From positions 224,001 to 288,000 of the forward strand of contig CAWBWI010000001.1 of NCBI GenBank assembly GCA_963792585.1: a stretch of 64,000 nt of DNA, given 5' to 3'. Positions 1 through 64,000 of this stretch are shown piece after piece. Source of the stretch: Candidatus Eiseniibacteriota bacterium (GTDB lineage: Bacteria > Eisenbacteria > RBG-16-71-46 > CAIMUX01 > VGJL01). Under the pieces are notes generated by a model. The model did no database searches and was not told where the DNA came from. It saw nothing but the letters and a program-made list of their open reading frames with translations. The first letter of the stretch is position 1; each line of letters starts with the position of its first letter. Made by a program: the position numbers and the translations under genes.

Positions 1-11
1 ATGCATCCGTA

Positions 12-2846
12 ATGGTCGACGTCGGAGACGGATCATACTGGTTCTCGGTCCAGGCGTGTGACCATGAGTTCCCGCCGCAATGGGGTCGCCTTGCGGCGGG
101 GCAGGTAACAGGCCACCAATCTACGTTCCGTTCAGAGTACTTCGCCTACCCGGACTGGACTCAGATTGAGCAAGTCTTGGGTATCCCTCTGGACGTGAGT
201 CAGCGGTTCTATGCAGTTCCTTCGGTCCTCGGCGCGTGCTGCTTCGCAGATCGGCATTGCGAGTCCCTCTTGCCAGGGGACTGCGTTCAACTCGGGGGGG
301 CATGGCAGGGGTCCGAGAGCACCTGTGACCCGAATCCTTGCCCGTCCGTTCCGATGGCATGCTGTTTCCCCGATGGGCACTGCGAACCATTGTCTCAGGC
401 TGCCTGTGATCAAGGAGGGGGATCATCGGGCATCGGTGTGAGTTGTGAGCCGAACCCCTGTCCGCAACCCTCGATGGCATGCTGCCTCCCGGACTGGCAC
501 TGTGAGTTCGTCACCGAGAGCGCTTGCCGCTCCGAAGGTGGAAATCCACTCGGGTACCCGAGCACGTGTGACCCGAATCCATGCCCGTCGATTCCAATGG
601 CCTGCTGTTTCCCCGATGGGCACTGCGAGCAGTTGCCTCAGGCAGGTTGCGATGAGGGAGGGGGATCATCGGGCATCGTAATAAGCTGCGACCCAAACCC
701 CTGTCCCCCGCCGTCGATGGCGTGCTGCTTCCCGGACGGGCACTGTGAGTTCACCACGGAAAGCGTTTGCCGTTCCGAAGGTGGGAATCCACAGGGGTAC
801 CCGAGCACCTGCGATCAGGCATCCTGCCCACAGGCCGGCGCGTGCTGCAATCCAGCGACGGGGCATTGCATGGTGGTAACCGAAGATCTGTGCACGCCCC
901 CCAGCGTCTGGATGGGCGTGGAAGCTGCCTGCGATCCAAATCCCTGCCCTCAGCCGTCCGGCGCGTGCTGCAATCCGACCACGGGCGACTGCACGCTGAC
1001 GACGCAGGCGAGCTGCAGCGACAACTGGCACGGGGAGTGGACAAACTGCGATCCGAATCCTTGTCCGCAGCCGATCGGCGCGTGCTGCAATCCGACCACG
1101 GGCGGCTGTACGGTGACGATGCAGGCGAACTGCAGCTACAACTGGCATGGGGTGGGGACGACCTGCACCCCGAATCCGTGTCCGCAGCCCGGTGGCGCAA
1201 TCTATTATGTCCGTTCCGACGGGGGCGTACCCTCCTCGCCCCCCTATTTCCCGACGATCCAGGCGGCAATCAACTACGTGAACCTCGTGACAGGAGACGT
1301 GATCGAGCTGATCGGAACGCCCTTCACCGGCGTGGGGAACCGCGACGTGGACTTCAACGGAAAGCTGGTCACGGTTCGGTCCCAGGGTGGTGACCCCGAC
1401 CAGTGCGTCATCGATTGCCAGGGGGCCGGCCGGGGATTCGTGTTCCAGTCCGGAGAAGACAACCGGGCAGTGCTCGAGGCGATCACGATTTCCGGCGGGT
1501 ATATGGAGTTCGGGGGCGGTGGTGGAATCGCTATCTTCTCCTCCTCCTCGCCTTGGATCAAGGGCTGCAAGGTCGTCAACTGCATTATCGATCATGGCGG
1601 CGGGGGCGGCGTTGTTTGCGGCAACTCCGTTTCTCCTCTCTTGACCGACTGCGCGATCGTCGGCTGCAGTGCGGGGAGTCCTCGATATCCAGCGGCTGGA
1701 GGTAGTGGGATTTTCAGCGGTACATCGTCGCTCCTGACGATGCGGAACTGCGTTGTCGCCGACAACTACCTATATGGAGGAAACGGAGCTGGCATTGCCT
1801 GCGGCAACGGGGAGATATCCGGATGCACCATCAACTCCAACGATCAGCATGGCGGGGGGCGAGGGGGTGGGATCTACTGCGAGACGGGAGTCATCGCGAA
1901 CTGCAACATCCAAGGGAACTCTGGCGTGGAAGGGGCGGGTTGCGCGGCCGGGGCCAATACAACAATTCAGGACTGCGCGATCGCCAGTAACGTCAGTGAA
2001 GGTGGTGGTGGTGGTGTCATGGGTGACAGCCTGACGATCACAGGGTGCACGATCAGCGACAACAGTGGCGAAGCGGGCGGTATCTGGGGGAACGTCCTCC
2101 ATGTCAACGACTGTGTCATCACGGATAACGGCGGTTATTACGGCGCGATTCGAACTGCGAGTTCGAGCATCATCAGTTGCACCATCAGCGGCAACCGAGC
2201 ATATAGCCAGGTCGGTGCAGGCGGGCTGCTTGGAACTGACACGCAGGTGATCCAGACCATCCTGTGGGGAAACACGAACACGAACAACCCGCAGAACAAC
2301 GAATTGAACGGCTCGAACGTGACGCTCATCTGCTGCGATATCGACCCATCAGGCGCGACCGGCAGCATCACCTATCTTGGCCCGCAGGTGTTCTCGGATC
2401 CCCTCTTCTGTTGTCCGGTACCGTGTGAGGCCCCCCCCGAGGGGGACTACACTCTCCGGTCCGACTCCCCCTGCCTGCCCCAAGGCAACTACTGCGATCT
2501 CTTGATCGGAGCGCTCGGCCAGGGGTGTCTTGCCCCCGCAGGCATCGAGGATCACGTGGTTGAGGCGACGCTCGGTCTGATGCCGGGGAGGCCCAATCCG
2601 TTCGCCGATCAGACGGCAATCGTCTTTGGCCTCGCGAAGGAAGCAGTGATCGATCTCGCAATCTACGATGTGAGCGGTCGCTGCGTGCGGCGGCTCGCTT
2701 CGCGAACAGCTTACCCGGCCGGAGTTCATCAGATGATCTGGAAGCGCAACGACGACGCAGGACGAATCCTCCCCTCAGGCGTCTATGTCTGTCGGCTTCG
2801 TATGGGGGGAGAGGTGCAATCGAGCCGTCTGATCGTCCTGCGCTGA
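12..2846 (+). CDS. Secreted multidomain protein: 8 Cys-rich repeats, right-handed beta-helix, C-terminal FlgD-Ig-like domain (probably 5'-truncated by the window edge)
   Basis: 8x (G/M)ACC-x4-5-C...CxPNPC repeats; PTIQAAI..GD..G.GNRD.DF.GK start of the beta-helix with GGG/N-ladder repeats; PNPF...IYDVSGR.VR...W...D..G..LPSGVY tail. Confidence 0.85.
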   Translation: MVDVGDGSYWFSVQACDHEFPPQWGRLAAGQVTGHQSTFRSEYFAYPDWTQIEQVLGIPLDVSQRFYAVPSVLGACCFADRHCESLLPGDCVQLGGAWQGSESTCDPNPCPSVPMACCFPDGHCEPLSQAACDQGGGSSGIGVSCEPNPCPQPSMACCLPDWHCEFVTESACRSEGGNPLGYPSTCDPNPCPSIPMACCFPDGHCEQLPQAGCDEGGGSSGIVISCDPNPCPPPSMACCFPDGHCEFTTESVCRSEGGNPQGYPSTCDQASCPQAGACCNPATGHCMVVTEDLCTPPSVWMGVEAACDPNPCPQPSGACCNPTTGDCTLTTQASCSDNWHGEWTNCDPNPCPQPIGACCNPTTGGCTVTMQANCSYNWHGVGTTCTPNPCPQPGGAIYYVRSDGGVPSSPPYFPTIQAAINYVNLVTGDVIELIGTPFTGVGNRDVDFNGKLVTVRSQGGDPDQCVIDCQGAGRGFVFQSGEDNRAVLEAITISGGYMEFGGGGGIAIFSSSSPWIKGCKVVNCIIDHGGGGGVVCGNSVSPLLTDCAIVGCSAGSPRYPAAGGSGIFSGTSSLLTMRNCVVADNYLYGGNGAGIACGNGEISGCTINSNDQHGGGRGGGIYCETGVIANCNIQGNSGVEGAGCAAGANTTIQDCAIASNVSEGGGGGVMGDSLTITGCTISDNSGEAGGIWGNVLHVNDCVITDNGGYYGAIRTASSSIISCTISGNRAYSQVGAGGLLGTDTQVIQTILWGNTNTNNPQNNELNGSNVTLICCDIDPSGATGSITYLGPQVFSDPLFCCPVPCEAPPEGDYTLRSDSPCLPQGNYCDLLIGALGQGCLAPAGIEDHVVEATLGLMPGRPNPFADQTAIVFGLAKEAVIDLAIYDVSGRCVRRLASRTAYPAGVHQMIWKRNDDAGRILPSGVYVCRLRMGGEVQSSRLIVLR
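228..1190 (+). repeat. Tandem Cys-rich coding repeats, 8 units of ~39-41 aa, including a 243-bp two-unit duplication and a 117-bp duplication
   Basis: cgaatcc..gcccgtc at 331 recurs at 574; ggcgcgtgctgcaatccgaccacgggc at 960 recurs at 1077. Confidence 0.9.
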
Positions 2847-3286
2847 TCGGGAGCTGCCGAAGGTCAATCATCTGAGGTGGTGGGGCGATCTTCTCTCTGC
2901 CATGAGAGAGGGTCGCCCCTTCCTCTCATGCGGGGTCGCATCGCTGGGGTCGGTCGGGAGTGTCACGGTGGCGTGCGGAGTTGGAATCGGAGATCTGTCA
3001 GTAAACTGCCCCAAGCGGGGATCTGGACATGCGGGTTTTCGGTCTTGCCCGCCGTCCTCTTCGTTCCCAACTGCCGCGCAGTGGCACCCACCGACATCGG
3101 AAACGGTGCCGGGTCACGGAGGGAGCCGTGGACTTCTCGGCCGGGCTTCGCCATTGGCCGGCGAAGGCAGCCCTGTCGAAGCCCCACCCCGCTCCTTGCG
3201 CGGCGAATCGCGCGTCTGTTAGCGTCTCGCTCTGTCGCTCCCCCGGGCCGAGCGGCCCGCATGGGCATGTGACAAGCGGGAGGCAG

Positions 3287-4741
3287 ATGAAGACGCATCC
3301 GTGGCACCAACCCCTCGAGTTCGGCGACGCCGAAGCCCTGGTCCGCATCCTGGAGGACGCAAGTCCTGAGGAACTGGCCTCCGAGATCACGCGCCGTCTT
3401 GCGCGCAAGACGACGGAGGACGAGTTCTACCTGGCAGCGGGAAGGGCCGCTGTCCGCTCAACGCGAACCGAGGGATTGGGTTCGGGTCGGGTCCCCCACG
3501 GGCTCTACGTCCTGCGGTCCCATCGCGAACTCGGTGGCCGGCTTCCGCCCGATCTGCGGCCCTATCCACTCGTGGCCGCCTCGCGGCGCGTGCATGCCGA
3601 CATCCGGGATCCCCACTTTGGACCCGCGAGGCTCTTCGAGTTCGCGCCCCACGCCGAGGGAAACCGGGAGGAGATCCTGTTCTCGTACCTCGATGCGGTG
3701 CGCTCGGGCGACACCGATGTCGCCGACCACATCTTCGCCTGGCTCTTCAAGAACCTCCCTCCCGAGGAAGTTGCGGATCTGCTCTGGACCGGGGGACTCG
3801 AAGGGGTCTGCCTCGGCAGCTTCAAGCTCGCCGGAGCCATGGAGGTCTTCAATCTGCTCCAGGCCCTCGGCTGGCAGCATGGCGACGTGCTGCTGCGCGG
3901 CGTTGTCCGCCATCAGGCGCACCGCTTGGCCGGACCGAATCCGTTCGAAGCCTGCCGTGATCGGATCGCCGCGGAGGGATTGCTCGGCAAGGCGCGTCGA
4001 CGGTTACCGGGCGAGCGCGGCCGAGGCGAAGACGATCCCGCGGGAATCTGGCGCGTTGCGATCCAGTGGGCGGGTCTCGCGCCCCAAGCGCGAACCGATC
4101 TCGCCGTCAGGATGCTCGCGACCGACTGGACCCTTGAGGACTACTGGGAAGCGGTGGCCCTCGGTGCAGCGATCCTCTTCCTCGGGGCGAGCGTCTCGGG
4201 GTTGCCCGCGGCGCGGGCGGCGCAGCTCTATGTCTCGTTCCACGGCCTGCGGGGTCTGGTCCGTCACGGGAGCCTCGCCCAAAAGGTGATGGCGAGCCTT
4301 CTCGTCGGACGCACGCCCGAGTTCGCGCCGGTGGGGCCGGGGTGGGGAGATGCGGGCGTCAAGTTGCTGGAGGCGGGGTTGCGGGCGCAGCGGGTCTCGG
4401 TCGATCAGATCGGCCTGGCCTTCGAGGGATGGCAGGCGGAAGCGGCCCTGGGGTGCATCGCAGCTTCTTCGGTGGATCCGAACGGTCTGGCGAACATGAT
4501 TCCATTGATCGACAACCGGCTCGCTTTCCTGCACGGGCTGGAGGGAATGGGACCGGCGTTTCACCTCGCCCAGTGCGAGGCCTATCAGGCGGGCCGCTCG
4601 CCGCACCGGTGGGTGCATCTCGCGTGCAGCGCCTGGCTGTGCGCGATCTGGCCGGATCGGGGGCTCCTGGATGAGCCTGGTCTTGCCGAGCTAGCCGAGC
4701 GTCGCCGCAAGAGCCTCGCCCGCGATCGGAGGGGGCGTTAG
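3287..4741 (+). CDS. Hypothetical alpha-helical protein
   Basis: ATG at 3287 preceded by GGGAGG; long ORF with host-like codon usage. Confidence 0.7.
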   Translation: MKTHPWHQPLEFGDAEALVRILEDASPEELASEITRRLARKTTEDEFYLAAGRAAVRSTRTEGLGSGRVPHGLYVLRSHRELGGRLPPDLRPYPLVAASRRVHADIRDPHFGPARLFEFAPHAEGNREEILFSYLDAVRSGDTDVADHIFAWLFKNLPPEEVADLLWTGGLEGVCLGSFKLAGAMEVFNLLQALGWQHGDVLLRGVVRHQAHRLAGPNPFEACRDRIAAEGLLGKARRRLPGERGRGEDDPAGIWRVAIQWAGLAPQARTDLAVRMLATDWTLEDYWEAVALGAAILFLGASVSGLPAARAAQLYVSFHGLRGLVRHGSLAQKVMASLLVGRTPEFAPVGPGWGDAGVKLLEAGLRAQRVSVDQIGLAFEGWQAEAALGCIAASSVDPNGLANMIPLIDNRLAFLHGLEGMGPAFHLAQCEAYQAGRSPHRWVHLACSAWLCAIWPDRGLLDEPGLAELAERRRKSLARDRRGR

Positions 4742-4862
4742 AGTCCCACTTCACGCGGATCCGGCGGGGCCGGCGGGGTCCTGATACTCGGGCCGAAACG
4801 GATGGAATCGGGACTTGCGGGTTCCCCGACGGGTTTCCTAGAATCGAGACCAGATTGCCCGT

Positions 4863-4937
4863 GGCGCTATCGTCTAGGGGTCAGGACGGATGGTTCTCAG
4901 CCATCAAACCGGGGTTCGAATCCCCGTAGCGCTACCA
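4863..4937 (+). tRNA. tRNA-Glu (anticodon CTC)
   Basis: Acceptor stem GGCGCTA/TAGCGCT, anticodon arm GATGG-TTCTCAG-CCATC, T-loop GTTCGAATC, encoded 3' ACCA. Confidence 0.97.
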
Positions 4938-4977
4938 AACTCGAGGGGAGAGGGACTTCCGGAGTCCGTCTCCTTTT

Positions 4978-6303
4978 TCATCCCTGAAGCTCTCGCTCGC
5001 CCTTGCGCTCATCCACCGTCCAGAGGATCAGCCCCCCCACGAGGAAGAAGAGGCTGACCGATAGGATCGCGGGGCGCAGGCCGCCGGCGATCCAGGCGAT
5101 CGCCCCGAAGACCGCGGGGCCCAGGACCGACGCGAATCGCCCCGCGACGGAGAAGAATCCAAAGATCTCCGCCGAGCGTTGGGGGGGAATCCAGCGGGCG
5201 AGCAGCGAGCGTGAGACCGTCTGGATGCCGCCCAGGAACAGCCCGGCGGTCGCGCCGATCCACCAGAACTCCCGGCGGGGGGCGCCGAAGATCCCCGTCC
5301 AGCGCGCCCAGAGGGTGAGCAGGAAGAAGGCTGCGATCTGGACGAGGATCGTCTGCTTGTGCCCGACCCGGTCGGCGATCCCGCCGGCGAGGAGCGAGCC
5401 GATGAATCCGGTCGCCTGGATCAGGAGGAAGAGGAGGACCAGCTCCGCGTCGGCAAAGCCCAGCTCCGCTCCCGCGAAGATCGACGCGACCGCGACGATC
5501 GTCTGAATCGAATCGTTGTAGAGCAGGAAAGCGATCAAGTAACGGAGGAAGTGGGGAGACGCCTTCAAGCCCCGCAGGGTCGCAACCGCGCGATGGAGCG
5601 CCGCACCGACGCTCGCGCGCCCATGGGAGCTGGGCGGCAGCGGCTCCGGCCGTGTGAGCAGTGGAAGGGCGATCAGGATCCACCAGATTCCGGCGAGCGC
5701 GAAGGATGCGCGCAGAGCCGCCCCGGCATCGGCAAGACCGAAGATCGCCGGTTTCTGCAGCATGAGCAGGTTGATGCCGAGGACGATGCCGCCTCCCAGG
5801 TACCCGAGTCCCCATGCGAGACCGGAGATCCTGCCGAGTCGATTCTGCTCGACGAGACCCGGGAGCAGCGCGTTGTAGATGACCGACGCAAGCGCAAAGG
5901 CCGCGTAGGCGATCCCGAAGAGAATCGAGCCGCGCAGCCACGCGCCCGGACCGACGGTCGCGAGCAGAACGGTCGAGGATGCGCCGATGATCGTGAGGAC
6001 GCGCAGCATCGCCATCCTTCGTCCCGCCGCGTCGGCGAGGGCTCCAAGGGGTGGAGCGGCAATCGCGACGAAGAGCATTGTGACCGAGACGAGCCAGCTG
6101 TAGAGCGTCGCGCCGGGGACTGTCGCGCCGAGCAGACGAACGCCCGTCGGTCCCCCCGCGACCTGCTGGGCGAAGTACTTGTTGAAGAGGACGGCGAGGA
6201 TCGTCGTCGCAAATGCCGAGTCCGCAACATCGTAGAGGCAGAATGCCGCGATGGCGCCGCGATCCGATCCTCTAGGGCCGCTTTGGAACAGCCTTTTGCT
6301 CAC
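4978..6303 (-). CDS. MFS transporter, UMF1/Atg22-like family
   Basis: YDVADSAFATTI, YNALLP, IS...WGLGYLGG, YNDSIQTI and SRSLLARWIP..SAEIFGFF motifs; ~12 hydrophobic segments. Confidence 0.9.
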   Translation of the reverse strand: MSKRLFQSGPRGSDRGAIAAFCLYDVADSAFATTILAVLFNKYFAQQVAGGPTGVRLLGATVPGATLYSWLVSVTMLFVAIAAPPLGALADAAGRRMAMLRVLTIIGASSTVLLATVGPGAWLRGSILFGIAYAAFALASVIYNALLPGLVEQNRLGRISGLAWGLGYLGGGIVLGINLLMLQKPAIFGLADAGAALRASFALAGIWWILIALPLLTRPEPLPPSSHGRASVGAALHRAVATLRGLKASPHFLRYLIAFLLYNDSIQTIVAVASIFAGAELGFADAELVLLFLLIQATGFIGSLLAGGIADRVGHKQTILVQIAAFFLLTLWARWTGIFGAPRREFWWIGATAGLFLGGIQTVSRSLLARWIPPQRSAEIFGFFSVAGRFASVLGPAVFGAIAWIAGGLRPAILSVSLFFLVGGLILWTVDERKGERELQG

Positions 6304-6481
6304 GGATCCCTCCGCCGAGAACGCGAGTCGATTAACTTCACAAGCTCTTCACCGATCCTCGATTGCCCGTGATGCCTCGAACAGCTATACTACCAAACGG
6401 TTTGGCCGGAGGATCGCCATGCTCGGAGCGCCTGCCGGCGACATGCACCATGCTCCAGATCATCCGCAAGGAGGGCCCCTC

Positions 6482-8612
6482 ATGAGTCGACTGTTATTGC
6501 TCGCATTCTGCCTTTGTTGTATCGCGACCGCCGCCTTTGCGCAGGACGTGATCGTGATCAACGAAGCGATTTACGACAACACCGGGTCAGATGTTAACTG
6601 CTGGACCGAGCTGAAGGGAACGCCGGGCATGTCGCTCGACGGCTACAAGCTCCTAGGACATAACGGCAACGGCGGTCTCATCTATCGGACCATCGCCCTC
6701 GATGGCTTCGCGATCCCCGCTGACGGCTACTTCCTGGTCACACAGAACGGCACGACCCCGCCGGGCTCCGACATGGTTGCCAACGTTGACTGGCAGAACG
6801 GCCCGGACAGCATCCAGCTCACGAAGAATGTCGGTGGCGTGGACGTCATCGTCGACGCCGTGGGCTACGGCACCTTCACCAGCGAGATCTTCGGTGGCGA
6901 GGGAAGCCCATGCATCGGCCAGGGCACACCCCTGACCAACTCGATGGCCCGCTGCCCCGACGGCGCGGACTCGCAGAACAACTCGGTGGATTTCATCGCC
7001 GATCCGAATCCGACGCCGGGCGCGGCGAATGCAGGCTCCTGCGCGGCGGTCACGGGCGCTTGCTGCTTCGTCGACGGCACATGCCAGGTTCTGACGGAGC
7101 CCAACTGCACGGCCCTGACGGGCGTCTACCAGGGCGACGACACCGTATGTGACCCGAACCCTTGCCCGATCCCGCAGCCGACGGATCGCACTCTGTGCGA
7201 AATCGCGCAGGATACGTCCAACGGTCGTCCGTTCTACGAGGGTGAGTGGGTACGCATCCATGGAATATGCACCCTCGAGAGCAACACCTGGGCGGGGAGC
7301 CGGATCGAGTTCACGATCACCGACGGTGAATGCTGCACGAACGTCTTCAACGGCGGCGCGGCGACTCCGGTCATCCACGTCGGAGACGAGGTCGAGGTCG
7401 TGGGGACCGTGGGCTTCTTCAACGGCAAGACCCAGGTCACGACCCCGAACCTGACGATCAACGTCTTGAGCACGGGCAACCCGATCCCGGCCCCGGGTCT
7501 CGTCACGACCGGAGACTTTGCGGTCAACGGCGAGAACTACGAGAGCTGCCTGATCACGATGCACTGCGTCAGCATCATCAGCGGCACGTGGCCGGCGGTG
7601 AATACCGATGCGACGATCGTCGTCGACGACGGCACCGGGCCGTGCGATCTGCGGATCGACAGGGACACGAACATCGACGGCAGCGCCGGCGCCGACGGGT
7701 CCCTTCACGATCGTCGGGATCGCGTCTCAGTTCGACCAGGACGACCCGTGGACGAGCGGTTTCCAGATCATGCCGCGCTCGGTCGATGACCTGTACTTCA
7801 ACGACTGCGCGGCGGCGACGGGCGCCTGCTGCTTCACGGACGGACAATGCATCGTCGCCACGCAGGACGAGTGCGCGACGCAGGGAGGCAACTACGTCGG
7901 CGACGGCACGACCTGCCAGCCGAATCCGTGCGCGCAGCCCGAGGCCTGCTGCTTCCCCGACGGAAGCTGCCAGGTTCTGCTCCCCGACCTCTGCACCACC
8001 CAAGGTGGCACTCCCATGGGCCCGGGCACCTCGTGCGGCGAGCGGATCGACTGCCCGCAGCCTCCGCAGGCCTGCTGCTTCCCCGATGGAAGCTGCCTGG
8101 TCCTGACCCCGGAGGAGTGCGCGGTCCAGGGTGGCCAGGCGATGGGGAATGACACCGTGTGCGATCCGAATCCCTGCGAGCAGCCTCCTCAGGCTTGCTG
8201 CTTCCCCGACGGTCACTGCGAGTTCGTGAACGCCGACGTGTGCGGTCAGCTCGGTGGCGCGCCCCAGGGCTTCGGCACCGTCTGCGATCCGAATCCATGT
8301 CCCCAGCCCGCGATGGCGTGCTGCTTCACGGACGGTCACTGCGAGGTTCTGACCTCGGCGCGGTGCTTGGAGCTTGGTGGCGAGCCGCAGGGCTTTGGCA
8401 CCGACTGCGAGCCGAACGACTGTCCCCAGCCGCCGCCCACCGGCGCCTGCTGCCTCGACGATCAGGGCCGCTGCGAGGTCCTGTCGGAGGCCGGGTGTGC
8501 CGAGGCGAACGGCCAGTACCAGGGAGACGGCACGACGTGTGAGCCCAATCCCTGCCCGATCGTGCCGACACAGGGCACGACTTGGGGTCAGATCAAGGCG
8601 AACTACCGCTAG
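6482..8612 (+). CDS. Secreted protein: lamin-tail-like domain, OB-fold-like region, 7 Cys-rich repeats, C-terminal TWGQIKANYR motif (frameshift near 7690)
   Basis: Signal peptide MSRLLLLAFC..AFA; IVINE..YDN.G.D..WTELKG and PTPGAAN; ORFs 6251..7789 and 7608..8612 join at NIDGS/APTGPFTIVGI. Confidence 0.85.
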
Positions 8613-8642
8613 TTCGATCGGGCCTAAGGCCCGTCTATCCAG

Positions 8643-8674
8643 GAGAGCCCGCCCCCATGAGGGGGCGGGCTCTC
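8643..8674. terminator. GC-rich hairpin between convergent genes, probable terminator
   Basis: Perfect 14-bp stem GAGAGCCCGCCCCC-ATGA-GGGGGCGGGCTCTC; no U-tract. Confidence 0.65.
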
Positions 8675-8706
8675 GTCGTAGGAGGATCGAGCTCGGGGGC
8701 CCGGAT

Positions 8707-9540
8707 CTAGCGGGAGTCGAGGAGGCCGGAGAGCGCGTAGAAGACGATCGCGCCGGCGGCGGCGACACCGAGCGATTCGACCCCCTTCGCCATCGGAATC
8801 CGGACGGACCCGTCGCATGCGGCGCGAGCGTTCGCGTCGAGGCCCGAGCCCTCGCTGCCGAATACGACGGCCGTGGGGCGGTCGAGCTTGATCGCGTTCA
8901 AGGGAACGTCCCCGCGAGCATCGAGTGCGACGAGCCGATAGCCGCCCCGACGGAGCGTCTCCCATACGGTCTCCGGGGCGAGGTCGACGGCGATCGGCAG
9001 CCGGAACGAGGCGCCCATCGACCCACGGACGGCCCGCGGGTGGAATGGATCGACCGTGCCCGACGTCGTGATGATCCCCGACAGGCCCGCGGCAAGGGCC
9101 GTTCGCACGAGCGCCCCCGCGTTCGTCGGATCCTGGAGCCCATGGAGCACCGCAACGAGCGGATGGCGCGCGGCATCCGGCGCGGCGAGCAGCAAGGCGG
9201 CATCCGTGTGCGGGCGCGCGAAGATCCCGATGGCCCCCTGGGGGGTGGCGAGGGTGGAAACCGCTTCCAGGACCGGGGCACTCGCGAGCGTGATCCGCGC
9301 GTGGCGTCGGCCGGCCGCCGTGCGGATCGAAGGAGCGTCCGGGTCCTCGGGATCGAGCAGGATCAAACGGGGCTCGAGTCCCGCTTCGATCGCATCGCGA
9401 ACGATGGTGACGCCGTCGGCGAGCAGGACCCCCTGACGGCGGGCCAGGCGCGGATCACGCGCGATGCGCCGGGCCTCCTGCACCTTCGCATTCTGACGCG
9501 AACGCAGGATCTCTTCCGTATGGCGGGTCGGGTCAGGCAC
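8707..9540 (-). CDS. RNA methyltransferase, TrmH (SPOUT) family
   Basis: LQDPTNAGALVRTA, RGSMGA, FGSEGSGL and IPM..VESLGVA motifs. Confidence 0.93.
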   Translation of the reverse strand: MPDPTRHTEEILRSRQNAKVQEARRIARDPRLARRQGVLLADGVTIVRDAIEAGLEPRLILLDPEDPDAPSIRTAAGRRHARITLASAPVLEAVSTLATPQGAIGIFARPHTDAALLLAAPDAARHPLVAVLHGLQDPTNAGALVRTALAAGLSGIITTSGTVDPFHPRAVRGSMGASFRLPIAVDLAPETVWETLRRGGYRLVALDARGDVPLNAIKLDRPTAVVFGSEGSGLDANARAACDGSVRIPMAKGVESLGVAAAGAIVFYALSGLLDSR

Positions 9541-9997
9541 CCTTGGAGAGGATCTCTTCGACGAGCCGACGGACGAGCGCCGCGTCGACCTCGTCCTTGC
9601 GGCCCTTCATCACGAATCCGATCGCGCGGCCCGATTGGGCGGGGTCCGTGATCCCGCTCTCCTTGATCGCAGCCTCGACCATCGCGCGCGTCGCCGCTTC
9701 GTCGAGATACCTCGGCTGGTAGTCCGCGAGATATTGGATTTCCCAGGTGAGCTTTTCGATATGCGCCGCCCCCGCTTCGCCGCCCTTCTCGAACTCCGCG
9801 ATCGCCCGGGTCAACTGCTTCACGTAGGCCGCGGCCACCTCGCGAACGACCGCGTCCGTTACCTCGCCCTTGAAGCCGGCGGAAGTCCGCTTTTCGATCA
9901 CCTTCGACTTCAGCATCCTGAGACACTCCGCCGCGCGCTGGTCGTGCGACTTCATGGCTGTGTGGAGCTTCTGATCGATCTCTTCCAACAGACTCAT
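9533..9997 (-). CDS. GatB/YqeY domain protein
   Basis: MSLLEEIDQKLHTAMKS..LRMLKS; E..YLADYQP; G..IGFVMK; GGAGG RBS. Confidence 0.88.
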   Translation of the reverse strand: MSLLEEIDQKLHTAMKSHDQRAAECLRMLKSKVIEKRTSAGFKGEVTDAVVREVAAAYVKQLTRAIAEFEKGGEAGAAHIEKLTWEIQYLADYQPRYLDEAATRAMVEAAIKESGITDPAQSGRAIGFVMKGRKDEVDAALVRRLVEEILSKGA

Positions 9998-12048
9998 CGG
10001 TCCCTCCGCGTTCTCCATGCCGGCTCGTCGCTCGGCGTCCACGTCGTGTCGATCCCTGCGCCCCGCTCGGTGTCGAGCGGGTGGGCTTCATCGGTTCCCG
10101 TCTGGGTCCAGGATCGGCCGTTGCCGGCGAAACCTTTTGCTGTAGGGTAGGCGTCCCGGCCCCCCGTGTCGACGAAGAGCCCGAGGCTTTCCATCCGGTC
10201 GCGCAGCCCACCGCGAGTTCCGATGTTGGCGCGCCCGAGGGTCGTCGGCGCCTCGACCCTGTATGCATCATCGCCCGCCGCGTCCCAGAAGATCCCGATT
10301 CCATTGGCATTTCCGCCGCCCAGCGAGAGATTCGGGGCGTCGTACTGATCGTCTCCCGACGCTTCGTGTAGCAATCCGAGCGAGAAATCGTGTCCCGCCC
10401 CCTGCGCCATATTCATCGTCGCCCGGTATCGGTCGTCGCCCGCTCCTTCCCAGAGGATCCCGACGGCGAAGTGCGCGGCCGCGCCCTGGACGTACCAGAT
10501 CCCGTCGTACCGGTCACGGCCTCCACCGTCCGCGAGGATCCCGACGCCGTACCAGTATCCGCCCCCTTGCCCGAAGACGCCGCAGCGATACTCATCGTCG
10601 CCTCCGCCGTCCGCAAGCATCCCGAACCCGCCGGCCAGGGAGTGGCCGTCGAGGTAGTCCGATCGCTTGCCGAAACCGAATCCCTGCGCGAGGGAGGAGT
10701 TGTGCTCCTTGGACTGGGCGGAAGGGAAGCGGATCTTCGTGTCATCTGCGATGTAGACGTCGTCGCCGTCGCGATCGACCAGGAGGCCGGATCCCTTGAC
10801 GTAGCCGAATCCCTGCGCCTGCTGGAACGCGTGGTAGCGATCGTTGCCTGCCGCATCGGCGAGAATTCCGGCGCCGAAGATGCCGGCGCCCTGGGTCCCG
10901 GTGATGCCGTCGTAGGCATCGTCCCCCGCGAGATCGAGGAGGACACCCGTGCCGTAGAGGCCCGCGCCGAGGCCGATGTGCCCGCAGCGGTACGTGTCGT
11001 TGCCCGCTGCATCGATCAGGATGCCGGTCCCCAGAAGGCCGGCCCCGAAGGAGGGCCGCAGGGTGTCCGCTGCCGCGTAGATGTCGTTGCCGGCCAGATC
11101 GATCAGGACGGAGACCGGGTGATCGAAACTCGCCGATCCGCCGGTCGCGTAGACGTCGTCGCCCCCCGCGTCGATCAGGAGCAAGGGCGAGGCGCCCTCG
11201 TGGCGATCCGATCGCGTGGTGGAGAGAACAATCGGTCCCGCGGGGGTCTCGATCCGCCAGTTCCGTTGGAGCTGAGCGGCGTTGCGGCGGATCGCGGGGA
11301 GGGTCCCTTCGAGCACGAGGAGGAGATCGGCGATGCCGGCATTCCAAAGCGGCGCATCGATCATGCCCGCGGGCTCCTCGACTCGACGGTTGAATGCGGG
11401 ATCGAGATTGCCAGCGTCCGACCCGACCACGTAGGTCACGGCATCGCTTCCGAGCCGTGGGAGGTCGACCGGGGGATTCGCGAGGCGCAGGGGCTCGAAC
11501 GCGGCATCGCGCGCCGCGATGGCTCGGGCGGCGGCCTCGACGATCACCGCAACGGCGCCGGCGAGGGAATCGGGCAACCCCCGCGTCGATTCCCGCAATG
11601 CCCCGTCCTCCTCCGCCGGATAGGGACGTCCCATCTGCGTCCAGAGTCCGCGGATCGCGGCGGGGAGGGGATCGTGCTCGGGGAGCTTCGAACGGATCTC
11701 GACGACCGGGCTCGTGATCAGTCCCCGCCGGACCGACGCGTCCAACCGCGCCGTCGCGAAGCCGAAGAGATCCGACGGCCGATCGGCGCTCGCGTTCACG
11801 GCGCGCTGCCAGACCTCGACATCGCCCGGAATTCGAAGAGGCCGATCGATCAACGCGTCGAACGTGTGAAGACGCCAGCGATCACCGCCATAGAAGCCCA
11901 TGTCGGATCTGTCGATCGCGAGCGCCTCCGGCGTGCGGTCGATCGCGGCAAGCGCGTTGCGAATCGGCCAGGGAGTTCGCTGCGCGCGCGCGCCGGTGGA
12001 CGCGATCAGGCACAGAATACCGACGACCGCCCATCGTCCAAACATCAT
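9994..12048 (-). CDS. Secreted protein with ~12 hh(D/E)xxG(D/N)DxY glycine-rich repeats
   Basis: Signal peptide MMFGRWAVVGILCLIASTGARA; repeats LIDAGGDDVY through FVDTGGRDAY. Confidence 0.8.
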   Translation of the reverse strand: MMFGRWAVVGILCLIASTGARAQRTPWPIRNALAAIDRTPEALAIDRSDMGFYGGDRWRLHTFDALIDRPLRIPGDVEVWQRAVNASADRPSDLFGFATARLDASVRRGLITSPVVEIRSKLPEHDPLPAAIRGLWTQMGRPYPAEEDGALRESTRGLPDSLAGAVAVIVEAAARAIAARDAAFEPLRLANPPVDLPRLGSDAVTYVVGSDAGNLDPAFNRRVEEPAGMIDAPLWNAGIADLLLVLEGTLPAIRRNAAQLQRNWRIETPAGPIVLSTTRSDRHEGASPLLLIDAGGDDVYATGGSASFDHPVSVLIDLAGNDIYAAADTLRPSFGAGLLGTGILIDAAGNDTYRCGHIGLGAGLYGTGVLLDLAGDDAYDGITGTQGAGIFGAGILADAAGNDRYHAFQQAQGFGYVKGSGLLVDRDGDDVYIADDTKIRFPSAQSKEHNSSLAQGFGFGKRSDYLDGHSLAGGFGMLADGGGDDEYRCGVFGQGGGYWYGVGILADGGGRDRYDGIWYVQGAAAHFAVGILWEGAGDDRYRATMNMAQGAGHDFSLGLLHEASGDDQYDAPNLSLGGGNANGIGIFWDAAGDDAYRVEAPTTLGRANIGTRGGLRDRMESLGLFVDTGGRDAYPTAKGFAGNGRSWTQTGTDEAHPLDTERGAGIDTTWTPSDEPAWRTRRDR

Positions 12049-12112
12049 CCCCCCTCCTTCTGTCATGGAAGAATGAGGCGTAGTATACGACGAAATTCCA
12101 CCGGAGGTGATG

Positions 12113-12724
12113 ATGACCCTCTCGAAACTCGGTATCGCGGTGGCCTTGATCCTGTCGCTCGCGGGCTGTGGACGGGAGCGGACCGCGGACCGCGCCGGGG
12201 GCCTGCCCGTCGGCGGGGTGGCCATGCTGGAGACCGCCGTGCGGCGCGCGCTCCACGGGGCGGAACCGGGTGGTGTGGTCCTGGTCGTCCTCTGGACCGC
12301 GGCGGCCCCTCCCACCTCCGAGGTGAAAGAGTTGGCGAAGCGCTGGGCTCCGTACGGACTCGTCGCCCTCGGAGTCTGCGTGGAGACTCTCGCGGGCGAC
12401 GCCCGGGATGCTTCGCTCGCTCGCGTGCACGCTTGGGAACGGAGCCACAGCCCCGGAATCCCGAGCCTGATCTACGACGGAGACGCGGCGGCCCTGGCTG
12501 CGGCCGTCGAGGGCGCCGGTCCCGGCCCGGGGCTCGTCCTGCTCGAAGCGCAGGGGGGCCGCCTCTGGTCCGGCGAGGGATTTGGAGACCTCGACGCCCT
12601 CGAGGCGGTTCTGCAGGCGCACCTCGGCGAGCCGAATGTCGCCGACGGCTGCACCTGCGCGCGGATCGTCAGCGGAGAAGCGCGAGCAGAACGGGCAGGA
12701 GAACCACCCCCACGAGAGTCGTGA
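12113..12724 (+). CDS. Lipoprotein with a degenerate thioredoxin/TlpA-like fold
   Basis: Lipobox LAG-C; VVLVVLWT...GLVALGVCVE...LVLLEAQG pattern; no CxxC at the usual position. Confidence 0.6.
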   Translation: MTLSKLGIAVALILSLAGCGRERTADRAGGLPVGGVAMLETAVRRALHGAEPGGVVLVVLWTAAAPPTSEVKELAKRWAPYGLVALGVCVETLAGDARDASLARVHAWERSHSPGIPSLIYDGDAAALAAAVEGAGPGPGLVLLEAQGGRLWSGEGFGDLDALEAVLQAHLGEPNVADGCTCARIVSGEARAERAGEPPPRES

Positions 12725-13553
12725 GCAGCACGGAGGAGGCGACGGCTGCGGCGTCGCGGCCCGCGCGCTGGGCCAGGACGACGTTGATCATCGCCGCCGG
12801 CAACAGCGCATAGAGGATCATCACCTTGCGCACCAACCCCTCGGGGCGCAGCAGCGGGAGGGTGATCGCGAGCGCGGCGGCACCGCTGGCATAGCGAAGC
12901 AGGGTCGCCACCGCCGCCACGCGCGTCGAGGTCATGCGGGTGGACGCCAGGGATTCCCCGAAGAGGACGAGCATGAGCGGCACCGCGGCAAGGCCGGCAA
13001 GTCGGGGAACCCGCATGAGCATCTCGGGCGGCTGCACATGGCCGAGCCGGAGGAGGCCCGCAAGCAGCGTGGCCCACAGCGCGGGCTCGCGGAGCGCCTG
13101 GCGCATCCTGCCACCGCCGTGGAGGATCATGATCCCGACCGTGAAGATCGCGATGTTCGTGACCGTGTAGCTCAACACTCCGAGCGATAGCCCCTCCGTC
13201 CCGAAGTTGGCGAGCAGCAGCGGAAAGGGGAGGTTCGCGGAGTTGACGAATGCGATCGGAAGCAGCAACTCCCGCCGATGCCGCCATCCGACGAGCCGCA
13301 GCCCGATCCAGCCGATCAGGAGGGCCACACCGATCTGGATCAACGTTGCCGCGGTGACGAGGCCCATGTCCCGCGCCCGGATCGTCGAGTCCATGATCGC
13401 GGTGAAGCTCAGGCAGGGGATGAAGATGTCCATCCCGATCCGCATGGTCGATGCGAGTTCAACCCGGGTCCGTCGCACGTATACCCAGGCGATCGCGATC
13501 AAGCCAAAGACCTCGACGACGGAGCCGAGGACGGTGCGCAGGTTGTCGTTCAC
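12669..13553 (-). CDS. AEC (auxin efflux carrier) family transporter
   Basis: IFIPCLSF, NSANLPFP, AAVPLMLVLFG and LPAAM motifs; hydrophobic throughout. Confidence 0.88.
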   Translation of the reverse strand: MNDNLRTVLGSVVEVFGLIAIAWVYVRRTRVELASTMRIGMDIFIPCLSFTAIMDSTIRARDMGLVTAATLIQIGVALLIGWIGLRLVGWRHRRELLLPIAFVNSANLPFPLLLANFGTEGLSLGVLSYTVTNIAIFTVGIMILHGGGRMRQALREPALWATLLAGLLRLGHVQPPEMLMRVPRLAGLAAVPLMLVLFGESLASTRMTSTRVAAVATLLRYASGAAALAITLPLLRPEGLVRKVMILYALLPAAMINVVLAQRAGRDAAAVASSVLLTTLVGVVLLPVLLALLR

Positions 13554-13608
13554 CCTGCTAGACTAGCGGGCGGCCGTTGCCGCGCAACCCCCAAGGAAAG
13601 GAGCGGGC

Positions 13609-14781
13609 ATGCCCACGCGAAGGCTCTTCGACGAGGATTCCCACCTTTGCGACTTCGAGGCGAAGCTCGTCGCCCTCCGTCCGGACGGCGCCTGGATCGC
13701 CCTCGATGCGACCGCCTTCTTCCCGGAGGACGGGGGGCAGCGGGCGGATCGCGGCATCCTGGGCGGGATCGAGGTTCTGGCGCTCGAATCCGACGATGAC
13801 GGGACGATCTGGCACCGTCTCGCGCATCCCATCGACGCTGCGGTTGGAGCGACCCTGGACGGGCGCGTGGATGCAGGCGTGCGGCGCGACCACCGGCAGC
13901 AGCACTCGGGGCAGCACGTCCTCTCTCGCGCCTTCGTGGTGATCCACGGCGCGGAGACGAAGGGTTTTCACATGGGGGAGGATCTCTCGACGATCGATGT
14001 CGAAATCGCCGATCTCGATCACGATCGCGTGCGCGCGATCGAGGCCTTCGCGAACGCAGTGGTTTTCGAGGATCGCGCCGTCTCCGTCACCCTGGAGGAG
14101 CGATCCGGAAGCATGCCGCTGCGAACCGTCGCCATCGAGGCTCTCGAGGCGCAGCACTGCTGCGGGACCCACGTGAAACGGACCGGGGAGATCGGGATCA
14201 TCAAGGTTCTGCGCTGGGAGAAGGTGAGGGACCTCACCCGGGTCAGCTTCGTGTGCGGGGAGCGCGCCCTGCGCGCCTTCGGGTCGCTCGTCGAAACCGT
14301 GGACGCGGCTGCCCGCCCGTTCAGCGCAGGTTGGCACGATCTTCCCCGAGCGGTCGAGGGTGCCCTGGAGCAGGCAAGAGTGCAGGAACGGCGCGCGGGC
14401 GAGTGGCAGAAGCGGTGGGCCGCCCTGGAGGCGGATCGACTCGTGCGGGAAACGCCCCGCCACCCTGATGGGACCCTCGTCGTGCGGGCGTTCGTTGACG
14501 GCGCCGAGGCGGAAGCGTTGCGTGCCCTCGCCCGATGCCTGACCGATCGGGGAGACGCGATCGTCCTTCTGGCCGGCTCCGGAGAACCGGAACGCCGTCT
14601 GTGGCTGGCTGCGCGCAGCAAAGATCTTCCCGCCGGCCGAGGCTTCGATGCGAAGGCGAGCCTCGCCGGCATCCTCGAGTCGCTCGACGGGCGTGGAGGC
14701 GGCAACGCTCTCTTCGCGCAGGGGTCGTGCTCGGCGGACGAGGCGGCTTGCCGCGCGCGAATGGCTAGTACGGAACCGTGA
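13609..14781 (+). CDS. Alanyl-tRNA editing protein (AlaX-like) with DHHA1 domain
   Basis: TAFFPEDGGQRADRG, QHSGQH, CCGTHV..TGEIG, GRGGG..FAQG. Confidence 0.9.
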   Translation: MPTRRLFDEDSHLCDFEAKLVALRPDGAWIALDATAFFPEDGGQRADRGILGGIEVLALESDDDGTIWHRLAHPIDAAVGATLDGRVDAGVRRDHRQQHSGQHVLSRAFVVIHGAETKGFHMGEDLSTIDVEIADLDHDRVRAIEAFANAVVFEDRAVSVTLEERSGSMPLRTVAIEALEAQHCCGTHVKRTGEIGIIKVLRWEKVRDLTRVSFVCGERALRAFGSLVETVDAAARPFSAGWHDLPRAVEGALEQARVQERRAGEWQKRWAALEADRLVRETPRHPDGTLVVRAFVDGAEAEALRALARCLTDRGDAIVLLAGSGEPERRLWLAARSKDLPAGRGFDAKASLAGILESLDGRGGGNALFAQGSCSADEAACRARMASTEP

Positions 14782-15046
14782 AGGGATCCGGCGCAGGGGT
14801 CGTGTCGGTCCAGTCCAATTCGACGCCGGAGACGCGAGCAATCGTCGGGCCGACGTGGAGGTACTGGATCAGCCTGCGCAGCGCCCTCTCCTCGCCGCGC
14901 GCGACGACCTCGACCGAGCCATCGGCGAGATTCTTCGCATAGCCGGCAAGTCCGAGCGCTCGCGCCTCATCCGCGGTGTGTGCCCGGAAGTAGACGCCCT
15001 GCACCTTTCCCCTCACGATCGCCTTGAACTGCTTGATTTCGTTCAT
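14765..15046 (-). CDS. acyP: Acylphosphatase
   Basis: VRGKVQGVYFR, GYAKNLADGSVEVVARG. Confidence 0.93.
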   Translation of the reverse strand: MNEIKQFKAIVRGKVQGVYFRAHTADEARALGLAGYAKNLADGSVEVVARGEERALRRLIQYLHVGPTIARVSGVELDWTDTTPAPDPFTVPY

Positions 15047-15258
15047 GACACCAGCTTCGTCCCCGTCTGCGCGAACGTCAAGGCCGTCTCCGGCTATCCG
15101 ACGCGGGAAGCCTTCCCGACCGGGCAGCGCCATCCGCACTGCGGGAGACGTCGGATGAAATCCGCTTCACCTTGCGATAGGATCCTTGGTCCACACTGCC
15201 GCCGCCCGCGGGAACGACCGGTCCTCTCCGGGCGGCAGCGACCTGGACGGAGGGCTCC

Positions 15259-16452
15259 ATGGCGCACTTCAAGTACCTGATTATCGGTGCGGGCATGACG
15301 GCCGACGCAGCCGCGCACGGCATTCGAGAAGTGGACCCCGAAGGTTCGATCGGCATGATCGGGGCGGAGCCGGATCCGCCGTACAACCGCCCGCCACTGT
15401 CGAAGGGTCTCTGGAAAGGGGACCCCATCGACGGAATCTGGCGCGATCCCAGGGAACTCGGGGTCGAGCTCTCCCTCGGTGTCGAAGCGCGCGCACTCGA
15501 TCCCGTATCCAAGCAGGTCACGGATGATCGGGGATCGCACTACTCCTACGACCGACTGCTCATCGCGACGGGCGGGACCCCTCGGCGGCTCTCCTTCGGC
15601 GGGGATCGGATCATCTACTTCCGGACGATCGAGGATTACCGACGCCTACGCCTTCTGGTGGACGGGGGGCGAAAGATCGCGGTTCTGGGCGGCGGCTTCA
15701 TCGGCTCCGAGATCGCCGCCGGTCTGGCGATGAGCGGCGCGCGGGTCGTGATGATCTTCCCCGACCCGACCGTTTGTTCCCGCGTATTCCCGGGCGACCT
15801 CGGTGAGTTCATGAACGACGTCTACCGGGAGAAGGGGGTCGAGCTTCTCTCGGAGGAGTCGGTTCAAGGAGTTGAAGAAGCGGGGCCGGAGCTCTCGATC
15901 GAGCTCCAGGGCCGACGGACCTCGACGACGAGAAGACTCGCCGTCGATGAGATGGTGGCGGGCATCGGGATCCGGCCGAACGCGGGCCTCGCCGAGGCGG
16001 CGGGGCTGAAGGTCGGCGACGGGATCGAGGTGGACGAGCAGCTCCGAACCAGCGCGCCCGAGATCTACGCAGCCGGGGACGTGGCCCTCTTCTGGAGTCC
16101 TGAGCTTGGTAAGTGGATGCGCGCCGAACACGAGGACAACGCGAATACGATGGGCCGCACCGCCGGACGAAACATGGCCGGCGAGGCGGAGCCGTATCGG
16201 CACCTTCCGTCCTTCTACTCCGACCTCTTCGAGTTCGGCTACGAGGCGGTGGGGGAGCTGGATGCCCGGATGCGGGTGGTCTCCGATTGGAAGGAGCCGC
16301 ATCGCGAAGGCGTTCTCTACTACCTTCGAGATGAGCGCGTGCGCGGCGTCCTGCTCTGGAACGTCTGGGGGCAGATCGATGCCGCGCGGCGGCTGATCGC
16401 GAGCCCGGGTCCGATCCGGGCCGAGGATCTCAAGGGGCGGCTGCCCGCCTAG
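15259..16452 (+). CDS. NAD(P)/FAD-dependent oxidoreductase, ferredoxin-reductase-like
   Basis: IIGAG, PYNRPPLSK, LLIATG, GGGFIGSE, IYAAGD, FYSD. Confidence 0.92.
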   Translation: MAHFKYLIIGAGMTADAAAHGIREVDPEGSIGMIGAEPDPPYNRPPLSKGLWKGDPIDGIWRDPRELGVELSLGVEARALDPVSKQVTDDRGSHYSYDRLLIATGGTPRRLSFGGDRIIYFRTIEDYRRLRLLVDGGRKIAVLGGGFIGSEIAAGLAMSGARVVMIFPDPTVCSRVFPGDLGEFMNDVYREKGVELLSEESVQGVEEAGPELSIELQGRRTSTTRRLAVDEMVAGIGIRPNAGLAEAAGLKVGDGIEVDEQLRTSAPEIYAAGDVALFWSPELGKWMRAEHEDNANTMGRTAGRNMAGEAEPYRHLPSFYSDLFEFGYEAVGELDARMRVVSDWKEPHREGVLYYLRDERVRGVLLWNVWGQIDAARRLIASPGPIRAEDLKGRLPA

Positions 16453-16492
16453 ACGGAATTCGGGAACCCGATGAAGGGTCGACGACGCCCCG

Positions 16493-16930
16493 CTATCGGT
16501 AAAGGCTGCGGACGCGACCCCAGGTCGTCGGAAGCGTCGGGGTGAGGACCTCGATCCGGGCGACTCCAAGTGCCGCCCCTAGGATTCCGCCGATTCCCCC
16601 CCGAACCATGAAGGCGGTTCCTTCAAGGTGGACGCGCTTGCCCAGGAGAGACTCCCAGTCCGTTTCGATGGAGCAGTCACGCGTGATGTCCCAAGCGCGA
16701 ATGCCGGGGTCGGGAGAGATCCGATACTCCCCCCAACAATCGGCGCATCCTCGGCCGAGAACGCCCGTGACGGCGATGGGTCCATTGTCGGGAGAGACGA
16801 TGCAGGGCTCCTCCCATCCTCCGGGAGGATTGTCGGCGCGTGCGGGACCGCCGGCTCCGGCGGGTACGACCGCAATCCACACGACCACGAGAGCGGCGGA
16901 GGACCGGATCGGCAGAGACCGGATTCTCAC
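16493..16930 (-). CDS. Small secreted protein with C-terminal TTWGRVRSLYR motif
   Basis: GGAGG RBS then GTG; hydrophobic N-terminus; same tail motif as 6482..8612. Confidence 0.65.
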   Translation of the reverse strand: MRIRSLPIRSSAALVVVWIAVVPAGAGGPARADNPPGGWEEPCIVSPDNGPIAVTGVLGRGCADCWGEYRISPDPGIRAWDITRDCSIETDWESLLGKRVHLEGTAFMVRGGIGGILGAALGVARIEVLTPTLPTTWGRVRSLYR

Positions 16931-17126
16931 GACAGCACCTCCGAGTGAGCGCCGTCTCCGAACCCCGTGCGGAGGCTGCTGAGTCACCACTGAGGAGACA
17001 CCCGAGGCGATGCGAGGTCAACGGGAAGCTTCGACGATGAACCCTCCGGCGGATCCCGGACGACCTTCCACCGTGGAATGATCGATCGGGTCTGCTATCA
17101 TGGATGCAGCCGAACTGGGGGGTTCC

Positions 17127-18302
17127 ATGACCAACGCGCTTCGCTCCGGGCTCTTCCTCCTTCTCATCTGCTTCGCGGTCGCCCCGCAATCCCGGGCCTG
17201 TCGCTTCTGGGGCCTCGTCGGCACCGAATATCCGGAGGCCATGGTCTCCGACCAACTCCGGGACGGCACGATGATGACTCTCCGCGAACTCGGCGGGATC
17301 AACCGCGACGGCTGGGGGTTCGGTTTCTTCCTCCCCTCGGGGAGCGCGGTCCCGCTGAGCGGGCCGATCATCCGCCGCGGCGGGCCGCCGGCGAACCACG
17401 CGAACGATCCGGACTTCGGACTCGCGGTCGACGAAATGACCGCGGTTCGGCCCCGCGCCGCAATCGGGCACGTCCGGGCGGGAACTTCCGGTCACTGGGG
17501 GATCCCCAATCCCCATCCGTTCTTCCAGGAAGGGCTCCTCTTCGCCCACAACGGCGCGGTTTCGGAGGAACGGATGGCGGAGTTGCTCACCTCGGGCGAT
17601 CCGAACTACCTCGAGGACCACCCGCCGGACTATGTGAGCGGGAACATCGACTCCGAGCTCTACTTCCTCTATCTCCTCCAGTATCACCACGCGCATCCCA
17701 AGCTCTCTCTCGCGGAGGCCATCCGGCGGGCGATCACGCAGATCGAGGAAGTCGCGGGGTTCAATCGCCTGAACTTCGTGATGACCGCAGGCGACACCCT
17801 CTACGCGGTGCGCTGCGCCCCCTACGATGCGGGAGACGCGGTCCGATTCTATCCTGCGGTGGCCGCCACCTCTCCATACTGGGTCGCGGCATCCCAAGTC
17901 ATTGGCTCCGACGACGCGGGCTGGGGGACGATTCCGGCGCGCACGCTCGCTCTCTTCGTTCCCGGGCACGCCCCGCGCTTCATCGCGGTCGACGGCGATA
18001 CGACGCCGATCCCCGATCCCGAGATCGCGAGCGCGCCACCGGCGCATCCGAATCCGATGAAGCTGCGCCTCGCCGTTCCAATCTCCGTCCCCGCGAGCGG
18101 CGCGAGCGTGACCGTCGAGATCTGGGATGCGCAGGGCCGCGAGGTCTTCCGGGCCGGCCCCACATGGACCGAGGCGGGGCCGGCCGAGGTCGTCTGGGAC
18201 GGCCGCGATCGACGGGGAATCGACGTCGCGAGCGGCTCCTATTTCTGTCGCATCTGGGTTGCCGGGGAGGCCCGCGAGCAGCGAATCACGGTCATTCGGT
18301 AG
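17127..18302 (+). CDS. Secreted class II glutamine amidotransferase (Ntn hydrolase, EgtC/YafJ-like) with FlgD-Ig tail
   Basis: SRA-CRFWG, NRDGWG, IGHVRAGT, NPHPF, FAHNG, IDSE; PNP...WDGRD..G..VASGSYF. Confidence 0.88.
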   Translation: MTNALRSGLFLLLICFAVAPQSRACRFWGLVGTEYPEAMVSDQLRDGTMMTLRELGGINRDGWGFGFFLPSGSAVPLSGPIIRRGGPPANHANDPDFGLAVDEMTAVRPRAAIGHVRAGTSGHWGIPNPHPFFQEGLLFAHNGAVSEERMAELLTSGDPNYLEDHPPDYVSGNIDSELYFLYLLQYHHAHPKLSLAEAIRRAITQIEEVAGFNRLNFVMTAGDTLYAVRCAPYDAGDAVRFYPAVAATSPYWVAASQVIGSDDAGWGTIPARTLALFVPGHAPRFIAVDGDTTPIPDPEIASAPPAHPNPMKLRLAVPISVPASGASVTVEIWDAQGREVFRAGPTWTEAGPAEVVWDGRDRRGIDVASGSYFCRIWVAGEAREQRITVIR

Positions 18303-18308
18303 GCATCC

Positions 18309-18875
18309 TCAGCGATTCGCTTCCTCGAGGATCATGGCCTTCAACGAGTCGTAGTTCGCGGACGTCTGGAGATTGTGCTGGGTCAGATTGTAGACGCCCA
18401 CACGCCGATTCTGCGCGTCGAGGATCACGACGTCACGCCATGTCACATCCCAGGTCGTCCAGCATGGCTGGCTCTCGGTCTCCTGCAGCCAGGGGATCGT
18501 CCGGCTCTGCGTCACCCCGCCGTTGCCCGATTCCTGTCCAATCTGGTTGACCCCGAATATCCGGACCTGCATATGCGGATTGGCGGCGTCGATCTCCGCC
18601 TGCATCTGGTTCAAGTAGCCGAACTGGCTACTGCAGTAGCCTCAGGTGGAGTGGCCGAAGTACCAGCAAGAGACCCGGCCGACGAATTGACGGGGGGATA
18701 CGATCTCCCCATGCGTGGCCGAGTTTGGATTCACGTCCTCGAGGGCGAAGTCGGGCATCAGGGGGCCAAGGCCCGGATCCTCCGGCTTCGTGCTCTTCTT
18801 GTCGCCACAGCCGGCAAGCAAGAAGATGCCCAGGGCCAGGACGGCAAGGGAACGGGGACGTCGTATGGTCGCCAC
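18309..18875 (-). CDS. Selenocysteine-containing thioredoxin-like (AhpC/TSA redoxin) lipoprotein, UGYC motif, 188 aa
   Basis: AAAGGAGG then GTG at 18875; lipobox LAG-C; PDFALED.N; in-frame TGA at 18644-18642 gives FGHST-U-GYC, continuing in frame into the 18309..18614 ORF. Confidence 0.88.
18614..18641 (-). promoter_or_regulatory. Putative bacterial SECIS element
   Basis: mRNA AGUAGCC-AGUUC-GGCUACU stem-loop; loop starts 16 nt after the UGA, with G at loop position 2. Confidence 0.7.
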
Positions 18876-19112
18876 GTGCGATCCTCCTTTCCAAACAAAC
18901 TCGGGAGGATACCGCGCGGGACCCTTGGTTGGGTAGGGGGTCGTGGAGCCGGCCCCTTCCCCCCTGCGATCGCGCCCGTGGGGCGTGCCGGCAGGGGGCG
19001 AAGCCGCAGGACGTTGCGCCGCCCCCAGCCCCTCCCGTAGGATCCTGCCAGCCCTTCCGGGCTGGGGGACATCTGTGGGCCGGCGCGGGAACGACAAGGG
19101 AGCGAGGCTTTC

Positions 19113-19757
19113 TTGGAGCGCTGGCTGCGTGTGAGCTTTCCGAAGGCGCGGTGGGAGACGCCGGGGGATGCCCTCGGCGTATTGACCCACCGCGTTCGCC
19201 TTCCCGGCCACGGGGTCGGCTTGCCGGAAGACGCGCTCTTTCTCGATCTCGAGACGCTCGGATTCGTGGGGCGGCCTCTCTTCCTGATCGGATTGCTCGT
19301 GCCGGCCGGGGGGCGGGATGCGGACCTCGTGCAACTTCTCGCCCGCGACTACGCCGAGGAGGAGGAGACGATCCGCTACTTCGCCGGCCAGTATGCCTCT
19401 CGCCCCACCTGGGTCACGTACAACGGCAAGAGCTTCGACGTGCCGTGCCTGCACTTGCGATGCGCCCACCACCGAGTGCGCAAGCCGGCGCCGGAGACCC
19501 ACGTCGACCTGCTCCACGTCGCACGCCGCCACTTCCGCGGCGTCTTCCCCGACTGCCGGTTGAAGACACTCGAAGACCGCGTATGCGGCCGACGGCGGAT
19601 CGACGATCTGGAGGGTTCCCAGGTGCCCAACGCCTATCATCGGTTCGTGCGCGAGGGCGATCCGAGCTGGCTCGAGCCGATCCTGCGTCACAACAGGGAT
19701 GATCTGGTGACGCTTGCGCAACTCTTCGTGACATTCGCGGAAATGGAGGAATCTTGA
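19113..19757 (+). CDS. RNase H-like (YprB/MrfB-like) exonuclease; start uncertain
   Basis: FLDLETLG, VTYNGKSFDVP, HVDLLH, LKTLE, HNRDD. Confidence 0.88.
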   Translation: MERWLRVSFPKARWETPGDALGVLTHRVRLPGHGVGLPEDALFLDLETLGFVGRPLFLIGLLVPAGGRDADLVQLLARDYAEEEETIRYFAGQYASRPTWVTYNGKSFDVPCLHLRCAHHRVRKPAPETHVDLLHVARRHFRGVFPDCRLKTLEDRVCGRRRIDDLEGSQVPNAYHRFVREGDPSWLEPILRHNRDDLVTLAQLFVTFAEMEES

Positions 19758-22313
19758 AGCGCCGCAGGAAGCCCGAAGTGACCGATCTGCTGGGCCGCGT
19801 CCTCGCACTCGCCTCCGATGAGGGACAGGCGGTCCACGTTCACGAGATCCCGCCGCGGGAGCCGCGGACGACGGCGCCGAGGCAGCCTCTCTCTCCCTCG
19901 ATGCTCGCGGCGCTCGAGACGATGGGGATCGGCGAGCTCTACACCCATCAGGCGCGTGCGATCGATCTGATCCGCGACGGAAAGGACGTCGTCATCGTCA
20001 CCGGGACGGCGAGCGGCAAGACCCTTTGCTACAACATCCCGGTCCTCGAGACGATCGCGACCCATCCCGACGCTCGGGCCCTCTATCTATTTCCCACGAA
20101 AGCGCTCGCGCAGGACCAGCTCCGGACCCTGCGGCGCTTCCAGCGCCCGGATGACGGACGCGGAAGCGGTCGACGAAGATCTCGGGGCGCCGGGTCCCTT
20201 CGATTTCCATGCGGGGACCTACGATGGCGACACGCCGCAGGCCCTTCGGACACAGCTGCGCGAGCGGGCGCGCATCCTGCTCACGAATCCCGACATGCTC
20301 CACAGCGGGATCCTGCCGAACCACGCCCGATGGGCGGAGTTCTTCGGCCGGCTGTCCTACATCGTGGCCGATGAGATCCACGTCTACCGCGGGATCTTCG
20401 GCTCCCATACCGCGAATGTCCTTCGGCGCTGCCTGCGGATCGCGGAGCACTACGGTGCGCGCCCCCAGGTGATTCTCGCCTCGGCGACCATCGCCAATCC
20501 GGGCGAGCTCGCCCAGCGGCTGACCGGCCGCGAGGTCGTGACGATCGACGAGGATGGCTCGCCGCGCGGCCGTAAGCACTTCCTCTTCTGGAATCCGCCG
20601 CGCATCGACGCGGCGGGGCTCGAACGGCGCTCGTCGAATCTCGAGGCGCGGAACCTGTTCGTCTCCCTCCTGCGCGGCGGTTACCAGGTCATCGCCTTCG
20701 TCCGAGCCCGGCTGCTGACCGAAGTCCTCTTGCGCTACTGCCAGGAAGAGCTGCGGCGCGACGGCGGCGGGCTCGCGAAGAAGGTCCGCGCCTACCGGGG
20801 CGGCTATTTGCCCGAGGAGCGGCGGGCGATCGAACATGCGCTCTTCGAGGGAGAGCTGCGCGGGGTGATCTCGACGAATGCCCTGGAACTCGGCATCGAC
20901 GTCGGCGGACTCGACGCGGCGGTCCTCGTCGGCTTCCCGGGCACGATCGCCTCGACCTGGCAGCAGGCGGGTCGCGCCGGACGTCGGGAGGACGAGTCGG
21001 TCGCGATTCTGGTCGGCCACAATCTGCCGATCGACCAGTACCTGATGCGGCATCCGCAGTACTTCTTCGAGAGGACGCCGGAGCACGCGGTCGTCGATCC
21101 GCAGAATCCTCACATCCTCCTCTCGCACCTGCGGTGCGCGATCTTCGAGCTGCCCTTGCGCCGACAGGAGGAGCGGGAGTGGGGGGAGTACGCGCCGGCC
21201 ATCCTCGACCTCCTGTCGGAACACGGTGAGGCGAAGGAGGTCAAGGGGCGCTGGTACTACACGAAGGAAGGGTATCCGGCCGCGGGGGTTTCCCTGCGTA
21301 ACACGGCGGAGAACGTCTACACCATCATCGAGACCAACCGCCCCGACGGGAACCGGGTGATCGGCACGATCGACGAGCCGTCGGCGTTTCCTCAAGTCCA
21401 CCCCCAGGCGATCTACATGCACGATGCCGAGACCTATCTGGTCGACATCCTGAACGTCGATGAGAAGGTCGCTTACGTCCACCGGGCCGACGTCGACTAC
21501 TACACGCAGGCAATGTCGGACAGCCACATCCAGGTCGTGCGCACCGACCTCGAGCGCCGCCTGTTCGACAACGAGCTCGGCTTCGGAGACGTGAACGTCC
21601 ACTCGAAGGTCTGCATGTTCAAGAAGATCAAGTTCGGCAGCCGCGACTCGATCGGCTACGGGAATCTCGAGCTCCCCAGCCAGACCCTCGAGACCAGCGG
21701 CTCCTGGATCGCCCCATCACTCGAGGTGCTGACGAAGGTGACGCGCTACGGCCGGGTGCCCGCCGAAGGGCTCTGGGGGATTGCGAACGTCTTGCCCGAT
21801 GTCGTCTCGCTATTCGCGATGTGCGATCCGGCCGACATCGGGACCGTGGTCGACTCCAAGAACGTCGGGGTCCCCGCGATCTTTCTCTACGACAAGTACC
21901 CGGGCGGGCTCGGTTTCGCGCAGAAGGCATACCACATGATGGAGGATGTCCTCGAGGCGGCGTGCGACCTGATCCATGATTGCAGTTGCGAGGACGGTTG
22001 TCCCTCCTGCGTGGGGGCGCCGCTGCCCCCGCAGATGCAGCAGGATCCCGATTTGATGGGAAAGGGGAGAATCCCCGACCGGGAGGCCGCGCTCGTCATG
22101 CTCCACGCGCTGCTGGGCAAGCCGGACTATGTGCCCAAGGCGCCCGCCGATGCGGCGCGGATGGCGCGCGTGGCTGCGGAACAGGCGAAGGTTTCGAAGC
22201 AGCACGCGGCCCACGCGGAGGAGGATCTCCCTCTGCCCCCCCGCGTGGTGACCCCGCTGCCCGAGGACCTCGCGGCGCGGCTGCGGCGGAGGTTGGGGGC
22301 CAAGACAGCCTGA
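19754..22313 (+). CDS. DEAD/DEAH-box helicase with DUF1998 (YprA/MrfA-like); frameshift near 20145
   Basis: LYTHQ, TGTASGKT, PTKALAQDQ, TNPDMLH, DEIH, SATIANP, TNALELGID, QQAGRAGR, C.CEDGCPSC. Confidence 0.92.
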
Positions 22314-22406
22314 GCAGGACGGGTTAGAATCATCCGTTCGGCCGTGCGACCGGAGACTGCGCCGACCGGGGACCGCGCCGACTGGCGCATGACCCGAGAG
22401 GGGAAC

Positions 22407-22868
22407 ATGAACGCAAGCGTGCATTCGATCCACATCGCGCCCAAAGGGGAAGCGAAGCTCGACACGGTGCCGGAGGCGCGGGCCGTCGCGGGCCGGGGGC
22501 TGGAAGGGGACCGCTATTTCAACGTGAGCGGAACCTACTCGAAACACGACGGCCCGGACCGTGAGGTGACGTTGATCGAGATCGAGGCGCTCGAAGGACT
22601 GCGCAACGAGTACGGAATCGACCTCGCTCCGGAGGAGACCCGCAGGAACATCGTCACCCGCGGCGTGGCGCTGAATCACCTCGTCGGCCGCGAGTTCCAG
22701 GTGGGGGATGCGGTGTTCCGGGGAATCCGGCTCTGCGAGCCATGCGGTCATCTCGAGAAGATGAGCGGCAAGCCGGCGCGTGCGGGTCTCGTGCACCGTG
22801 GGGGCCTACGGGCCCAGATCGTGCGGGACGGGATGGTCCGATCGGGCGATCCGATCACGGCCGCGTAG
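22407..22868 (+). CDS. MOSC domain protein
   Basis: GRGLEGDRY, RRNIVTRG, CEPCGH, RGGLRA. Confidence 0.9.
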   Translation: MNASVHSIHIAPKGEAKLDTVPEARAVAGRGLEGDRYFNVSGTYSKHDGPDREVTLIEIEALEGLRNEYGIDLAPEETRRNIVTRGVALNHLVGREFQVGDAVFRGIRLCEPCGHLEKMSGKPARAGLVHRGGLRAQIVRDGMVRSGDPITAA

Positions 22869-22877
22869 CGGAAGAGC

Positions 22878-23924
22878 CTATCGCTGCTTTCTTGCCGCAG
22901 GCTCGATCTCGACGAGCCCATCGCCCATCCCCTCCATCCAATAGCCGCGCGCCATGCGTGGCGTATTGAAGGCGAAGCCGGGGCTGCCGTCGGGGCCGAG
23001 CAGGATCACGCCGCCCGCGCCCGCGACGCGCCGTCCATAGGCTTCGACCGCGGCCCGCGCGGCCCGCGCCGCGGGTGTGCCCGCCACGCCGCGGGGGACC
23101 GGCCCCCAGGTGATCCGCTCCAGCGCGATCGGCGGTTGGGCCGTGGAACGAGGCGCCCGGGTGCGCCATTCGATCGTGACGGTGTCGATCTCGTGCACGG
23201 CGCGGAACGCGAGCAGCTCGCGCAGGATCGACTCGCCCCATCCCGTGGCGCTCGCCGCTCCCAGGCCGGCCTCGGCCCAGGTCCCAGCTCCCAGCACCGG
23301 GCTGTCGCCGACGCGTCCCGCAAGGGTATAGGGTGCGCCCCCCGTGGACGTGGCGGCCGCGAGGCGGCCGCGAGCATCGCAGCAGACCGCGCCCACCGTG
23401 TCGCTGGGCTGGTCCAGAATATCCGGCGGGAGCGTCCCGTCGAACGGCTGCCGGGTCTTGTACTCCTCGAGGCGCCGGAGATGCTCGAAGCGTCGGCGCT
23501 CCCGATCGAGGATCAAGTCTTCCTGCGGGCATGCGGGAATCCCGATCTCGCGGGCGAAGCGTGACGCTCCCTCGCCGGCGAGCATCACCGCCCGCCCGTC
23601 GTCGAGAATTGCGCGGGCGAGGCGGATCGGGTTCGCGACATCGGTCACGCAAAGACAGGCTCCGGCGCGCATCGTATCGCCGTCCATCACGGACGCGTCC
23701 ATCTCGATCCGTCCTTCCCGGTTCAGCACGGAGCCCTTGCCGGCATCGAAGGTCGGATCGTCCTCCAGAACGACGATCGTCTCGACCACGACGTCGAGCG
23801 CCGGCGCGCCGGAACGAAGCAACTCCGCCCCCCGCGCGAGCGCGCGCCCGATCCCGGCGAGATGGGCGTCGACCTCATCGTTCGGGATCTGCCAGGCTCC
23901 GCCGTGCACGATCAGACTCTGCAT
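22878..23924 (-). CDS. iaaA: Isoaspartyl peptidase/L-asparaginase
   Basis: IVHGGA, LEDDPTFDAG.GS, EMDASVM, D-TVGAV, ATSTGG, GRVGDSP..GAG, SATGWGE. Confidence 0.92.
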   Translation of the reverse strand: MQSLIVHGGAWQIPNDEVDAHLAGIGRALARGAELLRSGAPALDVVVETIVVLEDDPTFDAGKGSVLNREGRIEMDASVMDGDTMRAGACLCVTDVANPIRLARAILDDGRAVMLAGEGASRFAREIGIPACPQEDLILDRERRRFEHLRRLEEYKTRQPFDGTLPPDILDQPSDTVGAVCCDARGRLAAATSTGGAPYTLAGRVGDSPVLGAGTWAEAGLGAASATGWGESILRELLAFRAVHEIDTVTIEWRTRAPRSTAQPPIALERITWGPVPRGVAGTPAARAARAAVEAYGRRVAGAGGVILLGPDGSPGFAFNTPRMARGYWMEGMGDGLVEIEPAARKQR

Positions 23925-24004
23925 CGATCCTCCACGCATCCCGCAGCCGATGTTATACTGCCGTCGTTCCGATGGCCCTGCAACCCCGAGCGGAGGGTAC
24001 GACG

Positions 24005-24721
24005 ATGACCACAGGCATTCACCAGATCATCGACCGGCAGATCCGACGCTGGGAAGTGGAGGCGCGCGCCCGAAGGGAACTCGTCGCGGAGAGACCGGGC
24101 CAGCCGGCGCCGCTCCTGCCGTGGGTCGCCATCTCGCGGGCCTTCGGTTCCGGCGGCGGGGAGATCGCCCAGCGGCTCGCGGCGAGGCTCAATTACCCGA
24201 TCGTCGACAAGGAAATCCTCGAGGTGCTCGTGCAGGAGGGACACCTTCGCGAGGCTGTCGTCGAGGCGCTCGACGAGCGCGACCGCTCCTCCCTCGACGT
24301 CTGGGTCGATGGGATTCTGCGTGGCAAGTTGCAGGACAAGGACGATTACCTCCGCACCCTGGTCCGCGTGATCGGGGGGATCGCGATACACGGCCACTCG
24401 ATCATCATCGGCCGAGGAGCGAACTTCATTCTCGATCCGACGCGCGGGCTGAATGCGCGTATCGTCGCCCCGCTCCCGCAGCGGATCGAGACGATCACCC
24501 GCATCCGCGGCCTCGAAGAGGCGGAGGCGGCGAAGCTCGTCGAGAAGATCGACGGGGATCGCGGCGCCTTCATCCGGCGCCACTTCCACCGGGACATCGA
24601 GGACCCGCTCGCCTATGACCTGATCATCAACACCGCGGGGCTCGGCATGGATCTCGCGGTGGACCTGATCGAGCGATCCTTCCGGCAGAAGCTCTCCGCG
24701 CTTCCGAACGTTCGCTTCTAG
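24005..24721 (+). CDS. Cytidylate kinase-like family protein
   Basis: ISRAFGSGGGEIA, IIIGRGANFIL, YDLIINT. Confidence 0.88.
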   Translation: MTTGIHQIIDRQIRRWEVEARARRELVAERPGQPAPLLPWVAISRAFGSGGGEIAQRLAARLNYPIVDKEILEVLVQEGHLREAVVEALDERDRSSLDVWVDGILRGKLQDKDDYLRTLVRVIGGIAIHGHSIIIGRGANFILDPTRGLNARIVAPLPQRIETITRIRGLEEAEAAKLVEKIDGDRGAFIRRHFHRDIEDPLAYDLIINTAGLGMDLAVDLIERSFRQKLSALPNVRF

Positions 24722-24724
24722 CCC

Positions 24725-27700
24725 TCACCTGAGCGTCAACATCTTGCGGTTCGAGACGAACCCGCCCGTGCGCATCTGCATCCAGTAGATGCCGGAGCCG
24801 ACCCTGCGCCCCTCGTCGTTGGCGCCGTCCCAGACGACCGAGTGGATTCCCGCGTCGCTCAGGCCGTCCACGAGACGGCGGACCTCCCGGCCGGTCACGT
24901 CGTAGACCGAAATGCGCACGGCGCCGCGCCGCGCCAGGCTGAAGCGAATCTGTGCCCGCTCCGCGAAGGGATTCGGTTCGGCGGGGAGGAGCCGGTTTAC
25001 CGCCGACGACCCTTCCGATTCCACCCCGCTCGGGAGCGTCCATGTTCCCTGGCAGGATGCCAGGGTCTCGGCCAGCGTGAGCTTCGGGATCGATCCGTTG
25101 TCCGGCGCTTCGAATCCCCAACGCAGCGCGGCGCCGATCTCGCCCATCGCGGCGCCCGCGACCGACGGCAAGTCCCGAGGACAGAGGTCGAAACCGGAGC
25201 CTTGGGCGTCGCGCAAGGTCATGTGATCCCAACTGACGCCGTCGATGATCGCGCGGAAGTTGCCCGCCGCGCTCTCGTTCACCACCTGAGCGGCCGAAGC
25301 CTCTTTCAAGCCATCCTCGGCCAGGTAGCGCCGGTTCGCGGCACCGGTCCCCTGGGCCTCGAATACATTGAAGCCATACTGGTTAGGGCAGGCATTCCCG
25401 AATGCGTCGATGTCCACGTCGACCCCGAAGATCGGGGCGATGGCGGGAAGGTATCGCACGCAGTAGGAGTCGTTCTCAGGCGGGCAGGGGTTGTCTCCGA
25501 AGTAGCCGTTGAACGCATCGCAGGACAGTTCGGCGCCGAATACCTCGTGCATGAAGGGCAGCCCATAGGTGGGCCTTCCCCTCAGGATCTGGCCCGCCTT
25601 GTCCCCGTTGAGAACGAAGACCTGCCGATTCGTGTTGCCCTGGCATTCCGTGGAGTTCAGCCACTCGCCGAAGAGCCGCCAGTCCTCCTCTTCGGTCGCG
25701 CCGTCGGCCAGGCTGCCGGCGTTGCAGAGGATTGCCCGATACCCGAGAAGTTGCTTCAAGGTCATTCCGTAATTGCATGTGGGCCATGGACCTCGGGCGA
25801 ACGGAACATTGAAACAGCCGGAAGAGGCCTCATAGTCGTAGCGGTCCCAGTTCCGGTCGACCGGAATCGGGCAGCCGAGGGGATGGTCGCACGCCGGTAG
25901 GTCGTTCAACACGGTCCGGAGGGCGTTCTCGATGAAGATCTGCTGCCCGGCGTTTGTCATGTCCACGTATAGAACGGCGGGCTGATAGACACAGTAGTTG
26001 AAGCCGGACTGACCGTTCGGCTGGCCCCCGCACGCGGTCACGTTGGCAACCCGCACGCCGGGGAGCACTTCGAACTCCAGGAACCCGCCGCCGGTGGTGT
26101 CGGGGAGGTAGTAAAGCTCGGTGGGGCTGCCGACGTAGTTGGACGTGATGAAGTATTCGATCCGGGTCCCCGGATAGAGGACGTCGTCCCAGATCATCTC
26201 ATTCTCGGGGCTCCCTTCGGCGACGAAGTCATCGTCGTTCTCGCGGAAGCTCGAGATGAACTTGTTCCTGGAAACGGCAGTGCCGACCTGGGCGGAGTCC
26301 ATCCAGCCGGAGGTGAACTCCGGCCGGTAGGCTCGATCGATGGCGCGACCGTCCGCGACCCGGTCCCTCCAGGTCTTGTACCGGCTCGTCACGCCGTTTT
26401 CCTTGTCCGCGTTGAACGGTGAGCGCCTGGCCACCCGCCACCAGAGGCGGGATTCCCAGCGCGTGTTCGGATCGGTGCCCGACGGCATGGGCCCGATGAT
26501 CATTAGCGAGTCTCCCGCGACGTAAGGATGAGCGACATCGATGGCCCGGCGCGTATTGGCCGGTCCCGGCGCACGAACGTCGAAGAGATTGGATGGGTAG
26601 CTGCCGGTATCCTGGAAGGAGGCGCCGACATCGAGATTGACCGTCGGTGCATGGGCGGCGGGGAGCATGCCGACGGCGATGTTGTCCAGCAGCGGTGTGA
26701 AATTGCTGATCCCGCTGCACGGATCGATCGAGAAGGCGGCGCAGTCCGCCTGGAACTCGAAGATCGCCTTCACCATGCGCGCCGTCGCGGGGACCGGGGT
26801 GCCGGCGATTCCAAGGCTCGTCCCACCGAAGCGATAACGACCGCAGATCGGGTCGCTGCCCGTATACATGAAGCCGCTGACGCCGATGCGCGGGGACCAG
26901 CCGGTCGTCCCGGTGAGATCACAGGTCCAGGGGGAGTACCGCCATCCGGGCCTGAAGAGGGCGCCGTTCTCCTGCGGCATCTCGGAGTAGATATCGATCT
27001 CCATGAAGATCGTCTTCGTGTCGCCGTTGCCCGAGTCGCATATCGGGCTCTCGATCCAGACGTGCTGACCTTCGGGGTGACCCTGGTACGGCTCATCGGA
27101 ATGAAACGCCAGGACATTGCCGCTGAGGGTGCAGGCACAGGGATCGAGAATCAGATAGCCGCCGACGTCTACGGCCGAAACGAACGATCCGACGGCCTCG
27201 CCGACCGAAGAGGTCCAGTGCTCGAGACCCGTCTCGAAGGAGTAGGAACGGTCGCAGCCTCCGCCGGCGATAACGATGTCGTCGACCGCGAACGGCCCCT
27301 TCGGGGTCGTGAAGAGCCCGTCCTCGTCGGAGTATCCGCCATCGGAACGAACCTCGAACTCGAAGCGGATCGCCTGCGCGGCGCCGATCTCTTCCTGCGT
27401 CAGTACGCGGGAGTAGAGGGTGGGCGTGATGTTCCCGTTGCCGTCGATGCCGATGCGTCCGGTGAATCCCCCGTCGAAGAACTCATTCTCGCCACATGCG
27501 CCCGGGTACCCATTGAGGAGTAGGCGCGAACCATCGGCCCGGACGAGATAGACCTGCGTCCCGTCGAAGCACTCCTCGGTATCGTTGAAGTAGAGGTAGC
27601 TCAGGGAGATACTCTCCGAGCCGTCATAGGGCAGCGGCTCCGAGAGTGCGGTCTGCCTCCACTCGTTGCCGTAGCCCGCCTCACCGGGCCAGCAGAGCGC

Positions 27701-28231
27701 CCGCGCTTGTGGGCGATCCAGGCCGACCCAGAGGCTCCTCGAACCGGAGAGAATCGGCGCGGCGACGCCCCCTCCGAGGTCGAGCGTTGCGTCGACCACG
27801 CGGAAGTACGTGGCTTGGTTTTCGGTCCGGTCGACGGCCGCCCATCCTTCGCCGTTTTCGACCCGATCCGGATCCCCGTGCGGGCCGTCGCCGCGGTCGA
27901 ACGTCCATGCGATCGAGGGCTTGAACCCGCCCGAGCGGGCGTAGTACTCGCCGCCGATCAGCTGGTACCCGCCGAACCATGTGGTGTCCGCTCTTGCTGG
28001 GGGGATCTGCCTGTGCGGGAGATCGGAGCCTTGCTCCCCCCGGATCGGGATGGCAAGACTGCGCATGCAGGGCAGAACCTGTCGCGCGCTCGACACTCCG
28101 GGCAACAGGAGGAGAAGCAGGATGGGCAGTAACCGTCTCACGGCGGGCCTCCTTGGAGGAACGGTCCTTGCTATCGGGGGGACCCTATGAAAGCGCATAT
28201 CAATTATAGCTTCGTGATGGCGCTCGGTCAA
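24725..28231 (-). CDS. Large secreted protein with C-terminal FlgD-Ig-like domain (start may be ~28198 or later)
   Basis: Signal-like LLPILLLLLLPGVSSA; PNPF...VYDVTGREVR...WDG..D.G..VGSGIY tail. Confidence 0.85.
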   Translation of the reverse strand: MTERHHEAIIDMRFHRVPPIARTVPPRRPAVRRLLPILLLLLLPGVSSARQVLPCMRSLAIPIRGEQGSDLPHRQIPPARADTTWFGGYQLIGGEYYARSGGFKPSIAWTFDRGDGPHGDPDRVENGEGWAAVDRTENQATYFRVVDATLDLGGGVAAPILSGSRSLWVGLDRPQARALCWPGEAGYGNEWRQTALSEPLPYDGSESISLSYLYFNDTEECFDGTQVYLVRADGSRLLLNGYPGACGENEFFDGGFTGRIGIDGNGNITPTLYSRVLTQEEIGAAQAIRFEFEVRSDGGYSDEDGLFTTPKGPFAVDDIVIAGGGCDRSYSFETGLEHWTSSVGEAVGSFVSAVDVGGYLILDPCACTLSGNVLAFHSDEPYQGHPEGQHVWIESPICDSGNGDTKTIFMEIDIYSEMPQENGALFRPGWRYSPWTCDLTGTTGWSPRIGVSGFMYTGSDPICGRYRFGGTSLGIAGTPVPATARMVKAIFEFQADCAAFSIDPCSGISNFTPLLDNIAVGMLPAAHAPTVNLDVGASFQDTGSYPSNLFDVRAPGPANTRRAIDVAHPYVAGDSLMIIGPMPSGTDPNTRWESRLWWRVARRSPFNADKENGVTSRYKTWRDRVADGRAIDRAYRPEFTSGWMDSAQVGTAVSRNKFISSFRENDDDFVAEGSPENEMIWDDVLYPGTRIEYFITSNYVGSPTELYYLPDTTGGGFLEFEVLPGVRVANVTACGGQPNGQSGFNYCVYQPAVLYVDMTNAGQQIFIENALRTVLNDLPACDHPLGCPIPVDRNWDRYDYEASSGCFNVPFARGPWPTCNYGMTLKQLLGYRAILCNAGSLADGATEEEDWRLFGEWLNSTECQGNTNRQVFVLNGDKAGQILRGRPTYGLPFMHEVFGAELSCDAFNGYFGDNPCPPENDSYCVRYLPAIAPIFGVDVDIDAFGNACPNQYGFNVFEAQGTGAANRRYLAEDGLKEASAAQVVNESAAGNFRAIIDGVSWDHMTLRDAQGSGFDLCPRDLPSVAGAAMGEIGAALRWGFEAPDNGSIPKLTLAETLASCQGTWTLPSGVESEGSSAVNRLLPAEPNPFAERAQIRFSLARRGAVRISVYDVTGREVRRLVDGLSDAGIHSVVWDGANDEGRRVGSGIYWMQMRTGGFVSNRKMLTLR

Positions 28232-28401
28232 CGGATCGGAGGGCGATCACCGGGCGACGAGGGGCGATTGGGGGGTGACCTGAATGCGGGCGGGGGCGAT
28301 GGTCCGGGAAGCTATCTGGAGGCAATGCTGTATCATGGCCGAGTTGCGTTGGATGAACAGCCGCACCCCGAGTGAGTGCAATCCAGTGGAGGATCTATCA
28401 G

Positions 28402-30186
28402 ATGCGAACCGGGACCGTCCTCGGTCTCCTGTTGGCGATCGGAGTTCTTGCGGGCGCGGCGGGGGCGGAACGGCTTCCGATCCAGCTCGACGGAGTCTTC
28501 GACGATTGGACTTCAGGCCCCATCTACGAAGACCCCCTGGGCGACGGTGGGGCGACCTTGATCGACCTGGGGCGGCTCTGGGCTGCGGACGACGCCGGAT
28601 CGCTCTACCTTCGCATGGAGATCGGGACGGAGAAGCTCCTGAATGCGGACAATGACATCGTCCTCTATCTCGACACCGACCTGAACAGCCAAACGGGGCT
28701 GGCGATCGGCGGGATCGGCGCCGAACTCGAATGGCACTTCGGGACGAAATCGGGGACCTACCGATACGGCGGAGGCGCCACCGGGATCCAGCACGTGCAG
28801 ATCCGGTTCATCGGGCTTCCGAGTGTGACCTCTTCCGTCTTCGAGATGAGTCTGAGCCGCAACGCGCGTCCTGACGGGTCGCACCTGCTCTTCGCCGGCT
28901 CTCAGATCCGGATTCTGCTGTGGGACCAAACGGGCGGCGACCGGCTTCCCGACGACGGGGAGAGCGTGACCTACACCTTCGATCAAGGAGCGCTGCCACC
29001 CGAGAATCTGATCCCTCTACGCAAGGCCCGGGCCGATGATCTGCGGATCACGACGAACAACACCCTGAGCGACGGGCCGTGGAACGGAACGCGGGGCCCG
29101 AGGTTCCGCCGCGAGTACGTCGCCCTCGCCCCCGAGATTCTGAACTTTCAGGAGATCTACAATCACACTGCGCAGGAGACGGCGGCCCTCGTCGAGAGTT
29201 GGCTGCCCTCGGGGCCCGGAGAAACTTGGTACGCGGCGGACAATGCGGACTGCCAGACGATCAGCCGCTATCCGATCGAGGACTCGTGGGGACTGGACGG
29301 GAACCTCGTGACGTTGATCGATACGACCCCCGCGATCGGGGTCAAGCTCCTCATGGTCAGCGCCCACCTGCCATGCTGTGAGAACGATGCGACCCGCCAG
29401 GTGGAAGTCGATCGGATCGCGGCCTTCATACGAGACGCGAAGGATCCCGGCGGCACGGTCAGCATCCCGGAGAACACGGCGATTCTCATCTCGGGGGACA
29501 TGAACTTCGTCGGCGACGCGCAACAGATCCGGACCTTCGTGACCGGGGACATCTCCGACAACGGGACCTTCGGCCCCGATTACGAACCGGACTGGGACGG
29601 AAGCGGCCTGCTCGACGTGATCTCGCGGCACAATGCGAAACGCCTCTCGTGGACGTGGTCGAGCGACTCGAGTCCCTTCTGGCCCGGGAGGCTCGATTTC
29701 ATGATCCTGAGCGATTCGGTCGTCGAGATCGGAAACCGCTTCATCCTGAACACGGGGACCACGCCGCCGGATACCCTTGCCGCCTACGGTCTCCAGAGCG
29801 GAGACAGTGGCGCGTCCGACCACCTCCCGATCTGCGTCGACCTCCGCACGCCAAGCCCATCCGAGTCGACCGACACCGAGCCCAACTCGGGCGCGCCGCG
29901 TCTGCTCGTCGCGCCGAACCCCGCCGTCTCGGGCGTGAGCCTGAGTGCGAACCTTCCGGCGCCGGCGGAGATTCTAGTCGAGGTCTGCGACGCGGCCGGC
30001 CGCAGGGTCGCCTTCCCGCTCGGAACGGACTGGGTGCGTCGTGGGGCGGGTCCATGGTCGCGCGTCTGGAGCGGCCTGGGCGACGACGGACGTCGCCTGG
30101 CGCCGGGAATCTACTTCGTACGGCTTCGCGTGCGCGACGCGCGGGGCGAATCGGTGGACACTCGGAAGTGGTCGATCCTGCGATAG
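28402..30186 (+). CDS. Secreted endonuclease/exonuclease/phosphatase (EEP) family protein with FlgD-Ig tail
   Basis: Signal peptide; FQEI, SAHL, GDMN, RLDF, SDHLP; PNP...D.AGR...PGIYF. Confidence 0.88.
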   Translation: MRTGTVLGLLLAIGVLAGAAGAERLPIQLDGVFDDWTSGPIYEDPLGDGGATLIDLGRLWAADDAGSLYLRMEIGTEKLLNADNDIVLYLDTDLNSQTGLAIGGIGAELEWHFGTKSGTYRYGGGATGIQHVQIRFIGLPSVTSSVFEMSLSRNARPDGSHLLFAGSQIRILLWDQTGGDRLPDDGESVTYTFDQGALPPENLIPLRKARADDLRITTNNTLSDGPWNGTRGPRFRREYVALAPEILNFQEIYNHTAQETAALVESWLPSGPGETWYAADNADCQTISRYPIEDSWGLDGNLVTLIDTTPAIGVKLLMVSAHLPCCENDATRQVEVDRIAAFIRDAKDPGGTVSIPENTAILISGDMNFVGDAQQIRTFVTGDISDNGTFGPDYEPDWDGSGLLDVISRHNAKRLSWTWSSDSSPFWPGRLDFMILSDSVVEIGNRFILNTGTTPPDTLAAYGLQSGDSGASDHLPICVDLRTPSPSESTDTEPNSGAPRLLVAPNPAVSGVSLSANLPAPAEILVEVCDAAGRRVAFPLGTDWVRRGAGPWSRVWSGLGDDGRRLAPGIYFVRLRVRDARGESVDTRKWSILR

Positions 30187-30206
30187 CGGCGGGGGAGGAA
30201 CCGAAG

Positions 30207-30920
30207 ATGGTCGAGAACGCGCTCTACGATGTGGTGGTCTTCAGCCCGCACCCGGATGACGCCGAGATGACGATCGCCGGGACGATGATCCGGCTCGTTC
30301 GATCGGGGCGCCGCGTCCTGAGCGTCGCGCTCACGCGGGGAGAGAAGGGGACCTTCGGGACGGAGGAGACCCGGCGGCAGGAGTTCGCGGCGGCGAACGA
30401 GGCGATGGGCACGGACGGCCGCATGCTCGACTTTCCCGACACGGAGGTGGTGAACGATCCGCCGGGGCGGCTGAAGATCGCCCGCGTGATCCGCGAGCAC
30501 CGACCCCGGATCGTCTTCGCCCCGTATCACACCAATCGCTTCGGCCACCACGACGGCTCGGCGAATTCAGACCACTGGGCGGCAGGTCAGCTCGTCCGTG
30601 ACGGAATGAAGCTCGCCCGCTTCCGCAACGTGATGCCCGAGATCCCATCCCACGACGTGGACCGACTCTTCTACTACATGGTGCCGAAGGACACGCTTCC
30701 GACCATAGTCGTCGACGTGAGCTCGGTGATGGACGACGTGCACCGGGCAATCCGCTCCTACGAGACCCAGATGAAGATCTGGAAGCAGGAGAACTCGATC
30801 ATCCACCTTCTCGACACGATGCGGGCCTGGCATGGCGTGCGGATCGGCTGCAAGTACGGCGAGGCGCTCCTGAGCGATGAGGCGCTCGCCTTCGGGCCGG
30901 ACGAGTTCTTTCGGGTCTGA
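30207..30920 (+). CDS. PIG-L family deacetylase (BshB1-like)
   Basis: SPHPDDAE, TRGEKG, R..E, DH. Confidence 0.88.
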   Translation: MVENALYDVVVFSPHPDDAEMTIAGTMIRLVRSGRRVLSVALTRGEKGTFGTEETRRQEFAAANEAMGTDGRMLDFPDTEVVNDPPGRLKIARVIREHRPRIVFAPYHTNRFGHHDGSANSDHWAAGQLVRDGMKLARFRNVMPEIPSHDVDRLFYYMVPKDTLPTIVVDVSSVMDDVHRAIRSYETQMKIWKQENSIIHLLDTMRAWHGVRIGCKYGEALLSDEALAFGPDEFFRV

Positions 30921-30969
30921 CCTGGGCGGGCGCCGCGCCTGACGCCGCGAGGCCCCGAGGCGGGCGTCG

Positions 30970-31269
30970 CTAGTCCGGCTTGCGGAAGAGATCGTCGAGT
31001 TTCCTGCGCGCCTCCGCCGAGCGATCCGGTCCTCCCGCTCCCCGAGGGGTGTCTGCTAGCTGGTGGAAATCGCAGAAGTTGGCCCGCTCGCGATCGGTGA
31101 CCCATTCGGCGTTCGGCTCGCGGCACTTGTTGTTGACCCCCGGATCGTAATGCCGGCAATTCCGGCAGGAGTGCAGGTCCCGCGTGCAGTTGGGGCACTC
31201 CGACTCCCGCGGCACCGTAGCGAAGTCCGGGTAGGGCAGGCGTGTGGCGCACGACCAGCAGGACGGCAT
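30970..31269 (-). CDS. Small Cys-rich putative zinc-binding protein
   Basis: CWSC, CPNC, CRNC, C..NFCDF; start overlaps the stop of cca. Confidence 0.8.
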   Translation of the reverse strand: MPSCWSCATRLPYPDFATVPRESECPNCTRDLHSCRNCRHYDPGVNNKCREPNAEWVTDRERANFCDFHQLADTPRGAGGPDRSAEARRKLDDLFRKPD

Positions 31270-32684
31270 CAGCTCTCTCTCCTCTTGCGCCTCGGCGGCA
31301 GGCTCGCTTCGATCTCCGGGAGGATCTCGCCCGCGCGCGCGAGCAGGCGGCTCCGCTCGTTGCGCGCGGGATCTTCGAGAACCTCTTCGAGCAGGGCATC
31401 GAGAATCCGGCCGATGGCCGGACCTTCCGCGATGCCGAGCGTCTGCTTCAGGGATTCGCCGTCGACATCGAGGTCGCGGACCGAGAAGGCGGTGTCCTTC
31501 TCGCTCGGATCCCAACGATGCGCCTGCGCAGTTCGGTCAGCTCGGCGCTTACCGCGGAACGGCGCAGGCCGTTGCCCAATGTGTCGGCCCGACGCGCCGC
31601 GAACAGATCGTCCAGGTTCTCGGTACCGACGGTGCGGACGAAACGGCGGACGGCGCTGTCGGTCCACTCGGTGTTGTAGTGGAACATGTGCTGCTGGACC
31701 AGGTGGACGACCCTCTTGCGCTCCTCGTTTGGATACCGAAGCCGTCGCAGGATCGACTCGGCCTTGCGCGCGCTCCACGCCTGATGGTTGTAGAAGGTCA
31801 CGTGTCCGCCAGGCTCCTCCCGCCGCGCGTCGACCTTTCCCAGGTCGTGCAGCAGGGCCGAGAGGCGGACGACCCGGTTCTCCGCCGGGGCCTGGTCGAC
31901 GGCGAGGAGCGAGTGGTAGAAGACGTCGAATGCGTGGAAGCGATTCTGGCTCACCCCGTAGCAGGCCGAGAGTTCGGGTAGGAATCGGTCGAGAAGCCCC
32001 GTTTCGTGGAGCCGTTCGAGCGAGACGGAGGGACGCGGATGCCCGAGGATCCGGTCGAACTCCTCGCGGATCCTCTCGCGGGCGATCGCATCGAGAAGTG
32101 GCGCGCACCGCGGGAGCGCCCTGTAGGTCTCCTCCGCGATCGAGAAGTCGAGCTGCCCGGCGATCCGGATGCAACGGAGCATCCGCAGGGCATCCTCGCG
32201 GAACCGCTCGTCGGCGCGCCCGACGCAGCGGATCGTGCGCTCCTCGAGGTCTCGCCGGCCGCCGTGGGGATCGATGAGCGCCCCGTTGTCCAGGTCGAGC
32301 GCCATCGCGTTGACCGTGAAGTCGCGGCGGCAGAGGTCCTCCTCGATCGACGTCGTGAAGACGACCGAATCGGGGTGGCGCGCGTCCGAGTACGCTCCCT
32401 CCCGGCGGAACGTCGTGACCTCGTAGCTGCCGTCCGGTTCGACGACGAGGACCGTCCCGAACCGGATCCCGACCTGGATCGCGCGGGGGAAGAGCTCGGC
32501 GACGCGGTGCGGCAGCGAGATCGGTGGCGAAGTCCCAGTCGTGGATCTCGAGGCCCAGCATCAGGTCGCGCAGGCTGCCCCCGACGAGGCAGGCGCGGCC
32601 GCCGGCGTCGCGGATCCGTCGGACCAAACGCAGGGCGCCCGCCGGCATTGCGTTCTCGATCGGATCGGGGAGCGCGAGGTTCAT
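31269..32684 (-). CDS. cca: CCA-adding tRNA nucleotidyltransferase with HD domain (two compensating frameshifts, ~32515 and ~31510)
   Basis: VGGSLRD, DWD, EVTTFR, RRDFTVNAMA, EDALR, ERIREE, LLHDLGK. Confidence 0.88.
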   Translation of the reverse strand: MNLALPDPIENAMPAGALRLVRRIRDAGGRACLVGGSLRDLMLGLEIHDWDFATDLAAAPRRRALPPRDPGRDPVRDGPRRRTGRQLRGHDVPPGGSVLGRAPPRFGRLHDVDRGGPLPPRLHGQRDGARPGQRGAHRSPRRPARPRGAHDPLRRARRRAVPRGCPADAPLHPDRRAARLLDRGGDLQGAPAVRATSRCDRPREDPRGVRPDPRASASLRLARTAPRNGASRPIPTRTLGLLRGEPESLPRIRRLLPLAPRRRPGPGGEPGRPPLGPAARPGKGRRAAGGAWRTRDLLQPSGVERAQGRVDPATASVSKRGAQEGRPPGPAAHVPLQHRVDRQRRPPFRPHRRYREPGRSVRGASGRHIGQRPAPFRGKRRADRTAQAHRWDPSEKDTAFSVRDLDVDGESLKQTLGIAEGPAIGRILDALLEEVLEDPARNERSRLLARAGEILPEIEASLPPRRKRRES

Positions 32685-33361
32685 GGGCCGATTCTACAGG
32701 ATCGGGCGAGCTGTCCGACGCGTCGGTCGGCCTGACGGGTCGGTTCGGGGAGCCGGTATCCGCCCCCCATCTTCAGGACGAGGGCGGTCGCATCCTCGAG
32801 GGTTATCCGGTGCCCGATCGAAATATAGAGCGGCCGGACCCTGTCCCGCGTCCGGAGCAGCCGCCCGATGACCTCTCCCTCGTGCCGGATCTCCGTCGAG
32901 GCGCCGCGCCGAGGGCCCGGCTCGGCCGCCTGGCCGATCAGGCGGCTCTTGGCGACGCCGACCGCGGGAAGATCGAGGAGGATCCCGAGGTGGCAGGCCA
33001 GTCCAAACCGGCGTGGGTGTGCGCGCCCCTGTCCGTCGCACAGAATCGCGTCGGGACGCCGGATCTTCTCCATCGCCGCGACCAGCGCCGGTATCTCTCG
33101 GAAGGAGAGCAGGCCGGGAACGTAGGGGAACTGCAAGGGCAGGCACGCATCGGCGCTCTCGACCACCTCGAGCGTGGCGACGTCGAGCACGACGACTCCG
33201 GCAATGATCTCATCCGCCCGGATCGCGCAATCGCATCCGGCAACGCGCCGGATTTTCTCCCAATCCAGCCCCTGCACGCGTACGCGGCGCGCGAGCGCGG
33301 TTTGTAGCCGGGCCGCATCCGCAGGGGTCAGATTCCATGGGTGGAGCGATCGAATCCTCAC
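32681..33361 (-). CDS. nfi: Endonuclease V
   Basis: AGCD, FPYVPGLLSFRE, DGQG..HPRRFGLACH, GVAKS, PEPTRQAD. Confidence 0.95.
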   Translation of the reverse strand: MRIRSLHPWNLTPADAARLQTALARRVRVQGLDWEKIRRVAGCDCAIRADEIIAGVVVLDVATLEVVESADACLPLQFPYVPGLLSFREIPALVAAMEKIRRPDAILCDGQGRAHPRRFGLACHLGILLDLPAVGVAKSRLIGQAAEPGPRRGASTEIRHEGEVIGRLLRTRDRVRPLYISIGHRITLEDATALVLKMGGGYRLPEPTRQADRRVGQLARSCRIGP

Positions 33362-33419
33362 GCGATCATCCTGGACGGCCCGTCAATCGGGTGCAAGCGA
33401 ACGAACTGAGCTATAGTAC

Positions 33420-33433
33420 AGTAACCGGTTTCA
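33420..33433. promoter_or_regulatory. LacI-family/cre-like operator upstream of glgP
   Basis: AGTAACCGGTTTCA with palindromic core AACCGGTT, just downstream of TATAGT (33412-33417). Confidence 0.5.
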
Positions 33434-33489
33434 CCGACCGATACTTGATCGGGGCAAGCCGAGGGACCGGATTGCCGAGGGAGGAGTGC

Positions 33490-36062
33490 ATGCCGACGGT
33501 TCGCACGTTTCGGGTAGTTCCAAACCTGCCTGATCGACTTTTGCCCCTGGGAATCCTCGCCCGAAATCTCTGGTGGACCTGGACGCCGGACGCGGCCGAC
33601 CTGTTCCGCCGCATGGATTCCGACCACTGGGAGCGCACGCGCCACAACCCGGTCGACATGCTCGGGACCCTCGCGCAGGACAGACTCGAGGACCTCGCGG
33701 CCGACGAGGTCTTCCTCTCCAACATGGACCGCGTACTCGCGGAGTTGAACAACTACCTGTCGCGCCGCACCTGGTTCGAGCGGGCTCACGGCGACAGCGC
33801 GGGTTTGAATGTCGCCTACTTCAGCGCCGAGTTCGGGCTCCACGAGTCGCTGCCGATCTATTCCGGTGGCCTTGGCGTGCTGGCGGGCGATCACCTGAAG
33901 AGCGCGAGCGATCTTGGGCTTCCGCTCGTGGGAGTGGGTCTCCTCTACCGTCGCGGCTACTTCCGGCAGTACCTGAGCCGTGACGGGTGGCAGCAGGAGG
34001 TCCGGCCCTCCTACGACTTCGAGCGGATGGCCCTCCACTTCGAGACGGTCGAAGGGCGCCCGCGGCGGATCGCCGTCGAGATCGCCGGCCGCAACGTCGC
34101 CGCGCAGATCTGGCGCGCGCAGGTCGGCCGTGTGCCGTTGCTCCTGCTCGACACCGACCTGCCCGAGAACAACCCCGAGGACCGCAACCTGACCGATGAG
34201 CTGTACGGCGGGGACACCCGCCATCGAATCCGCCAGGAGATCCTGCTCGGCATGGGGGGCGTTCGCGCGCTGCAGGCGATGGGGATCGAGCCGACCGTCT
34301 ACCACATGAACGAAGGCCACTCGGCCTTCATGGCGATCGAGCGGATCCGGCAGGGGATGGAGCGAGAAGGGCTGACGCTCGAGGAGGCGCTCGAGAGCGT
34401 ACGGTCGAACTCGCTCTTCACGACCCACACTCCGGTCCCGGCGGGGCACGACGTGTTCCCGCAGGACCTGATGCGCGAGCACTTCGCGCCGCTCTGCGCC
34501 CGCCTGAACGTGCCGCTCGAGTCGCTCCTGCGCCTCGGCCGGGTCGAATCCTCGAACGCGGGCGAGCCTTTCTCCATGACCGTTCTTGCGATTCGAACGA
34601 GTTCCCAGGTCAACGGCGTCAGCCGGCTCCACGGCGTCGTCTCGCGTCGACTCTGGGCGCCGATGTTCCCGAAGGTTCCCAACGAACGAGGTCCCGATCG
34701 GCCAGGTCACCAACGGAATCCACATTCCGTCCTGGTATTCCCGCGAAGTTGCGCGTCTCTACTCGCGCTACATCGGCCCCCGCTGGCAGGAAGAGCCCGT
34801 CGACCGCGACATCTGGCAGCGGGTCGACCGCATTCCGGATGCCGAACTCTGGCGCGCCCGCGAGCGGCTGCGCGAGTCGTTGGTTTCCTTCTCACGCCGT
34901 CGACTCAAGGAACAGCTCCAGCGCCGCGGGATGCCCCACGTCCTCGTGGAGGCCGCCGAGGAGGCGCTCGACCCGGACGCGCTGACGATTGGATTCGCGC
35001 GGCGCTTCACCGTCTACAAGCGGGCGAACCTGATCCTCCGCGATCCGGACAGGCTCGCGCGTCTCCTGAACGATCCGGAGCGCCCGATGCAGATCGTCTT
35101 CGCGGGGAAGGCCCACCCGGCCGACCATCCCGGCAAGCAACTCATGCGCGAGATCGTCCACCTCGTTTCCGAGCCCCGTTTCCGGCGGCAGAATCGTCTT
35201 CCTCGAGGACTACGACATCGAGGTGGCCCGGCTGCTCGTCCAGGGAGCGGACGTCTGGCTCAACACGCCGCGCCGACCCCTGGAGGCAAGCGGCACCAGC
35301 GGGATGAAGGCGGTCGTGAGCGGCGGAATTCACCTGAGCGTGCTCGACGGCTGGTGGGCGGAGGCCTACGCGCCGGACAACGGCTGGGCGATCGGCAACG
35401 GCGAGGAGTACGACGACGCCGAGGTGCAGGATCAGGTCGAGGGCGAGGCGCTCTACGATCTGCTCGAGCACGACGTGATTCCACTCTTCTACAAGCGCAG
35501 CACCGATGGGCTGCCGCGCGGCTGGATTGCGCGGATCAAGTCCTCGATGAAGGCCCACTGCCCGGTCTACAACACGAACCGGATGGTCGAGGAGTACGCG
35601 CGCTGCTTCTACCTGCCGGCGCACCTCCGCTCGCGCTTCGTCGCCAACCATGTCCATTCGGGCGCGCGCGAGCTGGCCGCATGGCGCAGGCGGATGGAAG
35701 AAGCGTGGTCCGACGTGAAGATCCTCGAGCTCACCTGCGATTCCGAGGACCGTCCGGTCGGCGATGATCTTCCGGTCCGCGCGGTCGTTCGACTCGGCGC
35801 CCTGGGGCCGGAGGACGTCGTCGTCGAGGCGATCCACGGCGACGTCGACGGCGGAGGAGACCTGCACGACACCGAGAGTGTCGCCCTCAGTCCGGTGGGG
35901 ACTTCTGACGGGGTCGTCATCTTCCAGGGGAACGTGCCCTGCAGGCGAAGCGGATTGCGCGGTCTCTCCGCTCGAATCCGGCCCGCGCCGCGTCTGAACG
36001 TGGAGAACCCGTTCGAGGCGAACCTGCTCGACTGGTTCGAGGGGGAGACCCAGAACCACTGA
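33490..36062 (+). CDS. glgP: Alpha-glucan (glycogen) phosphorylase; frameshifts near 34685 and 35190
   Basis: YFSAEFG..YSGGLGVLAGDHLKSASD, NEGH, FTTHTPVPAG, TNGIH, FARRF..YKRA, EASGTSGMK. Confidence 0.93.
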
Positions 36063-36147
36063 TCCGCATGGGGCGGTGCGGCCGGTTGAAGTCCGCGCCG
36101 CGCTGCCCTATCCTTGCGCAATCGTCCCCGAAAGGAGAGCTTGCGCG

Positions 36148-38571
36148 ATGATGGATCGGGCCTACGACCCCCAAGAGGTCGAAGCTCGCTGGCAGGAATA
36201 CTGGGAGCGGGAGCGCACGAACGTCCCGGATCTCGATACCGCCCGGCGGCCGTTCTACAACCTGATGATGTTCCCGTATCCCTCCGCCGAAGGTCTCCAC
36301 GTCGGCAACGTCTTCGCCTTCACCGGTTCGGATATCCAGGGGCGCTACCAACGGATGCGGGGATTCAAGGTCTTCGAGCCGATCGGTTTCGATGCATTCG
36401 GGATCCACAGCGAGAACTTCGCGATGAAGGTCGGAACGCACCCGGCGCGCCTGATCCCGTCGAACATCGCCAACTTCCGCCGGCAGCTCACGCGCATGGG
36501 GTTCATGTTCGACTGGACCCGCGAGGTCCAGACGACCGATCCCGCGTACTACAGGTGGACCCAGTGGATCTTCTTGAAGCTCTTCGAGAACGGCCTGGCC
36601 TACAGGGCGAAGGCGCCGGTGAACTGGTGCCCTGCCTGCAAGACGGTCCTGGCCGATGAGCAGGTGATCGGCGGGATGTGCGAACGCCATCCCGACACCG
36701 CCGTCGAGAGGCGCGATACGGAGCAGTGGTTCTTCAGGACCACGGCCTACGCGCAACGCCTCCTGGACGACCTCGCCTGGATCGACTGGTCGGAGACGAC
36801 CCGTCGCGCGCAGATCAACTGGATCGGACGCAGCGAGGGAGCCGAGATCGACTTCGCGATCGAGGGGGCGGACGGAAAGATCCGCGTCTTCACGACCCGT
36901 CCGGACACCCTCTACGGAGCGACCTACATGGTCCTGGCCCCCGAGCATCCGCTCGTCGAGCTGCTCGCCTCCGCGGGAAGCGCGCACGGAGGTCGAGGCC
37001 TACCGCTGGCTGCACGTGCGCGCAAGGACGTCGAGCGTCTCGACGCCACGAGGGAGAAGACCGGGGTCTTCATCGGCGCCCATGCGATCAATCCCGCGAC
37101 GGGCCGGCCGATCCCGATCTGGATCTCCGACTACGTGCTGATGGGCTACGGGACCGGCGCGATCATGGCCGTCCCCGCGCACGACCAGCGCGACCACGAC
37201 TTCGCCACCCGCTTCGGGTTGCCGATCCTTCCGGTCATCTTCCCCCGCGAGGGAGAGCTTCCGGCGGGCGAGGCTTACGAGGGCGAAGGGGTGATGGGCA
37301 ACAGCGGCCCCTTCGACGGTTCGCCGTCGGAGGAAGCCAAGATGAAGATCACCGAGTACCTGGCCTCCAAGGGAGTGGCCGAGGCGAAGGTCAACTTCCG
37401 CCTCCGCGACTGGTGCGTGAGCCGGCAGCGTTACTGGGGACCGCCGATCCCGGTCGTCTACTGCGACGGCTGCGGCATCGTCGGCATCCCGGAGGAGCAG
37501 CTGCCGGTCCTGCTCCCCGAGACCGAGGACTTCGTCCCGGATGCGAGCGGCGTCTCTCCGCTGGCCCGCGTGAAGGATTTCTACCACGTCGACTGCCCGC
37601 GCTGCGGCAAGCCCGCGCGGCGGGAGACCGACGTCTCGGACAACTTCCTCGACTCGGCCTGGTACTTCCTTCGCTACCCCTCGACCGACCGCGACGATGT
37701 CGCATGGGATGCCGAGCGGACGAAGCGATGGCTCCCCGTGAGCCTCTACATCGGCGGCAACGAGCATGCGGTGCTCCACCTCATGTACACGCGATTCCTC
37801 TGCATGGCCTTCAAGGACATCGGTCTGACGGAGTTCGACGAGCCGTTCGTCCGCTTCCGCGCACACGGCCTGCTGATCAAGGACGGCTCGAAGATGTCGA
37901 AGAGCCGGGGAAACGTCGTCAACCCGGATGCCTACATCGCCCAGGTCGGAGCCGACAGCTTCCGGATGTACCTCATGTTCCTGGGTCCTTACGAAGAGGG
38001 GGGAGACTTCCGGGACCAGGGGATCGTCGGGATCCGCCGATTCCTGGAGCGCGCCTGGCGCTGGATCGTCGAGGAGCGCCCCGGTCTGCCCATGGGGGAT
38101 CTTCCCCAGGCCGCCAAGGTAAAGCTGCACCAGGCGATCGAGAAGGTCACGAAGGACACCGCGGGGCTGCAGTACAACACGGCGATCGCGACGATGATGG
38201 AGCTGTTAAACGTATTGCGGGAAGCCCCGGTTGCCGATCGATTCAGCGCGGAGGCATTTGTCCGTCTTCTGGCCCCCTATGCGCCGCACCTGGCCGAGGA
38301 ACTCTGGGTGGCCCTGGGCCACGCGCCGTCGGTGAGCGACGCCGGCTGGCCGGATTTCGATCCGACGCTCACGAAGGCCGACACGGTCGAGATCGCGGTG
38401 CAGGTCAACGGGAAGCTGCGCGACACGCTGCCAATGCCGCGCGGGAGCGTGCAGGAGACGGTGCAGGCGGCCGCAGTTGCGCGGGAGAAGATTTCCGCGC
38501 ATGTTCAGGGGAAGACGCTTCGGAAGGTCTTCTTCGTTCCCGACCGACTGATCAATCTGGTCGTCGGTTGA
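36148..38571 (+). CDS. leuS: Leucine--tRNA ligase
   Basis: MFPYPS..LHVGN, FTTRPDT, LRDW..SRQRYWG, KMSKS, VQVNGKLR; ~36975-37010 looks locally garbled by compensating indels. Confidence 0.97.
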   Translation: MMDRAYDPQEVEARWQEYWERERTNVPDLDTARRPFYNLMMFPYPSAEGLHVGNVFAFTGSDIQGRYQRMRGFKVFEPIGFDAFGIHSENFAMKVGTHPARLIPSNIANFRRQLTRMGFMFDWTREVQTTDPAYYRWTQWIFLKLFENGLAYRAKAPVNWCPACKTVLADEQVIGGMCERHPDTAVERRDTEQWFFRTTAYAQRLLDDLAWIDWSETTRRAQINWIGRSEGAEIDFAIEGADGKIRVFTTRPDTLYGATYMVLAPEHPLVELLASAGSAHGGRGLPLAARARKDVERLDATREKTGVFIGAHAINPATGRPIPIWISDYVLMGYGTGAIMAVPAHDQRDHDFATRFGLPILPVIFPREGELPAGEAYEGEGVMGNSGPFDGSPSEEAKMKITEYLASKGVAEAKVNFRLRDWCVSRQRYWGPPIPVVYCDGCGIVGIPEEQLPVLLPETEDFVPDASGVSPLARVKDFYHVDCPRCGKPARRETDVSDNFLDSAWYFLRYPSTDRDDVAWDAERTKRWLPVSLYIGGNEHAVLHLMYTRFLCMAFKDIGLTEFDEPFVRFRAHGLLIKDGSKMSKSRGNVVNPDAYIAQVGADSFRMYLMFLGPYEEGGDFRDQGIVGIRRFLERAWRWIVEERPGLPMGDLPQAAKVKLHQAIEKVTKDTAGLQYNTAIATMMELLNVLREAPVADRFSAEAFVRLLAPYAPHLAEELWVALGHAPSVSDAGWPDFDPTLTKADTVEIAVQVNGKLRDTLPMPRGSVQETVQAAAVAREKISAHVQGKTLRKVFFVPDRLINLVVG

Positions 38572-38587
38572 AGAGGGAGATTCGGGG

Positions 38588-39220
38588 ATGAACGGACGGA
38601 TCGGAATCACCTTGATGGCCGGCGCCCTCCTCCTCGCGGGCGGCCCCGCGATGGCGGAGCGCTTCTTCGTGACGGGACACGGCGGCTGGATCGACATCTC
38701 CGGTCATCGCGTCTCCGGAGTCGGCTTTCCATTCAAAGGGGGCCCAGCGGGAAGCGTCGAGGCCGGATTCCGCCTCTTCGGCAACGTCTCGGTGAGTGGC
38801 GAGTACGGACCGTACGCGAAGCAGCCGACCCGTGGTGTGCCGGAGGCGGCCGGAATCACCGAGGGCGCATTCCGGGCAACCGTGGGGCAGATCCGGATCG
38901 GCATGGAGCCGATCGAGAACCTGCGTCCCTACTTCTTCGCGGGCGGCGGGATGTCCCGCTTCCGCACGACCTATGCGGGTGCGGGGAAGATCTTCACCTA
39001 CGGAGGGGTCACGCACCTGCTCAAGGAAGAGAGCGTCAAGGCGGTGACCATCCTCGGCGGCGTGGGGTTCACCTATCCGCTCCGGTCGTGGCTCGATTGG
39101 GGCATGCGCACGCGCTATCTCTACAACCGTTGGCAGAGCTTGACCGATCTCAACCGGCCCCTCTCGTTCCCGAAGGGGGACGGATTCTCGGTCGACGCGA
39201 ACCTGACGATCGATTTCTAG
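38588..39220 (+). CDS. Outer-membrane beta-barrel protein (OmpA/OmpW-like)
   Basis: Signal peptide, amphipathic strands, RPYFFAGGG, C-terminal Phe. Confidence 0.8.
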   Translation: MNGRIGITLMAGALLLAGGPAMAERFFVTGHGGWIDISGHRVSGVGFPFKGGPAGSVEAGFRLFGNVSVSGEYGPYAKQPTRGVPEAAGITEGAFRATVGQIRIGMEPIENLRPYFFAGGGMSRFRTTYAGAGKIFTYGGVTHLLKEESVKAVTILGGVGFTYPLRSWLDWGMRTRYLYNRWQSLTDLNRPLSFPKGDGFSVDANLTIDF

Positions 39221-39849
39221 CGGGTCTTGATGAGGCGGCCCGCTTCGGCGCGCCCCGCAGCCCCGATCCGGTAGAAATACGATCCACGCGGGACGATCCG
39301 CCCTTGATCATCCCTTCCGTCCCAGGCGACGGCCCTCTCACCGTGCGGCATCGGCTCGTCGGCGACGATCCGGATCCGCCTACCCATTGAATCGAAGATC
39401 TCGATGCGGACATCGATGTCGGCGCCGGCGGCAAAGGCGGCCGGCATCCGAAAGCGAATCCCGACGGTCTCTTCGAACGGGGAGGGGAAGGCCGCGGACT
39501 GGAAGACCCGCTGGGCGAGTCCGGGGACCGCGACCGGTGCGGGACCGAGGCTCAGGGGCGCGCCCTGCGCATCCAGCAGATCGAACCGGTACCAGTAAGT
39601 CCGTCCTTCCACGACCACCGTGTCGAGCCACTCGCAGGCTTCCGTGCAGCCGATCCAGCGCGACGCGAGGGACACGAAGGGCCCGTCGGGGGAGTCTCCC
39701 CGTTGAATCGAGAAGGCGTTGTAGACGCCGGGCACGACGAGGTGGATGCCCGCCTCCTGGATCGATGCGGCGATCTCGACCGACCGGGACGGATGCGGAA
39801 CGAGGAGTGCGGCGGCCGCCAGCAGAATGCAAATTCGAGTAATGTGCAT
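39217..39849 (-). CDS. Small secreted protein with FlgD-Ig tail
   Basis: Signal peptide; YWYRF; PSPF...IFDSMGRRIR...WDGRDDQG..VPRGSYFY. Confidence 0.8.
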   Translation of the reverse strand: MHITRICILLAAAALLVPHPSRSVEIAASIQEAGIHLVVPGVYNAFSIQRGDSPDGPFVSLASRWIGCTEACEWLDTVVVEGRTYWYRFDLLDAQGAPLSLGPAPVAVPGLAQRVFQSAAFPSPFEETVGIRFRMPAAFAAGADIDVRIEIFDSMGRRIRIVADEPMPHGERAVAWDGRDDQGRIVPRGSYFYRIGAAGRAEAGRLIKTR

Positions 39850-40013
39850 GATAAGACCTCCGAATCCTATAGGGAGTCTACAGGACCAGGGGCCTCGTAC
39901 TGCAAGCGTCGATTCTCTCGATGAACTGCCGGTTGGGTCGTTGGAGATCGGGGCCGCGGGCCATGGTCCTACGAGGTGACTTCGCATGTGGAAGACAGCG
40001 TCCAACGCGACGT

Positions 40014-40199
40014 ACTTGTTGGACCCCTGCCGGAGCTTGCTGCTTCGCTTCCGGCGATTGCCTGCTAGGGACGGAGGGTGGCTGCGAGGAAGCCTTCGGG
40101 GCGTACATGGTCGACGGAGTTCTCTGCGATCTCAATCCTCGCGAGACGACGCTGGTTCAACGGAGCATCTGGGCGCGGGTCAGGGTGAGCAACCGCTAG
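40014..40199 (+). pseudogene. Remnant C-terminus of a Cys-repeat/TWG-tail protein
   Basis: GACCFASGDC...GCEE...CDLNPR..TLVQRSIWARVRVSNR*; no intact upstream ORF. Confidence 0.6.
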
Positions 40200-40956
40200 G
40201 TCGACGGATCCATTACGGATTCCCGCGGGCCAGGGGTGCCTGAGCGTTCACCAGAAGGGTCCAGGTTCGCGGTAGGAGCGGGGAGCCGGACAAGCAAGCC
40301 ACGAGCTTATCGTGGCGAGAGCGGTGGACGGAGTCTCGGTGGTGCAGGCCATCGGGGCTCGCCGTTTGTCCCAACAACCGCGCAGAGTTACGACGACGTC
40401 GCTGCGAGCCCGACTCTCTGTTGCGAAACTGTATCGAGCGCGACCGGTGCGAACCGCCGCGAGATGGGGCGTGAGAGGGCGAAACTCTCGCTCTATGCGT
40501 TCTCTACCCGCCAGTGGTGAACGACGCGGTTCGCTCCGGGGTACCGGAGAGGACGCTTCACGAACTGGCGTTCTCCCGGTGAACGCCGATGGGATCCCGG
40601 CATGCGAGCAGGGTTACCAGAGCGCAGAGATCGCTGGAAACGGATCCAGAGATCACCCCAAGGGGGCCAAGGTTGAAACATCGGACACAGCCAAGAGGCG
40701 ACGCCACCAACGACCGGACGGTCACTATCCCGACCGAACTGGGATCTTCGAAACGCCCGAAACTGTAACCGCGGTCATGGGACGACGCTGTGAAATCCAC
40801 TTGTCGCGGATGTCCGGTCAATCTATAATACTCGCGCGATCGTGAACCTCGCTTCTGCGATCAGAGGCGGTGGCGGGGTAGGAGCTTGGATGACCCGGCC
40901 GCGCACAAGTCAATATCGCCCGCGGCTCGGTGGGTTGGTTGCAGGGGAGGGTGACC

Positions 40957-42474
40957 ATGAAGAGCCGCGAGCACTTCCGTTCCATTCACGTCCCGCGTCG
41001 GACTGACGATCGCCTTCGGCCTCCGGCCTCGAGCAGACTCTCCACCCGAACCCTCCCACCGCTGCTTGCGCTTTCATTGCTCCTTGGTTTAGCTGGTCAA
41101 GCCGGGGCGGTCACCTGGGGCGAGGATGTACGCCTCACGGATACCCTCGGACAGTCCGCTTCCCCGGTCGCTGCGCCAGATCCCTACGGTAATACCCACG
41201 TCGTTTGGCAGGACGACCGGGATGGCAACCTGGAAATCTACTACAAGCGCTGGGATGGATCATCGTGGGGGCCGGACGAACGCTTGACCGTACACGCGTC
41301 CACATCCGAACTTCCTTGGTTGGCGGCGGACGCACTTGGCCGGGTCCACGTCGTCTGGGACGACGCTCGAAACGGCACCCATCAGGTCTACTACAAGTGT
41401 TTTGACGGCGAGTGGAGTGCGGATGTGGCCATCACCGACAGCGCCGACGGGCCGTGGCAGGCCTGTGTGGCGACGGATCCTCTCTCCAATGTTCATGTGA
41501 TCTGGGTCGAAAGCACAACGACTGTCAACACGAACGTCTTCTATAGGTGCCGCGACGCGAATGGATGGGGCCCCGTCACCCGTCTCTCGACGGGTTCGAA
41601 CCATGCGTTCCGTGAGCGGATTGCCTGCGATATCCGAGGATGGGTCCACGTCGTGTGGCAGGACACTCGCGACGGAAACCTGGAGATCTATCACAGAGTC
41701 TGGAGAGACGGTGCCTGGGGGCCCGAGGAGCGGCTGACAGAGGATCCAATGGACTCGCAACGCCCCGCGATCGCCACGGATCTGACAGGGCGGATCCATG
41801 TCGTGTGGGCAGATGACTGGACCAGCGACTCCGAGATGTACTACAAGGTTTGGGATGAGGAGACTGGATGGTCCGCGGCGAGCCAGCTGACGGAATGCGC
41901 GGGAGCCTCCGGCTACCCCAGCGTCACGACTGACGGAGAGAACCGTGTGCATGTGGCCTGGACGGACGCGAGAGACGGCAATTCAGAGATCTACTACAAG
42001 AGTGGTGACGGAGGGATCTGGACCCCCGACGAACGCCTGACCCATGACCCTGCGGGGTCCGGACGTCCCTCGTTGATTGTCGATAGTCGCGGCCTTCTCC
42101 ATGTGTTTTGGTATGACCAACGTGACGGAAACGAGGAGATCTACGACAAGCAGGGGATCTCTCCTTCGGATGTGGCGCAGCAGGAAACACTGCCCGGAGA
42201 AGTCCGCGTTGACTGCGCGCCGAACCCCTTCCGGGGGCAGGTTCGACTCACATTTGAGGGGCCTCGGGCCAATCGAATCCAACTACTGATCCAAGATGCA
42301 GGTGGGCGGAGGATCCGAAGGTTCTCTGAAGTTAACCCCTCCCAAACTCGCTACATCAACTGGGATGGTAGGGACGATTCGGGGATCCAGGTTGGATCCG
42401 GCGTCTACTTCTGGCATGTCATAGATTCTTCTGGCGATGGAGGCCGATCCGGTTCCTTCGTCAAGATTAGATAG
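40957..42474 (+). CDS. Secreted beta-propeller-like repeat protein with FlgD-Ig tail
   Basis: 7 repeats of D..G.hHVhW.D.R.GN.EIYY....W....RLT; APNPF...WDGRDDSG..VGSGVYF. Confidence 0.87.
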   Translation: MKSREHFRSIHVPRRTDDRLRPPASSRLSTRTLPPLLALSLLLGLAGQAGAVTWGEDVRLTDTLGQSASPVAAPDPYGNTHVVWQDDRDGNLEIYYKRWDGSSWGPDERLTVHASTSELPWLAADALGRVHVVWDDARNGTHQVYYKCFDGEWSADVAITDSADGPWQACVATDPLSNVHVIWVESTTTVNTNVFYRCRDANGWGPVTRLSTGSNHAFRERIACDIRGWVHVVWQDTRDGNLEIYHRVWRDGAWGPEERLTEDPMDSQRPAIATDLTGRIHVVWADDWTSDSEMYYKVWDEETGWSAASQLTECAGASGYPSVTTDGENRVHVAWTDARDGNSEIYYKSGDGGIWTPDERLTHDPAGSGRPSLIVDSRGLLHVFWYDQRDGNEEIYDKQGISPSDVAQQETLPGEVRVDCAPNPFRGQVRLTFEGPRANRIQLLIQDAGGRRIRRFSEVNPSQTRYINWDGRDDSGIQVGSGVYFWHVIDSSGDGGRSGSFVKIR

Positions 42475-42801
42475 AATCGTCTCCAGACTGCCTCTCAGAC
42501 CACGGGATCTGGGCCCCTCCGGTGTCCGACCTACGTATCGCTTTACCGACCCCTCCTCCCACGCTACACTCAGACCCGCCTGGACCTCCTTCGTGCGTGC
42601 CCGAGGTGTCCACCTCGAACGAGATAACCCAGCCAGGCGAGGACGAAGAATGCGCCGCATGTGGCCGAAGCGATTTGGGTTGCTGACCGGTCCCGAGAGG
42701 GCCGGAAGAGCCGTGCCTCACCTTGCCGACCTGACCCGCCATGAACGGCGTCCATCCGCCATATCCTTGTCCAGGTCATCTACCGTTAGATTGGGTAGCC
42801 C

Positions 42802-43218
42802 ATGACCGCGATGAGCATGGGCCGAACCGCCTCCATAGTCCTTGGAGTCACGCTGGCTTTCATGCTCTGCCTGACGCAATCCGGCTGTGATGGGGAGAAG
42901 AGCCCAACTGGGGTGCGGGGCTTTTGCTGGATGGGCGTGGACACACTCTATGCGAGTGGCTTTGCCGTCACTGACACAACTGTCGTCCGCGCGGCCTTCG
43001 AAGCCTACATAGCCTTCGTTGACTCGACTGCTGCCGAGTTCCCTGGGGAATCAGATTGGACATACCTCGCCTCCCGTCCCTATTGGGTCTGGCGCGGACG
43101 AAGGTACTGGCAAGTCGACCACGAGGCCTACTCCCCTATTCTTGACATGAGGCTCTCGCGTCGAAAGACCTATGTTGATGAGAACGGAATGGTCGTGTGG
43201 CCGTTTCATTGCATTTGA
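42802..43218 (+). CDS. Hypothetical lipoprotein (cassette 1)
   Basis: Hydrophobic N-terminus with QSG-C; starts 17 nt after the G of GTTAGAT (42785). Confidence 0.65.
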   Translation: MTAMSMGRTASIVLGVTLAFMLCLTQSGCDGEKSPTGVRGFCWMGVDTLYASGFAVTDTTVVRAAFEAYIAFVDSTAAEFPGESDWTYLASRPYWVWRGRRYWQVDHEAYSPILDMRLSRRKTYVDENGMVVWPFHCI

Positions 43219-43237
43219 GGGTGTCCATGATGCTCCA

Positions 43238-43368
43238 ATCTAGAAACCGTATTCACCTGACGCGCTGGCCCGTCACGGCCCTGGCAGAGAAGCATAGAAG
43301 GTCAAACCATCACCTCGGGCTGCGAGGGCCGTGCAGGCCTCGGGACACGGGTGATGGGAACGTTATGC
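43238..43368 (+). repeat. attC-like site 1 (131 bp)
   Basis: Degenerate R'' ATCTAGA, ATTCACC...GGTGAT, perfect stem CACGGCCCT/AGGGCCGTG, R' GTTATGC. Confidence 0.72.
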
Positions 43369-43386
43369 GCAAATGGAGAAGCGTTA

Positions 43387-44259
43387 ATGTCGCCTAATGA
43401 ATTCTCCCTGGTCTCCCTTGGGCCACTCACCCGACCCCTGACGAAGCTAATCGAGACGATCGGAGACGCCATAGGGGTCCTGTATGAGCCCACGCGGATT
43501 CGAAGGAAGGCAGAGGCTGAGGCCTCCGCCCTCATAATACAATCCCAAGCGGAAGCGGTAGCCGACTCGCTCGCACAGCGCGCCAATCGTCGCGTATGCC
43601 ATCAAGAGGAGAGACGCCAGACCAACCTTGAGAGCATTGTTGGAGTCGCCGCAACTAACCTCCCTGAGGTTGTATCAGACGATCCCGTTTCGCAAGACTG
43701 GGTCGCACACTTCATTGGTGCAGCTCAAGATGTCGGTGACGCGGAACTCCAGAGACTCTGGAGCAGAGTCCTTGCTGGCGAGGTGACGACACCAGGATCC
43801 TATTCGCGACGCACCATTGAGAGTCTGCGTATGGCAAGTCGGGATGACGGACGCCTCTTTGAGATTGCTGCGAACCATGCCACGAGACTTGCCGACCGCT
43901 CGGTCATCATAACAAACGCGACATGTCGAGAATATCTCCAAGGCGCTGGGCTATACGCGGCAGCATGCGACCATCTCATCGCCATCGGACTTCTTAGAGA
44001 TGGGCTAGTCTTTCCCCTAAAGAAGGACTCTCCTGTTCAGATTTCCTACTTCCTCAATGCGTGCGCAGTCGTTGCCGCCGCGGATGGGAAGAGCTGGAAT
44101 GCCAACATCGATTTCTACCACTTCACCGCGACTGGTGAGGAGATCTTGCGTCTGTGCCAAACGACATTTCAGCAGGGATACTGGGATGCGGTTATAGCAG
44201 CACTGCGGGCCAATGATGCACTGGTTGTAACCGTTATTGAGACTAGGACCTCCCAATGA
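43387..44259 (+). CDS. DUF2806-like protein (cassette 2)
   Basis: E.RRQ.NLESI, V..DW...F...AQDV....LQ.LW..VLAGEV..PGSYS.RT. Confidence 0.82.
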   Translation: MSPNEFSLVSLGPLTRPLTKLIETIGDAIGVLYEPTRIRRKAEAEASALIIQSQAEAVADSLAQRANRRVCHQEERRQTNLESIVGVAATNLPEVVSDDPVSQDWVAHFIGAAQDVGDAELQRLWSRVLAGEVTTPGSYSRRTIESLRMASRDDGRLFEIAANHATRLADRSVIITNATCREYLQGAGLYAAACDHLIAIGLLRDGLVFPLKKDSPVQISYFLNACAVVAAADGKSWNANIDFYHFTATGEEILRLCQTTFQQGYWDAVIAALRANDALVVTVIETRTSQ

Positions 44260-44269
44260 TAATAGGGGC

Positions 44270-44400
44270 GTATCAGTCTCGCATTCACTTGCCCGGCTGG
44301 TCCGTCACGGCCCCGGTAGGAGAACGCAAGAGGTTGAACGATCACCTCGGGCTGCTGGGGCCGCGGCGACGTCAGCTCGCAGATGATGCCAACGTTGGTC
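44270..44400 (+). repeat. attC-like site 2 (131 bp)
   Basis: Colinear with site 1 at offset 1032; shares ATCACCTCGGGCTGC exactly; R' GTTGGTC. Confidence 0.72.
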
Positions 44401-44416
44401 GGAACGGACGTGCTAC

Positions 44417-45193
44417 ATGAGGCGGAAGCTCTGGAGAGTTGGGAAGTTCGTGCTCGGTCTCTTGACGGCGGCCGTCGCGATAATTCAGATCGCGTCGTGG
44501 ATCGGCGCACCTCGCTCAAGTCTCGTAGCGGACGTCAGCTTTGCCCCGCTCACGCTCCCAGACGCCCTCGACAAGCAGATCAGGGGCTTTCGCGACCTAA
44601 CCAGTGATTCCGTTCTCGCCCGGGGGGTGACTCGCGAGTACCTGGACCCGAAACTGATTGAGCGATACGGTGCAGATTACGTAGCTCGGCTGACGGTTGC
44701 AGCGATCGCGCGCCAACTGTCGGACCGTCTCCCTTATGGACTCCCCGAGCCTTTCCGTGACTTCAGAGGAGTGTGGCGCGTGGCCGTGGAGAACCGAGGG
44801 CGACGCGCGGCGTCCGGCGTGCGCCTGCTTCTTCCGAACGCGATCTATGCTCGCATACGTCATGAAGACGGCACTGAGTCCGAGGGACCAACTTCCCCCC
44901 TGCTTTATCTCAACGACTTAGCTCCGAAGGAGATAATGGTTGTCGATGCCTGGACGGACATTGAACCAGGAGAATTCATTGCGAGATCCATCAGACTCAC
45001 GCACGACTCCGGACTTGGCAGAGTCCGCCTTTCGGTTCCAACCAGCGGGGCGTGGCACTGGCTCTCGGAAAACCCTGGAACAGCACTTTGGCTCGTCGCC
45101 AGCGTTTGCATGTTCCTCGTCTCTCTCTACTCTTTCTTTCGTACTGCAAGACCGAGCCAACCAACAGAGGCGAAGCATGCAGGAGCCGACTAG
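44417..45193 (+). CDS. Hypothetical membrane protein with N- and C-terminal TM helices (cassette 3)
   Basis: Two hydrophobic segments; stop codon overlaps the R'' box of the next repeat. Confidence 0.7.
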   Translation: MRRKLWRVGKFVLGLLTAAVAIIQIASWIGAPRSSLVADVSFAPLTLPDALDKQIRGFRDLTSDSVLARGVTREYLDPKLIERYGADYVARLTVAAIARQLSDRLPYGLPEPFRDFRGVWRVAVENRGRRAASGVRLLLPNAIYARIRHEDGTESEGPTSPLLYLNDLAPKEIMVVDAWTDIEPGEFIARSIRLTHDSGLGRVRLSVPTSGAWHWLSENPGTALWLVASVCMFLVSLYSFFRTARPSQPTEAKHAGAD

Positions 45194-45318
45194 CTGCCGC
45201 ATTCACCCTCCCGCGCTGGGCCGTCGCGGGCCCGGCAAGACAGCATACAAGCAGGATTATCCCCTGAAGTCGTCACGGACGCGCCGGACGCGATAGGCGA
45301 TAGTGGGAGCAGTGGATC
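45188..45318 (+). repeat. attC-like site 3 (right half degenerate)
   Basis: GACTAGC-TGCCGC-ATTCACC..CGCGCTGG.CCGTC matches the left arms of sites 1 and 2. Confidence 0.55.
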
Positions 45319-45356
45319 AAAGAGATCCGCTATGGTGAATTGGAGGACCCAGTAAA

Positions 45357-46553
45357 ATGATACCTACTGCGCCAGTTGTCATGATTAGTTCCACGTTCTT
45401 CGACTTGAAACAAATCCGGTCGGATCTAACGAACTTCCTGACGACCGAAATGGGATATCAGGCGCTGCTCTCGGAGTTGGATTCGTTCCCGATTGATCCA
45501 GATGTGTCGACGGTCGAGAACTGCCGGCGACGGGTCGAGCTAGATGCCAATATTCTCGTCCTCGTCATCGGGGGCCGGTTTGGATCGATGGACAAGGGCA
45601 CGGGGACATCTGTGACCAACCTCGAATATCTCGCGGCTCGGGCCAAAGGAATCCCCATATATGCATACGTAGAGAAGCGAGTGCTTGCAATGTTGCCCCT
45701 CTGGAGGCGCAACCCAGATATGGACTTTGGGACCGAGATCGATGATGCGAGGCTCCTGAAGTTTGTCGAGCAGGTCAGAACGATCGATGGAGTGTGGATG
45801 CAAGAGTTCGAGACTGCGCAACACATTGTCACGAGCCTTCGCAGTCAATTCGCCCATCTTGCACGGCAGGGTGTCTCCTGGTTCATGATGACCAGTTCTC
45901 AGAAGATGGCAGGAATCGCCAGGAATCTGTCGGGGGAGGCGCTTCGGCTGTGTCTACAGAAGCCGACCGCTTGGGAGTACCTACTTTTGGGTCAGGTGAT
46001 CGAGGACGGAATCGATGAAGTCAGAGATCTTAGGATGGAATATCAGCTTGGACTTGCCATCGGCATCGCCGAGTATGTCCCGGAATTCGATATGCAGTCA
46101 TGGAGCCGCCCCCGCATGGCGGAGCTGAATCGAATCATTGCTGCGTTGCACATCATGTTTGGGAACGAACTGCGCGAAGCAACGGGACCTCCTGGCGCAC
46201 CCGGTGACGCTGCCCGCATAGTCTTCCTCGCGAAGGGAATCGTTGCATGCTACGTGGAAGCCTTGAGCTGGAGTCAACGAATTCGGCGAGCAGCTCCACA
46301 TGAAGCGTTCGCTCCGGCGGTAAAGGAGATGGCACGTTTTGCGGATGACCTGATCGAGAAGGTCGGGGGGTACGGAAGGTTGTTGATTGATCGAACGAAT
46401 GAAGCAGTCCCGAGAATGCTCGAGGGTGAGCACGTAACCATCGAGGCGAATCTGCAGGTAGACTTCGGAGGAAACGTCGAGGCGTTCAAAGTCGCTCTGA
46501 AGGCGGGCGCCGCAAAGCTCGGCATACCGTGGGAGGGTGACGCCTCTGAATAG
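45357..46553 (+). CDS. DUF4062 (TIR-like) domain protein
   Basis: VMISSTFFDL...R, ENC...V, LVLVIGGRFGS, SVTNLEY..A...GIPI. Confidence 0.87.
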   Translation: MIPTAPVVMISSTFFDLKQIRSDLTNFLTTEMGYQALLSELDSFPIDPDVSTVENCRRRVELDANILVLVIGGRFGSMDKGTGTSVTNLEYLAARAKGIPIYAYVEKRVLAMLPLWRRNPDMDFGTEIDDARLLKFVEQVRTIDGVWMQEFETAQHIVTSLRSQFAHLARQGVSWFMMTSSQKMAGIARNLSGEALRLCLQKPTAWEYLLLGQVIEDGIDEVRDLRMEYQLGLAIGIAEYVPEFDMQSWSRPRMAELNRIIAALHIMFGNELREATGPPGAPGDAARIVFLAKGIVACYVEALSWSQRIRRAAPHEAFAPAVKEMARFADDLIEKVGGYGRLLIDRTNEAVPRMLEGEHVTIEANLQVDFGGNVEAFKVALKAGAAKLGIPWEGDASE

Positions 46554-46765
46554 ACGGAACCGCTTGGCGGGAGTCTTCAAACAACCGGGACCCATCGATA
46601 GATGTGGAGAGCTGGCCGTTCTGCGGGTAGGGAGCACCCCGATGTAAGAAGGAGCCCGTAGGCGGGGCGCTCCACTCGCATCAGACCATGCGCGGTCAGG
46701 TCGCGCAGGAGGCACTCCGCCATAGTGGTTCTGTTGGTGATTGCCCAAGGCGAGGAGGACTGACG

Positions 46766-47044
46766 ATGAGGATCAGCTTTGCCCATATTCGCGAACGAGC
46801 GACTTCTGGAGGCTGGATTGATTTTGCGGTGTTCGATGCCCATTCTACCTCAAGCACCGACGAGGCGAACGCGGAGGTTCTTGGCGAACTCACCACGAAG
46901 GCCAGGCTAGCCGGGTTCAAGATTGACCAGTCCGCATTGGCATTCAGTGAACATGGCAGCGTGAAGTTCTACGGAACGAAGAACCTCGTCGAACACCTAG
47001 CGAAGGTCGGACTTCCGCCGTGGACCCATTGGATAGACCTGTAG
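46766..47044 (+). CDS. Small hypothetical protein
   Basis: GAGGAGG RBS then ATG; 92 aa. Confidence 0.7.
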   Translation: MRISFAHIRERATSGGWIDFAVFDAHSTSSTDEANAEVLGELTTKARLAGFKIDQSALAFSEHGSVKFYGTKNLVEHLAKVGLPPWTHWIDL

Positions 47045-47405
47045 GCCCTCCTTGGGGCAGGTGGCGTTCGTGAGACAAGGACGGAGCGGGACGTAGAAAG
47101 GGTTTGATGGGGTGGTTCCCGACGAATGCGATTTCAGAAGGCTGGAGGAATGTCGGTTCGGGGGCAACCGTGAGAACATGCTAGCGGGCTGCCCTTCTGT
47201 AGATCCTGCGCATCGCGGTTCACTCACCGCATCGGTACATATCATCAGACAGCGGCCCGGCCGCAAAGCGGAGGGCGTTGTGGGTGTTGCGAAGGCAACC
47301 CTGAGGCGCGTTTTCGTGTTTTGCCCGCCGAATCGCAAGGCCCATGGGAACTACCGATCCGGGAAGGTTGCGCACCAGCATGGGCGGGCATATCCTGCGG
47401 TACTG

Positions 47406-47930
47406 ATGACCGCGAAGCCTCCCGACCGCTCGTCTCGGATGCTGGAAATCCTCAGACAAGCGAAGACCCTTGCCCGGGAGTACTACGCCCTTACAGGGCG
47501 GCCCCTGGGCATCACAGGGGAAGTGGCGGAGCTCGAAGCAGCGAGACTGCTCGGAGTCGAACTCGCGGATGTCCGGCAATCCGGATTCGATGCCATTCGG
47601 CGGTCCGGAGAAGGTGTCGTCAGGCTGCAGATCAAGGGGCGCTGCTACGGGCCTGATGCGAAGCCTGGCCAGCGGCTCGGGTCAATTCAGCTTGCGAAGG
47701 AGTGGGATGCCGTCCTCCTGGTGTTGCTCGATCTTGACTACGAGGCTCGCGAGATCTGGGAGGCGGATCGAAGATCAATCACCGAAGCACTCACGAAGCC
47801 TGGCTCCATCGCACGAAACCAACGAGGCGCGTTGGGCGTTCAGCAGTTCAAACGAATCGGCAGGCAGGTATGGAAGAGCGATGCGATCTCGGCGAATGAT
47901 CAAGCTTCAGGTGACGTGGGAGACATCTGA
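47406..47930 (+). CDS. DUF6998-like PD-(D/E)xK nuclease-fold protein
   Basis: YY.LTGRPLGITGEVAE..AA, GFDA, LQIKGR. Confidence 0.75.
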   Translation: MTAKPPDRSSRMLEILRQAKTLAREYYALTGRPLGITGEVAELEAARLLGVELADVRQSGFDAIRRSGEGVVRLQIKGRCYGPDAKPGQRLGSIQLAKEWDAVLLVLLDLDYEAREIWEADRRSITEALTKPGSIARNQRGALGVQQFKRIGRQVWKSDAISANDQASGDVGDI

Positions 47931-47989
47931 CATGTGGATCGGCCACATTGAGACGAGGCTTCACGTCAGCCGGTAATAGGGGGTTGGTC

Positions 47990-48992
47990 TTGCGCTTGCC
48001 CGACTACGTTCCACCCCATGCATTTGTTCTTGGAAGCGGCTTCTCCGCAAGCTTTGGGATCAAGACTCTCACGGGCCTCTTCGCTGCCGTTATGCAAGGC
48101 GAGGCTCGCGAAGGAGAGGAAGACGAAGCAGTCATCAATGGTGCGGTGGGAACCCTCTACCCCCACTTCCGACCAGAGCTTTCACCACCACATTATCCTC
48201 CCTTCGAGGAAATTCTACAGTCTCGTCGATTCTGCTATGGAGTTTGAGTTCCTGGACGCGGGCCACTGGGAAGACGTTCGTTTGAGATCCCTGAGACTCC
48301 TAACCGACTACTTGGCGTCGGCGGGCCAGGCGGGCGAGGGACATGAAGCGCTCCAAGCCTTTGTGAAGAAACTGCGACCAGGCGATGTTGTGATTACCTT
48401 CAATTGGGACAATCTGATCGAGAGAGCCCTCTACCTGCTCGGGACGGAGGTTTCTTTCACCGCCGATCCCGCGAAGATCACCGTGCTCAAGCTGCACGGG
48501 AGTATCAATTGGTTCGAACCTCCTTCGGGAACTGCTGCGAAGACCCCAGAACTTGTGGAGACACTCACCGAGGGGATACTCCGTACCAAGGACTATCGCT
48601 ATTACGATGTGTGGACGGGCTTGAATAGACCGCCACTGATTCTGCCCCCGGTGGCCTGGAAGCGAATTCGCTCCACGCCGTTCTTCGGAGCCCTTTGGAC
48701 GATGGCGGTGCGAGCCCTAGTTCGAGCGAGACAGGTGGCTTTCATTGGCTATTCGATTCCGCGTGACGATCTCCAAGCGCGCGCTCTCCTCACTACGGGA
48801 TGGGGGGCTCGTCGCATTGGTAGTATGGTCCAAGACCAGCCAACGCTCGAGTACACCCTCGTTGACCCTGAGCCGAGCATTTGTGGCAGGTACGCATCTC
48901 TGCTACAACCAACGGTGCGCTACATCCAGGCGGAGTTCAGCGCGGATTGCATTCCCCTGCTCTTCCATGAAGACGCTGTGGAAGCCTCATGA
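47990..48992 (+). CDS. SIR2-like domain protein; frameshift near 48213
   Basis: FVLGSGFS in the first frame; ITFNWD.LIE, LKLHGSINW and FIGYS...D in the second. Confidence 0.82.
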
Positions 48993-49028
48993 GAATGCCC
49001 CAAAGCGGCTGCCTCGTTCGGGAAGCTA

Positions 49029-49526
49029 TCACGAGGGGCTTGATGGCTGCGTGCACCCTCCGGCCTTGGTCCTGCCGAGATGCGGCTGGAGGACTTGCTC
49101 CCACATTCTTGACTGCGTACTCCAGTCCACCTCGGCCACGATGCCTCGCAGGCTTCGCTCCGTGACGACATCGCGGCCTCCATGCACCTGGGGCATGAAC
49201 AGGATCGCCTCCTGGATGGATGGCGCGAGATCGAGTAGTGCCATGATCTGGGAGACCCGCGCCTTGCTAACGCCGCCGAGCCGGGCGATGTCCCCACATT
49301 CGCGGATGGCACCCTTTCGAATCATGCCATCGAAGTGGATCGCCAGCGCCATGAGGCGGGAGATGCGAGGGATGCGCCCCGGCTCGGCGGCCTTCGGCGG
49401 TTTGGGCGTCCCCGTGCGCATCCGTTTTCGACCACGGTTCCCACTCCGGAAGTGGACGTCGAACGTGACCGTCGGGCCCACGTGTGCGCCCGTGTGCGCG
49501 CCTGGGGCCACCTGTCGTGCCTTCAT
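49029..49526 (-). CDS. HTH protein coupled to the serine recombinase
   Basis: RLMALAIHF...IARLGGVSKARVSQIMALLDLAPSIQEAIL; 4-bp overlap with the recombinase stop. Confidence 0.8.
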   Translation of the reverse strand: MKARQVAPGAHTGAHVGPTVTFDVHFRSGNRGRKRMRTGTPKPPKAAEPGRIPRISRLMALAIHFDGMIRKGAIRECGDIARLGGVSKARVSQIMALLDLAPSIQEAILFMPQVHGGRDVVTERSLRGIVAEVDWSTQSRMWEQVLQPHLGRTKAGGCTQPSSPS

Positions 49527-51068
49527 CCCATCTCCTGCGCCAGGACCTTGATCCCGCCCGGCCGGAACGTCACGGAGACCGTCTCGCCCGCCCGGTCATA
49601 CGCCACGCGTTCCACGAGGAGGTGGACGACGCGGGCCTGTTCCCTCGGAGAGAGGGTGTCCCAGATCGGGTCGAAGCTCGCGAGTGCCGTCACCAGGTCC
49701 GCTTCGTCAAGCCGCTCGCGTTCCAGCGCGACTTGGTGGGTGCGAATCTCCGCGAGCCGCTGCTCTGCGGCGGTGGTCAGTTCCTGCAGTTCGGCCAGCC
49801 GGGCCGTGGACGTTGACGCACGCTTGGTCAATCCCACAAGTCGCTTCACATCAGTGGCGTGCCGTCTCAATTCCGATTCAATGCTGCGGCGATCCGAGGT
49901 CAGACGGTCAGCTTGCTCTTTGGTGGCGGCCTTCGCTTGTTTCAGCACCTCGGCCTGGAGCGTCGCGTCGGTACCGATCGCCCGAACGCGGTCGACCACG
50001 AATTTCTCGATCTCCCCCGCTGGAAGTGACTTCGTCGGGCAGGTGTCCCATCCCTGCTTCTGCGCCCGGCTGCAGACGTAGTACCGGTACCGGCGCTCGC
50101 CCCGCTGTGAGTAGGTGTGCGTCATCGCGGCATCGCAGGGTGCGCAGCGGAGGAGCCCCCGGAGCAGCGCCCCGTGCCGGTTTCGGGTCGCCCGTCCGCC
50201 CGATCGGCCGTTGTGTCGCAGGAGCCTCTGCACACGGCCCCAGACGGCCTCATCCACGATCGCCGCGTGCTCGCCGGGATAGACCGTGCCTCGGTGGTCG
50301 ACCTTCCCGACGTAGGTCGGACTCGTCAGCAGGTGGAAGAGGGTGTTCTTCTCGAACGGGGTGCCGCCTCGCGCCTTGCCCTTCTTGGTGACCCACGCCT
50401 TCGTCATCCAATGGCGACGATTCGCCTCCCGGAGGGTCTCCGTAAGAGACTCCTTCTCGAGGTACAGATCGAAGATCCCCCGGACCCGCTTGGCCTCGGC
50501 CTCGTTGACGACGATTCGTCCGCCCTTTGGGTCGACGTCGTAGCCGAGGACCGGGACGCCACCGACCCACTTGCCCTTCCGGCGAGCGGCGGACATCTTG
50601 TCCCGCGTTCTTTCCGCGATGATCTCGCGCTCGAACTGGGCGAAGGAGAGGAGCACGTTCTGCATCAGCCGGCCAGTGGAGGTCGACGTGTTGAACTGCT
50701 GGGTCACGCTCGACGAAAGAGACCCGGTGCTTGTCCAGGACCTCCATGATCCGGGCGAAATCGAGGAGCGACCGGGACAGCCGGTCGACCTTGTAGACAA
50801 CGACGCAGTCGATGCGCCCCGCCTCGACGTCGGCCATCAGCCGCCTCAGCGCGGGCCGGTCCATGTTCCCGCCCGTGAACCCACCGTCGTCGTAGGCGTC
50901 GGGCAGGCAGACCCAGCCTTCAAGCTTCTGGGATGCGATGTACGCTTCAGCCGCCTCCCGCTGGGCATCGAGGGAGTTGAACTCCTGGTCGAGCCCCTCC
51001 TCTGTGGATTTGCGGGTGTACACGGCGCAGCGGGTCGTGGTGGGCTTGGGGTCAGCGCGGCGGATCAT
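49523..51068 (-). CDS. Large serine recombinase (integrase); frameshift near 50710
   Basis: AVYTRKS catalytic Ser, [28 protein letters not shown]...ER, Zn ribbon CAPC...YYVC...C, coiled coil. Confidence 0.93.
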
Positions 51069-51544
51069 CGGGTGGCTCCCTTCGCCAGCCCGAAGAACAA
51101 CATCCCGTTCCAGTGACTGCCTGTCACCGCCTTAGCCACCGCCGTCAGCGACCGGTAGACCGCGCCCTCGTACTCGAAGCCATCGTCCAGCACGGTGACC
51201 GAGATCGTGCGACCCCGGTACTCGCGGGTCAGAACGGCACCGGGCATGGGCAGGCGGTGGTCGTGCGTCGGTTTGAAGGTCCCGACCACGGTGCGCCCCA
51301 CGCCAGCCCTGGGGGCGACCAGGCGCAGGTCGGACTCGTTCGCCAGTTCCTCCGCCCGGCGCAGTGCCCGCTCGCTCAGCCCGCCGTACTCGTTCGCCTG
51401 GAGCCTCCACGCGATGCGCTTGCGTAGGAAGTCCTTGTGGCGGGAGGTCGTCGGCTCACCGAATGCCGCTGCATATGCCCCCCGTAGCTCCACGACGGTC
51501 AAGTCCCGAAGTGCCTCGATCTGCTTGGCGATGGATTCCTTCAT
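51065..51544 (-). CDS. DUF2924 domain protein
   Basis: [10 protein letters not shown]...[44 protein letters not shown]. Confidence 0.92.
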
Positions 51545-51855
51545 CGTGCAGCCTCCTGGGGCGCGGATTCTCCGCCCGTTAACCCCTCGTTACACAAGGG
51601 CATCGGTCCGCCGGAACAGTCCAGAGGATTCTCGGTGAACGGGCGGGTCCTAAGGCGCTGGTAGCCTGCTGCCAGGATCGCGGCCGTCTCGGACAACCGT
51701 TGCTCGGGCGACATTTCCTCGGGGTCGTCAAGGAAGCTCGTGCATCGAGGTCTGCCACCACGACACGACACACCTGGACCACGCAGATTCTCCGCATGCG
51801 TCTCCGCCTGTGGCGGGGGACCCTCATCTTGTGTGCACGAGTCATCGCTAGCCAT
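51541..51855 (-). CDS. Small hypothetical protein (start uncertain, possibly 51714)
   Basis: PEEMSPEQRLSETAAILAAGYQRLR; stop overlaps the DUF2924 start. Confidence 0.5.
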   Translation of the reverse strand: MASDDSCTQDEGPPPQAETHAENLRGPGVSCRGGRPRCTSFLDDPEEMSPEQRLSETAAILAAGYQRLRTRPFTENPLDCSGGPMPLCNEGLTGGESAPQEAAR

Positions 51856-52058
51856 CTTGTATGTCCTCCAGAGGCGGTGCGCCGCCTACAGGAGGAACCT
51901 AGGTGACGAGAAAGAATCGATTCTTTTGTGGTAGGGGCGACCCGCGTGTTGGCCCCACGCGAGGGGGCGGCAGGGGGGACGGAGCGCCTCTCCAGTCGGT
52001 CGTCGTCGCCCTGGATCGGGGGAAGCAAAGGGCTATGTCGTTGGCCCAGACATCCAGA

Positions 52059-53378
52059 TTATCCCCAGAGCTTCGTGAGCGGGGGCAGCAATAGCTCCTT
52101 GCGCGTTGTCCTGAAGGTCGCCCGCATTTCGCTCAGAGACCGATATCTCCACTTCGGATGCTTGGCAACCCAGCGCTTGGCGACCTCTTCCCACGGGAAA
52201 GGCGCACCATCTTCCTCGATCTCTTCCCATGACTTTCCTACGAACTTGTCACGGTATTCCTCGACGAAGTCAAAGAGGCGGAGCCTTCGTTCCTCTACCA
52301 ACCTGAGTTGCCGGCTGCTGCTCATCCGTCGTGCGCTGTGGAAAGCGTTCAGCAGGGTCTCGTCCGTAATCCACGGCTCGAACTCCATGGTCACTATCAT
52401 CCGGCGATGATGGGGCGAGTGCAGGGCCGCGAAGTTCAGGTCAATGGGCAGTACCAAGGGGATTCTACCCTCAGTGAGAAAGAGAAAGGACTCCGTCTCC
52501 GTCCAGTGGTACGACGCAGCAATGTGTGACGCGACCCGCTGCATCTCCCCAAAGACGGAGCCCTCAATCACCCGCGCCGGCGACCACTGGAATACGTAAG
52601 ACGCGCGAAGACTCTTCGGAAGGTCATTGCGGCTGCGCACGGGGATTCTCACGGGCCTCCGCCGAGATCCTCCCACACTCCGGGCAGAGGAGAAGATGCC
52701 ATCAGGAGGCTGAGGCAGTTGGACGTACACGCCTCGCTCGGCGAATCCCGCTGCGAGTCGATTCAAATTCCTAAGGCGGCGCAAGTTGCCACCCCATTCA
52801 ACCCGGATCTCTGTTCCCTTTCCCCTCGGCCAAGCGACGTCCCCCTGGTTCCAGAAGTACGATGTGTGTTCCAGCAGGGGGACTCGATTCTTGACGAACC
52901 AATCGAGGGGAAAGTACCTCGGTGCGACTTGGAGCAAAAGGTGTTCGGCCTGATCGTGCGTGGGCACGTGACCACCGAACAGGGAGGTTCGCAGATCCTG
53001 GACTTCAGGCTCGCGAGATGCGAATCGGCCGAGTTCTCGTGAGAAGATCTTGGCCCGAAGCTTTTCAGGCGGAGTCAGCTTGGGCTGGTTCTTGGTGCCG
53101 CTCTTCTGGCCGACTCTCCGCCCCGGCATTGTCGTGCGAGCACTCCGTGCACGGCTGACGAGCATCCTGAATTGTGCCTTGCCTGAGTTCATCAAGTAGT
53201 CCCGGATTTCGCTATCCAACTCGTTCTCTTCGAGAGTCCTACTGTCACTCCTGGCGGCGCCAAGCTCGGCGACTAGCCGCCTTTCTACCGCCTCCCTGTT
53301 CGTGGGATAGCCGACTTCCATCCGATGCTCCTCCAGGATTGAAGTATCTGGATCCCGCATGCGGCCGTTCGATGACAC
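52059..53378 (-). CDS. Hypothetical protein divergent from alpA, possibly a regulator
   Basis: 439-aa ORF with a helical, basic C-terminus. Confidence 0.6.
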   Translation of the reverse strand: MSSNGRMRDPDTSILEEHRMEVGYPTNREAVERRLVAELGAARSDSRTLEENELDSEIRDYLMNSGKAQFRMLVSRARSARTTMPGRRVGQKSGTKNQPKLTPPEKLRAKIFSRELGRFASREPEVQDLRTSLFGGHVPTHDQAEHLLLQVAPRYFPLDWFVKNRVPLLEHTSYFWNQGDVAWPRGKGTEIRVEWGGNLRRLRNLNRLAAGFAERGVYVQLPQPPDGIFSSARSVGGSRRRPVRIPVRSRNDLPKSLRASYVFQWSPARVIEGSVFGEMQRVASHIAASYHWTETESFLFLTEGRIPLVLPIDLNFAALHSPHHRRMIVTMEFEPWITDETLLNAFHSARRMSSSRQLRLVEERRLRLFDFVEEYRDKFVGKSWEEIEEDGAPFPWEEVAKRWVAKHPKWRYRSLSEMRATFRTTRKELLLPPLTKLWG

Positions 53379-53562
53379 TGGAAACGACTATAGACCATGC
53401 ACCCGTCATTCGTCCGTCGGTTCCCTGTCGCCCGCCGCGGTCCGGAACGGGGTGCTCCGTGAACGGTGGTCCTTGACCGCCTGACACGAATGAATCGTTT
53501 CTTCCACGTCAGATAGGGTTCGCCATGTGGGGTCGAAGAACGCCCTGCATAGGAGAACGACC

Positions 53563-53799
53563 ATGACGACAGATCAACAGCTTCTAAGACCGGCCGATCT
53601 TGCTCCGCGATTGGGAGTATCCGTGAGCCGCGTCTACCAATTGATTTCCGCTGGCGTGTTGCCCCACGTGCGTGTCGCGGGCGCCATTCGAATCCCGCTG
53701 GTCGCGTGGGAACGGTGGCTCGCCAAGCAAGGAGATCGCGCGCTGCTGGCCGCCGAAGGCCGGCAAGGCCCGATGCAGGTGGAGGACAGCGAATCATGA
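53563..53799 (+). CDS. AlpA/excisionase-like HTH protein
   Basis: LLRPADLAPRLGVSVSRVYQLI..G.LP.VRV.G.IRIP; AGGAG RBS. Confidence 0.88.
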   Translation: MTTDQQLLRPADLAPRLGVSVSRVYQLISAGVLPHVRVAGAIRIPLVAWERWLAKQGDRALLAAEGRQGPMQVEDSES

Positions 53800-56700
53800 G
53801 TGTCCCCCGGGTCGTCGCGGATCCGAGTAGTCCGCGCGCGCGAAAGGGCAAGGGCAAGGGCAAGACGAAACGTCAACGGAAACGCCGGACTGCATCCGCA
53901 GCGGTTGCGGAAGGACGTGCGGACGCCGCAAACGATGTCCGGCCGGATGATGTTGCGGGAGCACAAGGCATCCCATCTGGGGACCAAGCGGTGAACCCTC
54001 CGGATGCACCGAATGCGGGCACAGCCGCGGACAGTGGAACTGCCCAGGAAGCAGTCAGCGCACAGGTCCTTCTGACCAATCACCAAAAGCTCATCGACGA
54101 TTCCGCGATCTCCCCCGAGGTAGCCGCAGAGCGAGGGTATCGATCGGTCACCTCGCGTGCCGAGCTTGGGCGGCTCGGCTTCGGAGACAAGCAGTGCCGT
54201 GTTCCAGCGCTGCTCCTGCCGATCTACGGCGTCAACGGAGAGATCGTCTTGTACCAGGCCAGGCCCGATATGCCTCGGGTCATGGATCGTGGGAAGGCCA
54301 TCAAGTACGAAACGCCACGTGGATCTCGGATGGTTCTTGATGTGCCGCCGAGGGTTCGCCCCATGCTCGCAGATCCAAAGCAACCGCTGTTCGTAACAGA
54401 GGGGATTCGGAAGGCCGATTCCGCGGCAAGCATCGGATTGGCCTGTGTTGCGCTGCTTGGAGTCTGGAACTGGCGGGGCACGAACGATGCGGGCGGAAAG
54501 GTGGCCCTGCCGGACTGGGAGTCGATAGCGCTCAATGATCGGGATGTGTACATCGTGTTCGACTCGGATGCGGTGACAAAACCAGAGGTCCAGTCGGCGC
54601 TCCGTCGCTTTGCACGATTTCTGATGAATCGCCAAGCCAAGGTCAAGATCGTGAGTCTGCCGTCTGAGCCAAACGGGACAAAGGTTGGCCTCGATGATTA
54701 CCTCGCTGCCGGCCATGGGATCGACGACCTCGTGCAGCACGCGAAGCTGGAACCCATCGGCAAGGAGACACGGGAAGATGCGGATTCTCTCTACGAGGAG
54801 TCCGAAGGCGGCCTGGTGTGGAACCGAATGACGTCAAATGGGCCGGTCTCCGTCAGGCTGACGAACTTCACGGCCAAGATTCTTGCGGATATCGGGCGAG
54901 ACGACGGGGTGGAGACGACTCGCATGTTTGAGGTTGAGGCGCGTCGTGGACCCCGAGTAACTCGATTCAGCGTGCCCGCCAGCCGCTTCTCGGCGATGAA
55001 CTGGCCAACGGAGCATCTGGGGGCAGAGGCTGTGATTTTCCCCGGCCAGAGTCTGCGAGACCACACCCGAGTCGCGATCCAGATCCTTTCGGGAGATGTC
55101 CCTCGGCGCACGGTCTTCACACACACCGGTTGGCGGACCGTTGACGATCGGCTCGTCTACCTCCACGGTGGAGGGGCAATTGGGCAAAATGGGCAAGTCC
55201 CTGGGGTAGAGGTCGAGCTTCCGGCATCGCTGCGGGGGATGGTCCTGCCTGACTCACCGGTTGGAGAAGGGCTCAAGGCGGCAGTGGTTGCTTCGTTGGA
55301 TCTCCTGCAGCTTGCTCCTGATCGCATATCCGTTCCCCTCATGGCGGCGACCTACCGAAGCGTTCTAGGCGGGACCGATTCGTCGCTCCATCTTTCCGGA
55401 CCGACGGGGGCCGGGAAGTCGGAGTTCGCTGCGCGGTGCATGCAGCACTTCGGGGCCGGGTTCAACCGAACGACCTTGCCGGGCTCATGGTCGTCGACGG
55501 GGAACTCCCTTGAAGTGTTGGCCTTCCTCGCGAAGGACGCGCTCTTGGTCGTTGACGACTTTTGCCCGACCGGCTCATCGACAGACGTCCAACGGACGCA
55601 CCGGGAAGCGGACCGCCTGCTCCGCGCCCAAGGCAACAACTCTGGCCGAGGTCGGCTCTCCTCGGACGGGACCCTCCGGGGCTCGCGGCCACCCCGAGGG
55701 ACGATAATCAGTACCGGGGAGGATGTTCCTCGGGGGCAGTCCCTGCGAGCACGCATGCTAATGATCGGAGTCGGTCCCAACGACATCGACTTCGATGTGC
55801 TGACGGGGGCGCAGAAGGCCGGCGAGAAAGGCATCTATGCTGCTGCGATGGCTGGCTACCTGAAGTGGCTAGCACCACGCTACGAGGCGATCCGGCGGTC
55901 CATGCCGGATGAGATCAATGCGATCCGTGCCGCAGCCTCCGTGAACGGCCAGCATCGCCGTGTGCCGAGTATTGTCGCCGACCTGTATTTCGGATTTCGC
56001 ACATTTGTGACGTTCGCTGTGGAAGTCGGCGCAATCTCAACCACGGTGGAGGATGCGCTTCTTGATCGGGCCTGGACTGCGTTTCTCGAAGTCGCACACG
56101 AACAGGCCGAGCACCAAGCCTCCGCAGAACCAACTGCCCGGTTCCTTGAGCTACTCCGGTCAGCGCTGGCAGCGGGCGCCGCCCACGTGGCGAGCTTCGA
56201 CGGTGCAGCGCCAGAGGATCCAGGGGCATGGGGCTGGCGGGAGCGCACCGTTGGCGCGGGGGCCAACGAGCGAGCAGAGTGGCACGCCCAAGGTCGGCGA
56301 GTCGGCTGGATCGACGATGTGGGTGTCTACCTCGACCGCGACTCCGCGTACCAGGCATGTCAAGCCGCGGCCGGTGGGGGAGAGGGATTGCCGATCTCGA
56401 TGGCTACCCTTACCAAGCGACTCCATGAACGAGGGCTGCTCGCGTCGACAGACGGGACACGGAAATCGCTCCTCGTCCGCCGCGTCATTGAGAATTCTCG
56501 GAGGAACGTCCTCCACATCGCCCGAGAGGCTGTCTACCCCTCTCACGAGTTGCCCAACTTGCCCACGACGATGGAAGCCCCCGCAAATGCTGAAGATGCG
56601 ACGGGCAACTCGTGTGGCGAGGGTCGCCCACCCGCCCACGGACTTGCCCAGGAACTTGCCCACGCTCGGCCCGCCGTGGGCAACTCGGTGGGCAATGGGG

Positions 56701-56924
56701 CAAATGGGGGCTCACGACTTGCCCAGAGCAACTGCCTGCCGAATCAGGAGTTGGAACCGGCTGGGCAAATTGGGCAAGAGGCACAACGGGGGGACGCGCC
56801 CGCTGAGAGTGGTGGGGGCAGGTCCGGATTGTCTTCAAAGGAATGCGTGAATCGAGATCTCGGATTGGAAGGGGGCAAAGCGCCAGCGCAGAGGTGGAAA
56901 GGCCAGGATGAACACTTCGACTAG
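53796..56924 (+). CDS. Primase-helicase: DUF3854 Toprim-like domain plus P-loop (DUF927-like) helicase
   Basis: KYETP, FVTEG.RKA, GVWNW, FDSD, KVGLDDYL; Walker A GPTGAGKS, Walker B LVVDDF, STGE; ATGA overlap with alpA. Confidence 0.87.
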   Translation: MSVPRVVADPSSPRARKGKGKGKTKRQRKRRTASAAVAEGRADAANDVRPDDVAGAQGIPSGDQAVNPPDAPNAGTAADSGTAQEAVSAQVLLTNHQKLIDDSAISPEVAAERGYRSVTSRAELGRLGFGDKQCRVPALLLPIYGVNGEIVLYQARPDMPRVMDRGKAIKYETPRGSRMVLDVPPRVRPMLADPKQPLFVTEGIRKADSAASIGLACVALLGVWNWRGTNDAGGKVALPDWESIALNDRDVYIVFDSDAVTKPEVQSALRRFARFLMNRQAKVKIVSLPSEPNGTKVGLDDYLAAGHGIDDLVQHAKLEPIGKETREDADSLYEESEGGLVWNRMTSNGPVSVRLTNFTAKILADIGRDDGVETTRMFEVEARRGPRVTRFSVPASRFSAMNWPTEHLGAEAVIFPGQSLRDHTRVAIQILSGDVPRRTVFTHTGWRTVDDRLVYLHGGGAIGQNGQVPGVEVELPASLRGMVLPDSPVGEGLKAAVVASLDLLQLAPDRISVPLMAATYRSVLGGTDSSLHLSGPTGAGKSEFAARCMQHFGAGFNRTTLPGSWSSTGNSLEVLAFLAKDALLVVDDFCPTGSSTDVQRTHREADRLLRAQGNNSGRGRLSSDGTLRGSRPPRGTIISTGEDVPRGQSLRARMLMIGVGPNDIDFDVLTGAQKAGEKGIYAAAMAGYLKWLAPRYEAIRRSMPDEINAIRAAASVNGQHRRVPSIVADLYFGFRTFVTFAVEVGAISTTVEDALLDRAWTAFLEVAHEQAEHQASAEPTARFLELLRSALAAGAAHVASFDGAAPEDPGAWGWRERTVGAGANERAEWHAQGRRVGWIDDVGVYLDRDSAYQACQAAAGGGEGLPISMATLTKRLHERGLLASTDGTRKSLLVRRVIENSRRNVLHIAREAVYPSHELPNLPTTMEAPANAEDATGNSCGEGRPPAHGLAQELAHARPAVGNSVGNGANGGSRLAQSNCLPNQELEPAGQIGQEAQRGDAPAESGGGRSGLSSKECVNRDLGLEGGKAPAQRWKGQDEHFD
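56550..56777. repeat. Iteron array, putative replication origin: 9 exact TTGCCCA/TGGGCAA copies
   Basis: Forward at 56550, 56559, 56644, 56656, 56719; reverse at 56677, 56689, 56762, 56771. Confidence 0.75.
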
Positions 56925-57039
56925 GGACAATCCGATCTCGGCCGGCCGGACGTGTGCGGCGATGGCTGAGGCTGCGGTGGGACACGCGACAACCCCAGGC
57001 GATCGCTCGCCGGGGCTGTCCGTGCCTTCGTGGCGTGAT

Positions 57040-57462
57040 CTACTTCCGGCTAGCCTGCACCCCGTCGACGATCTCCTGGATGGCCTTCATGTCCCCACGG
57101 GCTCCCGCGAGGACGATGGCCTTCACGAACTTCGATGCCTTGGCGGACCCGGTGGCCTCGTGCAGCTCCAGGCGTTCAGACCTCAACAAGCGGAATGCGA
57201 ATACAACCGTGTCCTGCGAGTCGTCCGGCTGCGTCGGGGCGGCGCTGGTCGTCGCGCGCTTGGTCGGCTTGGCAGGGGCCTTCGCAGTCTCGGGCGTCGC
57301 TTCGTCGCCGACGATCACCGCCGTGGGCTTCTCCTTCGGCGCTCCGGTCACCGGCGTCGGTCTGGGCTTGGCGATGGTGTGGATCCGACCGCCCTGCGGT
57401 TCCTCGTGGCTCTGGCCACCCTTCTTCTTGTCGGCGGCCTTCTCAGTCTTCTTCGTGCTCAT
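57040..57462 (-). CDS. Hypothetical protein, disordered N-terminus, possible ribbon-helix-helix-like C-terminus
   Basis: AGGAG RBS; VVFAFRL..SER..LH. Confidence 0.7.
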   Translation of the reverse strand: MSTKKTEKAADKKKGGQSHEEPQGGRIHTIAKPRPTPVTGAPKEKPTAVIVGDEATPETAKAPAKPTKRATTSAAPTQPDDSQDTVVFAFRLLRSERLELHEATGSAKASKFVKAIVLAGARGDMKAIQEIVDGVQASRK

Positions 57463-57498
57463 GGCGTCTCCTTCTGGCCCGGGTCTCTGCCCGGCCGG

Positions 57499-57867
57499 TT
57501 AGGGGTTCAGGGAACAGATCAACGCATCGACGGGCCCCGCGTAGGGGTCGTCCTTCCTCTTGCATGTGGTCTGGAGCACCCTCTTCAAGGCAGTGAACTT
57601 CGCGGCGTGCTCGGCGACGTCCCGGATCAAGCTCGTGCTCATGATCGTGTCGTAGACGCTCGGCATCCCGTGGGTCTCGTTCTTTCGGACCTCGTCGGCG
57701 AGGTTCCTGGCGAGCCACTCGAGCTTCTCGGTGTAGGCCTCGTACTGCGCGATCGCATCGGCCAGGACCCACGTGCGTGCGTCGTCGCGGGCCTCGGGAT
57801 GGGTGCGCAGCAGCTCACTGACCTGCTCGCGGGTGATCACGACCTTCTGAATCGTCGTCTCGTTCAT
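57499..57867 (-). CDS. Hypothetical protein
   Basis: GAGGAGG RBS; member of a small-gene operon. Confidence 0.7.
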   Translation of the reverse strand: MNETTIQKVVITREQVSELLRTHPEARDDARTWVLADAIAQYEAYTEKLEWLARNLADEVRKNETHGMPSVYDTIMSTSLIRDVAEHAAKFTALKRVLQTTCKRKDDPYAGPVDALICSLNP

Positions 57868-57879
57868 CGTCGCCCTCCT

Positions 57880-58110
57880 CTACAGCCCGTACGACGCGGC
57901 CACGCGGGCCACGACCTCGGGTTTGCATCCACGGATCTCTTCGACGGCGTCCATCGTGAGGCGTGTGAACCGCCGGCGATCCAGCCCGTCCAGCGTCCCC
58001 ACGTAGACACGCATGAACGCTTCGATGTGGCGGGGCTCGATTCCGGTGATCCCCTTGCGATCAAGGATCCCGCGGATCGTCTCTTGGTAGGTTGGGATGG
58101 GATTCATCAT
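57880..58110 (-). CDS. Hypothetical protein
   Basis: GGAGGAG RBS; PRHIEAFMR...GTLDGL. Confidence 0.7.
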   Translation of the reverse strand: MMNPIPTYQETIRGILDRKGITGIEPRHIEAFMRVYVGTLDGLDRRRFTRLTMDAVEEIRGCKPEVVARVAASYGL

Positions 58111-58119
58111 CTCCTCCGG

Positions 58120-58353
58120 TTACCGACTCTGGTTCGAGAGGAACGTGATCGTGGCCGCGAGCCCACCCTCGCCGTTGTCGCAGGTGATCAACTCATCGAT
58201 CGCGACGGCGTAGCGAAGGAAGTCGCCCTTACCCTGCGCCCAGGTCGAGGCGTCTGCGGCCTCCCTCAAGAGCGCGGCGGCCTTCACCAGCATCATGGAT
58301 GCCCGGTAGGCCTTGCGGATCGCCCTCGGGTCGGTGGTGGCGTTCTGGTTCAT
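58120..58353 (-). CDS. Hypothetical protein
   Basis: AGGAG..GAGG RBS then ATG at 58353. Confidence 0.65.
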   Translation of the reverse strand: MNQNATTDPRAIRKAYRASMMLVKAAALLREAADASTWAQGKGDFLRYAVAIDELITCDNGEGGLAATITFLSNQSR

Positions 58354-58453
58354 CCTCGTTCTCCTGTTCACGGGTGCGTGATCGCCCCCGCAATGCAATA
58401 CACGCGCTGCTTGCGCGGGAACATCCAGCGGAAGTTGCAGAGAAAGGTGGGGA

Positions 58454-59553
58454 ATGCTGATGGCACGCACGAGGTCGCGCAAGCTGGCGCTGTGGTCCGC
58501 GCTTCCTCCGTACCTGGGTGGGAAACGTCGCCTGTGCTCCGCTGATCTTCCGCGAGGTGGACCGGATCCTGCCAAGGGCGCGATGGCGTGGCATGACGTT
58601 CCTGGACGGGTTCCTGGGCGGTGGGTCCGTCTCCCTCTACGCGAAGGCCCAGGGCTTCCGCGTGATAGCCACAGATATCGCCGAGCGATCGATCGTAGTC
58701 GGGCAGGCCCTGATCGAGAACAGCCGCGTGCGCCTGACGCGCGAGGATGTGCTCCGAATCGCAGCACCTAGTGACGACCCGCCTGGCCGGATCGAACGGG
58801 ATTACGCACCCAACACGTTCACGGGCGCACAGGCGCGTCTTCTCGACCGGGCCCTAGCCTTGGCCGCAGAGACACCCGATCCCGCCAAGGCGGCGCTCTT
58901 CCGCCTCCTCGCGATCCGCGTGGCGCTGCTCGCGCATCCGATGTCGCAGGTTCGCGCCGGCACGATCCACCGCCTGTCGACGGGGGAGTACGAGTCGATC
59001 ACCGAGTCGTGCCTCTACCACTACGTGGATGGGATGCGTCTCACGCGGCCTGAGAAGCTCTGGGAGCTTGCGTGGCAGATCAACGCGGGAGTCTTCGAGG
59101 GCAAGGCCACCGTGATCAAGGCGAGCGTGCTTGATCGACTGCCCGAGATCGAGGCCGACGTCGCGTACTTCGATCCGCCGTACCCGGGCGTCATGTCCTA
59201 CGAGAAGGAATACAAGGTCATCGACGAGATCCTGGAAGGGCAGTCGCGGCCCACGAGCCCGTTCACCGCCCGGGATGGAGCCGAGATGCTGGACACCCTC
59301 TTCGAGCGCGCGCAGCACATCCCGGTGTGGCTGCTCTCGCTGGGCAACGCGGTGGTGGGGATCGACGACCTGGAAGCCAAGATGACCCGCTTCGGTCGGC
59401 AGACCCGAGCGATCGAGATCAAGTACAAGCACCTGCCTGCAGTCGCGACGGCGGAGAAGAACCGAGACGAACCGGGAGTTCCTGGTCGTGGGGTGGGACG
59501 CGCGAACGGTCTGTCGAATCACGATGCCGCGAGTTCTGAGGCGGCGGCGATAG
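58454..59553 (+). CDS. DNA adenine methyltransferase, Dam/D12-like; frameshifts near 58537 and 59465
   Basis: PYLGGKRRL, DGFLGGGSVS, YFDPPY; C-terminal NREFLVV in the shifted frame. Confidence 0.87.
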
Positions 59554-59565
59554 GAGGGACGACGC

Positions 59566-60263
59566 ATGAATGACGAGACGAGGACCCTGCCCGCGAGAGA
59601 AGCAGCATCGGCGCCTGCATGATGCCGCTCGATGATCTGATCCCGCATCCGTTGAACGCGAATGTGATGTCCGAGGATCTGCGTGAGAAGCTTCGCGTCA
59701 ACATCCAGCGCACAGGGCGGTACCCGTTCATCGTCGTTCGGCCGCATCCCAAGGAGCCGGGGAAGTTCGAGATCCTGGATGGGCACCACCGGGTCTCGGT
59801 GCTGCGGGACCTCGGACATACGGAAGCGCGCTGCGACGTCTGGGATCTATCGGACCGGGAGGCGAAGTTGCTCCTCGCCACGCTGAACCGCCTCGAGGGC
59901 CAGGACCAGCCCATCCGCCGTGCGCAGTTGCTCCACGAACTCCTCGGTGAGATGAGCCTCGATGACCTGGCTGGCCTCCTGCCCGAGACCGATCGCCAGC
60001 TCGAGGAACTGCACGCGCTCCTGGAGTTCCCAGCAGAGGAGATCGCGGCCCTCCTCGATGAGGCAGCCGAGCAGGAGGAGAAGGTGCTGCCTCGCGTCAT
60101 GTCCTTCGTCGTCACTCCCGAGCAGGAGGAGTTGATCGAGCAGGCGGTGGAACTGGCAAGCGACGGTACCGCCGGTCGCGACCGCAAGGCTCGCGGTCTC
60201 GCCAACCTCGCCCAGCACTACATGGAGGATCGAGATGAGACGATCGCTCGCCAAGACGCGTGA
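59566..60263 (+). CDS. ParB/Srx N-terminal domain protein; frameshift before 59619
   Basis: LDDLIPHPLNAN.M, PFIVVR, EILDGHHR, LNRLEG; GGAGGG RBS before ATG 59566. Confidence 0.85.
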
Positions 60264-60808
60264 GGAGGCTCGCCGGCTCTATCTGACGAGCGAGCTGCAG
60301 ACCAACGCCGAGATCGCCAAGCGCCTGGGGGTGAAGCCCCATACCGTGGGCCGCTGGCGAAGCGATGAGGACTGGGATTCCCTGCGCTTGAAGATCGATC
60401 ACAACGCCTCCGAGATGTTCGCCGAGAAGATCGCCACGGATCGGGTCACGCTGAACGTCCGTCACTACCGGATGTGGGAGCTGCTCGTCGCGAAGCTGGC
60501 GGATGAGTTGAAGGCCAAGCAGGGGATCCCCATCCGGGAGCTGGAGACGGATCTCAGGCATCCTCGACCGAGCACAGAAGGGTCAGCGCCTGGCCAAGGG
60601 GCTCTCGATCAACGGGGAGACAGAGGAAGCCATCCGGGCGCAGCTGGAGTCGGAGAAGCGCCATCTGATCGACGTGTTCATTGATGTGATCAAGGAGAAC
60701 GTGGATGACGAGGAATCTCGGGAGCGCATTCGGCAGGCGATCCTCCGAGCCCTACCTGCGGAGGAGGACGCGGGAGCTGGCGAGCCCGACCCGGCGCTCG
60801 TTCACTGA
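60235..60808 (+). CDS. Putative terminase small subunit (N-terminal HTH); frameshift near 60550
   Basis: REEARRLYL....EIAKRLGV...TV.RW...EDW; directly upstream of TerL. Confidence 0.7.
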
Positions 60809-62388
60809 CCCCCTGGCGCAATGGGCGCTCCGCAAGATCCGCCTGGACGGCGTCCCCTTCTCCTTCAAGGGACACGAGTACCTGAGGGCGATCTACGACG
60901 ACACCTCGCCGCATGTGGTGCTCTCCAAGGCCGCCCAGATCGGGGGGACCACCTGGGCGATCCTCCGGAGCATCCATGCCTGCCTGCACGGGACTGGACG
61001 TCATCTACTTCTTCCCGACCCGGACGGATGTGCTCGAGTTCTCGAAGTCCCGCGTGGGCCCCATGCTGGCTGAGAATCCGTTCCTCCACCGGCTCATGAC
61101 GGATACGGACACGGCGGGTCTGAAGCGGATCGGGGATTCCTATCTCTACCTCCGGGGGATGCAGTCCAGCGTGGGGATGAAGTCCGTGCCGGCCGACATG
61201 GTCGTCTTCGATGAGCTGGACGAGACCTCTCCCGCGGCCAAGGCCATGGCGAAGGAGCGCCTGGCGCACTCGGAGTACAAGCGGGTGATCGAGCTATCCA
61301 ACCCCTCCTTGCCCGATTACGGGATCGACGAGCAGTACCAGAAGTCGGACCAGCGGCACTGGACCTTGCGCTGCCCCAATTGTGCCCATTGGACAGCCCT
61401 TGATAAGGAGTTCCCCGTCAAGTTGGGCGAGGAGGTCCGCATCATCCAGCCACGGAGCGACGGGACGTTCTACAGGGCCTGTCCCGAGTGCGCCGCCGAA
61501 CTGGACCTCGCAGCGGGGGAGTGGGTGGCCGACTTCCCCAGCCGACCGATCCATGGCTACCGGATCTCGCAGCTCTTCTCATCCACGGTGGACCCGGGGG
61601 AGATCCTGACCGAGTACCGGACGACCCGCTTCCCCGACCGCTTCTACAACCTCAAGATCGGGATCCCGTGGGCGGACTTAGGGAGGCGTCTCGATGCTCC
61701 CGCGGTGCTCTCGCTCTGCGGCGAGACGCTGATGGCCGAGTCATTCGTCGAGCCGTGCGTCATGGGGGTCGACACGGGCCGGGACCTGCACGTGGTCATC
61801 CTGCGGGCTGGGGGAGAGGGTGAGCCACGGCGCTTGATCCACCTGGCCGTCTGCCAGGAATTCGAGGACCTGGATAGCTTGATGGCCCGCTTCCACGTCG
61901 AGCGCTGCGTGATCGATGGGCTGCCCGAGACCCACGCGACGCGGGAGTTCACGCGCCGGCACATGGGAAAGGTCTTCATGAACTTCTTCAACGAGCACCA
62001 GCGAGGCTCCCCGAACTGGGACCACGGTTCCATGATGGTCCAGGTCAACCGCACCGAGGCGCTGGACGCATCCCGTGCGGCCGTCCGGGACCGCAGGCTC
62101 GTCCTGCCCCGCGCCTCTGCGCTGGTCGAGGAGTTTGCGAGGCACATGGCCTGCGATGCGAAGGTCCTGGAAGAGGATGAGGAGACCGGGATCCAGCGCT
62201 ATCGCTACGTGCGGACGGGCGTGAACCACTTCTCGATGGCGTTCACGTACGCATGGCTGGCCGGAATCGATCGGCCGGCGGGGCGCTTCACGACCATCGA
62301 CCTGCGGCGGGTCCCGAGCGAATCCGACCTCGTGGACCACCTGACGCCGCGTCTTGCCGATCTGCTGAACGTCCGTCTAACAGGGTAG
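60705..62388 (+). CDS. Terminase large subunit, lambda GpA-like; frameshift near 60990
   Basis: KAAQIGGT Walker A variant, IYFFPT, VVFDELD, SNP, SDQR.W..CPNC...CPEC, nuclease MGVD..IDG..NH. Confidence 0.88.
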
Positions 62389-62964
62389 GAGCCGCAGGCG
62401 TTCCTTGAGTTCCTCATCAGATACATGGGTGTAGATCACGGTCGTCAGCGGGCTCGCATGGCGTGCGAAGCGCTGGGCGAGGAAGAGGTCGCGGGAGGCC
62501 CGGTAGACGTTGGTGACGGCCGTGTGGCGCAGGGTATGGAAGCAGTAGAGCCGATCGAAGCCGGCCCGTTCCTGCCACTCCCGGAACAGCACCTGGACAC
62601 GCCGCGGGGAGATCCGACGCCGGGAGAGGCCGCAGAAGAGGGGTGCATGCGGATCGAGGCTCTCCCCGTGCGTCGATCTTGTAGCACCAGAAGGCGGTGA
62701 GCTTGGGCTCCAGCGCATCGGGCAGGAACACGTCGCCCGACACGGCCTCGCTTCGCGATCTCGGGGCGGACCGCACCCGCAACTCGCGGCTGGCCGTTGG
62801 GGAAGAAGAGGTCGCCGACGACAAGACCGATCAGCTCGCCGAGCCGCAAGTCCGGTACCGAGGGCGAGTGAGAAGATGACGTGGTCGCGGGGATGGTCGG
62901 CAGTTGCACGGAGCAGGGCCTGCAGCTCGTCGGCGGTCAGGCTCTGTGGGCTCAGATGTGGCAT
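62377..62964 (-). CDS. Compact tyrosine recombinase, catalytic domain only; several indels at 62670-62855
   Basis: RD..IF..ALGTGLR..EL, AK, FHTLRHT, FARH....TT.IYTH; GGAGG RBS. Confidence 0.88.
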   Translation of the reverse strand: MPHLSPQSLTADELQALLRATADHPRDHVIFSLALGTGLAARRADRSCRRRPLLPQRPAASCGCGPPRDREARPCRATCSCPMRWSPSSPPSGATRSTHGESLDPHAPLFCGLSRRRISPRRVQVLFREWQERAGFDRLYCFHTLRHTAVTNVYRASRDLFLAQRFARHASPLTTVIYTHVSDEELKERLRLLPC

Positions 62965-63027
62965 GGGGCACCTCCAGTGCTCCAAGGGTCGCGCTCTCCG
63001 GCAACGAATCAAGGGAAGTTCAGCCCG

Positions 63028-63497
63028 TAATGGGCATCGATCGGCGGAGCGAGCAAGCCTCGTCGGCACGCCCCGATTTGCGGCATCGGGTCTCGGGAAC
63101 GGGGCGATTTCGCGGCATGCCCATTACAGAAGGGGGCGATTCTGCGGCATGGGGGTCTGAGAATGGGGCGAGTTATGGGCATCGGAATCGGCGAATCCCC
63201 ATGGGGCAGAGGCGTGCAGGCACAGGCGCGTGATTTCGTAACCCTTTGAACCATCGCAGGCAAGGTATGTGACGCCTGCCCATAACCGCCCCGAGGTGTG
63301 CGAATTCAGGCCTGGAAACTGCCCATATGCTGCCCCGAATGCCCCAGTTGTGCCCCAACGGCGTTCCGGACCACCCAGAACGCCGCCGTTCTGCCCATTA
63401 GAAGGGACGTCGTCCTTCAATGGAAAGACGACGTGATTGTATAACACGTAATGTCTATCACATCACGATGGCACAACGGAAGCATGCCTATACAATC
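63028..63497. repeat. Repeat-rich noncoding site: 6x TGCCCATWW plus inverted repeats
   Basis: TGCCCA cores at 63031(r), 63118, 63176(r), 63277, 63320, 63392; inverted repeats 63407-63434 and 63435/63497. Confidence 0.6.
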
Positions 63498-63549
63498 CTG
63501 TGACAAGCAAGGGATGACGAGTCTCAACGTCCAAGCGAGTGAAGAATGG

Positions 63550-64000
63550 TCAATCAGTCTTGAGTTTGCCCTTGCGACGTAGCAGATCGATTTGCGCCAG
63601 GACGTATGCGAGGAACGCCGGTCGCTCGTCCGGGCCGTAGCACTTGCTGAGGGACGCAACCCACTCCGCGTTTTCGGCGTCCTGAGCAAACACATCCGGG
63701 AGGATCATCTGGAGGTACACCTGAAAAGCTATGAACATGGGCTCGTGCTGTCCTGTGAGTGTAGTCCACCTCAGGGTCGCATCGAAAAGGAGAACCTCCG
63801 TAAGTGCGGGGTCGAAGTCGATCTCCTCGTCGGGGTCCTGATCAGCATGCTTGAAGAAGTTTGCGGGTGCGTTGATCCGTCGGATGTACTCCTTTTGGTA
63901 GCTCGGGATGATTCGGTCTAGGGCCACATCCTTCACGAGCATGGGACCGCTACCTCGTGCCCGGCTGACGCCCCGGACGAGTTCGTGACCCGCGGCCGCT
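63550..64000 (-). CDS. Hypothetical protein, 5' end beyond the window
   Basis: Frame is open to the window edge (AAAGHELVR...); NAPANFFKHADQDP. Confidence 0.7.
   Translation of the reverse strand, partial: AAAGHELVRGVSRARGSGPMLVKDVALDRIIPSYQKEYIRRINAPANFFKHADQDPDEEIDFDPALTEVLLFDATLRWTTLTGQHEPMFIAFQVYLQMILPDVFAQDAENAEWVASLSKCYGPDERPAFLAYVLAQIDLLRRKGKLKTD

Follow-up and report, generated by a model that had tools for sequence, protein, structure and literature searches.

Phage satellites described so far either redirect the packaging motor of a helper phage through a small terminase subunit (TerS) or build the whole head. In the part of the literature source available to us (PMC10085698), PICIs and SaPIs carry an integrase, an AlpA-type regulator, a primase-replicase, TerS and accessory defence genes, have no tail or lysis genes, and are packaged by the large terminase subunit (TerL) of the helper; cf-PICIs combine TerS and TerL of their own on a PICI-like backbone. 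VEIMEs (PMC9618062), PICI-like tycheposons (10.1101/2020.12.28.424599) and EPIPs (PMC12822802) are also integrative, with a primase or helicase, AlpA and sometimes TerS, and serine integrases occur among the EPIPs. The portions of these reports that we consulted name the small terminase alone, and for VEIMEs TerL is expected from the helper (PMC9618062).

The element described here lies at 49029–63500 of a window of 64,000 nucleotides, the whole stretch of DNA that was analysed, from a Candidatus Eiseniibacteriota genome. It resembles PICIs in its integrase, primase-replicase and accessory defence genes, in a putative AlpA-like regulator and a probable TerS, and in having no tail or lysis genes, but it carries a TerL of its own, conserved under selection, lacks a capsid-modifying gene, and has a large serine recombinase (LSR) with DUF2924, a fixed methyltransferase (MTase)-ParB module, a small tyrosine recombinase (YR) and a cis site linked to terL. 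Like the cf-PICIs it has both terminase subunits; unlike them, the tested loci of its TerL clade lack portal, capsid, protease and head-tail connector genes, and their TerL is of the phrog_675 family. Tailed phages with a phrog_675 TerL share the family, fold and ATPase motifs and are the source lineage of the clade, but they possess portals and capsids and lack its ParB, YR and cis site. Their TerL identity to the clade is 36–48% for IMG/VR phages and 25–28% for Herelleviridae and 82–85 kb Vibrio phages. No paper was found in the literature on phage satellites whose own terminase loads helper heads. We propose that this family of integrated elements, which is widespread in uncultivated bacteria, probably represents such satellites, which would borrow the proheads of a helper.

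Gene content of the element

The gene set that the earlier note had read from the letters, namely LSR, DUF2924, an AlpA-like regulator, a primase-helicase with iterons, four small genes, MTase-ParB-TerS-TerL and YR, was recovered in full with Pfam and PHROG (Table 1). The YR also converges on TerL as described, with overlapping stops (TerL 62386–62388, YR 62377–62379; 12 nt overlap).

Table 1. Features of the element and its left flank (positions in the window).
Feature	Position	Strand	Evidence or remark
Conserved non-coding repeat, family B	47212–47317	+	possible left-end marker
DUF6998/methyl-directed restriction enzyme-like gene, probable cargo	47409–47930	+	Pfam 1.8e-5; PADLOC mREase_II 1.9e-40
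SIR2-like gene, probable cargo	48018–48992	+	Pfam SIR2_2 7e-7
Small gene after LSR in many relatives	49029–49526	-	phrog_14161 'recombinase'
LSR	49523–51068	-	Resolvase, Recombinase, Zn ribbon (Pfam); single-base insertion near 50706
DUF2924	51065–51544	-	Pfam 1.7e-43
orf104, first small gene of DUF2924-LSR operon	51541–51855	-	homologues in L008, L096, L282
439-aa gene (orf439), no known Pfam/PHROG family, divergent from alpA	52059–53378	-	homologues beside alpA in L020, L096, L127
AlpA/excisionase-like HTH regulator	53527–53799	+	HTH_17 4.6e-9 (Pfam); phrog_66
Primase-helicase	53706–56924, true start probably near 53991	+	DUF3854 and weak DUF927 match; PHROG 'DNA primase'
Iteron-like array, TTGCCCA x9, direct and inverted sets	56550–56777	.	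likely replication origin
Four small genes (140, 122, 76, 77 aa)	57040–58353	-	no Pfam or PHROG match
D12-class adenine MTase	58454–59573	+	Pfam; single-base insertions near 58536 and 59460
ParB-like protein	59619–60263	+	phrog_723 7.9e-15 (PHROG only)
Probable TerS	60235–60808	+	N-terminal HTH and long helices; insertion near 60546
TerL, phrog_675/GpA_ATPase type	60744–62388	+	phrog_675 E 6e-91; insertion near 60984
TerL motifs	Walker A 60924, Walker B 61201, nuclease 61762, 61909, 62224	+	
Small YR (~194 aa, Phage_integrase), convergent on TerL	62377–62964	-	Pfam; insertions near 62670 and 62844
Repeat arrays, ATGCC(G/C)C/A at 32-bp period, then inverted TGCC cluster at ~11-bp period	63030–63400	.	
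Conserved 30-bp palindrome, 9-bp arms and 12-nt centre	63406–63435	.	similarity between elements stops here

The regulator matches HTH_17 and phrog_66 and has no match to the Phage_AlpA family of Pfam. The DUF3854 domain of the primase-helicase is presumably Toprim-like. All nine TTGCCCA copies of the iteron-like array are among the 18 in the window, where 4.3 are expected, a number reached in 0 of 100 shuffles. Homologues of the four small minus-strand genes occur in a second copy of the element in the same genome and beside another terminase. For orf439 and the 122-aa gene the ESM Atlas gave no explanation, the nearest clusters of orf439 being unnamed, and an Rfam scan matched a tRNA only. 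The TerS candidate fits by position, HTH and helical architecture; its fold matches to annotated TerS are weak, and a PDB fold search returned no terminase small subunit structure. In three other copies (L008, L096, L282) the family B repeat likewise stands ahead of orf104, DUF2924 and LSR. A search for direct repeats flanking the present copy as att sites found none besides family B, whose spacing around the two copies of this genome, 46.2 and 47.2 kb, is suggestive.

Absence of portal, capsid and tail genes

The earlier note had allowed that portal and capsid genes might stand just beyond the window, or that a portal gene might follow TerL in its close homologues. Neither was found: portal and capsid genes are absent from the next 56 kb, to C1:344000, and a portal never follows TerL in the close homologues. 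The own genome, which is 84% complete, has no match to PF04860, PF05136, PF05065 or PF03864, nor to five HMMs made from portals and capsid of more distant phage relatives (the outgroup). The same five HMMs, each of which matched 2–12 outgroup loci as a positive control, gave no match in the clade loci, in six spans of 56–95 kb from other genomes (one gapped) or in a 60-kb span of a further genome. Portal probes matched none of the 41 clade loci whose downstream sequence reaches 3 kb or more, against 34 of 46 in the outgroup; for loci with 9 kb or more the counts were 0/24 and 20/23. Clade downstream ORFs were also compared with PHROG, one scan covering 70 of 85 ORFs and a second 49 of 59 clade and 32 of 63 outgroup ORFs, and none of the clade ORFs matched a head, portal or tail family; one further scan covered 38 of 55. 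Portal, capsid, protease and head-tail connector or adaptor are absent from every clade locus tested. PF04860 occurs in only 1 of 21 TerL-positive genomes, and the closest outgroup portal type in 0 of 206, a set without a positive control. A search for phrog_3753 was empty in five genomes and equally in the controls. Since terL lies apart from the portal gene in some real phages of the phrog_675 family (L301; the sister group L221–L223), missing adjacency of the two genes is not decisive alone.

Phylogeny and selection

Relatives were drawn from the best 80 of 233 metagenome and the best 80 of 163 viral matches, and 50 of 238 loci were removed as duplicates; 10 of the 80 best IMG/VR matches belong to the clade. 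In a tree of 127 TerL the clade is monophyletic (72 tips, support 0.97) and nested among portal-linked phage TerL. One locus, L193, is outgroup by the 55% cut yet falls inside the clade; it has <1.5 kb downstream, leaving the portal counts unaffected. Purifying selection acts on TerL, TerS, ParB and MTase, for which the median dN/dS is 0.19 (35 disjoint pairs), 0.18 (37), 0.12 (24) and 0.14 (15), and the median for YR is 0.16 (15 pairs). Upstream of TerL stand TerS in 85/86 loci, MTase in 39/39 and ParB in 34/39. The residues K62, Q65, D156, E157, the four zinc cysteines, D344 and D394 are invariant in 71 of 71 clade TerL; the ATPase motifs and the first two nuclease aspartates are thus all unchanged. 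A structure model of the intact TerL of the second copy matches TerL structures across both domains, and a PDB sequence search returned no terminase. The C-terminal tails of TerL are highly variable. In lambda, the choice of prohead depends on this tail.

Clade proteins have the sequence [DN]H[FY]S[LMF] in the last nuclease helix. A second His, found in 51 of 55 outgroup proteins, is missing from all 72 clade proteins, 35 of which also have Asn in place of Asp497. Judged by motif spacing and secondary structure, the second-His position may be that of SPP1 D403, mutation of which strongly reduces cleavage according to the part of the report that we consulted (PMC3592435). A profile alignment to lambda-type GpA ended just short of this motif. 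The position is C, Q or Q in cultured phages of the wider family and M in a plasmid-borne Leptospira homologue. Because cultured phages carry such residues there, the argument from the last helix against packaging is weakened, and a nuclease-dead TerL, which the change had raised as a candidate, was downgraded.

The site behind terL

A repeat-plus-palindrome site of ~450 bp follows TerL with or without a YR. It was detected downstream of TerL in 26 of 54 clade loci against 0 of 54 outgroup loci, by a profile that was trained on clade loci and leaves about half of them without a detectable site. We regard it as a putative packaging site, in which the palindrome is a candidate for either the terminase cutting (pac) site or a recombination site. 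A degenerate palindrome pattern had no match in 206 genomes, including the own genome with its known palindrome, and is therefore uninformative. An IHF-like site in the array was not supported, with 0 strict matches here and a loose match in 5/21.

It is conceivable, though doubtful, that palindrome and arrays form the site of the YR (a cer-like 11+8+11 core with accessory repeats) and that the terminase uses another site. The palindrome geometry suits a YR core equally well, YR is present in 17 of 21 TerL genomes against 5 of 185 others, and in L154 it is on the upstream side of YR, not next to TerL, that the site is located. Against this, the site stands directly 3' of TerL with no adjacent YR in 16 of 60 loci, and of 17 YR genes without a nearby TerL only one, at a contig end, has the site upstream. 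Such a role would alter only the step of recognition by TerS and TerL; the element could still live as a satellite.

Other copies, second terminase lineage and cargo

TerL-positive genomes number 21 of 206 in this phylum, and the hosts of the elements belong to uncultivated phyla. The second copy in the own genome is intact at C1:1919551–1922192 (TerS, TerL, YR) and has no recognisable primase. Replicases are exchangeable between copies (PrimPol-D5, PrimPol-DUF3987, DUF927, CHC2, DnaB, AEP), and of the 25 loci where 9 kb could be inspected, only 10–11 showed an LSR upstream. L021 and L087 are among the loci that are fragments. The same genome holds a second TerL lineage, of lambda GpA type, which is equally portal-less, keeps the complete NEALD nuclease motif and has three to four of the small genes in common; it includes a complete element of 35.8 kb, inserted in a tRNA gene and delimited on both sides by a 48-bp tRNA-Arg repeat. 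Among the loci scanned, 3 of 55 had a tRNA, for which no partner repeat was found. The one IMG/VR record inspected over its full length (17.6 kb) lacks a terminal repeat and contains flanking genes. Cargo genes match restriction-modification, DarTG, TIR, dCTPase, QatC and SIR2. Unit lengths differ, with a core of ~14 kb here and distances of 19 and 35 kb from one YR gene to the next in one tandem array, so that concatemers filled in by the headful are a better fit than packaging of strict unit lengths.

Proposed packaging cycle and alternative explanations

Judging from the PICI-like layout, helper infection would relieve AlpA-type control, the LSR would excise the element, and the primase-helicase would replicate it from the iterons. 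TerS would bind the phased repeats behind terL; TerL would cut at or near the palindrome, dock on the helper portal and fill the head. The MTase may protect the element DNA in the next host, and the small YR may resolve multimers or rearrange cargo. The earlier suggestion of an undescribed satellite-like class is supported. We are evenly divided over a broader reading, by which these are terminase-autonomous satellites between PICIs and cf-PICIs that, with TerS, TerL and a cos/pac-like site of their own, fill proheads without a helper motor and swap terminase modules to change helper. They would have arisen at least twice on a shared backbone (phrog_675 and lambda GpA), and would spread defence cargo, tens of kb at a time, among uncultivated phyla. 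If so, a foreign TerL can dock on the portal of another phage, and portal-terminase specificity is testable with natural variants. A common class of 'defective prophages' in MAGs would be explained, as would a route for moving defence islands; a terminase is in practice a hallmark of viruses, so such elements get filed as phage.

An unlikely alternative is a terminase that no longer packages the element and instead serves interference or defence, or DNA processing in another transfer route; in the former case TerL, its ATPase intact but its nuclease weakened, would occupy phage portals or cut phage concatemers. The change in the last nuclease helix, which is fixed throughout the clade, the frequent Asn at 497 and the defence-rich cargo speak for it, and satellite-encoded inhibition of packaging exists, as the consulted part of the work on PLE Gpi describes (10.1101/2024.04.22.590561). 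Nevertheless, working phages tolerate non-ligand residues at the second-His position, the second lineage has an undamaged nuclease motif, and the elements retain their cognate TerS as well as the linked cis site, both needless for a pure inhibitor.

We consider it very unlikely that a split or bipartite phage includes the element as one of its segments, or that heads and tails come from a GTA-like cluster encoded elsewhere in the host genome. TerL can indeed sit far from the portal gene in its family and MAGs are incomplete, but the four Pfam head families are missing from the own genome (84% complete), and the searches of the TerL-positive genomes for PF04860 and of the 206 genomes for the closest outgroup portal type, the latter uncontrolled, point the same way. 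Independent loss of morphogenesis genes from decaying prophages is hardly credible and largely refuted. Descent of TerL from phage TerL, the frameshifts of this copy and the fragmentary loci would agree with it, but the TerL form a single clade in which every locus ends alike after terL, dN/dS is far below 1, no head-gene remnants occur, and the breaks are insertions only, without stop codons. The truncated prophage that the earlier note had kept as its alternative is thereby strongly disfavoured, the portal-less state being common to the whole TerL clade, on many different replicase and integrase backbones and under purifying selection.

Frameshifts in the present copy

Compared with intact relatives, single-base insertions, seven in all, interrupt every one of LSR, MTase, TerS, TerL and YR, which the earlier note does not mention; the aligned parts contain no in-frame stops. 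In a housekeeping stretch, 50 of 323 called genes overlap a same-strand neighbour by >60 nt; because comparable overlaps occur there, the insertions are likely to be assembly errors.

The element in the window

Pfam and PHROG annotation placed every gene of the earlier note where it had been described, from the large serine recombinase (LSR) to the small tyrosine recombinase (YR) convergent on TerL. The proposed iterons are also real (nine TTGCCCA copies within 230 bp, where the primase gene ends), as is the TerL/YR overlap, in which the two genes share 12 nt at their stops. Single-base insertions interrupt each of the LSR, MTase, TerS, TerL and YR genes, with no in-frame stops; sequencing error is the likely cause, since overlapping same-strand gene calls are frequent elsewhere in the assembly (50/323). 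The low-GC island holding the element extends to about C1:319500. Past the window it carries a type IIG restriction-modification enzyme, a TIR protein, secreted FlgD/PKD proteins and transposases, and this stretch, where portal, capsid and tail genes might have followed, gave no PHROG head, portal or tail match.

Absence of portal genes in a TerL clade

Searching GTDB genomes with the intact TerL of the second copy (described below) yielded 19 TerL loci, in genomes titled as Ca. Eisenbacteria, Planctomycetota, Acidobacteriota and Armatimonadia; within the window's phylum, 21 of 206 genomes are carriers, and several of these hold multiple copies. To these were added the best 80 of 233 metagenome relatives and the best 80 of 163 from IMG/VR. 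Removal of 50 duplicates left 188 loci, 119 close (at least 55% identity, together with five lower-scoring frameshifted or partial loci assigned by hand) and 69 more distant.

The earlier note's portal-less terminase recurs among the close homologues. A set of 64 portal/capsid probes drawn from the distant loci detected a portal in 0/41 close loci having at least 3 kb downstream, and in 34/46 distant ones, or 29 once self-hits are discounted; where 9 kb lies downstream the counts are 0/24 and 20/23. Because the probes derive from the outgroup, ORFs downstream of close-group TerL (sets of 65 and 49) were also scanned against PHROGs, and no head, portal or tail family was matched, whereas many portal families were matched by outgroup ORFs. 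Across spans of 56–95 kb in five other genomes, the probes and profile HMMs found nothing, and a PF04860 portal occurs anywhere in the genome in only one of the 21 carriers. In a tree of 127 TerL sequences (478 columns) the close group is a single clade of 72 tips (FastTree support 0.97) that branches from within phage TerL. The sister lineage, a single phage-like sequence present in three records (L221–L223), has no portal within 10 kb; helicase and replication genes follow terL on that contig, and long repetitive proteins precede it.

Conserved parts and a candidate cis site

TerS lies before TerL in 85 of 86 loci, with an MTase (39/39) and ParB (34/39) upstream. A convergent YR follows TerL in 22/41 loci, at times beyond kilobases of cargo. 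Defence genes are abundant in the cargo. The replicase is exchangeable and differs between copies, and the LSR module is found in either orientation.

The elements cease to resemble one another some 500 bp upstream of YR, where a 30-bp palindrome lies; before it come repeats with a period of 32 bp and an inverted cluster with one of about 11 bp. A profile built from 15 clade sites was found downstream in 26/54 clade loci, training sites included, and in 0/54 outgroup loci. The site tracks TerL better than YR, since it lies directly behind TerL with no adjacent YR in 16/60 loci and upstream of only 1/17 YR genes without TerL nearby. It is unlikely to be a replication origin, as it persists across different replicases. 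In lambda cos, a palindromic cut site stands beside phased binding repeats, an arrangement that the element's palindrome and repeats appear to resemble; judged by its geometry, the site fits a YR core site as well. Weaker second palindrome copies (L008, L062, L135, L160, L199) lie at a distance of 30–46 bp, 0.9 kb or 4.5 kb from the first, two of them separated from it by other sequence, and may be traces of cargo captured by the small YR.

State of the terminase and interpretation

On its gene content, selection and linkage, we consider the element probably a phage satellite, of which induction, excision, cutting and docking are predicted steps. The LSR would excise the element, replication would start from the iterons, TerS would recognise the repeat/palindrome site, and TerL would load the DNA into a helper prohead. 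TerL and TerS have median dN/dS values of 0.19 and 0.18 (Nei-Gojobori, disjoint nearest pairs). Clade TerL retain Walker A, Walker B, the coupling motif, four zinc cysteines, D344 and D394 without exception, and the TerL model matches TerL structures across both domains. Gene position and architecture support the identity of TerS, as fold search does weakly. That the element is a decayed prophage is very improbable; that it is one part of a split phage is slightly less so, yet still improbable.

A terminase repurposed, for instance for interference, is a rather unlikely but more serious alternative. The second His of the last nuclease helix, present in 51/55 outgroup proteins, is absent from all 72 clade proteins and from 114/114 motifs readable from 120 database homologues, and this change keeps the alternative alive. 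By spacing, the position would correspond to SPP1 D403, which the accessible text of PMC3592435 gives as needed for efficient cleavage. However, C or Q occupies this position in cultured phages of the wider TerL family, so a dead nuclease does not follow from the change.

In the available text of PMC10085698, PICIs carry TerS only and cf-PICIs have TerL as a core gene together with head genes; the element belongs to neither class, differing from the former in encoding TerL besides TerS, and from the latter in lacking head genes. The available descriptions of VEIMEs, tycheposons and EPIPs name the small terminase subunit only. The family is real and widespread, and apparently undescribed: the main-text portions of the literature consulted, mostly open papers, held no description of TerS and TerL without a portal. 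If packaging is confirmed, it would be a variant of phage satellite.

Related elements in the same genome

The genome (84% complete) gave no match to PF05136, PF04860, PF05065 or PF03864; the control searches gave hits. It has four GpA_ATPase genes. One belongs to a second copy of the element with an intact TerL, whose integrase and packaging modules are 81–84% identical in nucleotide sequence to those of the window copy and whose middle is different. The remaining two encode TerL of lambda type and sit in elements built on the same plan. The first, complete at 35.8 kb between 48-bp tRNA-Arg repeats and without a portal, encodes a YR integrase, AlpA, AAA_25 helicase, two ParB, PAPS-reductase-like, GNAT and DUF3560 proteins, TerS and TerL, with Druantia/DISARM-like cargo. 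The other, of about 37 kb at tRNA-Met, has an LSR, DUF3987 helicase, ParB-MTase, the window element's small genes (shared at 52–87% identity), TerS and TerL; its type IIG enzyme has 79% DNA identity to that downstream of the window. In this lambda-type lineage, no head-tail or portal gene was seen behind any of the 12 loci at 54% identity or more, with up to 1.5 kb of downstream sequence covered, a shallower test than the at least 3 kb and 9 kb of the phrog_675 clade; at 47% identity, two loci have one.

Coordinates of features (G000, the window's own genome; C, its contigs)
Feature	Position	Remark
Window	C1:224001-288000	on 2.0-Mb contig
30-bp palindrome	window 63406-63435	
Second element copy	C1:1919481-1933042	
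tRNA-Arg element (L011/L012)	G000:C1:1316924-1352772	
tRNA-Met element (L009/L010)	G000:C2:366097-403555	
Gene region at both island ends	window 40782-42766; G000:C1:313880-315871	~2 kb, 95% identity
LSR-linked orf165 fragment	C1:318538	
Family-B repeat, flanking window copy	window 47212-47317; G000:C1:317429-317603	
Family-B repeat, flanking second copy	C1:1933031-1933250; 1885864-1886039	
Family-B repeat, additional	C1:1793838; C1:1927859; C3:661778; C4:277022	
Chromosomal integron	G000:C6:619016-667800	
Degenerate attC-like arrays	window 43247-43364, 44280-44396, 45190-45287; G000:C1:1934614-1940835	
RIT-like element	L021:15421-19136	three recombinases

The conserved non-coding family-B repeat has no Rfam match; its brackets around the two copies are spaced 46.2 and 47.2 kb, near a phage genome length. 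In the integron, dozens of attC-like 120-bp repeats (TAAC...GTTAG ends) stand behind an IntI-like gene, and degenerate copies of the attC-like repeat form integrase-less arrays next to the LSR end of each copy of the element. Elsewhere, two copies (L064 and L207) stand in tandem 50.7 kb apart in one IMG/VR record, another genome (G048) carries a repeating LSR...terL-cargo-YR array (L342–L345), and the RIT-like element is inserted within a small YR gene.
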